From the NCBI GenBank assembly GCA_044347345.1, contig JBIKUX010000003.1:59983-123982 (forward strand): 64,000 nucleotides of DNA. The letters are read 5' to 3'. Of this stretch, positions 1-64,000 are shown one piece after another. The notes under the pieces were generated by a model. That model searched no databases and was not told the origin of the DNA. It was given only the letters and a program-made list of their open reading frames with translations. The first letter of the stretch is position 1, and each line of letters starts with the position of its first letter. The stretch comes from Bdellovibrionota bacterium (lineage in GTDB: Bacteria > Bdellovibrionota_C > UBA2361 > JBIKUX01). Both the position numbers and the translations under genes were made by a program.

Positions 1-354
1 GCGATGGTAGCAACATCTACGCCTAATCCTAATATAAAAAGCTCAACAGTTGGTTATTTGAATCTTTTATCGCAAAATAATGGTAGAGAAGCCTTAATTA
101 TCGCATCAGAAAGGCTAAGCAGAGTTTCAAGAGAAGTAAGTATCATAGGAGCTACCGAATCGAGACTAAATGTAGCAGTAAGTAATTTGTAAACCTCGAT
201 AATAAAAGAGACTGATGCTAGAAGTAGAATTCTTGATGCTGATATTGCACAAGAATCGAGCGAACTTATTAGGCGAGGAATTATTCAGCAAGCTGCTTCT
301 GCCGTTCTAAGTCAAGCAAATATGCAATCTGAGATAGTCCTAGGCTTAATTTAA
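1..354 (+). pseudogene. fliC: Flagellin C-terminal region (5' part outside window) with in-frame TAA at 190-192
   Basis: Frame 1 reads IGATESRLNVAVSNL*TSIIKETDARSRILDADIAQESSELIRRGIIQQAASAVLSQANMQSEIVLGLI*, matching the flagellin C-terminal signature (SRIxDADxAxE...LxQAN); natural stop at 352-354. Confidence 0.85.
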
Positions 355-453
355 AGCTCCCCAAATTATGCTTACTTATATCTATTGACAAAAAGATTAA
401 CCTCCAGATTGTAGTTAAAAAATAAAAAATTTATGATTAACAAAAAGTATCAA

Positions 454-2103
454 TTATTCAGGATTATTCTTTAGAAGAATTTCAAGACGCCGTCCAAGAG
501 CACTTCCGGCCTCCACTTCGTCACTTACAACCTCATCAACTCCAAGGGCGAGTAGCTGATCAATAAAAGATTGAAATCGAGCTCTGACAACAATTCTTGC
601 GTGAGGTGCTACATGACGAACATGCTGTACTATTTGAGTACATGCACTATAACTGGGTAAAGTAATAATAACGACTTTTGTTGATTGAAGATTATGGTGT
701 TCCCATACGCCAAAGTGAGTTGCGTCTGCTATTTCGGTGTGAAACCCCTCTTGCGTAGCTTCTGCTATATTATTTAAATTAAGATCAAAAATGAGAGTAG
801 AATTTTTTTTGTGTTGTAAGGTTTTTCCTACTGAGCGGCCTGCTGGTCCATATCCTACAATAATTACTTCATGAACTTGATCGCGAATTGTTGTAGTGAG
901 ATCTTTCTTGATAATTGAACTATTTTTTCGAAAAATTGTAGTAGCAATAAATTCACCAATTTTATCACTTTTTGCTATCAGAGAGGGGCTTACTAAGAGC
1001 GAACCTATAGTAAGAGATATAGCTAGTTGGTAGTCATCTTCAGTTAGAACTCCTCCATCATAGGCTATTTTACCGAGCACAAATGCAAATTCTCCAACTT
1101 GAGCAAGAACGAGCCCCGATGAGAAAGCTGTTGCTGGTGGGTATCTTAGACCAGCAAGAATAATGGCGACTGCAATTGATTTAACGAGGATTAAAACAAA
1201 TATTCCAAATAGAATTATGAGAAGATGGCTTCCAATCCAGGAAGGGTCTGCCACCATTCCAGCTGAGCCAAAAAAAAGTGTAAGGAGAATAATGCGAAGA
1301 GAACTTATGTCGGCTCTTATTTGAGTTGCAAATAATGAGCTACCTAAAAACATACCAGCGATAAAAGAGCCGAGAGCCGGTGAAAGACCCACTGAGTAAG
1401 CCCCAAAAGCAGAGCCGAGACCTGTAAGAATTGAGAGAAGTAGCGCAAGCTCTCTATTTTGGAGAAGAGTAAATTGCCCTAAAACTCTGACAGCAATTAT
1501 ATTAAGAGCAAGATACAAAACAGATGTAAGAAGAACTCCGTACCCAAGAACTATACCAAGAGTGGAAATAGCACTTATTAAATCACCTCCGTCTACGATA
1601 AGTTTCATTAGAATGGCAAGAGGCACTACAGCTAGATCCTGAACGAGTAGTATAGTAATGGCGTTGCGGCCAAAGAGAGAGTCAGTTTCAGCTCTATCAA
1701 CTAATGTACGTAACACTACTGCTGTGCTGCTTAAGCAGCCTAGGATGCCGCCGGTCAATGCTAGAGGTAAAGATGCTCCAAGCAGAAGTGCAACCAAGGT
1801 CAAAACGGTTAATGTACCGATAACTTGAAGTACTCCGGCTATTACCGGAAGTTTACCAAAAGATTTTATTCTTGCTACTGAAAACTCAAGACCAAGACTA
1901 AAGAGAAGAAGTGAAACACCGAGCTCAGCTATAGCCTCAATTTCATGAGAGGCTGTAATGAGTCCAAAACTACCAGGCCCACCCAGAAACATTCCAGCAA
2001 TAAGATAGCCTAGGATGGGGCTTTGTTTGAATCGAACACATATTCCACCAAGGATTAAGCAGCCGGTTAGTAATATGATTATTTGAAAGAGGTAGGACCA
2101 CAT
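454..2103 (-). CDS. CPA2-family cation:proton antiporter (KefC-like) with C-terminal TrkA-N/RCK domain
   Basis: Multiple TM helices, AELGVSLLLFSLGLE, SSTAVV, LLVQD and QVGEFAFVL motifs; C-terminal IIVGYGPAG Rossmann motif. Confidence 0.9.
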   Translation of the reverse strand: MWSYLFQIIILLTGCLILGGICVRFKQSPILGYLIAGMFLGGPGSFGLITASHEIEAIAELGVSLLLFSLGLEFSVARIKSFGKLPVIAGVLQVIGTLTVLTLVALLLGASLPLALTGGILGCLSSTAVVLRTLVDRAETDSLFGRNAITILLVQDLAVVPLAILMKLIVDGGDLISAISTLGIVLGYGVLLTSVLYLALNIIAVRVLGQFTLLQNRELALLLSILTGLGSAFGAYSVGLSPALGSFIAGMFLGSSLFATQIRADISSLRIILLTLFFGSAGMVADPSWIGSHLLIILFGIFVLILVKSIAVAIILAGLRYPPATAFSSGLVLAQVGEFAFVLGKIAYDGGVLTEDDYQLAISLTIGSLLVSPSLIAKSDKIGEFIATTIFRKNSSIIKKDLTTTIRDQVHEVIIVGYGPAGRSVGKTLQHKKNSTLIFDLNLNNIAEATQEGFHTEIADATHFGVWEHHNLQSTKVVIITLPSYSACTQIVQHVRHVAPHARIVVRARFQSFIDQLLALGVDEVVSDEVEAGSALGRRLEILLKNNPE

Positions 2104-2187
2104 GGTGCGAACCCCAGAAGGATCAGGTTATTAAGCAGTTAAAGTCTCACGCCTTTAGCTTATGAGCAAGTATCTTTGAGTTAAGTT

Positions 2188-3291
2188 TTAAGAAATTATT
2201 ATCTTGGGAAATCTCATACCAAATTCATTATCAAGAAATAAGGGTAAAGGGATATCTTCATTTTTTAGATATCCTTTCCTATCACCTAGTGCGCCGTTAA
2301 GAGTTATATCTAAAGCAGCACAGATGCTTGAAGCGGTGCAGACTTGGATAGCAGAAAAGTGTCTCTGGCCAATAAACTGATTGTATACTTTTGCGACATA
2401 AGATTTTTGCTTTAGTTTGTTATCTATTAATCCATCTACTTCAACAAAAATAACGCACACATCTTGATTGGTTGATGGAATAGTTTTTTCAAGTAGTTCT
2501 TTTAATAGAGGCCTGTTGTGATTAAGTTGAAGGTCTTCCATTAAAAATACCATAAGTGCATGGTGTCCATGGTAGCGAATCGATTTATAGTTTATATTTT
2601 GTACTTTATTTTCAAAGGTCTCACATAGACTCCCGATACCCCCGGAGGTATTAAAGGCTTCAAATGACTCCCCATCAATTGATAAGCTTTCATGACCCTC
2701 TAGGGGTAAAACTTTTTCGCGTCTACCGTCTCGAATTATCTCACACCAATTACCATACTCGTTTATAAGCCCATCAATTGACCAAGAAATATAATATTTA
2801 AGCCTATTTGATGGATATAGTGGTAACGCCCCTACACGAATCTTTATTGACTCTACGCTATCAAAAAGTGAGGCAAGATAAGCAGCCGAAATACTGACAA
2901 AGCCAGGTGCAAGCCCACATTGCGGCATAACAATACTTGTTGCGTTAAGCGCATTAAGTCTTGTTGTTTCAGTTGATTTTACATCTTCGGTAAGATCAAA
3001 ATAATGTACACCTCCACCAATTGCTGCTGATACAACATATTGGTTTAAATGAAACGGAAGCGCATTTAATACAGCAATATGATCTTTTAACAAATACCTT
3101 AACGACAATGTATCTGTCACGTTACACGATTGACTAACGCAATTTGGAAAAAAAGAAGCGACTTTTTGAGCTAGAGATATATCTTGATCGCACACAGTAA
3201 CGTTATATTTTCCAGATGAGGAAAGAAGAGCTGCTATAGCCTCACCAATATTACCGGCGCCAAGTAACAGTACTCTCTTTTTATCCGGCAT
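2188..3291 (-). CDS. Saccharopine dehydrogenase / lysine 6-dehydrogenase family oxidoreductase
   Basis: LLLGAGNIG NAD motif; HYFDLTEDV, PQCGLAPG, WSIDGLINEY, YKSIRYHGH. Confidence 0.85.
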   Translation of the reverse strand: MPDKKRVLLLGAGNIGEAIAALLSSSGKYNVTVCDQDISLAQKVASFFPNCVSQSCNVTDTLSLRYLLKDHIAVLNALPFHLNQYVVSAAIGGGVHYFDLTEDVKSTETTRLNALNATSIVMPQCGLAPGFVSISAAYLASLFDSVESIKIRVGALPLYPSNRLKYYISWSIDGLINEYGNWCEIIRDGRREKVLPLEGHESLSIDGESFEAFNTSGGIGSLCETFENKVQNINYKSIRYHGHHALMVFLMEDLQLNHNRPLLKELLEKTIPSTNQDVCVIFVEVDGLIDNKLKQKSYVAKVYNQFIGQRHFSAIQVCTASSICAALDITLNGALGDRKGYLKNEDIPLPLFLDNEFGMRFPKIIIS

Positions 3292-3375
3292 ACAAAGCTA
3301 CCCATTTGAAATATAAAAAAATCCTACATTCTTTTGATGTAATGAAAGTAGAGTAAAGATGCAAAAGTATTCCAA

Positions 3376-3391
3376 TGGCATCGTATTTGCA
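3376..3391 (+). promoter_or_regulatory. Sigma-54 (-24/-12) promoter of the motA operon
   Basis: TGGCATCGTATTTGCA with exact GG-N10-GC spacing, about 40 bp upstream of motA. Confidence 0.8.
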
Positions 3392-3433
3392 GCTTATAAC
3401 CTGTTTTAAAACGGGTCACATTATAAATTACTA

Positions 3434-4291
3434 TTGATAATGAATGATTTAGAGTCTGTGGTGCCACATAACTTTCGTCAAAACTCTGACAGCTTTCTTC
3501 TTCGGGACTTTAATCCAATTAAAGAGACAAACCGAATTGAGAAAGGTTGGATTATTGGTGTTGCTACAATATCGCTCTTATTTGCTACAATGGTATTCGT
3601 TGGAGGGTCCGTAAATCAGCTTGTTCATATACCAAGTCTGTGCTTTATAGTTATTGGCACATGTGCTTCTGTATTACTCCAATGCGGTCTTAATCCATTC
3701 GAAAAGGCATTAAGACTTGCAGCGACTGCTTTTTTTGATAGACCAGATGAAGTATCAAACAGAATTGATTGGTTAGTTGAAGTTGCTACTACAGTTCGTA
3801 AGGAAGGGAGATTGATTGCTGAGCAGTTGCGAACTGAGGTAGACGATACTACTTTAAGAGCTGGTTTAGAGGGAATAGCAGATGGAATATCAGAAGAAAC
3901 ACTGAGAAGAAATCTGAGTCGATTTTATGAGAATAGGTTGACTATCCTTCAAGAAGGAACAACTGTCTTTGAAACATTTGCCCTGTATGCTCCTGCTTTT
4001 GGATTGATCGGTACAGTTCTTGGATTGATTAATCTTTTAGGCTCTCTAGGAGACTTAGAGAAAATGGGCCCACAGATGGCCTTAGCGCTTCTTACAACGC
4101 TATACGGGGCAATTTTGGGAAATGTTGTCTGCTTACCTATTGCTGGACGTTTGCGTACTCTTCGAGAGAAGGAAATAAAACTAGCAGAATTATCAACTGA
4201 GGGATTAATCTCAATTCTTAATGAAGAAAGCGTTGTTATCTTAACGCAGAGGTTGAAGCCATTTGGAGAAGTACAAACCCATGCTAGGTAG
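3434..4291 (+). CDS. motA: Flagellar stator protein MotA/PomA
   Basis: APAFGLIGTVLGLI and MALALLTTLYGAILGN motifs; first gene of flagellar cluster. Confidence 0.9.
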   Translation: MIMNDLESVVPHNFRQNSDSFLLRDFNPIKETNRIEKGWIIGVATISLLFATMVFVGGSVNQLVHIPSLCFIVIGTCASVLLQCGLNPFEKALRLAATAFFDRPDEVSNRIDWLVEVATTVRKEGRLIAEQLRTEVDDTTLRAGLEGIADGISEETLRRNLSRFYENRLTILQEGTTVFETFALYAPAFGLIGTVLGLINLLGSLGDLEKMGPQMALALLTTLYGAILGNVVCLPIAGRLRTLREKEIKLAELSTEGLISILNEESVVILTQRLKPFGEVQTHAR

Positions 4292-4778
4292 CAACATTGA
4301 TTATAAAAAAATCGTGTCAAAAAAGACAACAAGTATAGTCGTATCTAGAGAATTACTCTCCACAATGCTTTTAATCCTCGTGTTACTAGTAACCATCAAA
4401 AAAGGTGTTACAAGTGACCTTAGAAGCAATAAGGGAGAAATTACCAGCAATCAAAGGGTGAACACGGACGGCTCTTATTCCAAAGTGATTCTATATCGGG
4501 ATTTTGATATTTCTAATGAAGAGTCCATCAATTTTGTCGCAGCCTCAATAAAACACTTATTAGTTTCTCATGATCTATCGGCGACAATAATTTCTTCACA
4601 TGAGTCAATCAAAGATGCTGAAGATATAGGGGAGAATATTTGGAGTGTACTCAAACAACAACAAGCGCCACTGCAGTATGTGCGAGTGCTAACAAGCACG
4701 GGTCAGGGTAAGTCTATACGTTTAATATTGTATGAAACAAAAATTCAAGATAGTGGCCACGGGAGTTATTCATTGTGA
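4263..4778 (+). CDS. Single-TM membrane protein, possibly highly degenerate MotB-like
   Basis: One N-terminal hydrophobic segment (RELLSTMLLILVLLV), overlaps motA end; no clear OmpA-like motif; start uncertain. Confidence 0.45.
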   Translation: MEKYKPMLGSNIDYKKIVSKKTTSIVVSRELLSTMLLILVLLVTIKKGVTSDLRSNKGEITSNQRVNTDGSYSKVILYRDFDISNEESINFVAASIKHLLVSHDLSATIISSHESIKDAEDIGENIWSVLKQQQAPLQYVRVLTSTGQGKSIRLILYETKIQDSGHGSYSL

Positions 4779-5269
4779 ATCACAATGACATTCTATTTAC
4801 CGATATTGTAACTCTTTTAGTAACATTTTTTGTCTTGATCATTGCCAAAATTCCCCACGATGCAAAAGTAACTATTACGCAAAACCAATCTTTAAGTACT
4901 ACCGAAACTATTTGCACTAAAAATGGCATAAGCAGTGCATTAGTTAGTTTTGATATAAAAGATGTTAAAAAAATGACACAAATCTACAGGTGGGAGGCAG
5001 CAAAGTTAAACAACGGTATATTGCAGGCAAAGCTTGATGAGGTAACAAATGTGATAAATAAAGTGGCGTGTAAGGGTAATATTGCTGCCCTAATAATCAC
5101 TCACTTTCGGATAAGTGAGGATTTAATAAACCTTATTCGTAAAAGAATAGAACAAGCTACAAATTCGTCAGTCCAAATATGGACAGTGGTTAAGAACAGT
5201 TCGACTGAGGTATTTAGTGTTAACGGTCATAGTCGACTAATAATTGAAGTTGAGCAGTATGGCTCCTGA
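4775..5269 (+). CDS. Short divergent MotB-like stator protein
   Basis: N-terminal FTDIVTLLVTFFVLI matches the MotB TM motif (DxxTLLxxFFVL) with the conserved Asp; lies between motA and fliL. Confidence 0.65.
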   Translation: MNHNDILFTDIVTLLVTFFVLIIAKIPHDAKVTITQNQSLSTTETICTKNGISSALVSFDIKDVKKMTQIYRWEAAKLNNGILQAKLDEVTNVINKVACKGNIAALIITHFRISEDLINLIRKRIEQATNSSVQIWTVVKNSSTEVFSVNGHSRLIIEVEQYGS

Positions 5270-5807
5270 ACAGACAGAATCCACAAAAAGCGAAGTTATT
5301 CCTACAGAAGCTGGGGGAAAATCAAATCGCTTTCTTATGATTATAGTTGTTCTTCAGTTTGTGACAATAATCGGCTTAATTTCTCTTTATTTTGGTTTTC
5401 TAAAACCCGGTGATGGTGGAGCAAATGAAAATATAGCGGGTGAAGAAATAGATGCAAAAGATAATGAAAAACAGCCTGGCCAAGAGGAAGAGCCACTTGA
5501 AAATGAAAGACCTCTTGGTGCAATTGTACCTCTTGATACACTAATTCTAAATCTTCGAGATTCAGGATTTCTAAAGATAAGAATTCAACTTGAATTTATT
5601 GAAAGAGAAGTTCCAAGTAGATACTACTCAAGGGAGGTAGTACTACGAGATAGCGTGATTGCCTTACTTAATACAAAAACAAAAGATGAGCTTTTATCAT
5701 CGAGAGGAAAGGATAACCTTCGGAGTGAAATTAAGGAATTAATGAATGAGGCGCTGAAGAAGGCACTTATAGAGCACGTTTATTTTTCAGAGTACGTTAT
5801 AAGATAA
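5259..5807 (+). CDS. fliL: Flagellar basal body-associated protein FliL
   Basis: N-terminal TM, LILNL...FLK, LRDSVIALL, GKDNLR, VYFSEYVI; ATG at 5259 preferred over TTG 5244. Confidence 0.9.
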   Translation: MAPEQTESTKSEVIPTEAGGKSNRFLMIIVVLQFVTIIGLISLYFGFLKPGDGGANENIAGEEIDAKDNEKQPGQEEEPLENERPLGAIVPLDTLILNLRDSGFLKIRIQLEFIEREVPSRYYSREVVLRDSVIALLNTKTKDELLSSRGKDNLRSEIKELMNEALKKALIEHVYFSEYVIR

Positions 5808-5867
5808 AAATATTTTTAGTTTTTTAGAGCAGAGTTAATTTAGTGAATTCGGAGATACTAGAAAAAT

Positions 5868-6896
5868 ATGAATCAAGTTTTATCTCAAGACGAGATTAAT
5901 TCTCTTTTAAGTGGTCTTTCTGATAATAGTGTTGAAAAAGGACCAGAGTATACAGATTCCCGAGTGTCAAACGCTCGACGTTTTGATTTAGCTAATCAAG
6001 AAAGAATTATTCGTGGGCGAATGCCCACCATGGAACTTATCCATGATCGTTTTTCAAGAAACTTTCGTACACACCTTTCAAAGTTTTTAGGTAGAACATG
6101 CTTTGCCAACGTTGGAACGATTGAGAGTGTGAAGTTTGGATTGTTTATGAAGAAACTTCCGCTTCCCTCATCACTTCATATTTTTCGGATTCCGCCTTTG
6201 ACTGGATATGCGTTAATGGTAGTTTCTGCACCGCTTCTTTTCGGGATCATCGATAGCCTATTTGGAGGTAGTGGTCAGGGTAAGGTAAGAATTGAGGGGC
6301 GTGAGTATACTCCGATTGAGATTCGATTAATCGGTAAAGTAGTTATGATGGCGCTAGATACACTTAAAGAGGCATGGGCGCCAATCCATCCTGTAGATTT
6401 CATCTATGTTAGATCTGAATTTAATCCACTGGCGGTAGCAATAGTTCCACCGACCGATTTAGTAATAATCATTTCAATAGAAATAGAGTTAGAGCAAGAT
6501 AGTGCCCCACTTACAATATGTATCCCTTACTCTACTGTTGAACCACTTAGGTCAAAGTTATCAACTGGATTTCAGAGTACGAGACTTGAAGTTGATACAG
6601 GAGTTGCAAGGAGATTAGAGACTAATATTAGGCAAACAACTGCAAGCGTTTCTGTTCAGCTAGCTAGAGGAAAGATTTCAGCTCATCAACTTCTTTCTCT
6701 TCAAAAAGGTGATATAATGCGCCTCGATACATACCCTTCTGAAGAAGCTCTTGTGCTTATTGAGGGAACTCCAAGATTCTACGGTTTTGTGGGTAGCTGT
6801 CGCGGTAATAGAGCTGTGCGCATCACTCAACCAATTCCTCAGCGCGATCTTATCAACATCAAAAATAAACAGGAACTATTGACTTATGGCGAATGA
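5868..6896 (+). CDS. fliM: Flagellar switch protein FliM
   Basis: VLSQDEINSLL CheY-binding N-terminus, IIRGRMPTME, EGREYTPIE. Confidence 0.97.
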   Translation: MNQVLSQDEINSLLSGLSDNSVEKGPEYTDSRVSNARRFDLANQERIIRGRMPTMELIHDRFSRNFRTHLSKFLGRTCFANVGTIESVKFGLFMKKLPLPSSLHIFRIPPLTGYALMVVSAPLLFGIIDSLFGGSGQGKVRIEGREYTPIEIRLIGKVVMMALDTLKEAWAPIHPVDFIYVRSEFNPLAVAIVPPTDLVIIISIEIELEQDSAPLTICIPYSTVEPLRSKLSTGFQSTRLEVDTGVARRLETNIRQTTASVSVQLARGKISAHQLLSLQKGDIMRLDTYPSEEALVLIEGTPRFYGFVGSCRGNRAVRITQPIPQRDLINIKNKQELLTYGE

Positions 6897-7242
6897 TGAA
6901 GGACTCGAATCCTTTGAAGGTATTGCTGATGCAGCAGGTGGAATATCTGATGCGGCTGGTGGGTTAGGGCTTAGGCAGCCTCATAGTATAGATCTTATTA
7001 AAGATGTGCAGCTTCAGATATCTGTTGAGGTGGGGCGAGCAAGGATGACAATTCAAGATATTTTGCAATTAGGACAGGGTTCAGTTTTAGAACTAGAGAA
7101 GCTAGCTGGAGAGCCACTTGATATTTTTGTTAATGGAAAGCATATCGCAAAAGGTGAGGCTGTTATTGTAAACGAAAAATTTGGTGTGAGATTAACTGAT
7201 ATCCTCTCGCCAGAGGATAGACTTGGAAACATTGGATCGTAA
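6886..7242 (+). CDS. fliN: Flagellar switch protein FliN
   Basis: SVEVGR...GSVLELEKLAGEPLDIFVNG...GEAVIVNEKFGVR. Confidence 0.97.
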   Translation: MANDEGLESFEGIADAAGGISDAAGGLGLRQPHSIDLIKDVQLQISVEVGRARMTIQDILQLGQGSVLELEKLAGEPLDIFVNGKHIAKGEAVIVNEKFGVRLTDILSPEDRLGNIGS

Positions 7243-8065
7243 AGTGAGAATCACCGATTTGAGGCTACCAAGCAATATGACAACCCCATGGGGAATGATA
7301 TCCTTATTAGTCATATTTTTTTTTACACAGCTTGCTCCCGATACAGCTACAGCTCAGGATAGTGTGAAACTACCTATTCCAGACATATCTATATCTGTAA
7401 GCGGAGATGCAGTAGGAACTTCCTCAGCGCCTCTTTCGGCAAGTATAAAGTTAGTACTTCTTTTAACAACACTGACGTTTGCACCTGCAATGGTGTTAAC
7501 TATGACATCATTTACCAGAATTATTATTGTTCTAGGCATGGCTAGAACGTCTCTTGGTACAGGCTCAGCTCCGCCAAACATGGTAATAACAGGCTTAGCG
7601 ATTTTTCTTACTATGGCAATAATGGGCCCCATTTTTAATAAAGCCTATCTAGATGGGATTCAACCTTATCTAGGTGGTCAGATGGCTGAGGAGCAAGCAC
7701 TTTCCAAAGCCATAGCACCATTTAGAACTTTTCTTATTGCAAACGCGCGAGATAAGGATATTGAATTATTTCTCGAAGTAACTAAGACAACACGTCCGAA
7801 GGATGTAATTGATTTACCACTTAATGTGCTTGTTCCAGCTTTTGTAATCAGTGAACTAAATAGCGCTTTTCAAATTGGTTTTTTAATTGCCCTACCATTT
7901 TTAGTACTTGATATGGTGGTATCATCAGTTCTCACCTCAATGAGTATGATTACATTACCGCCAGTAGTAATCTCTTTGCCATTAAAGTTAATGCTTTTTG
8001 TAATTGTAGATGGCTGGCATCTTCTGGTTTCTTCATTAGTGCGAACATATACGGTGACTTTATGA
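7223..8065 (+). CDS. fliP: Flagellar export gate protein FliP
   Basis: MTSFTRIIIV, PPNMV, PAFVISEL..AFQIGF, LPLKLMLFVIVDGW; true start may be later. Confidence 0.97.
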   Translation: METLDRKVRITDLRLPSNMTTPWGMISLLVIFFFTQLAPDTATAQDSVKLPIPDISISVSGDAVGTSSAPLSASIKLVLLLTTLTFAPAMVLTMTSFTRIIIVLGMARTSLGTGSAPPNMVITGLAIFLTMAIMGPIFNKAYLDGIQPYLGGQMAEEQALSKAIAPFRTFLIANARDKDIELFLEVTKTTRPKDVIDLPLNVLVPAFVISELNSAFQIGFLIALPFLVLDMVVSSVLTSMSMITLPPVVISLPLKLMLFVIVDGWHLLVSSLVRTYTVTL

Positions 8066-8331
8066 TGATAGATGATTTTCTGAGATTAGGACAATTAGCA
8101 ATTCAGACTGCACTTTACGTTTCAGCTCCAATCCTTGGATTAGGGCTCATAGCTGGCTTAGTGGTAAGTATTTTTCAAGCAGCAACTCAAATCAGTGATT
8201 CGAGTGTAGCATTTATTCCAAAAATTGGTGCTGCTGTTCTTGGATTAGTGGTGTTTGGACATTTCATGATCTCTCGTATAGCTAAGTTTACCGAGCTTCT
8301 TTATTCCCAAATACCTACATTGATTCGTTAG
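8062..8331 (+). CDS. fliQ: Flagellar export protein FliQ
   Basis: GLVVSIFQAATQI...FIPKI; position between fliP and fliR. Confidence 0.95.
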   Translation: MMIDDFLRLGQLAIQTALYVSAPILGLGLIAGLVVSIFQAATQISDSSVAFIPKIGAAVLGLVVFGHFMISRIAKFTELLYSQIPTLIR

Positions 8332-8339
8332 CAGATTAA

Positions 8340-9158
8340 ATGGTAACTCAGTCGGGCTTTACTGGTCCGGAAACTCTTGGCCCGTTCATCGAGAGTAATC
8401 TTCCTGTAATATGGATGTTTCTACTACTTACTGCAAGGTATATTGGGCTACTTCTATTTCTTCCTGGTCTTGGCTCTGGAGCAAGCGGCATAGCTATCCG
8501 TTATCCAGCTGTGATTGTTCTTTCTTGGGCGTCTCTTCAACCAGACCTTATTAGCGAAGTACCGTCTAATTTAGGATTGTTAGTACTAGCTATAATAAGT
8601 GAGTTAATATTAGGGACAATTATTGGATTTGTACCTCGATTGGTAGTGGCAGGAGTAAATTCAGCTGGTCAGTTTGTTAGTACAGCTATGGGATTAAATG
8701 CTGGTCAGGTTATTGATCCAACTACAGCATCACAGTCAACTGAAATTGGGCGCATTCTTGGAGATATAGCTACACTTATGTTTTTGTTCATGGGTGGTGA
8801 GCGTGCAATGATTTATCTTGCGTCTGGTGCAAAGCAAGGTTTGATTCCAGGAGTCTTTATTATTCAAGAGGTAACCATTGATTTTTTAATTCGTGAAACT
8901 GGAAACGTTATAACAATGGGTGTTTTATTATCTGCCCCAGTGGTAGTTGCATTATTACTCGTGCAATTAGTTATGGGTATAATTTCTAAAGCTGTATCAA
9001 CAATAAATGTATTTGTTGTTAGCTTCCCCATAACTGTGGGTGCAGGGTTGATTATATTGCTATTTTCAATAGCCTCGATAGTAAGACTAACAGAGAAAGA
9101 ATTTAGGCGTCTCGAAACTCAAATATTTGAAATAATTTTGTCCCAGTCAAGGAAGTGA
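8340..9158 (+). CDS. fliR: Flagellar export protein FliR
   Basis: Hydrophobic; AGQFVSTAMGL...DP, INVFVVSFPI; synteny. Confidence 0.92.
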   Translation: MVTQSGFTGPETLGPFIESNLPVIWMFLLLTARYIGLLLFLPGLGSGASGIAIRYPAVIVLSWASLQPDLISEVPSNLGLLVLAIISELILGTIIGFVPRLVVAGVNSAGQFVSTAMGLNAGQVIDPTTASQSTEIGRILGDIATLMFLFMGGERAMIYLASGAKQGLIPGVFIIQEVTIDFLIRETGNVITMGVLLSAPVVVALLLVQLVMGIISKAVSTINVFVVSFPITVGAGLIILLFSIASIVRLTEKEFRRLETQIFEIILSQSRK

Positions 9159-9209
9159 AAATATTTTGTTGAGCTTTCTAATTTTGTTCCCCATTTGAAA
9201 TCTTATAGC

Positions 9210-9225
9210 TGGCTCTATGCTTGCA
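9210..9225 (+). promoter_or_regulatory. Sigma-54 promoter upstream of flhB
   Basis: TGGCTCTATGCTTGCA, GG-N10-GC, in the fliR-flhB gap. Confidence 0.75.
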
Positions 9226-9271
9226 AGTCTTATTCACTTGCATTGATCAATGTGTATAGAGCGTCATTAAA

Positions 9272-10375
9272 ATGGCGGAGTATTCTACCCCTGAACAGCG
9301 AACGGAGATGCCCACCGAAAAGCGGATGGGGGAGATCCGAAGAGAAGGTCAGTTATTCTTTTCTCGGGATATTTGTGTTGTAGCTACATTGTTTACGGGA
9401 GTATTAATCGTTCAGTGGTTAACAAAAAATCTTTTACAAGATATCTCTCAGTTGATGACGGTAATATTCGATAAGGCGGCTGAGGTTAAGGAGCTTTCTC
9501 AAGCCTCTGTAATGTCGTTGATCGGTGACTTAGTACTAAAAATTGCAGGAAGTGTTTTTATTATCGTTCTTACAATCGCGATAGTTGGTAGTCTTACTGT
9601 TTTGGTTCAAACTGGTTGGAATATAAAGGAAAAAAAAATTGATATAAAGTTTAGTAGATTAAATCCTATCGCGGGTTTTAAAAGAATTTTCTCAGTACAG
9701 GGATTTATAGCAACTGCTAAGGCGTTGTTAAAGCTTGTAATAATTCTTCCTATTGGTTTTTTAGCACTGAGAGACCATTTGTCTGAATTTATAAAACTCG
9801 TTTATTTTCCGATTCCAGCGTTACTCGTTTATACAGGAGTAACATCAAGACAAGTTTTTTATCAAGTATTTTATGTTCTTGTAGCATTTGCTTTATTTGA
9901 TTTTGTTTATGGAAAATTTCAGTGGCTGCGTCTGAACAAAATGACAAAAGATGAAGTAAAAGATGAGAAAAAAGCTATTGAGGGGGATGAAGCTACTAGA
10001 AGGCGAATTATTTCAAAAGGGATGCAGAGGATAACCCAACGAATAAAGGCCTCTGTACCAAAGGCACACGTTATTATAACCAATCCTACTCATTATGCGG
10101 TGGCTCTTAAATATGAAAGAGGTATAGATGATGCTCCAATAGTTGTCGCAAAAGGAAGAGGAGAAATAGCTTTAAGAATAAGGGAGATAGCGAAGGAAGC
10201 AGGAGTGCCAATTATTGAGAGAAAAGTTCTGGCTAGAGCTTTGTACGCTTCAGCTCGAGTGGGGAGTATAATTCCAAATGATCTATTTAAGGCAGTAGCA
10301 GAAGTATTTGCTTATCTTTATAGAGTTAAAACTCCGAGAAAGTTCATCACAAGTCCTCAAAAGATTCAACAGTAA
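9272..10375 (+). CDS. flhB: Flagellar export switch protein FlhB
   Basis: RTEMPTEKR, KMTKDEVKDE..EGD, autocleavage NPTH motif. Confidence 0.97.
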   Translation: MAEYSTPEQRTEMPTEKRMGEIRREGQLFFSRDICVVATLFTGVLIVQWLTKNLLQDISQLMTVIFDKAAEVKELSQASVMSLIGDLVLKIAGSVFIIVLTIAIVGSLTVLVQTGWNIKEKKIDIKFSRLNPIAGFKRIFSVQGFIATAKALLKLVIILPIGFLALRDHLSEFIKLVYFPIPALLVYTGVTSRQVFYQVFYVLVAFALFDFVYGKFQWLRLNKMTKDEVKDEKKAIEGDEATRRRIISKGMQRITQRIKASVPKAHVIITNPTHYAVALKYERGIDDAPIVVAKGRGEIALRIREIAKEAGVPIIERKVLARALYASARVGSIIPNDLFKAVAEVFAYLYRVKTPRKFITSPQKIQQ

Positions 10376-10391
10376 TACAAGGTAGGTTTTC

Positions 10392-12491
10392 ATGGCCTCA
10401 GAGAATAATGTGACTGGAAAAACTACGACAACATTGATAATTCCGGTTTCATTAATCGCAGTTCTTTTAATTTTGCTTTTTCCTCTTCCGACACAGCTTC
10501 TTGATGTAGGATTAGCGCTGAATATCACCGTATCGTTGATAATGCTGTTTGCAGCTCTGTATATCGAGAGGCCGCTATCTTTTTCCAGTTATCCTGCAAT
10601 GCTTCTTGTAACAACGTTGTTTCGTTTGGCCATGAATGTGGCGACTACTCGTCTTATTTTACTCTATGGTAATGAAGGGACAGATGCTGCTGGAAATGTT
10701 GTAAAAGCATTTGGTGAATTTGTTGTTGGCGGAAACTTTACTGTAGGAATTGTTATATTTATAGCAATAAGTTTGGTAAATCTTAAGGTTATTACCAAGG
10801 GTTCAAGTCGTATAGCGGAAGTAGCAGCCAGATTTACTCTTGATGCCATGCCTGGAAAACAAATGGCCATCGATTCAGATCTTAACACTGGAATTATCAA
10901 TGATAAGGAGGCTAGAAGAAGGCGAAGAGAGCTTGAACAAGAGGCTGAGTTTTATGGATCGATGGATGGTGCCGCTAAATTTGTGAGTGGAGATGCTGTA
11001 GCGGGAGTTTTTATTACAGGGATAAACATTGTTGGTGGATTTTTTATTGGAGTCTTCCAACTTGGAATGCCTTGGCTCGATGCCGCAACCACTTATACAC
11101 TTCTTACTATTGGTGATGGACTCGTAAGTCAGATTCCCGCTATTATTATTTCCACTTCAGCGGGGTTAATTGTAGCAAGAGCTTCAAGTGGAAAGGACTT
11201 GAGCTTAGAAGTTATTCAGCAGTTATCAGGGTCATCCCGTCCTCTTTTTCTAACAGCTGGCGTATGTTTTATTTTTGCTCTCTTACCTGGTCTACCCTTC
11301 ATACCCTTTACTGTTCTTTCTATAGCTAGTGGAGTATTTGGGTTTTTAAGGCAACAAACAATAAACGAACAAGTTTCCAAGGAAAAAAGTGAGGTAAGGT
11401 CAGCTGAGGTAGCTGACTTGCCTAAGCCAGGTAGTACAGAAGAAGTTATGAAGCTTCTCTCTCTTGATACACTTGAACTTGAAGTAGGGTTTGAGTTAGT
11501 AGCACTTGTTGAGGGGGGAGACCTTGTTGAAAGAATAAGATCAATTAGAAGACAGTTTGCCCTTGAGTATGGGTTTGTTATACCTCCGATTCATATAAGG
11601 GATAATGTTCGTTTAGGAGGATCTAAATATCAATTTCTTCTCAAGGGTAATGTAATTGGACAAGGAGAGCTTAAGACTCGCCATCTCCTTGCGATGGATC
11701 CAGGGTCTGTTAGTTCGCCAATATTGGGAACTCCTACTAAAGAACCAGCATTCGGACTAGAGGCATTATGGATAAATGAGTCTGATAGAGAAAGAGCTCA
11801 GGTACTGGGATACACTGTTGTAGACCTTTCTACAGTAGTGACTACGCACATTACCGAGATGATAAAAGCTCATATGCATGAGCTTCTTGGTCGCCAAGAG
11901 ACTCAGTTACTTCTTGATGCTGTAGCAAAGGATGCCCCTAAGGTAGTTGAAGAATTGGTGCCCACCCATTTATCTGTCGGTCAGGTTCAACAAGTCCTTA
12001 TTAGAATGCTCAGAGAGCAGATTAGCATTAGAGATCTACGAACAATTCTCGAGGTATTAGCTGACCATGCTCCTACCGTGAAACATCCAGAAAGGCTAGC
12101 AGAATATGTAAGGCGGAGAATATCCAGAGCTATTTGTGCCAAGTTTGTGGGAGATGAGGGGACTCTTGCATTGGTCAGTTTTAGTCCATCAGTAGAGAGG
12201 GTACTTAGCGAGTCACTACAAATGACTGATGATGGATCTTATCTTGGCCTTGAACCTGCATACGCTCAATCGATAATCGCTAAATTGTCACAATTGTCGA
12301 GTCGTTTTGCTGAAAATGGACAAACACCACTTTTGCTAGCACCCGGACATTTGCGTGCTGCTGTTGCATCTTTTGTCGAGAGATTTGTTCCAGGGTACTC
12401 AGTTTTGGGACACGGAGAGATACCGGCGCAAATGAAGGTGCAATCGCATGGTGTGGTTAATGTAGATTCTCGAGCTGCTGCTGCAGCCTAG
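10392..12491 (+). CDS. flhA: Flagellar export protein FlhA
   Basis: RIAEVAARFTLDAMPGKQMAIDSDL, FYGSMDGAAKFV, TIGDGLVSQIP. Confidence 0.98.
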   Translation: MASENNVTGKTTTTLIIPVSLIAVLLILLFPLPTQLLDVGLALNITVSLIMLFAALYIERPLSFSSYPAMLLVTTLFRLAMNVATTRLILLYGNEGTDAAGNVVKAFGEFVVGGNFTVGIVIFIAISLVNLKVITKGSSRIAEVAARFTLDAMPGKQMAIDSDLNTGIINDKEARRRRRELEQEAEFYGSMDGAAKFVSGDAVAGVFITGINIVGGFFIGVFQLGMPWLDAATTYTLLTIGDGLVSQIPAIIISTSAGLIVARASSGKDLSLEVIQQLSGSSRPLFLTAGVCFIFALLPGLPFIPFTVLSIASGVFGFLRQQTINEQVSKEKSEVRSAEVADLPKPGSTEEVMKLLSLDTLELEVGFELVALVEGGDLVERIRSIRRQFALEYGFVIPPIHIRDNVRLGGSKYQFLLKGNVIGQGELKTRHLLAMDPGSVSSPILGTPTKEPAFGLEALWINESDRERAQVLGYTVVDLSTVVTTHITEMIKAHMHELLGRQETQLLLDAVAKDAPKVVEELVPTHLSVGQVQQVLIRMLREQISIRDLRTILEVLADHAPTVKHPERLAEYVRRRISRAICAKFVGDEGTLALVSFSPSVERVLSESLQMTDDGSYLGLEPAYAQSIIAKLSQLSSRFAENGQTPLLLAPGHLRAAVASFVERFVPGYSVLGHGEIPAQMKVQSHGVVNVDSRAAAAA

Positions 12492-12509
12492 TTTTTTGTA
12501 TAGGAAGGT

Positions 12510-13517
12510 ATGATGTTGATAAGAACATTTCGAGGGCAAGAGCTCGGAGGCGTTTTAGCTCAGGTTAAGGAAGAGTTAGGGGATGATGTTGAGATAATCT
12601 CAACTCGTCAAGTTGGTAAACACGAAGTTGAAGTGTCGGTTTCATTTTCGCAGACCTCATTAGAACGTAAAAAAGTTGATACTTTGACTCCAACTTTCCA
12701 GCAGGAATCTAAGCAGAGATTAATTGACGGTGAATTAGGAAATATTCGAGAATTACGGGAAGCCTTAAATAAGCAAGGGTTACATCCACATTTTACGCAA
12801 CAGCTTATTCAGATAGCAAGCCATACAAATTTAGAAAAAGGTAGAGGAACAGTAGACCGATTGGCGGGTGCGTGTCTCGAAAATTTCCTGCGGTTTGATT
12901 CCTCATTACCAAACTCTAAGCGAATAGTAGCTCTGGTAGGACCAACAGGTGTAGGAAAAACTACTACAGTAGCAAAGCTAGCAGCTAATATGCGAATGGT
13001 GTTTAATATCTCAGTTGCTCTTATCTCAGCTGACACATTTCGAGTAGGTGCAGCGGATCATCTATCTAACTATGCAAATCTATTAGGAATTCCATGTTTA
13101 GCTGTTGACCCACAGTTACCTCTTTCTCAGGGATTATACCGCGGAGTGCGAGAGCTAGGAGCAATTGATCTTGTACTAGTAGATACATCAGGCTTTAGTC
13201 CAAGAGATACCGACCGTGTACGAGAAATGGGAAGGCAGCTAGGGCAACTCGAATGGTGTGAAAAGATACTATTACTTCCGGCTCCCAGTAACGATGTTGA
13301 TCTCAGAGCATCGGCGCGGGCATTTTCACTTCTTAATTGTTCAAGGGTAATTATATCGAAGACAGATGAAACCGGATTTATGGGACCTGTAGCAAACACT
13401 GTAATAAGTTTAGGGCGTCCCTTAGCTTTTTTTAATACCGGTCAAAGAGTTCCTGAGGATATTGAGCCTGCTTGTGCAGCTCGATTGGGGTGGATGCTTA
13501 CTCGCACGTTTCATTAA
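12510..13517 (+). CDS. flhF: SRP-family GTPase FlhF
   Basis: GPTGVGKTTT, DTFR, DTSG, GQRVPEDI; follows flhA. Confidence 0.95.
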   Translation: MMLIRTFRGQELGGVLAQVKEELGDDVEIISTRQVGKHEVEVSVSFSQTSLERKKVDTLTPTFQQESKQRLIDGELGNIRELREALNKQGLHPHFTQQLIQIASHTNLEKGRGTVDRLAGACLENFLRFDSSLPNSKRIVALVGPTGVGKTTTVAKLAANMRMVFNISVALISADTFRVGAADHLSNYANLLGIPCLAVDPQLPLSQGLYRGVRELGAIDLVLVDTSGFSPRDTDRVREMGRQLGQLEWCEKILLLPAPSNDVDLRASARAFSLLNCSRVIISKTDETGFMGPVANTVISLGRPLAFFNTGQRVPEDIEPACAARLGWMLTRTFH

Positions 13518-13547
13518 TTTTTTTACTATTTTAAAGGAGGATCTTAG

Positions 13548-14477
13548 ATGAGAGGGCAGGTATTTCATTTACCTAGTGACCAAGCAGAGACCCTTCGTGC
13601 CTTTCATCGGAGGAAGATGGCTCAAAAGGAGCGTCAAAGTCGGTCGACCGAGCCAGTGCGAGTTATAAGTGTGACAAGTGGTAAGGGTGGAGTAGGTAAG
13701 ACTTTTACCGTGGTTAATTTAGCGGTGGCACTTGCTGAACTTGGCAATAGAGTCGTTATTTTTGATGGAGATCTGGGACTCGCAAATGTTGATGTTATGG
13801 TTGGAGTAAGTCCGGTCTGGACCATTGAGCATGTTTTACTAGGAGAACGAACACTCGACGAAGTGGTGGTAGAGGGGCCAAATGGAATTAGTATTATTCC
13901 AGGTGGAAGTGGTGTGGGTTGGCTTGCATCTCTCACTCCTTGGCAGAGGCAGTACTTAGTTGACGCTGTGCAAGAAAGCTCTCTGTGTCCTGATTATTTT
14001 TTGATAGATACACCGGCTGGTATTGGATCAGAGGTACTTTTTCTTAATGCCGCGTCAAACGAAATATTGTGTGTTGTATCACCTGAGATCACCTCACTTA
14101 CTGATTCATATGCCTTGATTAAGATTCTTTCCGCTGAATACGGTGAGCGAGAAGTAAACGTTATTATCAATGGTGTGATAGACCGCGGAAACGGTATCGA
14201 AACTGAGGCTCAAAAAGTGTTCCATAGGCTCTCTTCTTCCCTAGAACGATTCTTGCATGTGCGTATTTCTTACTGGGGATGCATACCGGCGGAAGAGTTG
14301 GTGAGGGATTCGCTTGAGAGTCAGCGAGCACTTGTTACCGCATTTCCGAGTTCGCCCGCAGCGAGAGCGGTAGTGCGACTTGCGGAGCGTATCAACAAAG
14401 ATGCGCGTAGGTTAGCGGTTAAAGGTGGATTGCAGTTTTATTTCCAACGATTGTTGGAGGCAGGAGCCGGTGAGTGA
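13548..14477 (+). CDS. flhG: MinD-like ATPase FlhG/FleN
   Basis: SGKGGVGKT, DGDLGLANVD, TSLTDSYALIK; between flhF and fliA. Confidence 0.95.
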   Translation: MRGQVFHLPSDQAETLRAFHRRKMAQKERQSRSTEPVRVISVTSGKGGVGKTFTVVNLAVALAELGNRVVIFDGDLGLANVDVMVGVSPVWTIEHVLLGERTLDEVVVEGPNGISIIPGGSGVGWLASLTPWQRQYLVDAVQESSLCPDYFLIDTPAGIGSEVLFLNAASNEILCVVSPEITSLTDSYALIKILSAEYGEREVNVIINGVIDRGNGIETEAQKVFHRLSSSLERFLHVRISYWGCIPAEELVRDSLESQRALVTAFPSSPAARAVVRLAERINKDARRLAVKGGLQFYFQRLLEAGAGE

Positions 14478-14704
14478 CGACGGAGCGTCAAAATCAGGCC
14501 TATCTTGGATTGTTCCGAAGGCTTATTGCTGGAGTATCGATTCTTGCCTTGGTGGTGGTCGTCCTAGGAGGGATGCTAGCTGGAGCCAGAGTCATTACTG
14601 TTGCTTACCGTAGTTTCCTGGTCATGACGGTTACTAAGATAGTGGGCGTATTGCTAATCAAGGTACTAATTAACTACGAGGAGATCGGGCGTGACAAAGA
14701 CTAA
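14474..14704 (+). CDS. Small two-TM membrane protein, hypothetical
   Basis: 76 aa, two hydrophobic segments, overlaps both flhG stop and fliA start. Confidence 0.65.
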   Translation: MTTERQNQAYLGLFRRLIAGVSILALVVVVLGGMLAGARVITVAYRSFLVMTVTKIVGVLLIKVLINYEEIGRDKD

Positions 14705-15440
14705 ACGTTCAGTAGTAGAAGCTTATCGTACGATCAATGAGCATGAAAAAGAGGATTTGATCCGTAGTTACTTACCCTTGGTAAAGAGGGTTGTGCATAG
14801 GCTTTCAGGGCGGTTGCCAAAAGATGTTGATATGAAGGAGATGCTCAATTCGGGGATTATCGGTTTGGTAGATGCTCTTGAGAAATATGATCCGAAACAT
14901 GAAACCAAATTTTCCACCTATGCACAATTTCGCATTCGTGGCGCAATTCTGGACAGTTTTCGTTCGCAGGATTGGCTTCCTCGGTCTCTGAGGTATAAAT
15001 CGCACAAGGTTGAGTCCGCCTATCATCGAATAGAACAGAAGCTTGGGCGTCCTGCAACAGATGAGGAGGTAGCTGAGGAATTGAGGGTGGACGTGGAGGA
15101 ACTTCAGAGGTTACTAGCCGAAGTTGGCGGAGTGGTAATGCTCAGTTTTGAGGAGCTTGGGTTTGGTCACGGAGAGGAGCGTTTTGTTGCCGATGAGATG
15201 ATTGCTAGCAAGACTCAAGACCCTTTGAATCGCCTTCTCGGGGGTGAACGAGTAGAGTTAATAGCAAGAGCTCTCGATAGGTTACCGGAAAAAGAAAGAT
15301 TAGTGGTGAGCTTGTATTTTTATGAAGAGCTAAATTTAAAGGAAATTGGAGAAATTCTCGGAGTTACTGAGTCCCGCGCTTCGCAGATTCGTTCTCGTGC
15401 GCTCATCAGACTAAAGAACTTCCTCAAAAATGCAAAGTAG
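14691..15440 (+). CDS. fliA: Flagellar sigma factor FliA (sigma-28)
   Basis: KFSTYAQFRIRGAILD, DWLPRS, EELNLKEIGEILGVTESRASQI. Confidence 0.97.
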   Translation: MTKTKRSVVEAYRTINEHEKEDLIRSYLPLVKRVVHRLSGRLPKDVDMKEMLNSGIIGLVDALEKYDPKHETKFSTYAQFRIRGAILDSFRSQDWLPRSLRYKSHKVESAYHRIEQKLGRPATDEEVAEELRVDVEELQRLLAEVGGVVMLSFEELGFGHGEERFVADEMIASKTQDPLNRLLGGERVELIARALDRLPEKERLVVSLYFYEELNLKEIGEILGVTESRASQIRSRALIRLKNFLKNAK

Positions 15441-15470
15441 TAAAACAAAACTCAAACTAAACTCAAACTA

Positions 15471-15518
15471 GGGACATCCAATAATCATTGGGAAATAATA
15501 ATTGAGACATCCATTATT
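15471..15518 (+). repeat. Two copies of a GACATCCA motif (left flank of the RAYT region)
   Basis: GGGACATCCAAT at 15471 and TGAGACATCCATTATT at 15503; inverted relative to motifs at 17306-17342. Confidence 0.6.
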
Positions 15519-15654
15519 TTTCTCCTTTTCGTGATTCACCCAGTTTGTTCTGTTTATCTTACTTAATTGGTTTTCATATATCTCAAGTGACTTGGCTTTA
15601 CTTAGTTTGGAAGTGCAGTTTTGTATAGGAATCTTTGGGAATTGGAATTAGTAG

Positions 15655-16023
15655 ATGGCAACTATTTTGGTAGTGGAAGACACCCTTCTAATCAGAAAAC
15701 TAATTGCCACTCTGTTAGGTACTCAAGGACATACTGTTGTAGAAGCAGGAGATGGTGAAGAGGGATTAAAAGCACTCAGTTCGCCTGGAGCTGATCTGAT
15801 CATTACGGACATATCTATGCCGAACATGGACGGGAAACAGTTAATAATGGCTGTTAGGGAAAATCCAACAACTCAACATTTGCCGGTCGTTGTGTTGTCT
15901 GCCGATGAAGGTTCTGAGACAAAGCGACAAATGCTAGATCTTGGAGCTGCGTTAGTAATACCTAAGACTGGTCTTCATCGCGAACTGGTGCGTTGTATTA
16001 ACGACCTTTTGGTTGAATACTAA
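15655..16023 (+). CDS. Single-domain response regulator (CheY-like receiver)
   Basis: ILVVED, phosphoacceptor in ITDISMPNMDG, VVLS, conserved Lys in IPK; downstream of fliA. Confidence 0.9.
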   Translation: MATILVVEDTLLIRKLIATLLGTQGHTVVEAGDGEEGLKALSSPGADLIITDISMPNMDGKQLIMAVRENPTTQHLPVVVLSADEGSETKRQMLDLGAALVIPKTGLHRELVRCINDLLVEY

Positions 16024-16188
16024 AAAAGTAGAAAACGAGCGAGTTAATAATAAACAAATTTAATAGATCCGATATTTTAACAAGTCTCTATCAAAACCTC
16101 TTCCTTCCTTATTACAAAACTTCAATTAGTTTATTTATTCACTAAAGCTTGTTTTTATTAAGATATATCAGTTCATTAATTGTTTAAT

Positions 16189-17220
16189 TTATGTGACATC
16201 GCTAAAAAATAGCTTAGCCGCATAATGGCCTTGAAACCAAAGCTTGTTAGCTTTTTTTGCGGCGGACCTGAGCTGATTAGTAGTACCAATGGCTCGCCGA
16301 AAGTATTTAGCGAATTGTTCATTATTCTTCTCCCAAGCTGATATACTTATGTTTAGTTTGTCTAGAAGTGGCGTTATTTCTGGGGGTATGCGTCCTTTTT
16401 TCCCACGAACAAGAAATCTTCCCGTTTGATCAACTAAGGCAAGGTATTCTAATGTACTTACACTTTGATTTGTTGCGTCCTCTATCGTTATAAGGGTAGG
16501 GCTACCGTTGTTATCGTTTGGATCACTGTTATCGTTTGGATCACTGTTATATTTAGGATCACTGTGGCCAATTAAATTATAAATTCGTTCTTGAGCACTA
16601 GTATAGTCGCTATCTTCAATTGAGATTGCGCACTGAGCTCGAATAGGGTTTAAGTCAATGTAAGCGGCGGTAGCAATTATACCAGCAACATCAAATATGC
16701 GTTTACAATGGAATCGACCTTCCCAAAAACGTCCAGTACAGCCATCCTCTTTATTTGCTCTTCTGGCAATATATTCGTTAAGACGCCCATTAAACCAGCT
16801 TATACAACACAATCTCTTTCGATAAGTTTCCACCGCTGTCGGATTATTAATTATAGCCTGAACTTCAGGGTCAGATACGAGCAACGGTTTAGGATTTGTA
16901 TTACTGAGAATTCTTTTTGGAGGGCATAGAGTTAGCCATCTAAGAGCTACCTCTTCTGAGCTCCAAGCCTTCGCTAAATCAGGTCGAATACGTACCTGAA
17001 TGTGAAGATGATTGCTCATAATGCTTCTAGCAATAGTCTCAACAGCAAAAATTTTTACCAAAAAAGCGAGCCTATTATAAATCCAGATTTTTCGATGTTG
17101 AAATGATTTAGCGCTGTAAGAGTCATAACCGCAAAGAAAAGCTCGTCGGACGCATCGTGAAGTGCACATGTATGTACTAACTTCATCTTGGGAAACTATA
17201 TCACGTCGTGCTTGAGCCAT
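16189..17220 (-). mobile_element. REP-associated tyrosine transposase (RAYT/TnpA-REP, HUH Y1 superfamily), long type
   Basis: SRCVRRAFLCG, HUH motif MSNHLH, LNEYIARRANKED.CTGRFWEGRF, catalytic YIDLNPIRA; ATG at 17220 preferred. Confidence 0.88.
16510..16563. repeat. 18-bp tandem repeat x3 inside the transposase gene
   Basis: GTTATCGTTTGGATCACT x2 then GTTATATTTAGGATCACT; encodes SDPKYN-SDPNDN-SDPNDN. Confidence 0.9.
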
Positions 17221-17305
17221 AAGTAAAGATAATTTTAAAGATCTACTTTTTAGTGTCACTGATTGAGGGTAATCGATAGAGGGAATAAAAAGTTGCGAAA
17301 ATTTG

Positions 17306-17342
17306 TTGGGTGTCCTAGATGATTTATCTTAAATGGGTGTCT
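17306..17342 (-). repeat. Two copies of TGGGTGTC motif (right flank of the RAYT region)
   Basis: TTGGGTGTCCTAG at 17306 and AATGGGTGTCT at 17332; reverse complement GACACCCA. Confidence 0.65.
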
Positions 17343-17363
17343 AAGAAAGAATAAGAAAGAAAA

Positions 17364-18242
17364 ATGAATAGACCAAGACCGATAGACTTGCCACTTAGTC
17401 TCCCAGGATTTTTTAATTTTTTTAGTTCATGGGCTATGCAGATTGATAATGAGTGGGTAGTGGTTGACCCCGGATGTAGTGCTACCATTTCTCGCTTAAA
17501 GGAAGAATTACAGGCGAAAGGGTGCAGTCAAATTGATCACTTATTACTAACTCACATTCATTTAGACCATGCAGGTGGCACCGGATTACTCGTAGAGGAG
17601 TTTGGTGTAAGCGAAGTAGTATGTCATGAAAAAGCCATTCCTCATCTAGCTAATCCATCTGATCTTTGGGCGGGTTCCGTCAAAACATTGGGAGATTTAG
17701 CGGAAATTCAGGGTGAGCCTAAGCCTGTGCCCTCTACAATTCTAAAGTCTAACATATCTCATGTGGGAGGGGTGCCACTTACAATTTTTCCATCTCCTGG
17801 ACATGCTCCTCATCACATCTCATTCTTATTTTCTAACATGTTATTTGTAGGAGAAGCACTAGGAGTTATTATTCCAGAGTACGCGCCTAATTATTTGCGA
17901 CCTGCTACTCCTCATAGATTTATTCTGGAGCCATATTTAAACTCGATTGAGCGACTTAGAGCTGTACCTTGTGAATGGCTATGTTTTGGCCATTTCGGAG
18001 CCATAAGGCGAAGCGCAGAGATATTTGATAGAGCTTATAATCAAATTAATTTATGGATTAAGTTAGTGGCAGATTTTTATCATCCACCGAAGGTATCTTT
18101 AAAAGAATTTATATATATTCTTACTAAAAACGATCCTATGTTTGCTCCCTATTTAACTTTACCTGAATCGCTGCAAATGAGAGAGCAACGTTTTGTCGAG
18201 AATTCTATAAATGGTATTTTAAATTTTATAAGGACTGACTAA
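17364..18242 (+). CDS. MBL-fold metallo-hydrolase
   Basis: VDPG, THIHLDHAGG, PGHAPHH, FGHFG. Confidence 0.92.
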   Translation: MNRPRPIDLPLSLPGFFNFFSSWAMQIDNEWVVVDPGCSATISRLKEELQAKGCSQIDHLLLTHIHLDHAGGTGLLVEEFGVSEVVCHEKAIPHLANPSDLWAGSVKTLGDLAEIQGEPKPVPSTILKSNISHVGGVPLTIFPSPGHAPHHISFLFSNMLFVGEALGVIIPEYAPNYLRPATPHRFILEPYLNSIERLRAVPCEWLCFGHFGAIRRSAEIFDRAYNQINLWIKLVADFYHPPKVSLKEFIYILTKNDPMFAPYLTLPESLQMREQRFVENSINGILNFIRTD

Positions 18243-18385
18243 GTTAGGTTACTTCTCTTGCTTTATTTATAATGGCTGTAACCCTACACTTTGTATCATT
18301 GCTATGTGTAGCCTAAATTGAGTTGGGCTGCTCTTATCATATTAGATTAAAGTTAAAAAATGTTATTTTATTGGCAGAAAGTATA

Positions 18386-19864
18386 ATGAAAGTCATCGTT
18401 ATCGGTGGGGGATTTTCAGGCTTGGCTGCTGCGTGTCACTTAGCGCACAGCGGTTGTAACGTTACAGTTCTCGAGCGTCACGCTGAATGTGGCGGGCGCG
18501 CTCGCGTATTGAGTTCGGGCGGATTTTCTTTTGATATGGGACCTAGTTGGTATTGGATGCCCGATATTTTCGAAGATTTTTTCGGAACTTTTGGGAAGAA
18601 AGTTTCTGATTATTATACTTTAGTAAGGCTTGATCCGAGTTATCAAATAATTACTAAGGTAGGAGATATTATTGATATACCGGCTTATTTGGAGGCCTTT
18701 TTATCATGGGCTGAATCTCGTCAAGAAGGCGTAAGTAATCGTTTAAAAAGTTTCTTTGATGAAGGAAAATTTAAGTACTTTAGGGGTATGTATGAGTACA
18801 CTCGTCGCCCATGTAATTCCCTTTTTGAATTTCTGGATGCTACTTTAATAAAGGAGTCATTAAGGCTTCAGATGTTTCGCTCAATGCGTTCTCATATTAA
18901 CACTTTTGTTAGCGATCCAATTCTTAGAGAAGTCTTAGAGTTCCCAGTTCTTTTTTTGGGGGCACCCGCATATCGTACTCCTGCTATGTATAGTCTCATG
19001 AATTACGCAGACGTAGTTCTAGGTACGTGGTATCCCATTGGTGGCATGGGAGTGGTTGTTAAATCCATAGTATCTCTTGCATTAGAGCTTGGAGTAAAAA
19101 TAGAAAATTCATGTGAGGTAAAAAAAATTATAGTCAATAAAGCAGGAACAGCGACGGAGGTTCGTTGCTCTGACGATAAGGCATTTTATCCGGATAAAAT
19201 TATTTGTGCTGCTGACTATCATCACTGTGAGACTACTTTTCTCGAGTCTGAATGGCAAAGTTATTCTCCTAAATATTGGAGAAGAAGAGTGATGGCTCCT
19301 AGTTGTGTGCTTTTTTATTTAGGGTGCTCAAATAAAATAAAAGGGATAAGGCATCATACACTAGTCTTTGATCAAGACTTAGACGAGCATAGCCGCTTAA
19401 TCTATGATCAACCAGAGTGGCCAGCAAAGCCGTTATTTTATGTATGTACACCATCCGTTACAGATTCTTTAGTAGCTCCAAAAGACAGTGAAAATATTTT
19501 TATTTTAGTACCTGTAGCTACAGCTTTAGCTGAGAGTGATTCTGATGAAAAGCGTGAATATTATCGGAATTACACTATTTCAAAACTTGAAAATTACTTT
19601 CACCAATCAATAAAAGATAGTATTGTATTTGAAAGAAGCTATGCCCATCGTGATTTTATAGCTGATTATGGGGCTTTATCCGGAAATGCTTACGGATTAG
19701 CCAATACGCTCCTTCAAACAGCTTCATTGAAACCTAAAATTCGTAGTAAGCGAGTTAAAAATCTCTTTTATTGCGGTCAATTAACAGTACCTGGGCCGGG
19801 AGTTCCACCTAGTTTAATTTCGGGAGCCGTAGTAGCAAAGGAAGTAATAAAGTCTATTTCTTGA
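18386..19864 (+). CDS. crtI: Phytoene desaturase-family (CrtI-like) FAD oxidoreductase
   Basis: VIGGGFSGL, FDMGPSWYWMP, GTWYPIGGM, GQLTVPGPGVPPSLISG; ATG at 18386. Confidence 0.85.
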   Translation: MKVIVIGGGFSGLAAACHLAHSGCNVTVLERHAECGGRARVLSSGGFSFDMGPSWYWMPDIFEDFFGTFGKKVSDYYTLVRLDPSYQIITKVGDIIDIPAYLEAFLSWAESRQEGVSNRLKSFFDEGKFKYFRGMYEYTRRPCNSLFEFLDATLIKESLRLQMFRSMRSHINTFVSDPILREVLEFPVLFLGAPAYRTPAMYSLMNYADVVLGTWYPIGGMGVVVKSIVSLALELGVKIENSCEVKKIIVNKAGTATEVRCSDDKAFYPDKIICAADYHHCETTFLESEWQSYSPKYWRRRVMAPSCVLFYLGCSNKIKGIRHHTLVFDQDLDEHSRLIYDQPEWPAKPLFYVCTPSVTDSLVAPKDSENIFILVPVATALAESDSDEKREYYRNYTISKLENYFHQSIKDSIVFERSYAHRDFIADYGALSGNAYGLANTLLQTASLKPKIRSKRVKNLFYCGQLTVPGPGVPPSLISGAVVAKEVIKSIS

Positions 19865-20024
19865 GTTAAGCACGGATGGAATTAGCACAGGAACATCCTT
19901 ATTAGCCAATTACCCCCAATTACAGGATTTGTTCGTGTGGCAATTCAGCAAACTGTCGATGGAACTTCCTTGAATAAGTCATGTAGATTTCGATTCCATA
20001 GATTGTTCCAATAATATCGAAAGA

Positions 20025-20236
20025 TCTAATGTGAGACACCCATATTTTCACTTTTCCTGATTCTAATGTGGGACACCCATATTTTCACTTTTCATTAGTT
20101 AGGTTTCCCCATCCCCCAGGTAAACGTCGCTCACGCTCAGAATTAATACGGGGGTCTCAGGCTAATATCTTGAATATGGGTGTCTCAGTCTATTTTTGAA
20201 TATGGGTGTCTCAGTCTAATGGGGTCTCAGGCTAAT
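20025..20236. repeat. Intergenic cluster of GAGAC(A)CCC motifs: two forward and four reverse copies (non-autonomous RAYT-associated repeat)
   Basis: 32-bp direct repeat at 20025-20056 and 20062-20093; 23-bp repeat TTGAATATGGGTGTCTCAGTCTA at 20170 and 20196; GGGGTCTCAGGCTAAT at 20151 and 20221; TGAGACACCCATATT is a perfect 15-bp inverted repeat between the halves. Confidence 0.85.
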
Positions 20237-20245
20237 TTTCTGAGT

Positions 20246-21130
20246 CTAATTTGTAATACCAATCATTTTTCGCAGTATACCTAAATCAATAGCGGCTTCA
20301 TCAATAGATCTCATTCGTGGAGTTTCCAAAATAATAGAGCAATGAGATAATTTAGGATGGTTTACTACTTTTTTGAGAGTGTCATAACCAATAAGACCTT
20401 CACCTAAATTTTCATGTCGATCTATGTTGCTCCCCAGTTTGGTTTTACTGTCATTTAAGTGAATAACTTCTATTCTGCTGAGAGAAGTTTCAGCCGCAAA
20501 TGAATCTACAATTTTATCCAGATCGTCGGCGAGGTTATGGCCACTTGCCCACAGATGTTGGGTATCAAGAGCAAAGCCTATACGTGTAGGTCTATCTACC
20601 AATCTATCTATTTGAGCTAATTGAGAGAATTTTGAGCCAACTATTTTACCACTTCCTGCTGAAACCTCGAATAAAAGTTTTGCCTCACCAGAAGCACTAT
20701 CAATAATTCTCCTTACAAGACTTGCTATTCGCTCAAAAGCTATTACCTCATCTGGTTCATCTTTCATACTTCCCAAGTGGAAAATGACGCCTGAGGCTTC
20801 ACATCTGTGTGCAAATTCCAGATCATTAACCAGTGATCGAACGGCAAAGTTTTGCTTACGTTCGTCAGGTGAAGCTAAATTAATCAGATAAATACCGTGA
20901 AAATATAGATGTGAGATCTGAGTAAGTTTTTTGTTATTTAAATATTCTTTTTCAATACCTGATGAATAAGGTTCAATATTCCATCTTTGCGGTGCTGAGG
21001 GATGTACTTGAATTGCGGTGACACCTAAGGCTACTCCACGTTCAAGGGCTAAGCTAAGACCACCAGCACACGAAACATGTCCTCCATATGGGCGAACAAC
21101 CGATGGATGATTAACGATAGGACTTTTCAT
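20246..21130 (-). CDS. nfo: Endonuclease IV (AP endonuclease family 2)
   Basis: HGIYLINLAS, FHLG, DTQH, HLNDSK...DRHENLGEG, ILETP. Confidence 0.93.
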   Translation of the reverse strand: MKSPIVNHPSVVRPYGGHVSCAGGLSLALERGVALGVTAIQVHPSAPQRWNIEPYSSGIEKEYLNNKKLTQISHLYFHGIYLINLASPDERKQNFAVRSLVNDLEFAHRCEASGVIFHLGSMKDEPDEVIAFERIASLVRRIIDSASGEAKLLFEVSAGSGKIVGSKFSQLAQIDRLVDRPTRIGFALDTQHLWASGHNLADDLDKIVDSFAAETSLSRIEVIHLNDSKTKLGSNIDRHENLGEGLIGYDTLKKVVNHPKLSHCSIILETPRMRSIDEAAIDLGILRKMIGITN

Positions 21131-22551
21131 GGTAATTGTTCAAGTATTTCAACTACAGAGTTATAATCAGCGGCGATGGTTTTTGGAGTCTTACTGAGGT
21201 TTATACATTCAGCAAGTGCGCTAGGTAGCGTCACGTGATGGCTTAAAGCTCTCTCGACAATGTCACCGAATTTAGCTGGATGAGCTGTGTGAAGAATTAT
21301 AGTCGAAATACACGGATTGTCGCTAAGTAATTTCTCTGCAGCAAAGAAACCTACTGCTCCATGTGGATCAAGAATGTATCTATGTGAGCGATATACTTTT
21401 CTCATTGTCTCTAAAGTTTCTTCATCAGTTGCTGTGTTACCTAAAAGAAGCGGAGCATTTGAACCAGAGGAAAGAATGTTTTGTAATGCTATAACACGTG
21501 AAAAGTTATTTGGATTACCAACATCCATAGCATTTGATACAGTAGAAATACTAGAAAGTGGGTTAAATTTTCCTGATTCAATAAAGCGAGGCAGTGAGTC
21601 ATTTATATTACAAGCGCCTAAAAAAATATCTACAGGGAGTCCCATAGTGCAAGCAATTAATCCAGCTGTTAAGTTACCCAAATTACCACTGGGCACAATA
21701 AAACATACTCGAGGTACCTCTTCTGAACCGCCATTTCTTATTTGTCTCTGCTTACGAAGGAACTGTGCATATGCCCAAAAAAAGTATACTGCTTGAGGAA
21801 GAAGTCTTCCAAAGTTGATAGAATTTGCGCTGGTAAGAGGAATTTTCTCTCTTAAACCATTATCTGTTAGGCATCTCTTAACTAATGCTTGACAATCGTC
21901 AAAAGTTCCCTCTACTTCGATAGTATGAATATTTTTGGAGAATGATGTAATTTGAGCTTGTTGTATAGCACTGATCTTACCTTTTGGGAAAAAAATTACT
22001 ACACGTGTTCCGGGCACACCAAAGAATCCACTACCGACTGCACCACCTGTATCCCCAGATGTAGCTACAATTACAGTAATAGGTTTAGTGTTTTGACTTG
22101 GATTATACTGAGCAGAATTACCCTCAAAATAGGCTAATAATCGCGCAAGTACTCTTGCGCCAACATCCTTGAAAGCAAGAGTTGGTCCATGAAAGAGCTC
22201 AAGCACAGATACGCGCTCTGATAAGGTGACAAGTGGAATAGGAAAATTGAGAGCGTCCTGTAAAATACCCCGCAATTTTTCTCTGGGAATCTCCGTACCT
22301 ATAAATGGAGCCATTACTTCTTCAGCAATCATACTAATAGATAGGCTCGGAAGAGCACTAAAAAAGTTAGATGATAACTTTGGTATCTGGGTGGGCATGT
22401 AGAGTGCGCCATTGTGCTCCATACCCTGCAAGAGCACATCACGAAAAGAAAGCAAAGAGGATTCTGCAACAAAGCTTATGTCAGAGTGAGCTTCGCACGA
22501 GCGACCTAGTGACAGATTTGAATGACGATTAGAAAGTTGATAAAAGTTCAT
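21127..22551 (-). CDS. thrC: Threonine synthase (long, E. coli-type)
   Basis: LELFHGPTLAFKD, ATSGDTG, SANSINFGRL, PSGNLGN, TAHPAKF. Confidence 0.96.
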   Translation of the reverse strand: MNFYQLSNRHSNLSLGRSCEAHSDISFVAESSLLSFRDVLLQGMEHNGALYMPTQIPKLSSNFFSALPSLSISMIAEEVMAPFIGTEIPREKLRGILQDALNFPIPLVTLSERVSVLELFHGPTLAFKDVGARVLARLLAYFEGNSAQYNPSQNTKPITVIVATSGDTGGAVGSGFFGVPGTRVVIFFPKGKISAIQQAQITSFSKNIHTIEVEGTFDDCQALVKRCLTDNGLREKIPLTSANSINFGRLLPQAVYFFWAYAQFLRKQRQIRNGGSEEVPRVCFIVPSGNLGNLTAGLIACTMGLPVDIFLGACNINDSLPRFIESGKFNPLSSISTVSNAMDVGNPNNFSRVIALQNILSSGSNAPLLLGNTATDEETLETMRKVYRSHRYILDPHGAVGFFAAEKLLSDNPCISTIILHTAHPAKFGDIVERALSHHVTLPSALAECINLSKTPKTIAADYNSVVEILEQLP

Positions 22552-22587
22552 AACTGTTACTGCACAAATTTTTAGGTAAATAAATTC

Positions 22588-23556
22588 TCAGGTAATAAGT
22601 CTTGCTCCAGATGAACTAATTGATGAAATTACGGTCGTAACCTCAATATCAGATTTGTTGTATACATCACTAATTGCTCTAGCAATCTCTTCAGGACAAA
22701 TATTGTGTGGTACAAACGAAAATAGTGAAGGACCTGAGCCTGATATCGTACAGTTTAGAGCTCCTCTATTTATTGCCTCCTTTCTAGCACTATAAAAAAA
22801 AGGTATTAGAGGAGCACGCACTGGCTCTAGTAGTTCGTCTCTCAACGAACATTGCAGCAGTTTTTTATCATTATTGTGAAGAGCTAGTACGAGCGAAGAT
22901 ACAAGTTCAAGTTGTTTTACAACTGTAGCAAGTGGCACAGTCTTAGGGAGTACAGCTCTAGCATCCCGCGTTCTTATTTCAATGTGAGGAGTTATTACTA
23001 CAACTTTAAGATCAGAAGGGATCGGCAGATTATATACTTCCGGCTCACCATCTCTTTCTCTAATCAAAACGATTCCACCATATAGTGATGGTGCTACATT
23101 ATCAGCATGACCACTACCACAGGCTATACGCTCTCCTTCAACGGTAGCTAAAAGCAATTCCTTCCTTGTAAAAGGACACCCTAACAGATGATTTACAGCA
23201 CATGCTCCTGCTACAGCACTAGCAGCACTTGAGCCAAGTCCACTTCCAAGTGGCATAGCCTTTTTTAATGAAAGTGAAATCCCATAATCAGGTAATAGAT
23301 CTCTTTGCCTCAAGAGAGACCAGAGATAATTTGCTGCAACACCTGCGGTATTTTCATGAGGCAAAAGGCTCAATTTGCCGCTATCACCGGTAATATCTGA
23401 GATAGTTATACCGAAATTAGTGTCACTCCATGTAGCAATAACTTCATCACCGGGATGATCAAGCGCAAATCCCATGATATCAAAAGCTGGCCCTATGTTT
23501 GCAACTGTAGCAGGAGCAAATACGTGCGCTCGTCTCAAAAACTTTTCTTTATTCAT
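22588..23556 (-). CDS. thrB: Homoserine kinase
   Basis: APATVANIGPAFD, PLGSGLGSSAAS, HADNVAP, ISGSGPS. Confidence 0.96.
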   Translation of the reverse strand: MNKEKFLRRAHVFAPATVANIGPAFDIMGFALDHPGDEVIATWSDTNFGITISDITGDSGKLSLLPHENTAGVAANYLWSLLRQRDLLPDYGISLSLKKAMPLGSGLGSSAASAVAGACAVNHLLGCPFTRKELLLATVEGERIACGSGHADNVAPSLYGGIVLIRERDGEPEVYNLPIPSDLKVVVITPHIEIRTRDARAVLPKTVPLATVVKQLELVSSLVLALHNNDKKLLQCSLRDELLEPVRAPLIPFFYSARKEAINRGALNCTISGSGPSLFSFVPHNICPEEIARAISDVYNKSDIEVTTVISSISSSGARLIT

Positions 23557-26216
23557 AATGATCTTAGTCCTGAACTGCTCATCTGAGCAATACGTACAAT
23601 ATCGGCAAACACGCCCGCAGCAGTCACTTCAGCACCAGCTCCAGGTCCTTGAACTACCAGAGGCCTTTCTTGGTATCGGTCTGTTGTAAAGGCTATAATG
23701 TTGTCTGAGCCCCGTATGTGTGAAAATGGATGATCTGGATAAAGAACGGTAAGTTTTGTACTAGCGCCTTTGTCTGGAGAAAAAGATGCCATGTAGCAAA
23801 GTCTACCCTCGTTTCGTTTTGCTTCCATAACAATAGCGTGCATTCGTTCATCAGCACGGTGTAATTCCTCCATGAAATGACTTATAGAATTTGAGCTTCT
23901 ACATTCGCTAGGTACTAAACTTTCAATCTCTACATCGGACAATTCTAGAGAGTATCCTGATTCTCGTGCTAGGATAAGAATTTTGCGGGCTACATCCATA
24001 CCACCAAGGTCATCACGAGGATCAGGCTCGGTGTAGCCTTTTCTTTGAGCCTCCCGCACTGCTTTACTAAATTGAACACCTTGCATTAGCTCTGTACATA
24101 AATACCCTAATGTTCCGGAAAGTATTCCCTCAATTCTGAGGATCCGGTCGCCGCTTTTAATTAAATCCTGCAAGGTGCTTATCACAGGTAATCCAGCTCC
24201 AACGGACGTTTCAAATAAAAATGGAACATGACGAGCTTCTGAGATTGTTTTGATAGATTTATATCTAGCTAGTGTTCCTGACTGGGCTCGTTTGTTTGGA
24301 GTGACTATCGCAATATGCTGTGATAGCAGCATACCGTAATAATTTGCAATATCCTCGCTCGATGTACAGTCGACACAGATACTATTTGCTAAGTTTAACC
24401 CACTTAGCTTTTTAATGAATGATTCAAAGTCTAGAGGTTCACCACGCTCCTCTAGGGTAGAAGCCCATATATTAGGATTTATACCGTCAGAATCAATCAG
24501 CATCTCTTTGGATCTCGCTATTCCAACAAGTTTTATCTCAATTCGCCGTTCATCGAGGAGTGAGCGTAAGTGAGACGATATTTGTCTTAATAGAGTGGTG
24601 CCCACTAAACCTGTTCCTACTATGGCTACATGAAGAGTACGCGTAGTTCGCTGAACAAAAAATTCATCATGGGCTACTCTAAGGGCTTTTTCCTCATCTA
24701 CCTTATTTATTACCACTGATATACTGAGCTCCGAGGAACCCTGTGCTATTGCGATACTGTTGATACCGTTTCGTCCTAAAGCAGAAAAAAATGTTCCGGC
24801 AATCCCAGGCCTACGTCGCATTCCTGAGCCAACAATTGATATGATTGATAACGATGACTCAATGATAGGACTCTCTATAAGCTGAGCGTTGATTTCCAGA
24901 TTAAATTCTTGCATTAAGGCCTCTTTTGCCTTTTCGGTATCCGAAGGAAGAATGGCAAAGCAAATAGTTGTCTCAGATGACCCTTGAGTAATAAGAATTA
25001 AATTTATATTTACTCGAGCTAACGCCTCAAAAACCCTGGCTGCTAAACCAGATACGCCTACAAGACCAGTACCTTGTAAGCGAATCATAGTGACATCGTC
25101 TATTGAGGATATTCCGGTTATTGGAAAATGTACCTCTGAACTAACAGGGAGAAACTTTTCACTGACCTCATCAAAATCACCAAAACTCGAGGAACTTATT
25201 AAAGTTCCAGAAGCGTTTAGATTAAAGATATTTTTAACAATAATGGGGATATTTTTTGTAATCACTGGACGTAAGTTAGGAGCATAGATAGTTTTTGCTC
25301 CAAAATGCGAAAACTCGAGGGCTTCAGCGTAGCTTAATCGCGGAAGCGCAAATACTTTATTTACCTTTTTAGGATCTGCCGTAAGAACACCATCAACGTC
25401 AGTCCAAATTTCTAGTATTGACGCATCAAGAGCCGCTGCAATCATAGCTGCTGTTAAATCAGAGCCCCCTTGCTCTAGGGTAATTGTTTTTCCATCAGAA
25501 CCGCTAATACTGGCAATGTTACCTTGAATAAATGGTATTAATCGATACTTGGTTTCGGATGATGATGGGGAAAACTTCTCCGAAAAATCGCAACTCAACA
25601 GAGGTAAAATTTTATCTCTACAACTTGTTAAGGTAGTTTGCTCATTTATAGTAAGATTACTATCGAAAAAAATAAAGGAGCGTGCATCAAGACTTTGGGC
25701 TAATAAATTATTACCAGCCATCGCGTTTGCCAGTGCTTCATTAAAATAAGCAACCATAATTTCGGTAAAAAGAGCTTCTCCTGAACTTTTAAGTAAATCT
25801 AATGACCCGGTGCTAAGCTCCCCGAGAGAGTTGATTGCAAAAAGTTGCTCTCGAATCGTACGAAATGTTGAATAAATATGGGCAAGCGTGCGCGCTAATC
25901 TTATCGGAGAAATAACACTCGATGCGAGTTCGATGACTTTTTTCTCTGTTGCTTCAATAGTGGTAAATGCTACCTCGTTTTTAAAACCAACCGCAGCTTT
26001 GCCGGCTGAAATGAGGTTGGCGGTAACCTCAGAAGGTGCTGAGAAAACTACCACAACTGGATTAATCTTCACCTTGGTTAAGATAATATCACCAGTCGCT
26101 CGAATAGCTTGTGGAGTGCTAATTGATGAGTTGCCAAATTTTAGTACTACAATATTGCTAGTTATGGTCGTTTGATGATTATTTTTATCCTTCCCTCTTA
26201 GCATATCTCCAGACAC
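23553..26216 (-). CDS. thrA: Bifunctional aspartokinase-homoserine dehydrogenase (AK motifs divergent)
   Basis: AK domain (WTDVDGVLTADP), two ACT domains, HSDH domain (GTGLVG, ETSVGAGLP, GYTEPDPRDDL, GPGAGAEVTA). Confidence 0.93.
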   Translation of the reverse strand: MSGDMLRGKDKNNHQTTITSNIVVLKFGNSSISTPQAIRATGDIILTKVKINPVVVVFSAPSEVTANLISAGKAAVGFKNEVAFTTIEATEKKVIELASSVISPIRLARTLAHIYSTFRTIREQLFAINSLGELSTGSLDLLKSSGEALFTEIMVAYFNEALANAMAGNNLLAQSLDARSFIFFDSNLTINEQTTLTSCRDKILPLLSCDFSEKFSPSSSETKYRLIPFIQGNIASISGSDGKTITLEQGGSDLTAAMIAAALDASILEIWTDVDGVLTADPKKVNKVFALPRLSYAEALEFSHFGAKTIYAPNLRPVITKNIPIIVKNIFNLNASGTLISSSSFGDFDEVSEKFLPVSSEVHFPITGISSIDDVTMIRLQGTGLVGVSGLAARVFEALARVNINLILITQGSSETTICFAILPSDTEKAKEALMQEFNLEINAQLIESPIIESSLSIISIVGSGMRRRPGIAGTFFSALGRNGINSIAIAQGSSELSISVVINKVDEEKALRVAHDEFFVQRTTRTLHVAIVGTGLVGTTLLRQISSHLRSLLDERRIEIKLVGIARSKEMLIDSDGINPNIWASTLEERGEPLDFESFIKKLSGLNLANSICVDCTSSEDIANYYGMLLSQHIAIVTPNKRAQSGTLARYKSIKTISEARHVPFLFETSVGAGLPVISTLQDLIKSGDRILRIEGILSGTLGYLCTELMQGVQFSKAVREAQRKGYTEPDPRDDLGGMDVARKILILARESGYSLELSDVEIESLVPSECRSSNSISHFMEELHRADERMHAIVMEAKRNEGRLCYMASFSPDKGASTKLTVLYPDHPFSHIRGSDNIIAFTTDRYQERPLVVQGPGAGAEVTAAGVFADIVRIAQMSSSGLRSL

Positions 26217-26238
26217 CTTCTATATTGGTCAAGCTCTA

Positions 26239-28035
26239 TTACATTCGTTCTACCAAGGGGACTCCAAGTATTTCCAGGCCACGACAAAGAATGCGATGAG
26301 TAGCTGAAAAAAGAGCAAGATGTGCTTTCGCCTTGGCGGGTATCTCTCCTATTACCCGCAATTTAAGATAGGCTTTTGAGAATAGCTTTGCTAAGTCTAG
26401 AAGATACTGCGCTAATCCAACCAATTCGTAATTTGTAATGACTTTCTCTATGGTTTCATCGAATCCAGTGAGATGAAGAAGTAACTCATATCCTTCAGAT
26501 GACTCTATTAGTTGAGAAAAATCAGTAGGAGAATCATTTTCCCAAGATATACCTTCGGCCTGAGCATTATCCTTTATACTATTTAGCCGACTCAAGGCAT
26601 ATTGCAGGTAAGGACCTGAATCTCCCTTGAAATTAAGGGCTTCCTCCCAACGAAAATGAAAATCCTTGGTATTTGAATGGCTCAAAAAATAAAAATACGT
26701 AGCACCAATTGCTACTTTTTCAGCAATATCCTCCTCTTTTAGCCCTTCAGGTCGTTTATTTACTTCGGTACGATAAACCTCAAGAGCTCGGGTAGATGCT
26801 TCATCAAGAAATCCTCCTAATGAAATAGCTCCGCCAGACCTCGAACTCATGCCAGGCACCATACCGAAAGGTATATGTACAATTTCGTCGGCAGATGGAT
26901 GATCCATTTTTTTTAGAACGCCTTTAAGTTGGGCGAAGTGAAGCGATTGCTGGGAAGCAACAACATACAGTATTTGCTTGGGCTTGAATGTATTGTGACG
27001 GTAAATTGCAGCAGCTATATCACGAGTAATATACAGGGAACGTCCATCTTCAGCGAAGATTCTAACGAATCCAAGTTGCTCTCCAAGGTCAACTCCTAAA
27101 GCTCCATCTGACTCTTGAAGTATGCCACTTTTGCGAATCAGCTCCTCTACTTCTCCAAGCATCGATCGATAGAAAGATTCTCCCGTAAAATAGTCGAAAT
27201 TGACCCCGAGTCGGGCATACATTTTTTTAAAGTACTCTATGGAAATTTTGAGGCATGTCTCCCAAAATACCACAGCTGAATGTTCTCCTTCTTCTAGTTT
27301 GAGAAAAAAGCTTCTTGCCATCTCATTTACTGTTGGGCCTGAAAGAGGTAATTCGGCACCCTCATCTTGAGATTTACGCAGATTGTTGGCTCTAACGTAC
27401 AAGGAAACTAAATCGTCAACAGTTGTAGTAGGAGCTAACTTGAAATCTTCACTATTTGTATTCAGCCCAGAACTTGTCAATTTTTGCCCAAACAGAACGG
27501 AGCCCGCCCACACAAAACCAAATTGTGTCCCCCAATCTCCTAAATGATTAATCGTGATAACATTATATCCAGCGTGCTTAAGCGCTCTTTCAAGCGCTGA
27601 GCCAATTAGGGTTGTGCGAAGATGCCCAACATGAAATACCTTTGCGATGTTTGGGGATGAGTACTCAAGAATTACCGTACTTTTGTTACTAGTCCACGGT
27701 AAGCCTCCTTCTACTAAAAGACGTTCAAGTAGCGTCGGAATTAATGCACTTCTATTACAAAAGAAATTTACATAAGGACCTGTGGCTTGAGCTGTGCTTA
27801 TGAACTGAGCAATAGCTTGCTTTGAATCTGAAAAAAAGGAAGCAATGGACTCAGATATTTGATTAGCTGGTTGCCCCTTTATTTTTGAAAAAGGAAAACA
27901 CGGTAAAGCAAACTCTCCTCTTTTTTCTTTGCCTTTAGATATGACTAGGTGAGTTTCAACTTCTGCTGTTGAAACGTTGAGAAAGTCAGCAATGTATGAT
28001 GCTAACTGAGTTTTATATTGATTGAGCCAAGACAT
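26239..28035 (-). CDS. argS: Arginine--tRNA ligase
   Basis: EYSSPNIAKVFHVGHLR, NHLGDWGTQFG, YITRDIAAA, GDSGPYLQY, C-terminal ERM. Confidence 0.97.
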   Translation of the reverse strand: MSWLNQYKTQLASYIADFLNVSTAEVETHLVISKGKEKRGEFALPCFPFSKIKGQPANQISESIASFFSDSKQAIAQFISTAQATGPYVNFFCNRSALIPTLLERLLVEGGLPWTSNKSTVILEYSSPNIAKVFHVGHLRTTLIGSALERALKHAGYNVITINHLGDWGTQFGFVWAGSVLFGQKLTSSGLNTNSEDFKLAPTTTVDDLVSLYVRANNLRKSQDEGAELPLSGPTVNEMARSFFLKLEEGEHSAVVFWETCLKISIEYFKKMYARLGVNFDYFTGESFYRSMLGEVEELIRKSGILQESDGALGVDLGEQLGFVRIFAEDGRSLYITRDIAAAIYRHNTFKPKQILYVVASQQSLHFAQLKGVLKKMDHPSADEIVHIPFGMVPGMSSRSGGAISLGGFLDEASTRALEVYRTEVNKRPEGLKEEDIAEKVAIGATYFYFLSHSNTKDFHFRWEEALNFKGDSGPYLQYALSRLNSIKDNAQAEGISWENDSPTDFSQLIESSEGYELLLHLTGFDETIEKVITNYELVGLAQYLLDLAKLFSKAYLKLRVIGEIPAKAKAHLALFSATHRILCRGLEILGVPLVERM

Positions 28036-28505
28036 GAAAAAACATTAACTTTTTATAGTACCGTTTATTTAAGGAAAATTACTTTTTATAGTTTGCCTAA
28101 AGGTTTTTCTGATAAAGATACCGAGTTACCCTTAAAAAATACAAGACTTACGCAGTAATTAGTTGTACAAAACTAAGGTGTGTAGCCTAATGTTATGTAG
28201 ACTATTTGGTTGCGTAATATTCAGCCCAAAATTATGAACCGGACGTAAAAATTCTACAGATACTCCCTTTTTTGGGCTCTTTTAGTAGAGTAATTTTAAC
28301 TATCCTACATTTAAATACAATTTTTTGCCTAGATTTTAAGATCGTCAGTAAAATAGTTAGTGCATTTTAAAGAAGTTTTGTGAATGTTGGTAGCTTCTGG
28401 CCGATGCAACAGCGACTGTCACATACTATGAGGCATTAGATGACTTTTTTAGTGTAGTTAGAATTCTATCGATTAATCTTCAGATATTACTTCTAGCGTC
28501 TACTC

Positions 28506-28703
28506 TCAAGAAAGTTGGCATTGTAGAGCTGAAATAAAGATTTGCGTAGCGGAAATGCACCTAACGTTAAAGTCTCGCCTCAACTGCTTTTCGCGTAGCT
28601 TTGCGCCAGGTAGGTAAACCACAGCAACAACACCATGAAGAATCTGCTGGTAAAGGGAGGTCTGTTCACTATTCTCTGGAGTGTCTAATGACTCTCTAGT
28701 CAT
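28506..28703 (-). pseudogene. Truncated GntR-family regulator remnant (N-terminal wHTH only)
   Basis: LYQQILHGVVAVVYLPGAKLREKQLRRDFNV resembles the GntR start (LYxQI...PGxKLxExxLxxxFxVS); similarity lost immediately after. Confidence 0.6.
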
Positions 28704-28712
28704 ACTGAGATC

Positions 28713-29123
28713 CTACTTCCATAACGAAAATTTGGCGGTGATCGGATCTAGGGCTTCTTTTGGGCCAAACATGCAGAGTCCGTAGTAGTTGAGGTCCTCA
28801 TCTGCTAACGCACCTGTTCTCTCTATCTGCTCGATATGGCTACCACCAGTCATTGACTCCACGAAATCAACAAAGAGTATCCCTTGATGTTGAGCCGCTA
28901 ATTTGGCTTACCGCACTTTATTGCTGTTGTCAGCTCGCAGCACTATCAGGGAGAGGCTAGAGACAGGATGGGGATTGCCATCCTTGTCGTGGTAGTCAAC
29001 AGATTGCATCTGCTCTCTTAAATCAGTCGGAGCCTTGTTTACTAGCGCTGCCGTCATATGGCTAGCAGCATTCAGCGCCACACCGGTATCAAGCTTTTTA
29101 TTAAGTACCACGATAGACTTCAT
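28713..29123 (-). pseudogene. DUF2000-family (PTH2-like fold) gene with in-frame TAA at 28908-28910
   Basis: MKSIVVLNKKLDTGVALNAASH...DYHDKDG...NKVR*AKL...EDLNYYGLCMFGPKEALDPITAKFSLWK*; frame continues through the stop to a family-typical C-terminus. Confidence 0.75.
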
Positions 29124-29364
29124 CGATTCGTTACCATAACTTCCGTTCTCCTTGTCTGCGAAGCCATATCTACAATGGGCCTCCTTTGCCGCAGAGGCTG
29201 TCAAAGTTTTATGTACTACCACTTTCTCCAGCCATCTACATACTTGTAGCCAGTACTAACTGGAGCATAAGTGAACTCTCAATTCAAAATGAGGAGAGTG
29301 CGACCAAGCCGACGTGAGCCAGGCAGGGGTGATATCTCTAGCTCATTTCTAAAAAAACCTTACG

Positions 29365-29384
29365 GACTGACTGACTGACTGACT
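29365..29384. repeat. (GACT)5 microsatellite
   Basis: gactgactgactgactgact read directly. Confidence 0.95.
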
Positions 29385-29565
29385 GGTTTAATCATTGTGT
29401 TGAGCTGGATACTGGCACTCTCAGAAGGGGGGAGTTTTTCTATCTTGCTGATGCAGGCAGGTAACTCATGTCAATATGCGATTGAAATATTTGATCATTT
29501 GACCTAACATAATTGTCCAGTCGATGCGATATATTCATTAAGCCAACTGAACAAACTTGCAATCT

Positions 29566-30624
29566 ATGGATATAATTCGAGAATCTTATCTTAAGACGCT
29601 TGAAAAACGAGTCCGGGAGGTGCGTCCGTTACTCCAAGTATTGCTTGGTCCCCGTCAGATCGGAAAAACTACTCTGGCATTACAGCTTGCAGAGAGATAC
29701 GGCTAGGAGAAAGTTTTGTATGCAACTGCAGACCTGCCTGTTCCCCCAAACAATGCCTGGATAATTCAACAGTGGCAACAAGCTCGGGCAATCCCAGATG
29801 GGCTATTGATATTAGATGAGATTCAAAAGGTCTCTCAATGGAGCCAAGTTATAAAAATGCTCTTTGATGAGGATCGAATTAAGAAGGTATATTTGCCGGT
29901 CTTGATATTAGGGTCGGCTAGCTTGCAGTTACAAGATGGTCTTTCGGAGAGTTTATTGGGTCGTTACGAGATTACCCAGCTACCACACTGGGGTTATGCG
30001 GAGTGTCTAGAAGCGTTTCAGTGGGAACTAAATACCTACCTTCAATTCGGCGGGTACCCTGAGCCAGCACGTATGATCGCCGAGCCAGATCGGTGGCACC
30101 GTTTCATGATAGATTCAGTGATTGAACCGATATTAGGAAAAGACCTACCAACTATTCGACCAGTAACTAAGCCAGCTCTACTAAGACAAACTTTGAACTT
30201 AAGCTTGAGTTACCCGGCGCAAGAGATCTCACTTAGAAAATTTACGGGCGAATTGAGTGATCCGGGTAGTATTACCACCATCAAAGGATATCTTGAGCTT
30301 TTAGAGGGCGCTTTTCTAATTCGTCTGCTACACAAATATTCTACCCGACCATTCTCAACCAGAACTTCTTCTCCTAAAATCCTACCTCTTTGTCCAGCTC
30401 TAATATCATGCATGACCTCTACTCACCGCGTATTACATGACCACGACTGGCGAGGCCGAGTTTTTGAATCCGTCCTAGGTGCACGCCTACACAATTTATT
30501 TCGGGAGAACCTTTGGTATTGGCGACTTAAACGGGAATTAACTAGGCTCCTGGTGATTATGTACCCAAAATGTTGGCGTAGAGAAGTAGCGAGTAGCCCC
30601 TCCCCTGCCTTCTACCTGGAGTAG
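29566..30624 (+). pseudogene. AAA_14 ATPase / DUF4143-type gene with in-frame TAG at 29704 and lost C-terminus
   Basis: ATG 29566 gives Walker A GPRQIGKTT upstream of the stop; downstream LDEIQK, LGSA, ESLLGR, GGYP, GRVFES, YWR; expected EVD motif after YWR missing. Confidence 0.85.
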
Positions 30625-30883
30625 AGAGGCTATAGGGTTTATCGTGAGAAAGTCGCCTGTTCGCGCAAGCTGAGCAATGTAGTTGCTTGCATCAATAAGT
30701 GGCTTAAAAAGCCGAGGAATCAGTAGAAAATTGATTTTTACATAGTTTTTTCGAATTCTCAGCGAAAAAAGAGTTGTGAAAAAAAGAGTTGTGTGCGTCA
30801 CAAGTCTGAAATTATCCCCCCCTAAACTAGCTGTACTCTTCTGTCTTCAATTTAGTTTATTGTTTATCTTCTTTGAGGCAATC

Positions 30884-31283
30884 ATGAGCAAGCGAGCATC
30901 CCTCTGGGCATTTATTCATAGTTGGTACTGTTATATTGATTCCAGCCTTGAGTCTAGCCTGCACCCTAAGCGGGTGTGATCCGGAGGTGAACAAAATTCT
31001 GTGAAGAAATTCTGCGGCGATGTGCCGTAGGGATATGGGCAACTAGAAACATGTCTCTCCCAACATGAGCCTAAGCTATCTCCTAAATGTACCTTCGGCT
31101 AAAAAGTCTCTTGACAAGCAAGCTGATAAAGCAATCTCAGAATGTCAGCCCGACTTAATTAAGTTCCGCAACGATGTTCCCCAGGTAGAGGTTACCCACA
31201 AGGTATGCCAGAAGGCAAAAACAATCCTCTCCCCCGTCGTGTACAAGGAGTTTCGATGGGGTTTGATGATTGGAGAGGTATAG
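30884..31283 (+). pseudogene. Decayed secreted cysteine-rich-repeat protein (two repeats)
   Basis: Across frameshifts: signal-like ..ILIPALSLA, then CDPEV/KKFCGDVP*GYGQLETCLSQHEPKLSPKC and ECQPDLIKFRNDVPQ..C..LSP, fitting CxxDxxKFCxxVxxGxGxxxxCLxxHxxxLSxxC. Confidence 0.7.
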
Positions 31284-32008
31284 AGAGTAGATTGTTAATA
31301 CTATCTGGTCGTTACATCCTGAATTCAACTTGGAACGTGTGTTATTAGCTGCCGGTATACGACGTCGTGCCGGTATACGTGGCATCAGGATATTTACACA
31401 GGTACTGGGCAATCTGCACATACAGTCTCGTTCTCGTATCCCAGGCATCTTATTGTAAATTTTTAATAGGTTATAACTAAAGGTAGTAAATTCTATTTTT
31501 TCCAAAAAGCAAAATTATTGCCAAATGCCTTTAAAACTAGGAGTCTTTCATTAGATAAGTTTAGTACTACAGGTTTAAAAAGTGTTGAGTATCTGTTTTA
31601 AAAACTCATCATATATTCATTATTGTCCAAACTACCTAAGTTATAAGTAGTTAAAGTTATAAGTAGTTAAATTGACGAGAGGTAGTCATTGCTGAGTGGT
31701 TTGATAATGTTAAAAACAATTACTTTTTTAGTTTTGCTACTAAATTATTACTAGATGTTTCATATAGTTACATTGGTAATTTTAATTCTGCTGAGGCTGA
31801 ATTTACCGTTCAATACTTAATACCCAGCCAGTTGTTATTGTTATTTTTATCCAGTATTTAGCAACCCCCTTTTTAGGCGCTCAGCAATAGCACAATTTGG
31901 GTATAAAAAATAAAGTTAGTATATTTCTGAAAAAAAATAGGTTAAGACCTCATAACTTCTGTAAAAGAAGGTTTTAAGTAATTCCTCAAAGTTGACGTTT
32001 TTATAACC

Positions 32009-33544
32009 ATGGCCCAACCAGATGAACAAGTTGTAGGAACAAATAATCAAGACGCAGAAAGGCTACGTGCTGTAGAGCAAGGTAGTAAATACACACAAAA
32101 ATTAACAGAACTCCTCGGCAATACAGAGATTAATTCAAGCAGCGTAGGCGTAGCGCGTAGTAGTAATAATAACGAAAGGGCTCCTTCAGCTAATGAAATT
32201 CAAGTCCGAGCGAAAGGATCTTTAACTGGTTTAGAGCAGTTAAGTTCAAAACCAACGCAATTTGCAGGAAAAAACAACGCTGTTTCTTTCAGTAGACAAT
32301 CAGCCAACAAGTTTCAATCTCAGTTAGCACAACTGCGTGGTAATCAACAAGCAACAAAAGTGCCCGCCAGAGAAGCTAGTAATGTTCAGGCAGGACTTAA
32401 TAAGGCCACATCTAGCCAATTAATCTCAACTAAGCAGGCGTTAGCTAATTCGCGGTTTCAGCAAGCTCAGTTAGCTAGAAGGATTAACTCAGAGTTAAGA
32501 AGACAGCGAGCTAGAGAGGCTAAAGTTAGAGCTGAGACTGACAACCAGAGACAACAAAACGAGGAAGTAACCAAAAGTGGTCGCCAAAGAGACGGGTTAC
32601 TGAATAGCAATAATACTATTTCACTTGATCCATTTTTTAGGACTGATGGAGTCGACAATATCAAGCAGGTTGAGCAGAACCTCTCTGTAGGGGGTCTAGA
32701 TGGAGCATCTAGCTCATTACAATCAGAATTAAACAGAGCTTCTGCTCAAATTGGTATGAATGGTCTTTCAGCTCTTTACAATGGGTCAAGAGCTTTTATA
32801 GACCAAGTGACATCTAAGACTCTTACTAACTCTGGTCTAGCTAATTCGTCTGCTGAGGCCAGAGTTTTTACCGGTAACGGTAAAACGGGAGCATTAACAG
32901 TTTCTAATCGTGGTAATGTAGTTCAGCAGCCCACCCAGAAACACGAGCGACAACTGGCCTTATTGTCAGCGACCCAAATTTTTTCACAAGCTGATGAAGC
33001 GCGGCAAGAAATTGCTTTTATGAGTAGTCTTGCTGAGAAGCCTTTAACACAAGAACAAAAAAGTGCTAGAAGTAAACTTGCCAGTCTACAAAGTGCCTCT
33101 GATATTGATTTGTGTGCGATATTTGCTTTTCGTGATGGCGCAACGCAAAAAACAGCTCGCCGTAAATTTGCAGTTTTTCGTGGATTTTCTCTACTATCAC
33201 AAATGATAGCTTTCTGGATTATTTTAAGAGAAGCGCACGACTACATGCTTGTTGAGCTTGAAAAAATCGGTGGAGTGGGAATCATTCCTCCATCTCTTGA
33301 TTTAGGTGATTTTTTAAAAGAATTTGTAGACGTTTATGAACAAGCGCAGCAGATGTGCGTGGGAATGCCCCCCGAGGAAGCTCGAATTATAAGAGAAATA
33401 GGTCAATCAATCGACTTTACTTCTTTAAAGCAACAAGCTAACTCAATCTTGGAACTTTTTAATGATACCCTTGGAGATTCGCTAGAATTTGATTCTCATG
33501 AGCGCCCCCGTTACATAGAGATTGGAGGCGCAACAGGTCGCTAA
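32009..33544 (+). CDS. Hypothetical protein: Q/N/S-rich low-complexity and coiled-coil N-terminus, helical C-terminal domain
   Basis: 511-aa ORF; no recognised motif. Confidence 0.8.
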   Translation: MAQPDEQVVGTNNQDAERLRAVEQGSKYTQKLTELLGNTEINSSSVGVARSSNNNERAPSANEIQVRAKGSLTGLEQLSSKPTQFAGKNNAVSFSRQSANKFQSQLAQLRGNQQATKVPAREASNVQAGLNKATSSQLISTKQALANSRFQQAQLARRINSELRRQRAREAKVRAETDNQRQQNEEVTKSGRQRDGLLNSNNTISLDPFFRTDGVDNIKQVEQNLSVGGLDGASSSLQSELNRASAQIGMNGLSALYNGSRAFIDQVTSKTLTNSGLANSSAEARVFTGNGKTGALTVSNRGNVVQQPTQKHERQLALLSATQIFSQADEARQEIAFMSSLAEKPLTQEQKSARSKLASLQSASDIDLCAIFAFRDGATQKTARRKFAVFRGFSLLSQMIAFWIILREAHDYMLVELEKIGGVGIIPPSLDLGDFLKEFVDVYEQAQQMCVGMPPEEARIIREIGQSIDFTSLKQQANSILELFNDTLGDSLEFDSHERPRYIEIGGATGR

Positions 33545-33607
33545 TTAAGGGGATCGTTAATCTGAGTGTGTACGATTGAGTCCAAGATTTAGGAGTTTTA
33601 CAAACCT

Positions 33608-34072
33608 GTGGGAATAATTCGAAAAAAAAAAGAAGGTAGCTCAACTAGCTCAGATTCAGACTCGCTATTAAAAGAAAAAAAGATAGTTAACGAGCCTGCT
33701 AATATACCTTATCAGGAAATTTTCAATATTGAGATAAATGGTTGGTGTCACGGTTTATCTCAATATCCAGGAGAGATATCTCAAACACTAGTCTTTAGTG
33801 CAGTACAGGCGTTAGGTGCATCTTTTCGTAGGGCAATACTTGAAAAATCAACAATAGATATACCTGATATTGCCAACAGGCTTTCTAAAGCGTCAAAGTA
33901 TCTTGTAAGTGAGCAAGATATAGTGCTTAGAATTTTGGCCAATTTCCCTCATCCTAGTAGTGTAGACGCTGAGTCTCAACAAATAATGGGGCAGATAATT
34001 GATCAAGTTGACCGGAAATTTAAGGGTATCAAAAGTCTTTTAGAGTTAAAATGGCAAAAAAATACGGAATGA
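33608..34072 (+). CDS. Hypothetical protein
   Basis: 154-aa ORF with GGAG upstream of GTG; no recognised motif. Confidence 0.7.
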   Translation: MGIIRKKKEGSSTSSDSDSLLKEKKIVNEPANIPYQEIFNIEINGWCHGLSQYPGEISQTLVFSAVQALGASFRRAILEKSTIDIPDIANRLSKASKYLVSEQDIVLRILANFPHPSSVDAESQQIMGQIIDQVDRKFKGIKSLLELKWQKNTE

Positions 34073-34132
34073 GAACGCTCAACGAGTAGTCTGTGATAAT
34101 CTTTGAAATTACTTTAGTTAATCTCACTTTAC

Positions 34133-34597
34133 TTACGGACGCGCAATAAGAGCTGCTCCGCATACCATCAGCGCAGATCCAATAATAAACTTAGAAGTTA
34201 TAATTCCGTTATTTTCTCTAAAAAAAAGGATTCCCAAAATTATTGATACGAGCAGATTTAAATTTGTAATGGGCGCTAAAATTGAGATAGGAATGCTTAA
34301 CTTACTCATACCATAGGAGAAGCACAGCATCGATAAAGACCACACTGAGCCTGCGATTACCGCAAGTATTACACTATGAGACGATATTGATATTGGCATT
34401 AGATCAGAAAAAGAGAAACCAAATAAGGTAATACTGGCAAAAATAGTAGTTATAAATGCGCTAATCGATAGGATGATAAGAAATAGGGGAACTGCTAATC
34501 CGTAGCTAGTGCTAAGTTTTGTAAAAATACCGACCAGTCCAAAGCCAATTGCTGGAATAATCCCACCTAATATTATGCCAAAGATGTATGGGCTCAT
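34133..34597 (-). CDS. Small DMT/EamA-superfamily membrane protein
   Basis: About five TM segments; APITNLNLLVSIILGILFFRE is EamA-like. Confidence 0.75.
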   Translation of the reverse strand: MSPYIFGIILGGIIPAIGFGLVGIFTKLSTSYGLAVPLFLIILSISAFITTIFASITLFGFSFSDLMPISISSHSVILAVIAGSVWSLSMLCFSYGMSKLSIPISILAPITNLNLLVSIILGILFFRENNGIITSKFIIGSALMVCGAALIARP

Positions 34598-34720
34598 AAA
34601 TAGTTACTTAAAGTTTGTTAATTTTAAGATGAGTGTTTTATTCAGCTTATTACCGACTCTACAGTATCAAAAATTCAATCGTATAGGGAATAAATTATAA
34701 TTTTAGACTAGATAATATTC

Positions 34721-37363
34721 TCACTTATTTGGCAAATAGGTCTGATACCAAGCCTGGTAGTCGTTAACCATTATATCTAAAGAATGAGTATCACGGAGTT
34801 TTTGGGTATTCTCCCAATAACTACTCCTAAATCCACAAAAATCGGATTGTGAAGCCTTAATAATTTCAGTTACGGCACTGCTTGCGTGAGTTTTTGCGTT
34901 TATCGAAACTACCGATGAGTAATTTCTAAATGGCTCGTGTCCTGGTATATCTGATAAAACTGAAGGAACGCCGGTAACTAGGGCTTCGAGAGGTGCAAGT
35001 GGATAACCCTCGTATTCGGACAGCGATAAAAAAACAGAACCAGACTTAAGCCAATCTTGCGGATTGTCTGTCCCTCCGGCCCAGGCAATGTGACTACTAA
35101 GAGGCGATGAGTCACTAATTCTCATTAAATTCTCAGTCCACTCTTTATCGGTAGGCGGACCGACAAAAATTAAAAAACATTGCTCTCTAATTTCATGCTG
35201 GAGATTCTCCCAAAGAGCTAGCGCATGGTCTTGTCCTTTACCTGGATAGCATCGCGCAAGATAAATGATCCAGTGCAAATTAAGGACTTCTCTTGTTAAT
35301 TTGGGTAATTTTGAAAGTATTGGTATTAAATTGCTTTTATGGCTGAGCAGCGCCTCTTCAGATCTTACTGGAAGTGATGAGGGAACTACTACTCCAGTGG
35401 GAATTATCTTTACTAACCTAGGGTTAATACCCACTTGCTTATATTCGCTCTGCACAACTTCACTAACTGCACTTACTCCATCAGCACATTTAGTAAAAAT
35501 TTTTTCATAAGTTTTATATCGTTTATGTTTTGCTAGGTGAATAAAACTATGTTGGGTATGCAGAACTCTTGGGTTACGACCTGACCAGAAACTACCTAAA
35601 ATCCCGTAAATCAATCCTCCAAGATCATGAGTGTGAATGGCTGATATTTTATTTGATCTTATAATAGAGGAAATTTTGCGAATAACAGTGAATGAAAATC
35701 CTTTGCTTTTATTTAGAATCTCGACAGAAATACCTTTTTTTTCGAGGACTTCACGGAAGTTACTGTCAGCTTGTGAGAGGCAATGCTGATAAGCAAAAAT
35801 AATTGGTCGTACCATTCCTTTATCTTGTAAACCTGATGCAAGTGCAACTAAAAGCTTTTCAAGCCCTCCCGTGTATAAAGTTTGGGTAATCAATAAAACT
35901 TTTGGAGCTTTGTTTCCTGAGTGGATTAAAGGGCGCATGGAATCCCACCAAATAAAAAGTGAGATAAGGCCAAAAATTCCGCCAGAGACAGCAAACCATA
36001 TTTTATCATTAACGAAAAAAGATCGAAGATAAATACTTACTAAAATTAAGACAGCCGTTATTAAAGCTATTCGCAGGATGTGATAGAAAGGCAAACATCG
36101 CGCTATATTTGTGGAAAATGTGCGAGCTGTGTCTCTTAGAGCTAGTATTCGAAGAAGAATGTTTCCTGACACGGCTCCAATGAGTGCTCCTTGAGTACCT
36201 GCAATAAGTGCAAGCCCGATTGATGCAATTAATGTCCATACAGCTGATATGGCAAATGAACGTAATATCCACTTAGCATCTCCTCGAGCACGAGCTGTGG
36301 CATTCTCGGGGATGCAGAGACACAAGTAGGAAATTGAAAATAAACGTAAAATATTTGTTGCTTGATGATATTGGTCGGTAAAAAGAACTTCTATTATCGG
36401 TTTGGCGAACAGAATAAGTCCACCAGTTACGGGTATCATCAAAACCATTAGGGTAGCTACAGCTTCGCGGTATTCTGTGCGACCTTGTTCAATTAACCCT
36501 TCATTGAGGGATTTTGATAGCGATGGGATTAAGACTCTAGTTACTGATTGCTCAATCGTAAAAATCGGAGCTAGGCTTAGGCATCCGATTGCATACAATG
36601 CAAAATCGCTCTTGGATAGAAAATAGGAAAGAAACAGCTGATCCGTATTTCTTACAAGTATTGCACATAGTCCCGCGATTGATACAGGGATAGAGTATGT
36701 AATTATTTTTGTTAAAAGGCGTTTCGAATCTCTCGGCAAAGCAAATAATTTGTAGCGAAACCCAAATAATATTCCAATTGTAGCTTTTGCTACTGAAAGT
36801 ATAGTAAAAGCTTCTATCATCAGGGTAACTGAACGAGTTACGGCAAGTGTAATGAGTAGTCCACCGATTCTCACTGCTTCTGATATTGCTCCGTAGAGTG
36901 CACCATGCCAACGGAATCCACTAGCTATTGCTATTTCTTCGTATAATGAACCTATGATAGAGCTGACCATGCTTATGCAGAAAAGACTTAATAAACTTGT
37001 GTGATTTGAGAAAAACGGTAATGAGGAAGGGTCAATAAGAATCAGTAAAAGTAGCGAAGCTAAAAGAGTCAATGCAGTAGCAGATACAAGTGTAATTGAA
37101 AAAGCCTCACGTTTTTCCGGCAAACCCGCCCAAAATGCTATTCCACTCATCAGACCATTTGTAAGAGTGAGGGCTGGTGCAACTGCTAGATATAGAAAAA
37201 AGACCTTAAATTCTCCAACCTCTGATGGAGAGAGAAGTCGCACAATCACTAGTGGCAGTACAATGCTTGTAAATGATGACAGAGCACCCAAAAGTGTTAC
37301 TGGCCAATGTGTTTGACCAAAGATATTGAGGGCTGTTAATTTGAATTTGTTTGCTTTTTGCAC
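34721..37363 (-). CDS. Fusion: Wzx/MOP-type oligosaccharide flippase + GT4 glycosyltransferase
   Basis: N-terminal ~470 aa multi-TM with VRLLSPSEVGEF and TDQLFL; C-terminal GGLEK, HTH, KGQD, SEYEGYPLAPLEA (EX7E) motifs. Confidence 0.88.
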   Translation of the reverse strand: MQKANKFKLTALNIFGQTHWPVTLLGALSSFTSIVLPLVIVRLLSPSEVGEFKVFFLYLAVAPALTLTNGLMSGIAFWAGLPEKREAFSITLVSATALTLLASLLLLILIDPSSLPFFSNHTSLLSLFCISMVSSIIGSLYEEIAIASGFRWHGALYGAISEAVRIGGLLITLAVTRSVTLMIEAFTILSVAKATIGILFGFRYKLFALPRDSKRLLTKIITYSIPVSIAGLCAILVRNTDQLFLSYFLSKSDFALYAIGCLSLAPIFTIEQSVTRVLIPSLSKSLNEGLIEQGRTEYREAVATLMVLMIPVTGGLILFAKPIIEVLFTDQYHQATNILRLFSISYLCLCIPENATARARGDAKWILRSFAISAVWTLIASIGLALIAGTQGALIGAVSGNILLRILALRDTARTFSTNIARCLPFYHILRIALITAVLILVSIYLRSFFVNDKIWFAVSGGIFGLISLFIWWDSMRPLIHSGNKAPKVLLITQTLYTGGLEKLLVALASGLQDKGMVRPIIFAYQHCLSQADSNFREVLEKKGISVEILNKSKGFSFTVIRKISSIIRSNKISAIHTHDLGGLIYGILGSFWSGRNPRVLHTQHSFIHLAKHKRYKTYEKIFTKCADGVSAVSEVVQSEYKQVGINPRLVKIIPTGVVVPSSLPVRSEEALLSHKSNLIPILSKLPKLTREVLNLHWIIYLARCYPGKGQDHALALWENLQHEIREQCFLIFVGPPTDKEWTENLMRISDSSPLSSHIAWAGGTDNPQDWLKSGSVFLSLSEYEGYPLAPLEALVTGVPSVLSDIPGHEPFRNYSSVVSINAKTHASSAVTEIIKASQSDFCGFRSSYWENTQKLRDTHSLDIMVNDYQAWYQTYLPNK

Positions 37364-37426
37364 TATTGAACGGCAAGTTTAGGCAAGATAAGGTTTTTGA
37401 TTGATAAACGAGCTTCTGCAAAAAAT

Positions 37427-38794
37427 TTAAGATATTTTGATTACATTTGGAGTTACCTTATTTCCTATTTTATCGCCAAATAAAATTACTAAAACTGTTT
37501 TCACTGCAATTATTAAATCTAACCTCGGTGACGAATGCTGTATGTAGTATAGGTCGAATTCAAGTTTAGTTCGAGATTCTTCGACAGAGCCCGCATAACC
37601 AGCAAATGTTTGAGCCCACCCTGTAATACCTGGTCTTACTAAAGTGCGCATTGAAAAAAGTGGAATTTTTTCCTGAATCATTTTGTATATTTCCGGTCTT
37701 TCAGGTCTAGGTCCAAAAAATCCCATCTCTCCTTTCACTACATTCCAAAGTTGAGGGATTTCATCTATGCGAGTGCGACGGAGTATTCGCCCAAGAGGGG
37801 TAACTCGCTCATCATTTTTGCTGCTCCACTGAGGTCCAGATATCTCTGCATCAGTGCGCATTGATCGAAATTTTACAATACTAAAAGGTCTACCAAGATA
37901 ACCTATTCTAATTTGCCTAAAAAAAATTGGACCTGGACTAGACTGACGTATCGCCAATGCTACGATTATAAGAAATGGAGAAAGAATAACAAGCAGCACT
38001 AGGGCTATAAGTGGTTCTAATAAAATTTTCCCCCCGTTAAACACACGAACAATAAAAGTTTGCGGAGTACCTCCAGTAAAAAATGACCATGGCTCAATGT
38101 ATTGTAATCTGACCCTTCCTACTAAGTTGTTTGATAATTCTACAAAGTCTACCACTGGAATACCCGCTAAGTGTGCTCGAATTATAGTGGCATCTAATGT
38201 TGTATTAGTAGCAGCTCCTCTGGAGATAATTATTAAATCAATGTTGTGCTCATAACGTTGATAAATATGCTCTCTTAGAGCTTTTGGCGGTAGCACTTCT
38301 ATATGCTTAGAAAGCCCGAGAAGCGATAGCTCGTGAACCAGCAGGTCGCGTTCAGAGGGTAATGTATAAAATATTACTTTGAGAGTAGTTCCGCTTTTTA
38401 TCAGTAACCAACCGATAAAGAAATGAGCTAAAAATAAAGCTCCACCAGCAAATATTCCCCCGATAGCTATCGGAATAATTCGTGCGACTGATACTTGAAA
38501 TACAACTCTTATGCCGATATCAACTATGACTCCTGCGATGGGAAGAGCAATCATTGCAGTTACCACATCGCTCGGGCGCGGCTGAATACGCAATGAGTTA
38601 AAATAATTTAAAGACCTAAGTAAGTTGATAGATGCTACAGTAGATGAGAATGTAAAAAGTAAGTTTAGCCATGAATTTAAGTACGAACTCTCCTGTGTGA
38701 TAGCTAAAACGGCACTCCAGGCACAAAACACAATGAGCCAAATATGAAGGTTGCCGCGTAAAACTCGAGCGAGAATATAATCAATTAGTTCCAT
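37427..38794 (-). CDS. Priming polyprenyl-phosphate sugar phosphotransferase (WcaJ/WbaP-like)
   Basis: GPIFFRQ.R.G, KFRSM, LRRTRIDEIPQLWNV.KGEM, GPRPE, RPGITGWAQ, DLYYI. Confidence 0.93.
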   Translation of the reverse strand: MELIDYILARVLRGNLHIWLIVFCAWSAVLAITQESSYLNSWLNLLFTFSSTVASINLLRSLNYFNSLRIQPRPSDVVTAMIALPIAGVIVDIGIRVVFQVSVARIIPIAIGGIFAGGALFLAHFFIGWLLIKSGTTLKVIFYTLPSERDLLVHELSLLGLSKHIEVLPPKALREHIYQRYEHNIDLIIISRGAATNTTLDATIIRAHLAGIPVVDFVELSNNLVGRVRLQYIEPWSFFTGGTPQTFIVRVFNGGKILLEPLIALVLLVILSPFLIIVALAIRQSSPGPIFFRQIRIGYLGRPFSIVKFRSMRTDAEISGPQWSSKNDERVTPLGRILRRTRIDEIPQLWNVVKGEMGFFGPRPERPEIYKMIQEKIPLFSMRTLVRPGITGWAQTFAGYAGSVEESRTKLEFDLYYIQHSSPRLDLIIAVKTVLVILFGDKIGNKVTPNVIKIS

Positions 38795-40164
38795 TTAATT
38801 TTCTCACTTACTCGAGTATCTGCATTTTTTTGTTTAAGAGTTAAAAAGATAAGACTAGGTGCAGATAAAGATGCCAAAAATGCACCAGAAAATTTTGCTA
38901 ATAAGGTTATTATGATTAGGCTTGCAATAAAAACTAAAAGCGGTTTTGTAAAAAGTAATGAGCCAAGCAGTAAGCTAGCTCCCACTATAACACTACTTAT
39001 CCAATAAGCCCAGAAAAGCCTCAGGATCCTCCGAAGCGCTAAAAGTAGTACATAAAAATTTTTTCGCCAAATATTTGTTTGAATCCACTGGATGTTGCCC
39101 CAAACCATTCTTTGTCTTCGTTTGTAATCAAATACTTTAGGTGTAAATAAATTACTTAAAAATGATCTTTGTATACTGACGTTGCCTTGAGAATCATTGA
39201 CTTTGCTAGTATCAATAATTTTCCAAACTGAGCTATACCAGATATGGCTAGGCTGATCCTGACGCGTGCGAATAGTAAGTGGGATAACAACATCATCGTT
39301 ATACCAAAATTTTTTAATATCACCCATATGGTGATGATGGTCGCTTAGGTTTGCGCATTTTTTTAAGAATGCAAATGCATCTATAAGAATGTTTCGCCTG
39401 TAAACGACAGTTGCTCCGTGGACGCTAATCGGACCACCTGAAATATTTTCAAGTCGTTTTAACCACCGTTCGATAAACCAAAAAAATGATGTGCTTCCGT
39501 TTACCGTGTAGGTTGGAGAGATGGCGGCAATATGAGGGTTACGAAAATGGCTAAAAGCAGCAATACATTCATTTGTTTCCCAGCATGTTCCTGCATCAAC
39601 TAAGGCGACAAGCTCGTTTTGTCCAATGGTCGGTGGAAGAGATTGTATAAGTGAGCAAAGAGTCTGCCACTTTCCGCGAGAATTCTCACTGTTTTTATTC
39701 AAATCATCGCTAATAACCTGAGCTCCTAGCTTTGTTGCAATCTTGACAGTATTGTCTGTGCAATTGTCATCACCAACTATAATCGTGACTGATCCCAAAA
39801 ATCCCTGTCCTGAGAGAATACTTGCTACACTCTTAACGCTCTCAATAGTTTTTTCTATAGTAAGCTCCTCATTGTGCGCTGGAATTAATACTATAAGCCT
39901 TTCAAAAAAAGGTAACTGCTTATCTCTTTCTACAGGGATAAAGGAATAAGACCATTTTTTATTTTGAATTCTCCAAATAATTGCTGATAGCAGTGGAAAA
40001 AAAATTGTACTCCCTACAATTCCTATAAAGCCAAGAAGAAAAAGTATCCAAGCAAATTTCAGAGTAAGGTTAGTAGTCACTAAAATAATAATGTATAACT
40101 TTATGTAGTAGTCGACCCAATTATTACTGAGGCAACTGCCCACTGCGCAAGTTTCGTACCTCAA
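38785..40164 (-). CDS. GT2-family membrane glycosyltransferase
   Basis: LIPAHNEE, DNCTDNT, VDA, NDD, RRQRM, flanking TM helices; start uncertain. Confidence 0.85.
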   Translation of the reverse strand: MRYETCAVGSCLSNNWVDYYIKLYIIILVTTNLTLKFAWILFLLGFIGIVGSTIFFPLLSAIIWRIQNKKWSYSFIPVERDKQLPFFERLIVLIPAHNEELTIEKTIESVKSVASILSGQGFLGSVTIIVGDDNCTDNTVKIATKLGAQVISDDLNKNSENSRGKWQTLCSLIQSLPPTIGQNELVALVDAGTCWETNECIAAFSHFRNPHIAAISPTYTVNGSTSFFWFIERWLKRLENISGGPISVHGATVVYRRNILIDAFAFLKKCANLSDHHHHMGDIKKFWYNDDVVIPLTIRTRQDQPSHIWYSSVWKIIDTSKVNDSQGNVSIQRSFLSNLFTPKVFDYKRRQRMVWGNIQWIQTNIWRKNFYVLLLALRRILRLFWAYWISSVIVGASLLLGSLLFTKPLLVFIASLIIITLLAKFSGAFLASLSAPSLIFLTLKQKNADTRVSEKIKWN

Positions 40165-41500
40165 GTGCTAGTAAATAACTTTGATTAAATTGTTTTCCGT
40201 TAGATAGCCATGCGCTTTGTACACTGCCGGTTATTATTTTATCAGTGCGGATCAGATATTTGTCTTCTCGTGTAACGGCGTATAGCCAACTATAGAGTGG
40301 AGCTACTAACATGTTGAGGTCTGGAGTAGGTTCTTCTCCTCCACTAGGTGTTACCTTATTGGTATATTTAAATGCGCTACGATTCTCCACCCACATATTT
40401 TCCCATAGGCCGTCAGCCGCAATTTTAAGTGCCGGTAGTATCTTTGGATCTTTTGTAACTGCCCAGTACCTGATGAGAGCATGAGCTGTTAAACCGACCA
40501 TAAACGGCCGAATGTAAGGAGTATTTTTTTGAACGAACCATTGGTCAATATGGTCTAGTGCTTGATTCACTAAAATTGTAAGTCTGGCACGTCGCGGTGC
40601 TCCAAGACGCTCGGCGTTAAGGTATGTTTTAATCGTGTACGCTACTTCTCTGCTAAATTCTGCAGATTGTGTCCACGAAGGTGGAGTGGTATCAGCTGCA
40701 AAGGCCGCTCGTTCAGCTAAGAGAAGCACCGCATCTCGAGACGCAGCATCTCCTTTCTGTAAGAAGTCATTAGTAAGACCATCAGTAAAGTTCCAGTATC
40801 CAGGCACTACGCCCCCAGCTGGTACAACATAAGCATCACGGTAGATACTTTTTGCAATGTTTGCACATTCGTGCCAGTAGGAATCTTTCGTATAGTCAGC
40901 AATTTGTAGAAATACGGAAAGACCATCGTAGTAAACGGATGCAAGCCGTTCGTCTTCTGTTAATGAAGAACCACGCAATCGATCACAAATGAGTCGACCG
41001 GAGGCCACCATATTTTGCTCCCATGCACTAATCAAAGGAAACGGTGGCGTGATAAAAGAGATTGTAGGAGCTATTTCTGGTGAAGGTCTGTTTGTAGGAG
41101 TTGGAACTAGTTGGAAGGGTGTGTTTGTAATTGGAATTAAGGAATTTTTTGTAGGGAGCGGTTTTGGAATTGAAGGTGAAGTTGATGGAGTTGGAAGTGA
41201 TGTTGATCCGCGAGGAAGATCCTCACACTGTTTTACAAGACGGCGGAGCAATTTGAGCGTTGGAGGCAATCTGGATGGCTTGGGAAGCAAAAAGGGGCAA
41301 TATTGTGATAAATGCTCGTAATGTAGAAGGTGTGATCTTGTGAGTTGACGTCGGTGTTTTTGTGATCGGTGATAACTTTTTTTCGTGGAAAATAGTGCAT
41401 GTTGAGTAAGAAATTTTTGCTCTGCCTCTAGTGCTATATCGCAAGTAAAGATAATAGCTATTAAGCCTACAGTTAATAATTTTTTTGATTGTAACCACAT
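40124..41500 (-). CDS. Secreted protein with Pro/Thr-rich linker and aromatic-rich helical domain (possible carbohydrate-active enzyme)
   Basis: Signal-like N-terminus, PTPSTSPSIPKP linker, about 300-aa W/Y-rich domain; first gene of polysaccharide operon. Confidence 0.6.
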   Translation of the reverse strand: MWLQSKKLLTVGLIAIIFTCDIALEAEQKFLTQHALFSTKKSYHRSQKHRRQLTRSHLLHYEHLSQYCPFLLPKPSRLPPTLKLLRRLVKQCEDLPRGSTSLPTPSTSPSIPKPLPTKNSLIPITNTPFQLVPTPTNRPSPEIAPTISFITPPFPLISAWEQNMVASGRLICDRLRGSSLTEDERLASVYYDGLSVFLQIADYTKDSYWHECANIAKSIYRDAYVVPAGGVVPGYWNFTDGLTNDFLQKGDAASRDAVLLLAERAAFAADTTPPSWTQSAEFSREVAYTIKTYLNAERLGAPRRARLTILVNQALDHIDQWFVQKNTPYIRPFMVGLTAHALIRYWAVTKDPKILPALKIAADGLWENMWVENRSAFKYTNKVTPSGGEEPTPDLNMLVAPLYSWLYAVTREDKYLIRTDKIITGSVQSAWLSNGKQFNQSYLLALEVRNLRSGQLPQ

Positions 41501-41537
41501 TTAATCACCCCTCACCAAGGATTTAGTGCCATTGGGC

Positions 41538-41553
41538 AGCAAAACTTAGGCCA
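41538..41553 (-). promoter_or_regulatory. Sigma-54 promoter of the polysaccharide operon
   Basis: Minus strand TGGCCTAAGTTTTGCT, GG-N10-GC, 37 bp upstream of ATG 41500. Confidence 0.72.
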
Positions 41554-41626
41554 TAAAAATTTGTAAGAGTGGCTTGACCTTGTTACGGTTGAGTCTGTTG
41601 AGGGTTTTAGAGAGGATAAGAGAGGT

Positions 41627-42532
41627 ATGTATCCAGAAGAAATAAATATAGGAACACAAACATCAACTAAGGGAATCATCCTTGCCGGGGGTTCTGGTAC
41701 GAGACTTTATCCAGCTACCTTAGCTGTCAGTAAGCAGCTTTTGCCGGTGTTCAGTAAGCCGATGATTTATTATCCTCTCTCAACTCTTCTTTTAGCAGGA
41801 ATAAAAGATATTCTTGTAATCTCAACTCCTAGAGATAGTTTGGCATTTAAGGATTTACTAGGTGATGGTAGTGATTGGGGTATAAGGATAACGTTTGCTG
41901 AACAGAAAAAACCCGAAGGACTGGCTCAAGCTTTTATAATAGGAGCTGATTTTATTGGTGACTCTCCTGTTGCTTTAGCTCTTGGAGATAATATTTATTT
42001 TGGACATGGTTTGCCTGAGGTATTTAGAAAAGCTGCACAACGTGAAACCGGTGCCACGGTTTTTGGCTATGAAGTTACTGACCCGCACAGGTATGGTGTA
42101 GTAGCTTTTGATTTGGAAGGCAGACCGACAGAGATAGTTGAGAAACCTGCTAAACCTCGCTCTAACTATGCTGTAACTGGATTGTATTTTTACGGTAATG
42201 ATGTTGTAGCTAGAGCTAGGGAATTACGACCCTCTCCTCGTGGAGAGTTAGAGATATCCGATATAAATGCCCAGTATCTCAATGAAGGTAATTTGGTGGT
42301 AGAAAAGCTTGGTCGGGGGGTAGCTTGGTTTGATACCGGTACCTTTTCGTCTATGATGCAAGCCTCCCTTTTTGTTCAAGCAATAGAAGAAAGGCAGGGA
42401 CTCTTAGTAGCTTGTCCGGAGGAAATTGCTTTTAGGTGTGGATATCTATCAGCTGAAAAAGTATTAGCTATCGCTAACCGATATCAAAAGTCCTTATATG
42501 GTCAGTATTTGACTCGTCTTGTAAAACAATAA
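41627..42532 (+). CDS. rfbA: Glucose-1-phosphate thymidylyltransferase
   Basis: [43 protein letters not shown]. Confidence 0.97.
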
Positions 42533-42772
42533 CTAGTAAGGCAAAGGATAGCAGTTTATTTTAGTTTAAATTCAAAAGGTGTGCTTACCAACTATCCTAC
42601 TAGCCCGCAAACCACAAATATCACAAATTTTTAGAGCTGTCTCAAAGGTAGTAATAATTTAGATAATAGATGAATAGTTAACTAAGCTGAGTATCTTCAT
42701 ACTTTTTGCATAGTTAACCTACTCATTTATTCCTATTCTCACAGTGGTTATCAGTGTCCACTGTGTTTTTTA

Positions 42773-43030
42773 TCAGTGTCCACTGTGTTCTTTATCTTCT
42801 TCATCGTCGGTTGTTGTTTCGTGGCTCTGTTCTGTATTAGCGTTTTGCTCAACTGCGCTCGTGTTATTATTAATTTCATCGTTTGCACGTGCTCGAACCT
42901 CATCGGTCGAATCGCTTATTGACTTCCCAATTTGTTCCACTGATTCTTCTACTTTTTGTTTCGTTTCACATGCGGTACATAGCAAGGGAATTAAAGCAAG
43001 GGCTACTAAACTGCCAAAATAACGAATCAT
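42773..43030 (-). CDS. Small acidic lipoprotein, hypothetical
   Basis: MIRYFGSLVALALIPLLCTAC lipobox-like signal from ATG 43030. Confidence 0.65.
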   Translation of the reverse strand: MIRYFGSLVALALIPLLCTACETKQKVEESVEQIGKSISDSTDEVRARANDEINNNTSAVEQNANTEQSHETTTDDEEDKEHSGH

Positions 43031-43144
43031 AACTTTTCTCCAGACTAGATCACAAAATTTAAGACCTAAAAATTTAGACATTATGTAGATGACTTACCCT
43101 AAGGCGCTTGTCATCAACACAATACTTTCAACGTTATCACCACT

Positions 43145-43171
43145 AAAAGTAGACGGGAATAGTGCCGACGA
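43145..43171 (+). promoter_or_regulatory. Possible sigma-28 promoter upstream of GT2-TPR gene
   Basis: AAAAGTAG-N11-GCCGACGA versus consensus TAAAGTTT-N11-GCCGATAA. Confidence 0.35.
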
Positions 43172-43318
43172 TAATTAAAAGATGGGTATCCCTATTCAAA
43201 ACGGACTTAAAAAAGCACCTTTGTGCAAAACGATGGTTTAAAGAGGTGAGTATGAATATATAAATAAATATTTATATATCTTATTGCCTTACAACTAATA
43301 AACTTAAGTGAAAAAACT

Positions 43319-44608
43319 ATGTCTAATTCGTCTTTGCCTAAGCTTTCACTTTGTATGATTGTAAAAAATGAGTCGCAGTTTATCGTACAATGTATACAAA
43401 GCGTAAAAGAGTTAGTTGACGAAATTATTGTTATAGATACTGGCTCGAAAGATAATACCAAAGAGTTAGCTTTAAGTGAGGGAGCTTTACTTTATGAGAT
43501 GGAATGGCAGGATGATTTTGCTACCGCTAGAAATCTCTCTATTTCCTATGCTTCAGGAGATTGGATATTAGTTCTTGATGCAGATGAGGTAATTGATCAA
43601 AGTGATCACGATGTAATTATAAAGTGTATAAATGGCTCTAAAAACTTATGCTATAAATTCGTGCAGCGCCATTATGTAAACAACCATCATGTAAATGGCT
43701 TTATCCCCGTGAAAGGAGACTTCCCTCACTGGGAAAGACAAGCTGGTGGCTATTTTGAAAGTGAGTTAGTGAGACTATTCCCCCGTGATAGTTCTCTTAC
43801 TTTTCGTAACAAAATCCACGAACTTGTGGAACCTTCAATAGTAGAGCAGGAACATTTTGAAATAATATCTCTACCAGTCCTAATTCACCATTTTGGTCAT
43901 CTTGATCACGAAAAACGTTTTACATCAAAATCTCAGTTTTATCTCGATTTGGGCATACATAAGATAATTGATGAACCTCACAACTGGAAGGGATTTTATG
44001 AATTAGGGATAGAGTTAATAGCTCATAAAAGATTTAAAGATAGTGCTCAAAGTTTACTCTACTCAATAGAACTAAATCCTTTATTCAAAGAAAGTTGGAT
44101 AAATTTAGGTTATGTACTAGCTGAACAAGGTTTTTTGGCGCAATCGCATAGAGCACTTGAATGTGCTTATAAATTAGATCCAAATGCTCCTGAAATATCT
44201 GTAAACAAAGGTGTTGCATTTATGAGATCTCGCGCATATGGCGAAGCATCGCAATGTTTTAAAGCAGCTATACGACTTGATCCAACAAATGTTTTAGCAA
44301 GATGTAATTTAGGAGAAACACTAATTTCGCTTCGCAAACTTGATGAGGCATTAATGATTTATGCCGAGGCATTAAATTTATTCCCATCTTGTGGTAGTGC
44401 TATTGAAGGATTGGGGAAAACATTGTTTATGCTTAATTCTTTTGAAGAAGCCTTTTCTTACTTTGAAAAGCTTGAGGAGTTAGGTTACGACAAATGCATT
44501 GCCGCTTTCTGGTTGTGGAAAGTGCATGAGCAACGAAAAGATTTTAAAAACGCAATTAAATGGCATAAGCTTTATGAAGCTAGGATCGCCCACCAAATTG
44601 TATGTTAG
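43319..44608 (+). CDS. GT2 glycosyltransferase with TPR repeats
   Basis: LSLCMIVKNE, DTGSKDNT, WQDDFATARN, LDADE, IHE; C-terminal TPRs. Confidence 0.92.
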   Translation: MSNSSLPKLSLCMIVKNESQFIVQCIQSVKELVDEIIVIDTGSKDNTKELALSEGALLYEMEWQDDFATARNLSISYASGDWILVLDADEVIDQSDHDVIIKCINGSKNLCYKFVQRHYVNNHHVNGFIPVKGDFPHWERQAGGYFESELVRLFPRDSSLTFRNKIHELVEPSIVEQEHFEIISLPVLIHHFGHLDHEKRFTSKSQFYLDLGIHKIIDEPHNWKGFYELGIELIAHKRFKDSAQSLLYSIELNPLFKESWINLGYVLAEQGFLAQSHRALECAYKLDPNAPEISVNKGVAFMRSRAYGEASQCFKAAIRLDPTNVLARCNLGETLISLRKLDEALMIYAEALNLFPSCGSAIEGLGKTLFMLNSFEEAFSYFEKLEELGYDKCIAAFWLWKVHEQRKDFKNAIKWHKLYEARIAHQIVC

Positions 44609-44683
44609 TCTGGTAAAGCGATGTTTTTTCTGAAAGCCGTATCGTAAGTTTTTGTAAATTAGCTCGCAGTTTAGTTAGTCAAA

Positions 44684-45532
44684 TTAAGTATTATTTTTTA
44701 TAAAAGACAGTAACATTTCACGGATAGCTTGCGAATCAAGTAACTGAAGATGATTTGCAGCTTCAACCTCGAGATAACTTGAATCGCTGTTTAATAAATA
44801 TTTAAGTTTTCGAGAATGTGTTACAGGGACAATCTCATCAGCTGTCCCATGGAGCAGTAAAAGTGGAACATTGATTGGAGATTTAATTTGATTTGGACTC
44901 CATTTGTCAGAAATAAACCAAGTTAATGGATAGATAATAGGCCAAATAAGTGGGATGTTTCTAATTTTATCTCGAGCTATTACTCGATAAGATGCAAAAG
45001 GGCTCTCGATAATTGCAGCTTTAATATCTGATCTAAATGGTGAGTTAGCAAGACTCCAAAAGCCAAGTGTGGCTCCAATACTCTGCCCAAATAGAATTAG
45101 CTTAGATGCTGGAAAATGTATTTTTATAAACCTTATTGCCCGGTCAATATCAGTTAGAGCCCCTTTTATCGAGGCACTTCCTTGCGAAAGCCCAAACCCT
45201 CGGTATTCGAGCATAAATACATCAAAGCCTTGGAGTGTAAACCACGCTACACTGGGAAGATGATACGAGATATTTTGTGCATTACCGTGCAAGAACAGAA
45301 TAATTCCCTTTGCTGGAACTGTACTTGACTTAAGAATCCAAGAGTGTAGCCGAGGCTCACCCACGTCAGTTAGGCGAACTTCCTGAAAGGAAATACTTAA
45401 ATCAGTCGGAAGTACGGGTATATGAGAAGTAGGGAAGAAAAAACAACCTTGAATAAAAAAACAACCATTAATTAAAGCTACAATAGGTAAATACCTTTTT
45501 AGATAAACGTATACTAAACAATCAAAATTCAC
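44684..45532 (-). CDS. Alpha/beta hydrolase, likely lipoprotein
   Basis: IQGC lipobox-like, LHGNAQN, YRGFG.S.G, GQSIG nucleophile, HGTADEIVP, C-terminal His. Confidence 0.88.
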   Translation of the reverse strand: MNFDCLVYVYLKRYLPIVALINGCFFIQGCFFFPTSHIPVLPTDLSISFQEVRLTDVGEPRLHSWILKSSTVPAKGIILFLHGNAQNISYHLPSVAWFTLQGFDVFMLEYRGFGLSQGSASIKGALTDIDRAIRFIKIHFPASKLILFGQSIGATLGFWSLANSPFRSDIKAAIIESPFASYRVIARDKIRNIPLIWPIIYPLTWFISDKWSPNQIKSPINVPLLLLHGTADEIVPVTHSRKLKYLLNSDSSYLEVEAANHLQLLDSQAIREMLLSFIKNNT

Positions 45533-45545
45533 AAAAATTTCTCAA

Positions 45546-47429
45546 TTAATAATAAAAAAACAGGCTTAGATGAGATTCGTTACTTTCTTTATGATATCTC
45601 TGTCGAAAAAAATTTTCTAATCTAATACTTGAATTTTGCCCCGTAAATAAAGCGATAGCCAATCCAGCTTGGCAATCGGCAAATTGTTCTTTTCCAAATA
45701 GATAGGAACTTTTTCCTGTAGCACTAACTACGCCGTAATTAAAATAATGAAGAGAACCTAACTCAATACTAGGACCAATTTGAGCAGCATCAAATTCAAT
45801 TTTAGATCCTATAAGAGAGTAAAATAGGGCAGAAGTGTTTTGTAGTGCAGTAGTAGCACCTACACCTCCTTCGAGATAAATACTCTTATCAGTGGGTGCA
45901 AATTTCGGGGAAAGAGAGTCGTAGGCAAATGTTAATGACCAAGATTTGGGACGAATCAACGCATCTCTGGGAGAGAGTGACTTTATATCGATAATTTTTA
46001 ATCTATCTAATTCAGCATCTCCATTTGAAAATGTTCTAATAGTCGTATCTAGTAGTTCTATTTGAGAGCCAAGTTCGTATCCTACGGGTGAGTCATAAAG
46101 ATCGTGGCTTACCGGACGAAAACGTAAATCTGTATAATTTTCATGGTCTACTATACCTTGAGATAGTCCGAGTCGGAATTCGCGATGACCTTTTAACGGG
46201 TCGCTGCTTGGAGCCAAAGTATTCTGGAATGAAGAGCTACCTAGAAGACTTCTTTCGTGAAACAGTTCATACCGTTTTTGCTTAGATTCTGGTTGGCGAT
46301 ATGCAAGGTAATCTATTGCTACATCAAGTATATAAGGCCTTCGGTTAGGCTCGGTAGATTTCAAAAGAAGATTGCGAGTTTCCTTACGCTTTACTACTGC
46401 TACTTTTTTAGCGATATTCTGCTCATTGCCTGATAGGTCTTTTAATTTAGATCTTAGAGACCTAAGACTTGAGGGACGATAAATGGCATCTCCTTCTATC
46501 ATGCCATTTTCTTTAATTATTCTTATTGTTGTTGCAGGAACTATCCAAGGCTTATAACTTTCGATCAATTTGGCAGTTGGTCGAACTACCTGAAGTAATT
46601 CTAAGAGAAAAAACGAGCAGTTCTCATCAAAATAATAATAATCGAAATTTATATCTCTTAATTCCCAGATGTGTAGTAGAAGTTTACGAACTTCATCTGG
46701 GGAAAAATTAAGTGAGTATTCCCATATATCCCGATTTTCGGAGCTACTGTATTTTTTTACTTTTTCGTAAAAAGGCTCAATTCCAAAGTAGCCATTATAA
46801 CCGCCAAATACTCCCTTTAAAGCATAATTAAGGGGGTCTTCGCCCATAGTTGCAGCAGCATAATTTAAGGCATAATGAAGTAAATCCGATGAACTTCCAG
46901 GCGGAGGAGAAATCTTGAGCAGAGTATGCCCAAATGCGGAAGCTGGATTGTTTAAATAGCTTGAGGGAAATACAAGTGAGGCGTGGGTGCCGTTTATATC
47001 AACTAGCCACGATTCGAGTTCAGTGCACTTTGGAGCATGAGCTAGATTAATATCAGAGAGATTTTGAATTAAAAATATGGTTCGAAGTGGAAATCGACAA
47101 TTATATTCTGAAGGGTCAGCCTTAAAGGCAAGTATATTAGCTTTTAGCTCTGAAGTTGAATCATACTTACCATTTGGAGCTAAAAAATACTTGCTATCAT
47201 CTACTAAACTATAGAGTCCCGAAGGAGAAGTTATAGTTGAATGATAGTGCAGTAAAGCTAACCATTCTTTACCATTTGCAAGAACCTTAATATGAGCATC
47301 GTGTTCATCAGCCCATGTGTTGTTTTGTGAACAAAAGCACAAGATAAAAAATAAGCAAAACAGACTGCGTGCTATTAAGCAGAAATTTGGTAATTTAATT
47401 TTATGAACTTTAGGAATGTTAGTCAGCAT
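45546..47429 (-). CDS. DUF4105 (Lnb-like N-terminal domain) outer-membrane protein
   Basis: WLALLHY, CRFP, NPASAFGHTLL, ENRDIWEY, YYYFDENCS; beta-strand-rich C-terminus ending FYY. Confidence 0.85.
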   Translation of the reverse strand: MLTNIPKVHKIKLPNFCLIARSLFCLFFILCFCSQNNTWADEHDAHIKVLANGKEWLALLHYHSTITSPSGLYSLVDDSKYFLAPNGKYDSTSELKANILAFKADPSEYNCRFPLRTIFLIQNLSDINLAHAPKCTELESWLVDINGTHASLVFPSSYLNNPASAFGHTLLKISPPPGSSSDLLHYALNYAAATMGEDPLNYALKGVFGGYNGYFGIEPFYEKVKKYSSSENRDIWEYSLNFSPDEVRKLLLHIWELRDINFDYYYFDENCSFFLLELLQVVRPTAKLIESYKPWIVPATTIRIIKENGMIEGDAIYRPSSLRSLRSKLKDLSGNEQNIAKKVAVVKRKETRNLLLKSTEPNRRPYILDVAIDYLAYRQPESKQKRYELFHERSLLGSSSFQNTLAPSSDPLKGHREFRLGLSQGIVDHENYTDLRFRPVSHDLYDSPVGYELGSQIELLDTTIRTFSNGDAELDRLKIIDIKSLSPRDALIRPKSWSLTFAYDSLSPKFAPTDKSIYLEGGVGATTALQNTSALFYSLIGSKIEFDAAQIGPSIELGSLHYFNYGVVSATGKSSYLFGKEQFADCQAGLAIALFTGQNSSIRLENFFRQRYHKESNESHLSLFFYY

Positions 47430-47568
47430 TTCGAGAGCAAAGGTAACGTAAAGAAGTTCTGACTTTACATTTTGACTAATTTTTTACTTTTTTCGAGGTA
47501 TCTTTAAGCTTATGTTAACTTTAACCAAGCGTACTAACCTGCCTGGTTAAAGTTAAATATTAAAATGT

Positions 47569-48063
47569 TTAGGAATATTTTGCTAATTTAGCATCTGCTG
47601 CTAACACATTTCTCAAGTTTTTTAACATATCTTTCGAGTTGACCTCAGAGCTTGGAAAAATACTAGCAAAATTTTGCTTCAAGGTTGTTGCAAAAGATAG
47701 CCTGTCATCTTTTACTACCCCTAATAATTCTGCCATTGCATTGAGGGTTTCTCCTTCACCTCTAGAAATATCAAGCGCTAGTTGAGTCATGTTAGACGCA
47801 GCGAAAGCGTCACCTTTCCAATTTGTTTCCACAACCCCTGAGCGGGTGCATCCTGATGTGTTAGAAGTCATACCGAAGGTTTGATTACCAGAGGTTCCAT
47901 TTGTAGTTACAGCTAACACTTGAGGGGCTAATCCACCACTTCCGTCAAATAATTTGCTCCCCCATCCGCAGCCACCTATGTTTTTATTGGTTGCAGAAGC
48001 AGCGTTAGTTAGACTCACTGCTATTATTAAGGCTAGAACGGTTTTAATCTGCAGTTTTTTCAT
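47569..48063 (-). CDS. DUF3015-family secreted protein
   Basis: Signal peptide, GCGWGS, TTNGTSGNQTFGMTS.TSGC, DISRGEGETL. Confidence 0.88.
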   Translation of the reverse strand: MKKLQIKTVLALIIAVSLTNAASATNKNIGGCGWGSKLFDGSGGLAPQVLAVTTNGTSGNQTFGMTSNTSGCTRSGVVETNWKGDAFAASNMTQLALDISRGEGETLNAMAELLGVVKDDRLSFATTLKQNFASIFPSSEVNSKDMLKNLRNVLAADAKLAKYS

Positions 48064-48281
48064 AAACATTTCCTGAAAAATAATCACTTAGATTTTGTGG
48101 CCAAGATTTCTTACCTTAGTAACTGAATCTTTCCTTCTTACTGTATCTTAGGCTTTGATAATTGGTCAATTTTGTGCTTTTTTCTCGAGGAGAACTTTAG
48201 ATTTAGTCATTTTTTTAAAAAGAAACTTACCTAAGCGACCTAAGATTTATAATTGTACTATTAAATTTTCATTTCTGATTT

Positions 48282-49397
48282 TTACCAATTTAACTTAACG
48301 TAAGCCAAGGCATGATCTGAGGCTTCTTTTGGCTCAAATAATAAGCCGCTGTCGTAGTTTCCAGAGTCATCTAGTCTGGTGCGGGCATAGTGAAGAGCCT
48401 CTGCTGGAAGCAGAATGTCATCTAGCCAAACTGGTTTCTTTTTATAAAGAAATGTTCCTCCTTGAGAGCGAGTTTCAACATCAGAGGTTAGTACCGAAAA
48501 AAAATCTTGTGGACCACGAGCCATCGGGGTGCAAAGTGGTGCTCCACCTCCTCCAATTCTACAGGTTTTACCATTAAAAAAATTCCCGAGATGTATTGAA
48601 CCCTCAAGTATACGGGCACTAGCACTAAACTCATCACTATTTCTATCCCCCAAAAGAATCAAGGGAGATGTGCCTTTTCGCACTGCACCGTTGTGACGGC
48701 TTAGAATTATTCTGCGTAGAGCTTCAGCCATCACCATTCTGTGAGTTTCATATTCAAGTTGCGCCGGATCTTTCCATCCTCCTCGTTTAGACTTGAAGTG
48801 AAATGTGATTAAACGCAGTATTTTTTTTTCAGCACCAATACCTGAAAGAGTTCTTAGTTGCACCTCTAGAGGAGCTCGCGGAAAAGATCGGGATGCATCT
48901 TGAGGGTTTATTTTTGGGAGTTCTACTCCTTGATAAGTAACGGAGTGAAGGAGCTCTACTTTATCAATTGCGAACAAGAACGCACATCTTGATGCGTACT
49001 CGCCGTCACCATTGACGATATTAAAAAAACGATTCCATTTTTTCCGTAATCGTTCTCGCAAGGTTAATAAAGCTTTAAAAGCCTCTGTTTTTTCTCCTAG
49101 CACCTCTTGAACTGCGATTATATCGCACCTTGCTCGCATAAATCGCTCAACAAGTGAATTCAGTTTTATTTTGTATTCCTCTTTAGTAAGGGAAGGTTGC
49201 CTTATTTCTGAATCTGAAAAAGTTCCAAATAATCCCAGGTTTTGTGTGCAGATAGTTATATCAGGCAGGCCGCGTGGGTCGGGGGACAAAGAAAATTCTT
49301 TAGCTCGTTCGTCGGCTGATATATCAAAAACGGCAAGTAATATCAGAGTCAAAAGCAATATTTTGTAAAATCTTAAAACACTTTTTAGTTTAAACAC
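48282..49397 (-). CDS. Secreted endonuclease/exonuclease/phosphatase (EEP) family protein
   Basis: Signal peptide; TQN, AVQEV, HFKSK, GDRN, LDDIL, SDH. Confidence 0.88.
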   Translation of the reverse strand: MFKLKSVLRFYKILLLTLILLAVFDISADERAKEFSLSPDPRGLPDITICTQNLGLFGTFSDSEIRQPSLTKEEYKIKLNSLVERFMRARCDIIAVQEVLGEKTEAFKALLTLRERLRKKWNRFFNIVNGDGEYASRCAFLFAIDKVELLHSVTYQGVELPKINPQDASRSFPRAPLEVQLRTLSGIGAEKKILRLITFHFKSKRGGWKDPAQLEYETHRMVMAEALRRIILSRHNGAVRKGTSPLILLGDRNSDEFSASARILEGSIHLGNFFNGKTCRIGGGGAPLCTPMARGPQDFFSVLTSDVETRSQGGTFLYKKKPVWLDDILLPAEALHYARTRLDDSGNYDSGLLFEPKEASDHALAYVKLNW

Positions 49398-50046
49398 GTT
49401 TCCGTGACTCCAAAAAACACTGAACTATATTTGTTTGTGTTCTCTCTGCTTGCTTGAGCTTCGCAACGCTAACATGGCCTATGAGAATAGCATCCACAAT
49501 ATCTTGATGCTTCTTTAGCTCTAAGTTTGTTGCCGGAAGTCCTATTGCCAACAGGTCGCTACCATACAGATTAGAAACTACCGTTCTAGCTGTTTCTTTG
49601 ACGATGTTACGAGACAGTTGAGCACCTCGCATCTTAAGCACTTCACTGTGTACTGTTCTTGGGTTTATTCTCCCTGGCACTAATATTTTACGGGTTCTTG
49701 CCGTTGTTTCAAAAATACATCTTACTTGCTCTACCTTGAGTGCGGCTTTAGGGTCTCGCATGGTGGTGGGAGCCTCGCATATTAAAATATCGGTTGACCC
49801 CAGAGATAATGCTTCATAAAGTCTGTAAAGTCTTTCTTGAAGGTCTGCAAGGCGATGAACTAAAGCATATTTTGGTGGAAGTGAGCGTACCTTACCTGTT
49901 CCAATCAACCGTTCAGATTTAAGCTCTAGTAGCGCCCAGCCAGAACACGTAAGGCTCGGGTCGACAGCAATTAGTCGTGAATATGTTGAATTTCTGGATG
50001 GTTGAGATAATGCTTTTTCTACGACGATTTTATTTTGTTTAATCAT
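49390..50046 (-). CDS. RuvC-like (RNase H fold) nuclease
   Basis: IAVDPSLTCSGWA, ICE, DIVDAILIG give the D/E/DxxD acidic set of RuvC. Confidence 0.75.
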   Translation of the reverse strand: MIKQNKIVVEKALSQPSRNSTYSRLIAVDPSLTCSGWALLELKSERLIGTGKVRSLPPKYALVHRLADLQERLYRLYEALSLGSTDILICEAPTTMRDPKAALKVEQVRCIFETTARTRKILVPGRINPRTVHSEVLKMRGAQLSRNIVKETARTVVSNLYGSDLLAIGLPATNLELKKHQDIVDAILIGHVSVAKLKQAERTQTNIVQCFLESRKRV

Positions 50047-50209
50047 CGATTGCTTCCTGAACGGTCAAGCTGTAAACCTACCTTAATTTTAGTAGAATCG
50101 CACTAGACTTTTTATTGTGTCTGCTAAAAGACTGTAAGTTGAAGTTTTTGCAAAAATCTACTTAAACTTACATTCGAAAAAACTTAGTACATATGACTTG
50201 GGAGCCCTA

Positions 50210-51160
50210 ATGGATCTCGACCTTCTTGGTGACCTTTATCGCAGTATGTTGCGCATTCGTCGATTTGAAGAAGAAGCTGCACGTCTTTATACAGAGAGAA
50301 AAATCGGAGGTTTCCTCCATCTATATATCGGGCAGGAGGCAGTTGCTGTTGGTGCCGCCTCAGTTTTAGAACCTTCGGATTCAGTAATTACCGCATATAG
50401 GTGTCACGGTCATTACTTGGCAAAGGGTGGCAGTGCTCGTGCTGGAATGGCTGAATTGCTTGGAAAAGAAACCGGTTGTGCTCGAGGGCGCGGAGGCTCC
50501 ATGCATTTTTTTGATATACCACGAAAATTCTATGGTGGTTGGGGGATCGTAGGAGCTCATGTACCGGTAGCAGCGGGTCTGGCGTTTGCGGAAAAATATA
50601 AAAAACAGTCAGGAGTTGTAGTCTGTTTTTTGGGCGACGGTGGTATAAACATTGGACCTTTCCATGAAGGCTTGTCTCTTGCTGCCTTGTGGAGTTTGCC
50701 TGTTGTCTTTGTAATTGAGAATAATTACTTCGCAATGGGAACGCCCCTCGAAAAAACCTCAGCAGTCGATGACTTGTCGATTCGTGCTCTAGGTTACCCA
50801 ATGGCTCGTTCAACAATTGACGGGCACGATGTTTTTGCGGTTCGAGAGGGAATATTTCACGCTGTAAGACGAGCCAGAGAGCAATCACTCCCCACTCTAA
50901 TAGAAGCGAAAACCTATAGATATAGGGGGCACTCTATGGCTGATCCAGCTAAATATAGAACTAAAGAAAAACTTGACGAATGGAGAGCGCGAGATCCTAT
51001 ATCAACTATAGCTCAGAAGTTAGAATCGCTTGGTGCTAGTGAAATGCTGGGACGTATTGAACGCGAGATTGAAGAAGAAATTACCGACGCTACGCGTTTT
51101 GCTGAAAGTTCTCCTTGGCCTGTTGCAGACTCCGCAATGAACTACATTTATGCTGACTAA
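50210..51160 (+). CDS. pdhA: Pyruvate dehydrogenase E1 alpha subunit
   Basis: GFLHLYIGQEA, GRGGSMH, GDG..N TPP motif, YRYRGHSMADP. Confidence 0.96.
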   Translation: MDLDLLGDLYRSMLRIRRFEEEAARLYTERKIGGFLHLYIGQEAVAVGAASVLEPSDSVITAYRCHGHYLAKGGSARAGMAELLGKETGCARGRGGSMHFFDIPRKFYGGWGIVGAHVPVAAGLAFAEKYKKQSGVVVCFLGDGGINIGPFHEGLSLAALWSLPVVFVIENNYFAMGTPLEKTSAVDDLSIRALGYPMARSTIDGHDVFAVREGIFHAVRRAREQSLPTLIEAKTYRYRGHSMADPAKYRTKEKLDEWRARDPISTIAQKLESLGASEMLGRIEREIEEEITDATRFAESSPWPVADSAMNYIYAD

Positions 51161-51261
51161 GTGACCTAAGCCAGGTCTACTCATACGATTAGAAGTGTTA
51201 ATATTATTCTAAGTTAATCTATTTCAGTTAAGAAAAGTATCAGGAACCAATTAGAGGACAG

Positions 51262-52275
51262 ATGGATTCAGAAGCAAACACAAACCGTGAGCCCTTAGCT
51301 GTTCGGGAAATTCCAATACGTGACGCTCTTCGAGAGGCAATGACAGAGGAAATGGCTCGCGATGAAAGAGTATTTTTAATAGGGGAAGAAGTTGGTGGTT
51401 ATGATGGGGCATATAAATGCTCTCGGGGTATGCAAGGTCTGTTTGGGCCTGAGCGCGTGATTGATGCCCCAATTGCCGAAAACGGTTTTGCTGGAATAGG
51501 TATAGGAGCTGCTATGTCAGGCCTTCGGCCTATAGTTGAATTTATGACATTTAATTTCTCCCTGATTGCTATTGATCAGATACTTAATACGGCAGCAAAG
51601 GCACGTTTGATGTCCGCCGGAGCAATTGAATGTCCGATAGTTTTCCGTGGAGCAGGAGGAGCTGCTTATCAATTGGGCGCACAACATGCAAACTCTTTTG
51701 AGCACTTTTATGCTTATACACCAGGATTAGTGGTTGTAGCACCTGCTACGCCATATGATATGAAAGGTCTACTTAAATCTTCCATTCGAAATGATAATCC
51801 AGTGTGTTTCTTTGAGTCCGAGCTAACTTATGGTTTAAAGGGTCCTGTTCCCGAAGGGGAGTATTTAATACCTATTGGTAAGGCTGACATTAAAAGAGTC
51901 GGTACTGATGTTACCCTAATATCTTGGTCAAAAAACGTGTTTTTAACCCTTGATGCCGCAGATGTTTTAGCTGAGCAAGGTATATCTGCGGAGGTAATTG
52001 ATTTACGTACTTTACGCCCACTTGATAAGGAGAGTATTTTTAATTCAGTTGCTAAAACTAATCGCGTTGTGATAGTGCAAGAGCAACATTCAGTTGCCAG
52101 TTACGGAGCTTATCTCAGTCATCTAATTCAAAGTGAAATTTTTGATGAGCTTGATGCTCCCATAGGATTAATTTCAACTCATGAAACTCCGATGCCTTAC
52201 TCTAAGGCACTTGAGGGCGTCGTAATGCCCAGTGTTGAAGAAGTTGTAAAGCTTGTTAATCGCACTCTAAGTTAA
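51262..52275 (+). CDS. pdhB: Pyruvate dehydrogenase E1 beta subunit
   Basis: GEEVG.YDGAYK, PIAE.GF.G, EFMTFNF, AQH, IDLRTLRPLD. Confidence 0.96.
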   Translation: MDSEANTNREPLAVREIPIRDALREAMTEEMARDERVFLIGEEVGGYDGAYKCSRGMQGLFGPERVIDAPIAENGFAGIGIGAAMSGLRPIVEFMTFNFSLIAIDQILNTAAKARLMSAGAIECPIVFRGAGGAAYQLGAQHANSFEHFYAYTPGLVVVAPATPYDMKGLLKSSIRNDNPVCFFESELTYGLKGPVPEGEYLIPIGKADIKRVGTDVTLISWSKNVFLTLDAADVLAEQGISAEVIDLRTLRPLDKESIFNSVAKTNRVVIVQEQHSVASYGAYLSHLIQSEIFDELDAPIGLISTHETPMPYSKALEGVVMPSVEEVVKLVNRTLS

Positions 52276-52306
52276 AAATTCAGTGGGAGAAAAGTCTTTG
52301 TAAAGG

Positions 52307-53137
52307 TTACGCCGCTTGTTTATCTTTAGTTACTTTTCTAGTTGAGAAGGAAGATTTTTTAGCCTTCTTATCTGTATTGCAAGCACTAATAAAGGCTTCA
52401 AAGACTCGACGCCATCTTGGTTCACTTTTTTGCCACAATGTTTCAGGGTGGCATTGTAGGCCTATCATAAAACCATCATAGTCTGGAGGGGATGCCTCTA
52501 CTGCCTCAATTACCCCTTCCGGTGAAGAAGCTACTACTTGAAGGGGATGTGCAACATCCTTTAAAGCTTGATGGTGATTCGAATTAACCGAAACAGTTTC
52601 TGTCCCTATGAGGGAATGTAATAGTGAACCAGGCTTTATGGAAATTGAATGTACCAATAGCTCCAAAGAATGTGCCTCATTTTTTAGAATATTGTGGTTA
52701 ACGCGAAATGTACTGGGTATATCTTGATGAAGGGTTCCGCCAAGTCCGATATTCATGATTTGGCATCCCCTACATGCTCCAAGTAGTGGTTTTTTATCAG
52801 CAAAAGCCCAGCGGAATAAGGCAAGTTCAACTTTATCTTGTCGTGGATTAATAGCCCAACTGGTTTTTAGGGGTACTTCTCCGTACTCACTTGGACAAAC
52901 GTCTCCTCCGCCACAAAAAAAAATCCCGTCACATAAGTTGTAAAGTGACCTAGTAACAGACATATCCTCGGTTAATGGAATAAGAAGAGGGGCTCCGCCC
53001 ATAGCAACTATTGAATTAACATAGGAGTCTCTGCTCGCATGAAATGGCCGAAATTCAATCCTTTCTGCCGGTAAAGAGCGACATGGCAGACCGATAATTG
53101 GCAAATTTTTTTCCTTCATGGTCAAAATTAAACTCAT
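52307..53137 (-). CDS. Peptidase C26 / gamma-glutamyl-gamma-aminobutyrate hydrolase (PuuD-like)
   Basis: GGGDV.P..YG, GACRGCQ, VNSNHHQA, QCHPE. Confidence 0.9.
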   Translation of the reverse strand: MSLILTMKEKNLPIIGLPCRSLPAERIEFRPFHASRDSYVNSIVAMGGAPLLIPLTEDMSVTRSLYNLCDGIFFCGGGDVCPSEYGEVPLKTSWAINPRQDKVELALFRWAFADKKPLLGACRGCQIMNIGLGGTLHQDIPSTFRVNHNILKNEAHSLELLVHSISIKPGSLLHSLIGTETVSVNSNHHQALKDVAHPLQVVASSPEGVIEAVEASPPDYDGFMIGLQCHPETLWQKSEPRWRRVFEAFISACNTDKKAKKSSFSTRKVTKDKQAA

Positions 53138-53220
53138 CCTTATCTAATTCTCACAAAAACTTTACCATATATAATTATGGTAATTATGGTGGAGACGAAA
53201 CCACAGTTAGTTAGATAATT

Positions 53221-54510
53221 TTAACAGTAAAGACCTTTAATCAAAAAACTTAAGCGTTTTATACCTTCAACGAGCTCCTCATTAGAAGCTGTAAGGCTTA
53301 TGCGAAAGCACTCTGACGCGTGTTGCCAATGATTATTTAGACCAGGGAAAAATGCTGAACCAGGTACTATGAGTACCCCATACTCTTTGCCCTTTTCATA
53401 TAATTCCCTATCACTTATTGGTAAATCTTTACACCATATCCATGCAAATAAACCACCATCACCTTGGTGAAGATACCAAGGGAAAAGATTTTGGAAGTAC
53501 GAATCGAGTAGTTCGTCGATGAGTGCTATTTTTCGAGCATAAAACGGCCGAACTACGTTATGAGCCAGTTCGGCCAAAAGTCCACTTTTAATGGCCAGAG
53601 CTGCAATAGCTTGGCCAAATCTTGAAGAATGTATACATGCGTTGGTTTGAAATGCTTCCAATACTTCAATTGTTTGCGGGTCGCCAATAGCTACTCCCAC
53701 CCTTTCTCCAGGCAGCCCTACTTTTGATAGACTCATGCAATGAACAACTCCATTACCGCAATTAATTGACATAGGGACGTTGTTTAATGCCGGATAAGGA
53801 GGCGCGTAGGCGGAGTCAATAAAAACGGGGATGTGATATTCTCGGCAAGCAGAAACGATAATGTCTACCTCCCTATCAGTAAGAATATTTCCGCAAGGAT
53901 TGTTAGGCCGAGAAAATACAACTCCTCCTACTTTCGGCCCAATTCCTGTTTCTTCGTTGAGCACTCGCTCTTTTGATAACATGTACTTAAAACGGCGAGA
54001 GCTTTCAAAGATAGCGAGATCAGGTCTAATACTGTAGACACACTCAGGATTCAGGTGTACTCCGCCGTACCCTGTGTAATCAGGGCACAAGGGGAGAAGG
54101 AATCTTTTGTTTTCACCATTGGTAAAAGGACCAGAAAAGGCATTCGCGGCAAAAAAGAATACAGATTGGCTTCCTGGAGTTACTAAGCAGTTACGTTCAG
54201 TTATATTGAGATTGTACCTCTTGTTTAGATCTTCAACTACTGCTTCGATGAAGGGCTCGTAACCTTGACTGGCCCCGTACTTGCCCACAATAGAGTCGAA
54301 ATCTTGCTTATCAAGTAATTCTCGAGTGCAATCGCGCCAAGCTAAAGCAACTTCAGGAATAATCGCCGGATTTCCAGGACTTAGGTTGATAAAAGATTTT
54401 TTAGAGTTTGCAAGGGTCGAAATTATATCTTTCATAATTGCGCGCACACCAGTGCGTTTCGCCATTATTCGACCAGTTTTACTCACATTTTCAAAATCAT
54501 CGAGCGACAT
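53221..54510 (-). CDS. avtA: Valine--pyruvate transaminase
   Basis: TGVRAIMKDI, SRPNNP.GN, IDSAY, SLSKVGLPGERVG, C.RIS; directly after leuB. Confidence 0.88.
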   Translation of the reverse strand: MSLDDFENVSKTGRIMAKRTGVRAIMKDIISTLANSKKSFINLSPGNPAIIPEVALAWRDCTRELLDKQDFDSIVGKYGASQGYEPFIEAVVEDLNKRYNLNITERNCLVTPGSQSVFFFAANAFSGPFTNGENKRFLLPLCPDYTGYGGVHLNPECVYSIRPDLAIFESSRRFKYMLSKERVLNEETGIGPKVGGVVFSRPNNPCGNILTDREVDIIVSACREYHIPVFIDSAYAPPYPALNNVPMSINCGNGVVHCMSLSKVGLPGERVGVAIGDPQTIEVLEAFQTNACIHSSRFGQAIAALAIKSGLLAELAHNVVRPFYARKIALIDELLDSYFQNLFPWYLHQGDGGLFAWIWCKDLPISDRELYEKGKEYGVLIVPGSAFFPGLNNHWQHASECFRISLTASNEELVEGIKRLSFLIKGLYC

Positions 54511-54531
54511 TGGTGGCTAGCTCCTAAAAAA

Positions 54532-55608
54532 CTAGAGAAAAGAGATTATCTCATCAGTCACTTTTTTTGTCGTACAACCTTCACTACGGCGGTTGTGTGG
54601 TAATAAATCTGGAGTAACGTTATGAGATTGAATGGTTTTAGCCACAGCGCTCTCTATCATCTCAGCTTCATGATGTAGCTGAAAAGAGTGGCGTAAAAGT
54701 AGTGCAGCAGATAAAATTTGAGCTATAGGATTAGCTATTCCCTGTCCGACGATATCAGGAGCTGACCCTCCAGATGGTTCGTACATACCAAACCCATCTT
54801 TGTTGAGGGAAGCTGAAGGTGTTACCCCGAGTGAGCCAGGCAAAACAGCACCGATGTCAGATAAGATATCACCAAACATATTAGTTGTAACAATTACATC
54901 AAACGCTGAAGGTTCTCTCACAATTTGCATGGCGCAGTTGTCAACTAACATTTCCTCTAGCGTTACATCTGGGTAATTTCTAGCTGTTTCCCGAACAACG
55001 TCACGCCATAATTGAGAGGTTGCCAGTACGTTTGCTTTGTGAACTGAGCAGACTTTTTTCCGCCGTTTAAGCGCGGCATTGAAGGCAACTTCAGCGATTG
55101 ATTTAATCTGGTCTTCAGTATATTCAGCAACATCTGAGGCTTTACGGTAACCAATATCTCCACTACGGTGGTGGTCGCCGAAATAACAATCACCTAAAAG
55201 TTCCCTAACAATTAGTAGATCAACTCCCTTTTCGAGAACGCTTTCCTTTAGGGGAGATAATGGAAAAAGAGCAGGCCAAACTGTTATCGGACGAAGATTA
55301 GCATGAAATTTGAATGCTTTTCTCAAAGAAAGAAGTGAATTAGATTCACAGCCCTGCCATTTTGGCAGATGTTGTTCGCTTAGAGGGCCACCAACACTAC
55401 CAAATAAAATAGCATCACTATTTTTACACAGGGTGAGTGTTTCTTCTGGAAAGTGTTTGCCGCATTTTTCGTAAGCAGCACCACCTATTAAACCCGCTTC
55501 AAAGCACCAATCTTTTTCTGGTAGCACTGTTTTTAATACTCTCAATGCTTCGCTCATGACTTCAGGTCCAATGCCGTCACCAGCTAAAACTGCAATTTTT
55601 TTTACCAT
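54532..55608 (-). CDS. leuB: 3-isopropylmalate dehydrogenase
   Basis: GDGIGPEV, ANLRP, VRELLG, KANVL, NMFGDILSD, YEPSGGSAPDI. Confidence 0.97.
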   Translation of the reverse strand: MVKKIAVLAGDGIGPEVMSEALRVLKTVLPEKDWCFEAGLIGGAAYEKCGKHFPEETLTLCKNSDAILFGSVGGPLSEQHLPKWQGCESNSLLSLRKAFKFHANLRPITVWPALFPLSPLKESVLEKGVDLLIVRELLGDCYFGDHHRSGDIGYRKASDVAEYTEDQIKSIAEVAFNAALKRRKKVCSVHKANVLATSQLWRDVVRETARNYPDVTLEEMLVDNCAMQIVREPSAFDVIVTTNMFGDILSDIGAVLPGSLGVTPSASLNKDGFGMYEPSGGSAPDIVGQGIANPIAQILSAALLLRHSFQLHHEAEMIESAVAKTIQSHNVTPDLLPHNRRSEGCTTKKVTDEIISFL

Positions 55609-55798
55609 AACTTCTGCTTAAATATTCTTCTTTTCTGGACTTTACCGTAAATATTATTGAATTAAACCCACTTTAGGGATTATTCTTCCATAACCCAACC
55701 AACGTGGAAAAGTTTTCTTTTCATCGTCAGTTGTTGCGTTGATAGTTAAGTCTTTACACTCATCAGCCTAGGCTAATCTTAAGTGCCAGAATAAAAAT

Positions 55799-57565
55799 AT
55801 GAACAGTACTAATCAAACAAAAACTGTTACTGCAAAAACTGTTACTGGAGCAGCTGCACTAATGCAGGCGCTTTTGTGTGAGGGAGTGGATACCATTTTT
55901 GGTTATCCAGGTGGTGCGATAATGCCAGTTTATGATGCTTTGTATGATTACAAGGATCGTCTCAGACATATTCTCGTGAGACATGAACAGGGTGCAGCCC
56001 ATGCCGCGGAAGGATACGCACGAATTACTGGAAAGCCTGGAGTATGTATGGCTACTTCTGGTCCAGGAGCCACCAATCTTGTAACAGGAATTGCTGATGC
56101 AATGATGGATTCAGTTCCTCTGGTCTGCATTACTGGCCAAGTTCATCGTAATGCGCTTGGTACAGATGCATTTCAGGAGACTGACGTTATTGGCATAACT
56201 ATCCCGATAACTAAATGGAATTTTCAGATAACCGAAGCAAGTGAGATACCGGTAATAATTGCTAAAGCCTTTGCAATAGCAAACAGTGGCCGCCCAGGGC
56301 CTGTAGTTGTAGATATAACCAAGAATGCTCAGATAGACTCTTTTGAATGGGATGAGCAGCTGGAATCACAAGTTAAAGAAGTTCGCAATCAGACTTTACA
56401 AGGCCAATCGTTGCCTCAGCTACAAGAAACCGAATTACGCCGAGCTGCGAATATAATTAACGGTGCCAAACGTCCACTAATGTTAGCTGGGCACGGTGTA
56501 TTAATATCGAGAGCTTGTTCGGCAGTAAGAGCCTTAGCTGAAAAAGCTGATATACCAGTTGCGCTTACTCTTCATGGATTGTCTGCTTTTCCGACTGGTC
56601 ATAAGAACTATGTTGGTATGCTTGGAATGCATGGAAATTATGGGCCTAATATTCTTACTAATAAGGCTGATGTGATTATTGCTGTAGGTATGCGGTTTGA
56701 TGACCGCGTAACTGGTGACACTAAGTCCTACGCCAGAAGCGCGCGTATAATTCATATAGAGGTCGATCCAGCCGAGATAGGCAAGGTAGTTCCGACGGAA
56801 GTGGGACTACCAGGTGATGCAAGGGATACTCTCGAGCGACTTTTGCCCTTTGTTGAAGCGAGAAATCATACTGAGTGGTTAGGTGAATTTACGAAATGTG
56901 CAGTCCAAGAGGAGGAGCAGGTAATAGTTAAGGCTACTAAGCCAAAGCAGGGACCACTTAAAATGAGCGAGGTAGTTTACGAGCTCTCTGTTATCACTAG
57001 AGGTCAAGCTGTGGTAGTAGCGGATGTAGGTCAGCATCAAATGATGGCAGCTCGTTATTACTCGTTCGCTCATCATGATAGTTGGGTGACGTCAGGAGGT
57101 CTTGGAACCATGGGATTTGCTCTTCCTGCCGCCATGGGGGTGCAAGTTGGTCTCAGTAAGAAAGGAATTAAGGACATAAGCAGTAGGCCAGTTGTCATCA
57201 TTGCTGGTGACGGCGGATTTCAGATGAACTCGCAGGAGCTTATGACAATAGCTCAAGAAAGGTTGCCTGTTAAAATGATCATCTTGAATAATAACTTTCT
57301 TGGGATGGTTAGGCAGTGGCAAGAGCTATTCTTTGATAACCGTTACTCCTCAGTAGATATGCAGAATCCAGATTTTGTAAAGCTTGGTGAAGCTTACGGC
57401 ATTACCTCCAGTCGCGTTTCTGAACGAGCTGATTTAGGTATTCAAATACAGCGCATGCTTGATCATAAGGGACCATTCTTGCTGGAAGTGTGTGTAGAAA
57501 CTGAGCAAAACGTGTTTCCGATGGTGCCAGCGGGAGCTAGTGTTTCAGATATTCGGCTTGAATAA
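55799..57565 (+). CDS. ilvB: Acetolactate synthase large subunit
   Basis: FGYPGGA, RHEQGA, TSGPGATN, GMLGMHG, RFDDRVTG, GDGGF TPP motif, MVRQWQ. Confidence 0.97.
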   Translation: MNSTNQTKTVTAKTVTGAAALMQALLCEGVDTIFGYPGGAIMPVYDALYDYKDRLRHILVRHEQGAAHAAEGYARITGKPGVCMATSGPGATNLVTGIADAMMDSVPLVCITGQVHRNALGTDAFQETDVIGITIPITKWNFQITEASEIPVIIAKAFAIANSGRPGPVVVDITKNAQIDSFEWDEQLESQVKEVRNQTLQGQSLPQLQETELRRAANIINGAKRPLMLAGHGVLISRACSAVRALAEKADIPVALTLHGLSAFPTGHKNYVGMLGMHGNYGPNILTNKADVIIAVGMRFDDRVTGDTKSYARSARIIHIEVDPAEIGKVVPTEVGLPGDARDTLERLLPFVEARNHTEWLGEFTKCAVQEEEQVIVKATKPKQGPLKMSEVVYELSVITRGQAVVVADVGQHQMMAARYYSFAHHDSWVTSGGLGTMGFALPAAMGVQVGLSKKGIKDISSRPVVIIAGDGGFQMNSQELMTIAQERLPVKMIILNNNFLGMVRQWQELFFDNRYSSVDMQNPDFVKLGEAYGITSSRVSERADLGIQIQRMLDHKGPFLLEVCVETEQNVFPMVPAGASVSDIRLE

Positions 57566-57592
57566 AGATTAAGATGAGGAGTCAAAACGAAT

Positions 57593-58162
57593 ATGAAACA
57601 GATATTTACTATCACTGCTGATACTGAGAACCATGCTGGTGTTCTTCATAGACTGACTTCAGTTTTTACCAGAAGAAAAGTTAATATTGAAAGCTTATGT
57701 GTCTCTGAGACTCATGTAGACGGCATCTCTCGATTTACGATAAGCGTGAAATTAGAGGAAGTACAGGTTCAGAAGATCATAGCTCAGATAGCTCGCATAA
57801 TTGAAGTTAAATATGTAGCTTATTATACAGATAATCAACTTTTATTTAAGGAATTAGCTTTTTTGAAAATCGCGGTATCTAGTATTGAAGAACGCCGTAG
57901 TGTAGAAGATGTAGCTAGGCGTTATAATTCAAGCGTAGCTTTGGTAGATGATCGAACTATAGTGCTTGAAAAAATAGGTTCTGAGGCTGATATCTCCTCG
58001 CTTTATCATCTGTTATCCGAATACCGCATACTTGAGTTTGTGAGATCTGGCCGTATTGCAGTAACTCGCTTAAGTGATGTGACTCGCTTTAGTGAGGATT
58101 CCGATGATCGCTCCAGCAAGGCGCGAATGGTTATTCTCTCTACTCCGCCAGTAGTTTCTTAG
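57593..58162 (+). CDS. ilvN: Acetolactate synthase small regulatory subunit
   Basis: ENHAGVLHR...F.RR.VNIESL ACT domain, EFVRSGRIA. Confidence 0.94.
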   Translation: MKQIFTITADTENHAGVLHRLTSVFTRRKVNIESLCVSETHVDGISRFTISVKLEEVQVQKIIAQIARIIEVKYVAYYTDNQLLFKELAFLKIAVSSIEERRSVEDVARRYNSSVALVDDRTIVLEKIGSEADISSLYHLLSEYRILEFVRSGRIAVTRLSDVTRFSEDSDDRSSKARMVILSTPPVVS

Positions 58163-58268
58163 AGTCAACATACTTGTGCTATGGGTCATGGTGATGGAGT
58201 AACTCTCAGCAAGTAGTATAAAATTTCCACTAAAAATTAGCTCAGTTTAAACGTGTGTAGGAGCCCTA

Positions 58269-60107
58269 ATGTATCGGATAAGAAACTTTTTAACTAAGGA
58301 AGAAGTTCATCCTTCCAATCATGTTTATTGTGATGGCGATACTCCTTGGGAAGTTTCCATGGATCTTAATGAAATTCGAACTAAGGTAAACTCAGAATTT
58401 TTTCGTCGTTCTCCGGCGGTAGTATCAAAATATTTTCCTTTTTTGCCAGTAAAAGACTACTCTTCTTTTGTTACATTAAATGAGGGTGGCACGCCTCTAC
58501 TGCGCAGTAAGGTAATTGGACCAAATCTTGGGATCGATCTTTATTTTAAACAAGAGACACAAAATCCAACAGGATCTTTTAAAGACCGAGGATCAGCTGT
58601 TGAGCTAACCGTGGCAAAAGAATTAGGTGTTAGTGCTATTTCTGTAGCCTCCACTGGTAATATGGCGGCCTCTTGTTCGTGCTACGCTGCGGCAGCTGGT
58701 ATGCCATGTTTTGTTTTTGTTCCTGAAGACACTCCTGCTTCAAAGTTGTCTCAATCTATCGCGTTTGGTGGAAAAATTGTTCAAGTGAAAGGTAGTTACG
58801 ATGATGCTGCTAGACTTGCCGAGCAAGTGGCAGTTGAACTTGGATTTTATCTAGCCGGTGATTATGCTTTTAGAGTTGAAGGGCAAAAGACAGCGGCATT
58901 TGAGTTAGTTGATCAGCTTTTTTTTGATCCGCCTGAGCTGATTTTTATACCGATGGGATGTGGCACTAATATAACAGGTTATCAAAAAGGTTTTGATGAG
59001 TATAAAGCACTTGGTTTTATTGACCGGCTTCCTAGACTAATTGGAACTCAAGCAGCTGGAGCTAAGAGTATAGTGGATGCGTATGACAAGAGGGCTCGGG
59101 ATGTAACTCCACTTAAAACATTGAATACTATCGCTTCAGCAATTTCCGTTAAAAAGCCCCTCGATGGAACAAAAGCGCTTGATGCGATTTATCGGTCTGA
59201 AGGAATGGCGCTTGCTGTGACTGACGAGGAAATACTAAGAGCACAGTACGAACTATCTCGAGGAGAGGGAATTTATGTTGAAGCTTCTTGTGCTACAACG
59301 ATTGCTGCACTCAAGAAGTTAGTCGATATTGAAGGGGCACCACGTGGAAGGGTTGTATGTGTGCTCACCGGTGACGGCCTAAAGGATCCGTCCGCAATAC
59401 TCAAAATTGCCCTGAAGCCGCCAACCATTTATCCGGAGGTGCGAGAGTTCCAACGGTTGTATGAAGGCGGCCGTTTTGCGCGAAGTGCGGTTGCTTTTGT
59501 GAAAAGAGAAGAAATTTTATTCTCTTCTTTACCCTCAACTGATGCCATTCAGGAAGTAATTACGAGGTATCTTCCGACTATAAACACTCGAACAACTGAT
59601 GACAGAGAGTCTCAAAAGAACTGTGATAAGCTTTCTTTTGAAGAGTTAACTTCTTTTCAACGAGCGATAGGAAGATTTCTTAAAAAAGGGAAGCATGTTA
59701 GTTTTGCGGATTTGCAAGATATACTGCAAGGAGTGTTTGCTTCCTCTGAAGAAACAATACCGGCGCTAGTTGTTGAAGACTTTGAAGTTCGTACCTCACT
59801 AGATGCTCCTCCGTCAGCTCGTGTTATCGTTCGTATTGGAAACCATATTTTTGAAGCTAGTGATACTGGTGTAGGACCAGTCGACGCAGTAATAAACGCT
59901 CTTCGTAAAGCTTGTGGAAACGCAGTCTCTTTTTCTTTAGATAACTTTAATGTTGCTATTCGCAGTCAAGGTACCGATGCTGTTGTCGTGGTTGAGATGA
60001 AACTTTCACGAGAGGGTAATTTCTCCTCAGCGGTAGGTACTTCCCCCGATGTAATTCAAGCTTCTATAGAAGCATTTCAAGCTGCATATAACGGTCTACC
60101 AAAATAG
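58269..60107 (+). CDS. Threonine synthase-family PLP enzyme (short type) fused to a LeuA/CimA-type allosteric domain
   Basis: N-terminal EGGTPL, NPTGSFKDRG, ASTGN, EGQKT, TGDGLKD; C-terminal GVGPVDAVINAL, GTDA, SPDVIQASIEAF..AYN. Confidence 0.9.
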   Translation: MYRIRNFLTKEEVHPSNHVYCDGDTPWEVSMDLNEIRTKVNSEFFRRSPAVVSKYFPFLPVKDYSSFVTLNEGGTPLLRSKVIGPNLGIDLYFKQETQNPTGSFKDRGSAVELTVAKELGVSAISVASTGNMAASCSCYAAAAGMPCFVFVPEDTPASKLSQSIAFGGKIVQVKGSYDDAARLAEQVAVELGFYLAGDYAFRVEGQKTAAFELVDQLFFDPPELIFIPMGCGTNITGYQKGFDEYKALGFIDRLPRLIGTQAAGAKSIVDAYDKRARDVTPLKTLNTIASAISVKKPLDGTKALDAIYRSEGMALAVTDEEILRAQYELSRGEGIYVEASCATTIAALKKLVDIEGAPRGRVVCVLTGDGLKDPSAILKIALKPPTIYPEVREFQRLYEGGRFARSAVAFVKREEILFSSLPSTDAIQEVITRYLPTINTRTTDDRESQKNCDKLSFEELTSFQRAIGRFLKKGKHVSFADLQDILQGVFASSEETIPALVVEDFEVRTSLDAPPSARVIVRIGNHIFEASDTGVGPVDAVINALRKACGNAVSFSLDNFNVAIRSQGTDAVVVVEMKLSREGNFSSAVGTSPDVIQASIEAFQAAYNGLPK

Positions 60108-60160
60108 GTAACCCCGTAACTAGGTAATTAGAGGTGATAGGACTGTTGGCTACTAGGGTA

Positions 60161-60211
60161 GAGTCGGGTGGATAACTGGATATTTTTGGCCATCCATCCG
60201 GCTTTTTTTTT
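60161..60211 (+). terminator. Probable intrinsic terminator after the ilv operon
   Basis: GTCGGGTGGAT pairs with ATCCATCCGGC (with G:U), followed by a T run. Confidence 0.6.
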
Positions 60212-60297
60212 CTTTTACTCGGTCGTTTAACACACTATCCAAATAGAGTATCTGGTTAAATTATTGAAAAATAGGCTTTAATAAGCGCAGCTAGAAG

Positions 60298-60313
60298 TGG
60301 CGTATCTTTTGCT
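60298..60313 (+). promoter_or_regulatory. Sigma-54 promoter of fliK-flgD-flgE
   Basis: TGGCGTATCTTTTGCT, GG-N10-GC, about 70 bp upstream of fliK. Confidence 0.78.
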
Positions 60314-60380
60314 AATTTTTAGTGTTCGAGAAGGAGTTGTACCTTGATATTAACTTAGCTTCTTTAAGAGACTTTCCGCT

Positions 60381-62240
60381 ATGGAATCTATTGAATCAGG
60401 CTTATCACTTTTTAATCGTAAAATAATTACCACTGATGAAAGAGATTCGATAACTACATCTAATCCGTATTCCACTACAGATACCACATCTGTTTCTGAG
60501 CAATTTTCATCACTTCTGGATAAATTTGAAGCTAAGCCTAAAACAAAATCTCTGCGAAATAGCTCAGGTGGGGCACTACGCCAGTCTATTCAAAATGAAG
60601 TAGTAGAAGTGGCTTCCGCTGTAGAACAAAAGATGCCGAAGTATTTGAGGTCATTCGAAGAATCTCATTCTACAAAGAAAGTTGATTCTTCCTCGCGAAA
60701 TCTGAGTAAACCTAGTCTTAACGAGTCATCTTCGTCAGAGTTACAAGCGATTAAAACTACCAAAGAATCTGTTGATACAGAGGAAGAAGTTATAACTGAG
60801 GCTTCACGAGAAACAGAAATTTTTGAAAATGAGGTTTCTAATGATGAAGGTATCGATGAGAAGAGCTTGGAGAAAAGCGAATGCGAGTTCGTAAAAATTG
60901 AAGAAATATTATTAACACCGGAAAAAATATTTGATCAGGAACAAATTCTGGCTGAGGACGTCAATACGGGAGAAGAAACTCAAATTATAGATAACCACTC
61001 TTTTGGGTATTCTAACTGCACAGAACAGCAAGCAAAGCTATCAGATAACTTAAAACAGCAGGCGCAAAATTCTATAACGGAAGATCTAACTAGCAACCAA
61101 GGAAAATCTCTTAACAATGAATATAACATTATTGATAAAGATATTACTGTTCCTAACGATACCGCTATCCCTGTTAAGGAATCATTGTTTGAAGGCAGTG
61201 AGGTACAAAGTGATGAGGAAACCATTAAGGTTTCCGATTCAGAGCAAATTTTCCCCCAAGACTATGGCTCGGTAAAAGAACTAGTTGAGCCAACTAATAA
61301 ATTAAATTCAGATATTGTATTTAAAGAACAATCAGAGAGTGATAACTCTGATATACTTTTACAACCTCACAAAGAATCACAAATTGATACACTTTCTAAA
61401 ACGGAAACAGGAGAAATTATCCGTAGTGACAGAGATAAAAGTGAATTTGAAGAAGCCAATATTATAAGTGAAAATAAAGCTGTTAACTCTAACTCCACTG
61501 GTGAGCAAATATCTCCTCCTTCAGTAAAATCCGAAATCCATCCAGCAATTTTATCACTTTCAAATAGTGTAATGGGTAGAGCCACTCCGGCTTCGGCTGA
61601 AGAATCTTTATCCAAAAGTTTGCCTCAAGTGGCCTCTCAGTCTCAGCTGGCGCTAAGAGCATCAGGCAGTAGCAGAGGCAGCACTAATAATGCAACCTCT
61701 GCTACTGCCTTGCCGCTTCAACAACAGGGAGAAATGCATCGTAGCTCTGAAGAGAAAAAAGTTCCTAGATTACCCCCGTCCTTACATTCTCGACTTTTAG
61801 AGCAGGTAAAAAAAATGCTTCATGATGTTGAGCAGTTAACAAAAAATGGTAGTAGTCTTTCATTTAGATTAGATCCACCTCAGCTCGGTAATGTTCACGT
61901 TTATATGCGAGTGCACGGTGGCACACTTCATGCTCGTATTTCTCCCGATAACAGTGAGGTGGTTAATTTCTTGAGAGATAAGGGGGGAGAGATTCATGAA
62001 TCTTTAAGAGAAGTTGGGCTGTCATTTGAAGAGATAAAAGTATCATTTGGGGGAACGAACATATCACACGGAGGTGATAATCAATTTCAAGGAAGTAACC
62101 AACAGGAAATGGGGGATAGTTTTTATAATCAGACGAATATTTTATCTCATTTTGGTGACGTGGCTCCATCACAATCAGCAGTTAAGGTTCAGCATTTAAA
62201 CTCTGTTAGAAACGAAGTCAAAGATTATTGGGTAGCATAA
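60381..62240 (+). CDS. fliK: Flagellar hook-length control protein FliK
   Basis: Long S/E-rich disordered region plus C-terminal RLDPPQLGNVHV domain; precedes flgD. Confidence 0.9.
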   Translation: MESIESGLSLFNRKIITTDERDSITTSNPYSTTDTTSVSEQFSSLLDKFEAKPKTKSLRNSSGGALRQSIQNEVVEVASAVEQKMPKYLRSFEESHSTKKVDSSSRNLSKPSLNESSSSELQAIKTTKESVDTEEEVITEASRETEIFENEVSNDEGIDEKSLEKSECEFVKIEEILLTPEKIFDQEQILAEDVNTGEETQIIDNHSFGYSNCTEQQAKLSDNLKQQAQNSITEDLTSNQGKSLNNEYNIIDKDITVPNDTAIPVKESLFEGSEVQSDEETIKVSDSEQIFPQDYGSVKELVEPTNKLNSDIVFKEQSESDNSDILLQPHKESQIDTLSKTETGEIIRSDRDKSEFEEANIISENKAVNSNSTGEQISPPSVKSEIHPAILSLSNSVMGRATPASAEESLSKSLPQVASQSQLALRASGSSRGSTNNATSATALPLQQQGEMHRSSEEKKVPRLPPSLHSRLLEQVKKMLHDVEQLTKNGSSLSFRLDPPQLGNVHVYMRVHGGTLHARISPDNSEVVNFLRDKGGEIHESLREVGLSFEEIKVSFGGTNISHGGDNQFQGSNQQEMGDSFYNQTNILSHFGDVAPSQSAVKVQHLNSVRNEVKDYWVA

Positions 62241-62258
62241 TTAGATTCAACGGTAAAT

Positions 62259-62951
62259 ATGACTGAATCGACTAAAGACGTTCTTTCAAATATCACCTCA
62301 CTTGGAGCTGCATCAGCTAGCAACCGCAGTAAAAAATCAAAAGATCGTGGGCAAATTGGTCAAGATGAATTTCTGACCTTATTAGTACAACAACTAAAGG
62401 CGCAAGATCCGCTCAATCCCATGAACAACGAAGAATTTGCTGTCAACTTGGCACAATTCTCACAGCTTGAGCAACTCATTTCAATAAATGAAAAGTTCGA
62501 TGCTGCCTCTAATTCTTCTGTTTCAAGTTTGGCTGGTCTTCTCGGGCAAGAAGTGACGCTTAGCCGAGAAACAGTTTCATTGAGTGAAGATTCTGCTTCT
62601 GCGCTTAGAGTTAATGCTCCAAGCGGTGCTCAATCATTAACAATTAGTCTCAAAAATAAAGAAGGTGGGGTAGTTGATAGTATCGAAGTGCCGGTGACTC
62701 AATCAGGAGTTCAGCGGATTGATTTGAAAGGCTTAACACGTCTGGAAGGAGAATTTGGGATTGCTGTTTCTGCCAACACCGGAAGCGGCGCTCAAGTGCC
62801 CATTCAAGCATCTGTAGTGGGCACTGTAACCGGCTTTATTCCGGGATCAGAGCCAACTTTAATCTTAGATGGTGGTGAAGAGGTTCAACTAAAAGATATA
62901 AAACGCGTAGATGTACCCATAGATACAAATTCAAATTCGCAACAAAAATAA
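62259..62951 (+). CDS. flgD: Flagellar hook capping protein FlgD
   Basis: FLTLLVQQLKAQDPLNPM...LAQFSQLEQ. Confidence 0.96.
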   Translation: MTESTKDVLSNITSLGAASASNRSKKSKDRGQIGQDEFLTLLVQQLKAQDPLNPMNNEEFAVNLAQFSQLEQLISINEKFDAASNSSVSSLAGLLGQEVTLSRETVSLSEDSASALRVNAPSGAQSLTISLKNKEGGVVDSIEVPVTQSGVQRIDLKGLTRLEGEFGIAVSANTGSGAQVPIQASVVGTVTGFIPGSEPTLILDGGEEVQLKDIKRVDVPIDTNSNSQQK

Positions 62952-63079
62952 GTCGTAAGCTTGGCGAATGGATATTGCCGAGAAATAGTGCCTTTCAGGT
63001 GACGGAAAATCTGAGATGGCAATAAGAATTCTTTGCTAAGAATTCTTTGCGTGTACGAACTCTTAATAGAGGAGACAAG

Positions 63080-64000
63080 GTGGCAAGTATCATTAATGGT
63101 CTTTTTGCGGCTCGTGCAGGAATTGCATCTCATGGAACAGCTATTGGAGTAGTTGGAGATAACATTTCCAACTCTAATACGATAGGATTTAAAGGGAGTC
63201 GTGCTGATTTTTCAGATCTTGTCTCTGGGGGACAACCCTCAGGAAGAGTTGTAGGAATAGGATCACAAATAGCAAATATTGTGGCGAGTCAGCAGCAAGG
63301 GACTCTAGAATTCACAGGCAGAAATTTGGATTTAGCAGTTGATGGTCGAGGGCACTTTGTAGTCGCTGATGGTCCTCAACGATTTTTCTCAAGAGCTGGA
63401 AATTTTAAGTTAGATGACTCTGGTTTTATTGTTACCAATGAAAATATGGCAGTTCTCGGTTTTCCAGAAGGTGGAACTGGAGCTCTTGAGCCGATAAATG
63501 TAAATAGTCTACAGCAACAAACTAATATAGAGACTCGTAATATTAATCTTTCAGGAAATATTAATTCAAATAGTACTCCTGTCACATTACCAGCTACGCC
63601 TTCTACTGCGGGAGTTGTTCCGGCTGTAGAGAATGTAACATTTGCCCAACTTGCTCAGCAAGCTAGCTTTTCTACTGTTGTGCAAACTTTTGATACACTT
63701 GGTAGTGCACACAACGTATCTTTATATTTTTATAAGAATGCTGCGCCTGGGTCTTGGACAGTATGGGCTGTAACTAATAGTTCTGATGTTGATCCTACAG
63801 GCACAAGACAGGGATATCCGAGGCTACTCGGTACCCAAACAGTTACTTTTGGCACAAACGGCCAAAAAACATTGCCTGCGGCTGGAACACCAGATATAAC
63901 CTTTACATCGCCTTGGAACAATAATTCAAATCCAGCTATTCCGGTGACATTAAGCTTTAATCCTTTTACCCAATACGCTGCTTCTTCAAATATTTTGATG
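63080..64000 (+). CDS. flgE: Flagellar hook protein FlgE (runs off window; absent from the ORF track)
   Basis: GAGGAG RBS then GTG 63080: ..VVGDNISNSNTIGFKGSRADFSDL, QGTLEFTGRNLDLAVDGRGHF, FSRAGNFKLD, FDTLGSAH. Confidence 0.95.
   Translation, partial: MASIINGLFAARAGIASHGTAIGVVGDNISNSNTIGFKGSRADFSDLVSGGQPSGRVVGIGSQIANIVASQQQGTLEFTGRNLDLAVDGRGHFVVADGPQRFFSRAGNFKLDDSGFIVTNENMAVLGFPEGGTGALEPINVNSLQQQTNIETRNINLSGNINSNSTPVTLPATPSTAGVVPAVENVTFAQLAQQASFSTVVQTFDTLGSAHNVSLYFYKNAAPGSWTVWAVTNSSDVDPTGTRQGYPRLLGTQTVTFGTNGQKTLPAAGTPDITFTSPWNNNSNPAIPVTLSFNPFTQYAASSNILM

Follow-up and report, generated by a model that had tools for sequence, protein, structure and literature searches.

A threonine synthase-like core joined to a LeuA-type regulatory domain in an ilv operon: a putative analogue of threonine deaminase

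Our analysis of a 64,000-nucleotide stretch of Bdellovibrionota DNA (the window) characterized one gene at the end of an ilvBN unit that joins a threonine synthase (ThrC)-like core to a LeuA_dimer domain. The product is a putative ThrC-derived threonine deaminase analogue under branched-chain amino acid control that would replace IlvA, and we place the probability of this reading at about 0.6. The gene consists of one uninterrupted forward-strand frame that encodes 612 aa and has its stop codon at 60105-60107, and the N-terminus of the protein agrees with that of its homologues (MYxLxDFxTK) in an alignment of 47 fused homologues, referred to below as A1. Pfam places PALP at residues 68-368 (E 1.3e-70) and LeuA_dimer (PF08502) at residues 478-608 (E 1.6e-24, 86.7 bits against a cut-off of 24.9). 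This bears out the domain architecture and the LeuA-like C-terminus that a sequence-only reading of the stretch had proposed from short-type ThrC and LeuA motifs. Each motif named there is present in the translation: NPTGSFKDRG with K105, TGDGLKD at 367-373 (nt ~59367), FLKKGKHVSFADL at 469-481, GVGPVDA at 534-540 (nt 59868), GTDA, and SPDVIQAS at 592-599. An AlphaFold2 model of the whole protein reached a pLDDT of 87.8 and a pTM of 0.83. The gene is divided as follows.

58259..58271, forward strand: Shine-Dalgarno sequence and start as read from the sequence (AGGAG at 58259-58263, 5-nt spacer, ATG at 58269-58271)
58269..60107, forward strand: fusion gene, ThrC-like core joined to LeuA_dimer domain, 612 aa
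58269..58409, forward strand: N-terminal extension, residues 1-47, family-conserved (PWEV) in the alignment of fused homologues
58410..59453, forward strand: ThrC-homologous catalytic core, residues 48-395 (including the Pfam PALP match)
59454..59636, forward strand: linker, residues 396-456, with a low-confidence stretch at 439-452 in the pLDDT profile of the model
59637..59741, forward strand: subdomain II-like helices, residues 457-491, homologous to LeuA subdomain II
59700..60092, forward strand: LeuA_dimer regulatory domain, Pfam residues 478-608, two beta-beta-beta-alpha units

An assembly chimera can be dismissed, as the same fusion recurs in relatives, including isolates and complete chromosomes. 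All 120 homologue-search matches listed carry both Pfam domains, and 50 out of 80 retrieved loci were fused forms; these span many phyla and include isolates, complete chromosomes and MAGs. The literature search found no paper describing a ThrC-core/LeuA_dimer fusion family, in line with the earlier remark that no described enzyme with such an architecture was known.

The catalytic core clearly belongs to the threonine synthase fold. Searches of the PDB with phmmer returned 2d1f (E 2.4e-73) and 1uim (E 3.4e-63), and Foldseek of the core model gave target-normalised TM-scores of ~0.9 to the ThrC structures 2d1f, 1v7c and 6cgq. Structural alignments over about 350 residues put the identity of the core to real threonine synthases at 37-41%, and the protein scores 229.4 bits with the threonine synthase model TIGR00260 (cut-off 167.1; canonical ThrCs ~336 bits), both of which speak against a deaminase. 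At the level of single residues, the protein was aligned to ThrC of T. thermophilus (1uim) and to five solved ThrCs in all. The sites concerned are listed here.

58581..58583, forward strand: K105, PLP Schiff-base lysine in SFKDRG, invariant in 47/47 sequences of A1 and aligned with the lysine of the solved ThrCs
58662..58664, forward strand: M132 in STGNM, at the site of T88 of T. thermophilus ThrC, invariant M in A1
58857..58874, forward strand: G197-D198-Y199...R202 (YLAGDYAFR), at the sites of N154-S155...R160, all four invariant in A1
58956..58970, forward strand: G230-C231-G232-T233-N234 (GCGTN), cofactor-phosphate loop, with C231 at the N188 site

T88, N154, S155, R160 and N188 of the T. 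thermophilus enzyme are presumably ligands of the substrate or product phosphate, a role reportedly assigned to them in two earlier studies. T88, N154, S155 and N188 correspond to M132, G197, D198 and C231 in the fusion protein, and R160 is kept as R202. Hence, if these residues do have that role, four out of five phosphate-ligand positions are replaced and only R202 is retained. The replacements are a family trait: none of the 47 fused homologues departs from M132, G197, D198 or Y199, and G230, G232, T233 and N234 are equally fixed, while position 231 varies (C, F, Y, M, N). In contrast, all five solved ThrCs keep T, NS and N at these sites, including the plant enzyme at 26% identity.

All six ThrC subfamily equivalog models stayed below their cut-offs, e.g. 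NF006050 (281 < 303), NF004170 (215 < 421), NF004996 (185 < 266), NF005035 (176 < 301) and NF006205 (150 < 358); the NF006050 alignment runs from query 17-377 to model 23-388, with the N-terminal extension aligning to the N-terminal part of the model. Judged from the sequence, a plain threonine synthase is an improbable identity. The IlvA models were likewise under their cut-offs (TIGR01127 101 bits against 378.75; TIGR01124 70 bits against 411.3). Cysteate synthase was rejected at 58 bits against a TIGR03844 cut-off of 325, and this model was also absent from the matches of the archaeal unfused relatives at a threshold of 1e-50.

The C-terminal 159 aa align to residues 351-500 of the 516 residues of LeuA, i.e. 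to subdomain II and the regulatory domain, and the C-terminus is 28% identical to residues 354-507 of the genome's own LeuA. Helices 457-472 and 479-491 of the AlphaFold2 model form the subdomain II-like pair. A direct sequence search of the PDB with the C-terminal 182 aa gave no match, whereas a profile of the region retrieved 3f6g/3f6h (E 4.6e-8) and Foldseek of the regulatory domain retrieved 3f6g_A (E 8.1e-9, target-normalised TM-score 0.79). There was no match to the HMGL-like synthase domain PF00682 in the fusion protein, in which PALP is the N-terminal partner. Two conserved motifs lie at the predicted dimer interface.

59868..59888, forward strand: GVGPVDA loop, residues 534-540, predicted dimer interface, G534, G536 and D539 invariant in A1
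60042..60050, forward strand: S592-P593-D594, second conserved motif at the predicted interface, P593 and D594 invariant in A1

A homodimer model of the regulatory domain scored 0.55 against 0.01 for the best control, passing a mark that was reached by 20 out of 30 proteins solved as one-chain pairs and by 1 out of 23 solved single chains. Contacts agreed by at least 90% between model runs, and the partner pLDDT was at least 73. In this model the interface contains both invariant motifs, GxGPxD and SPD, and in the 180-aa construct it includes residues 102-107 (534-539 of the full protein) and 160-165. Since like complexes have already been solved (3f6g, 1sr9), the pass may reflect likeness only. 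From the type of domain we infer branched-chain amino acid feedback on the fusion enzyme. The clues to the effector are split, as by structure the CimA domain with bound isoleucine comes closest and by sequence profile LeuA does (bacterial LeuA 64.9 bits against 19.7 bits for citramalate synthase); by pathway logic, isoleucine would be the likeliest.

The fusion gene is the last in the order ilvB-ilvN-fusion, from which leuB and a transaminase gene diverge. A complete thrA-thrB-thrC operon (21127..26216, reverse strand) lies away from this unit in the window.

53221..54510, reverse strand: avtA-like valine-pyruvate transaminase, divergent from the ilvB unit (NF006967, 573 bits)
54532..55608, reverse strand: leuB, divergent from the ilvB unit (TIGR00169, 422 bits)
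55799..57565, forward strand: ilvB, acetolactate synthase large subunit, first gene of the unit (TIGR00118, 694.6 bits, cut-off 538)
57593..58162, forward strand: ilvN, acetolactate synthase small subunit (TIGR00119, 97.7 bits, cut-off 56.9)
21127..22551, reverse strand: thrC, canonical (TIGR00260, 262.4 bits)
22588..23556, reverse strand: thrB (NF002288, 326.5 bits)
23553..26216, reverse strand: thrA (NF006959, 870 bits)

The interval from ilvN to the fusion gene contained no terminator-like site. Scans of 55400-60600 gave nothing in excess of chance, with three promoter-like sites against 10.9 expected from shuffled sequence and three terminator-like sites against 3.9 expected, and a search of 52000-61000 for leader RNAs, T-boxes or riboswitches gave 0 Rfam matches at E <= 1. 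The canonical thrC had already been noticed in the thr operon from the sequence alone, as had the lack of ilvA and leuA in the window; leuA was found on another contig of the genome, and the IlvA regulatory domain PF00585 had no match in the fusion protein or in the whole genome. The same genome also has a gene for a 310-aa unregulated Ser/Thr-dehydratase-like protein and one for a 373-aa LeuA-like protein, and therefore the pathway hole is less clean here than in relatives. The dehydratase is a possible source of 2-ketobutyrate in this genome. As a general source in fusion genomes it was not supported: 10 other genomes have an orthologue at 46% identity or more, but the fusion is in none of them and six are without ilvC above the cut-off, and no close orthologue was found in any other fusion genome.

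Within the phylum, 24 out of 124 genomes surveyed contain a close homologue of the fusion. PF00585 was found in none of these 24 carriers, a separate canonical ThrC (about 435-460 aa) is present in 22, and ilvC is above the cut-off in 20. A second LeuA/CimA-like synthase was found in none of 14 fusion genomes of the phylum. About 20 ilvC-positive genomes have neither the fusion nor PF00585, and thus other routes to 2-ketobutyrate exist in the phylum. The same combination of fusion and canonical ThrC without PF00585 was seen in Cysteiniphilum, Facilibium, a complete gammaproteobacterial chromosome and a complete NC10 chromosome.

Gene order supports the link to isoleucine synthesis that the sequence-only reading had drawn. 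Like IlvA, the fusion gene lies among ilv genes where the isoleucine pathway occurs: 11 out of 16 annotated loci are ordered ilvB-ilvN-(ilvC)-fusion, some followed by ilvD or ilvE, and across phyla an ilv gene adjoins on the same strand within 400 bp in 26 of the 50 fused loci. RidA adjoins on the same strand in seven of these 50, and IlvA is present in none. Some observations speak against a deaminase. No ilv, leu or RidA gene is near 15 of the 50 fused loci, among them seven NC10/Methylomirabilota and four Balneolaceae-type loci; one Balneolaceae genome has IlvA as well as a 33%-identical fusion; and homoserine dehydrogenase or thrA adjoins the fusion in four cases (G018, L082, L089, L053).

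The observed architecture, residue replacements, operon context, co-occurrence and folds are consistent with a non-orthologous replacement of the biosynthetic threonine deaminase IlvA, with a putative substrate, product, effector and direction of regulation as follows. A short-type ThrC core would have been remodelled where real threonine synthases hold the substrate phosphate. It would bind L-threonine, eliminate the beta-hydroxyl via a PLP-aminocrotonate intermediate as in ThrC, and release the enamine, which would hydrolyse to 2-ketobutyrate and ammonia, presumably aided by RidA in some organisms. The 2-ketobutyrate would then proceed to isoleucine through ilvBN, ilvC, ilvD and a transaminase. 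The LeuA/CimA-type domain, together with the subdomain II helices, may serve as a dimeric sensor in which a branched-chain amino acid bound at the interface throttles the core. A Microcystis ThrC has reportedly been shown to form alpha-ketobutyrate in vitro by deaminating threonine (PMC12172450), and such chemistry therefore seems to be within reach of the ThrC fold.

Three other functions have to be weighed. An O-phosphohomoserine phospho-lyase would take the ThrC substrate to 2-ketobutyrate, phosphate and ammonia without free threonine and under branched-chain feedback, the step in which the retained phosphate directs water to C-beta having been lost. In its favour, the protein keeps the catalytic lysine, the STGN carboxylate loop and R202 (R160 of the T. 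thermophilus enzyme), and ThrC chemistry already runs through an aminocrotonate intermediate; loss of the phosphate is said to shift the ThrC product to ketobutyrate. Moreover, the genome makes O-phosphohomoserine via thrA and thrB, the four loci with an adjoining thrA or hom gene fit this function, and RidA adjacency is equally compatible with it. It is nevertheless unlikely, because one of the four replaced positions of presumed phosphate ligands has become an invariant aspartate expected to repel phosphate, and because some carriers lack homoserine dehydrogenase and are therefore unable to make O-phosphohomoserine. Two genomes (G013, 96% complete; G014, 95%) are without homoserine dehydrogenase, thrB, ilvC and any other ThrC match, and retain the fusion gene with the same motifs. 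In addition, the fusion is the sole ThrC-family match in six out of 15 small genomes, for which completeness is not given, and five of these six, one being the unpublished G146, are without homoserine dehydrogenase; thus, G013, G014 and these five have no evident route to O-phosphohomoserine. Of the two sources of 2-ketobutyrate originally considered, threonine is accordingly more likely than O-phosphohomoserine. A threonine-independent branch leading from O-phosphohomoserine straight to 2-ketobutyrate and gated by a LeuA-type sensor is distinctly unlikely; if true, it would be a new committed step of isoleucine synthesis and not a copy of that of IlvA.

A PLP enzyme that acts on a different substrate or catalyses a different reaction, and whose tie to ilv genes is looser than it seems, such as a serine or allo-threonine dehydratase, a beta-replacement enzyme or a racemase, is unlikely. 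In its favour, the signature STGNM / GDY / GxGT is shared by unfused paralogues without ilv context from archaea and other organisms; 26 out of 30 unfused or partial loci are without an ilv gene. In Methanosarcinaceae, Methanoperedens and Thermococcus these paralogues are extra copies beside canonical ThrCs, and the NC10 and Balneolaceae fused loci without ilv neighbours point the same way. On the other hand, half of the fused loci are inside ilv operons, in the usual slot of IlvA, and apart from the leucine and isoleucine entry enzymes no other carrier of this sensor domain is known.

Very unlikely is a genuine second threonine synthase, regulated by Ile or Leu, which would supply threonine for isoleucine while 2-ketobutyrate comes from another enzyme, e.g. 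the short dehydratase or a citramalate route. Such an enzyme would agree with the TIGR00260 score, with the best structural and sequence matches, all of which are threonine synthases, and with the genomes in which the fusion is the sole ThrC-family match (G013, G014 and the six small ones); in the present genome the 310-aa dehydratase-like and 373-aa LeuA-like genes could supply the 2-ketobutyrate. However, the scores are below the cut-offs of all subfamily models, most carriers have neither the short dehydratase nor a second LeuA-like gene, and the genomes with the fusion as sole ThrC mostly lack homoserine dehydrogenase. RidA quenches released enamines (PMC4960622), and its adjacency in seven loci speaks against a threonine synthase. 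A dedicated threonine synthase, the other option of the sequence-only reading, is thus disfavoured because the protein has other residues at sites that do not vary among bona fide bacterial and plant ThrCs, 22 of the 24 phylum carriers keep a canonical ThrC, RidA adjoins in 7/50 loci and some carriers lack homoserine dehydrogenase; its option of 2-ketobutyrate formation in place of IlvA is favoured.

If the protein is a deaminase, isoleucine synthesis would have, next to IlvA and citramalate synthase, a third and unrecognised way of taking its first committed step, built from a remodelled threonine synthase and a transplanted LeuA/CimA sensor domain. The enzyme would close what looks like a gap in the pathway of Bdellovibrionota, some Gammaproteobacteria (Francisellaceae and relatives) and NC10 as well as of Chlamydiae, many CPR bacteria and DPANN archaea. 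Databases label the family "threonine synthase"; for a deaminase this would be a systematic mis-annotation, and correcting it would remove a distortion from metabolic reconstructions, among them the auxotrophy predictions made for CPR and DPANN. It would also provide the first LeuA_dimer domain regulating an enzyme other than a Claisen-condensing synthase, and thereby a case of natural allosteric-module swapping.

Among known systems, short-type (class I) ThrCs (M. tuberculosis 2D1F, T. thermophilus 1UIM/1V7C, B. subtilis 6CGQ, A. aeolicus 2ZSJ) have the same fold and share with the fusion the SFKDRG lysine motif, the STGN loop and the RxEGQKT arginine. They differ in the T88, N154, S155 and N188 positions, which are M, G, D and C in the fusion, and lack its about 215 extra C-terminal residues bearing the LeuA-type domain; furthermore, the fusion gene is located in an ilv and not in a thr operon and coexists with a canonical ThrC. 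IlvA (EC 4.3.1.19, E. coli 1TDJ) resembles the fusion in having a fold-type II PLP domain followed by a C-terminal amino-acid-sensing domain, in its position in ilv operons with an occasional RidA partner and, presumably, in reaction and regulation. In contrast to IlvA, the catalytic domain of the fusion comes from another branch of the fold family (TIGR01127, 101 bits against 379) and its regulatory domain is LeuA_dimer instead of the ACT-like Thr_dehydrat_C. The isoleucine-bound domain of CimA (L. interrogans 3F6G/3F6H) and the leucine-bound domain of LeuA (M. tuberculosis 1SR9/3FIG) have the same beta-beta-beta-alpha x2 fold as the C-terminus of the fusion; the GxGP loop is conserved and lies in the predicted dimer interface, and subdomain II-like helices precede the domain, which in CimA and LeuA is carried by an HMGL-like TIM-barrel synthase and in the fusion by a PLP enzyme. 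Mammalian THNSL2, a ThrC homologue not known to carry a LeuA-type domain, is a phospho-lyase that turns O-phosphohomoserine into 2-ketobutyrate and is the model for the O-phosphohomoserine phospho-lyase considered above. Finally, the ThrC of Microcystis aeruginosa is a ThrC-family protein reported to form alpha-ketobutyrate from threonine with sigmoidal kinetics (PMC12172450); it lacks the fusion, is described as primarily a threonine synthase and comes from an organism that has IlvA.

The sequence-only reading had described a threonine-synthase-like enzyme joined to a LeuA-dimer-like domain at the end of ilvBN. Pfam identified both domains, and the motifs quoted in that reading were all found in the translation at the positions given. 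The features concerned are:

58269-60107, + strand: fusion gene, 612 residues, single uninterrupted frame (translation)
Residues 68-368 of the product: PALP domain (Pfam, E 1.3e-70)
Residues 478-608 of the product: LeuA_dimer domain (Pfam, E 1.6e-24; 86.7 bits vs gathering score 24.9)
21127-26216, strand opposite to the fusion gene: complete thrA-thrB-thrC operon

The fusion gene directly follows ilvB and ilvN, as proposed, and an AGGAG ribosome-binding site was read five bases 5' of its ATG. leuB and an avtA-like transaminase gene lie upstream of the ilvB-ilvN-fusion unit in divergent orientation. The canonical thrC had correctly been assigned to the thr operon. On the 3'-side, gene content changes to fliK, flgD and flgE. 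There, a 619-aa ORF (60381-62240, + strand) has no NCBIfam match and contains Flg_hook (FliK) at residues 485-559; as it precedes flgD (62259-62951) and flgE (63047 onward), it is assigned to a divergent hook-length control protein.

The fusion gene is real and widespread. Among the matches listed by a word-indexed search were at least 120 cluster representatives with 50-74% identity to the fusion protein. Both Pfam domains were present in all 120 listed representatives, which are mostly unnamed, those with a source name being labelled 'threonine synthase'. An exhaustive representative search added about 14 full-length representatives (38-50% identity). Cluster members include NC10 MAGs, Parcubacteria/Jacksonbacteria MAGs and a TARA ocean metagenome sequence. 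A cross-phylum scan, in which each species was represented by a single genome, yielded 80 loci, of which 50 are fused; 6 of the 80, including 4 fused ones, apparently are Bdellovibrionota genomes already contained in our phylum survey. Fused loci were found in Bdellovibrionota and Gammaproteobacteria, the latter including the cultured Cysteiniphilum litorale, Facilibium subflavum and two Francisella isolates, as well as in a Coxiella MAG, NC10/Methylomirabilis, Chlamydiae, many CPR lineages, DPANN archaea and, at 33% identity, Balneolaceae. The possibility of an assembly chimera absent in relatives is excluded by this recurrence in 50 loci across many phyla, in isolates and, for three loci, on complete chromosomes.

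The catalytic half is ThrC-like, yet judged by its residues it would be no normal ThrC. Short-type threonine synthases (2D1F, 2ZSJ, 6CGQ and 1UIM) match it best in both sequence and structure (E 1e-63 to 1e-73), and an AlphaFold2 model of the protein (pLDDT 87.8, pTM 0.83) reached a target-normalised TM-score of about 0.9 against short-type ThrC structures. The protein passes TIGR00260 (229 bits vs 167) and falls below the cut-off of every subfamily ThrC model. Thermus ThrC (1UIM alignment) reads S84-T85-G86-N87-T88, N154-S155, R160 and G187-N188-A189-G190-N191; the query has M132 at T88, G197-D198 at N154-S155 and C231 at N188, and retains R160 as R202. T88, N154, S155, R160 and N188 are the residues that, in the work of Omi et al. 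(2003) and of Murakawa et al. (2011), reportedly hold the phosphate of the substrate and that of the retained product, and the retained phosphate is said to steer water onto C-beta. These residue numbers, which we take to be the phosphate ligands, fall exactly on conserved motif positions of the alignment. T, NS and N occupy these positions in all five solved ThrCs aligned, including a plant enzyme (26% identity). M132, G197, D198, Y199, R202 and G230-x-G232-T233-N234 are invariant in all 47 fused homologues, which come from several phyla.

Across 161 tabulated ThrC-family sequences, STGNM / xGDY / GxGT is the signature of the fused proteins and also of certain unfused relatives (350-440 aa); canonical ThrCs read STGNT / LNSN / GNAGN. 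A FastTree tree of 71 catalytic domains placed 17 of the 20 rows labelled non-signature on one side of a branch with support 95; the remaining three (P0147, P0151, P0154) in fact carry the signature in the 161-sequence table. Fused and unfused forms are interspersed, well-supported branches forcing at least four changes, which points to repeated gain or loss of the sensor domain. Archaeal unfused proteins of 350-400 aa with STGNM / GDY / GNGTL are encoded at loci L092-L103, L106-L109, L112-L114 and L117-L118; in Methanosarcinaceae, Methanoperedens and Thermococcus such proteins stand beside 2-3 higher-scoring ThrC-family paralogues.

The C-terminal half, by alignment and modelling, is most probably a LeuA/CimA-type sensor. 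Over its final 159 residues it aligns to bacterial isopropylmalate synthase (positions 351-500, i.e. subdomain II plus regulatory domain) with 64.9 bits, against 19.7 bits for the citramalate synthase model, and these residues share 28% identity with residues 354-507 of the source genome's own LeuA. A profile of 14 C-termini finds Leptospira citramalate synthase by its regulatory domain (3F6G/3F6H, E 4.6e-8); the profile's match to M. tuberculosis LeuA is weak. When this half was modelled separately (pLDDT 81.6), its top structural match was isoleucine-bound 3F6G/3F6H (E 8e-9, target-normalised TM-score about 0.8), followed by leucine-bound LeuA; on these data the sensed amino acid may be either isoleucine or leucine. 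A predicted homodimer of this half scored 0.55 against 0.01 for the best control, a mark that 20 of 30 proteins solved as homodimers attain and that 1 of 23 solved as single chains attains. It showed at least 90% contact agreement between runs, a partner pLDDT of at least 73, and the invariant GVGPVD and SPD motifs at the interface. Since like dimers have already been solved, this indicates likeness, not binding.

In our survey of 124 species genomes of the phylum, 24 carry a close homologue: 18 complete fusions, 3 unfused proteins (402-413 aa; G016, G017, G018) and 3 fragmentary ones. PF00585, the IlvA regulatory domain, was detected in none of the 24 carriers; among the 124 genomes it was strong only in G041, G042 and G069, all three without the fusion. 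Carriers have ilvC above cut-off in 20 cases and additionally a canonical ThrC of about 435-460 aa in 22. The ThrC-like gene (X) stands in the order ilvB-ilvN-(ilvC)-X in 11 of 16 annotated loci, followed by ilvD in three (G114, G048, G018) and ilvE in one (G048); the other five (G013, G014, G016, G017 and G009) have the gene in a different place. The position that X takes in the ilv order is often occupied by ilvA. Fourteen fusion genomes of the phylum encode a single LeuA-family synthase and thus no obvious citramalate synthase paralogue. Weak PF00585 matches (24-33 bits, one repeat only) occurred in 18 genomes of one genus (f18 g31) inside ORFs of 500-626 aa (e.g. G085:C20:22596-22781); as several of these genomes are devoid of ilvC, the ORFs could encode threonine dehydratases that are divergent or catabolic. 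An ORF of about 1005 aa in G010 (L028:4982-7996, - strand), which comes immediately after the ThrC-like gene and has leuD and leuB behind it, joins an HMGL-like synthase plus HCS_D2 to an aconitase/LeuC domain, has no LeuA_dimer and looks like a sensor-less LeuA- or CimA-like enzyme fused to LeuC; the same joining is seen at L043:5252-7137 and L049:10015-13026.

Neighbours across phyla were counted by tblastn of reference proteins against the 80 loci. Among the 50 fused loci, an ilv gene was adjacent (same strand, within 400 bp) in 26 and present anywhere in 28, a leu gene was present in 8, and IlvA in none. RidA was adjacent on the same strand in 7 (L070, L071, L079, L086, L090, L104 of the unpublished genome G146, and L111) and present anywhere in 9. 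Fifteen, including 7 of NC10/Methylomirabilota and 4 of Balneolaceae type, had no ilv, leu, RidA or IlvA. Serine and threonine dehydratases release an enamine/imine that RidA is described as quenching (PMC4960622); that RidA recurs next to the fusion gene therefore speaks for an enamine being set free and against threonine being formed. In Cysteiniphilum, Facilibium, one complete chromosome of a gammaproteobacterium and one of NC10, the fusion is accompanied by a canonical ThrC, and no PF00585 was found in these four; one Balneolaceae chromosome has IlvA besides the fusion. Second ThrC-like ORFs of about 600-620 aa (150 and 217 bits on TIGR00260), possibly second fused paralogues, were seen in the NC10 chromosome (G132:C1:5037276-5038208) and a Woesearchaeota genome (G136:C30:10397-11302).

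The source genome (2.53 Mb, 95.8% complete) has ilvB, ilvN, ilvC, ilvD, an ilvE-like gene and leuA, leuB, leuC and leuD, and no IlvA was found in it. RidA is present, not adjacent to the fusion gene. A 310-aa serine/threonine-dehydratase-like PALP protein without regulatory domain (C59:55035-55967; L039:11036-11965) lies below all NCBIfam cut-offs (best 189 bits vs 331), is encoded between ribBA-ribH (riboflavin) and a metal ABC transporter, and has close orthologues in 10 further genomes of the phylum, all of which are without the fusion. No LeuA_dimer is present in a 373-aa LeuA/CimA/homocitrate-synthase-like protein (C49:84364-85485; L040:6368-7486), which is below all curated cut-offs and whose gene stands beside those of an SDR and an AMP-binding enzyme, in unrelated surroundings. 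These two genes make the pathway-hole argument weaker here than in relatives, so our interpretation leans on the family-wide pattern.

We favour, with a probability of roughly 0.6, a ThrC-derived, allosterically regulated threonine deaminase analogue supplying 2-ketobutyrate. As to the substrate, G013 and G014 (96% and 95% complete) have fused genes in which these catalytic motifs are kept:

L023:7998-9839: fused gene with decayed LeuA_dimer half
L024:8045-9847: fused gene with decayed LeuA_dimer half

No homoserine dehydrogenase, ilvC, HMGL-like synthase or other ThrC, and no thrB above cut-off, was found in these two genomes; O-phosphohomoserine synthesis is therefore impossible there. Their LeuA_dimer halves score 41 and 36 bits and have altered GTDA and SPD motifs (one genus); the missing ilvC, homoserine dehydrogenase and LeuA-like genes suggest that the protein has turned catabolic and lost its regulation. 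In 6 of 15 small CPR, DPANN and other genomes, no ThrC-family match besides the fusion was found. Five of these six, among them G146, are without homoserine dehydrogenase, completeness not being reported for them; ilv genes occur in the locus in three (L063, L065, L077), adjacent in two. Threonine as substrate, imported or available in some other way, agrees with this pattern, which speaks against both readings based on O-phosphohomoserine. One of these, an O-phosphohomoserine lyase, would accord with thrA or hom beside the fusion gene in a few loci and with the retained R202, and seems improbable given G013, G014 and the five small genomes; some other reaction is about equally improbable. A genuine regulated threonine synthase, disfavoured by the same genomes and by RidA adjacency, is the least likely.

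Neither the PALP/ThrC plus LeuA_dimer architecture nor a ThrC-family IlvA substitute was described in the full-text literature searched; the fold is known and so is the sensor, and it is their combination that is absent there. The nearest item is a Microcystis ThrC for which in vitro deamination of threonine was reported in 2025 (PMC12172450).
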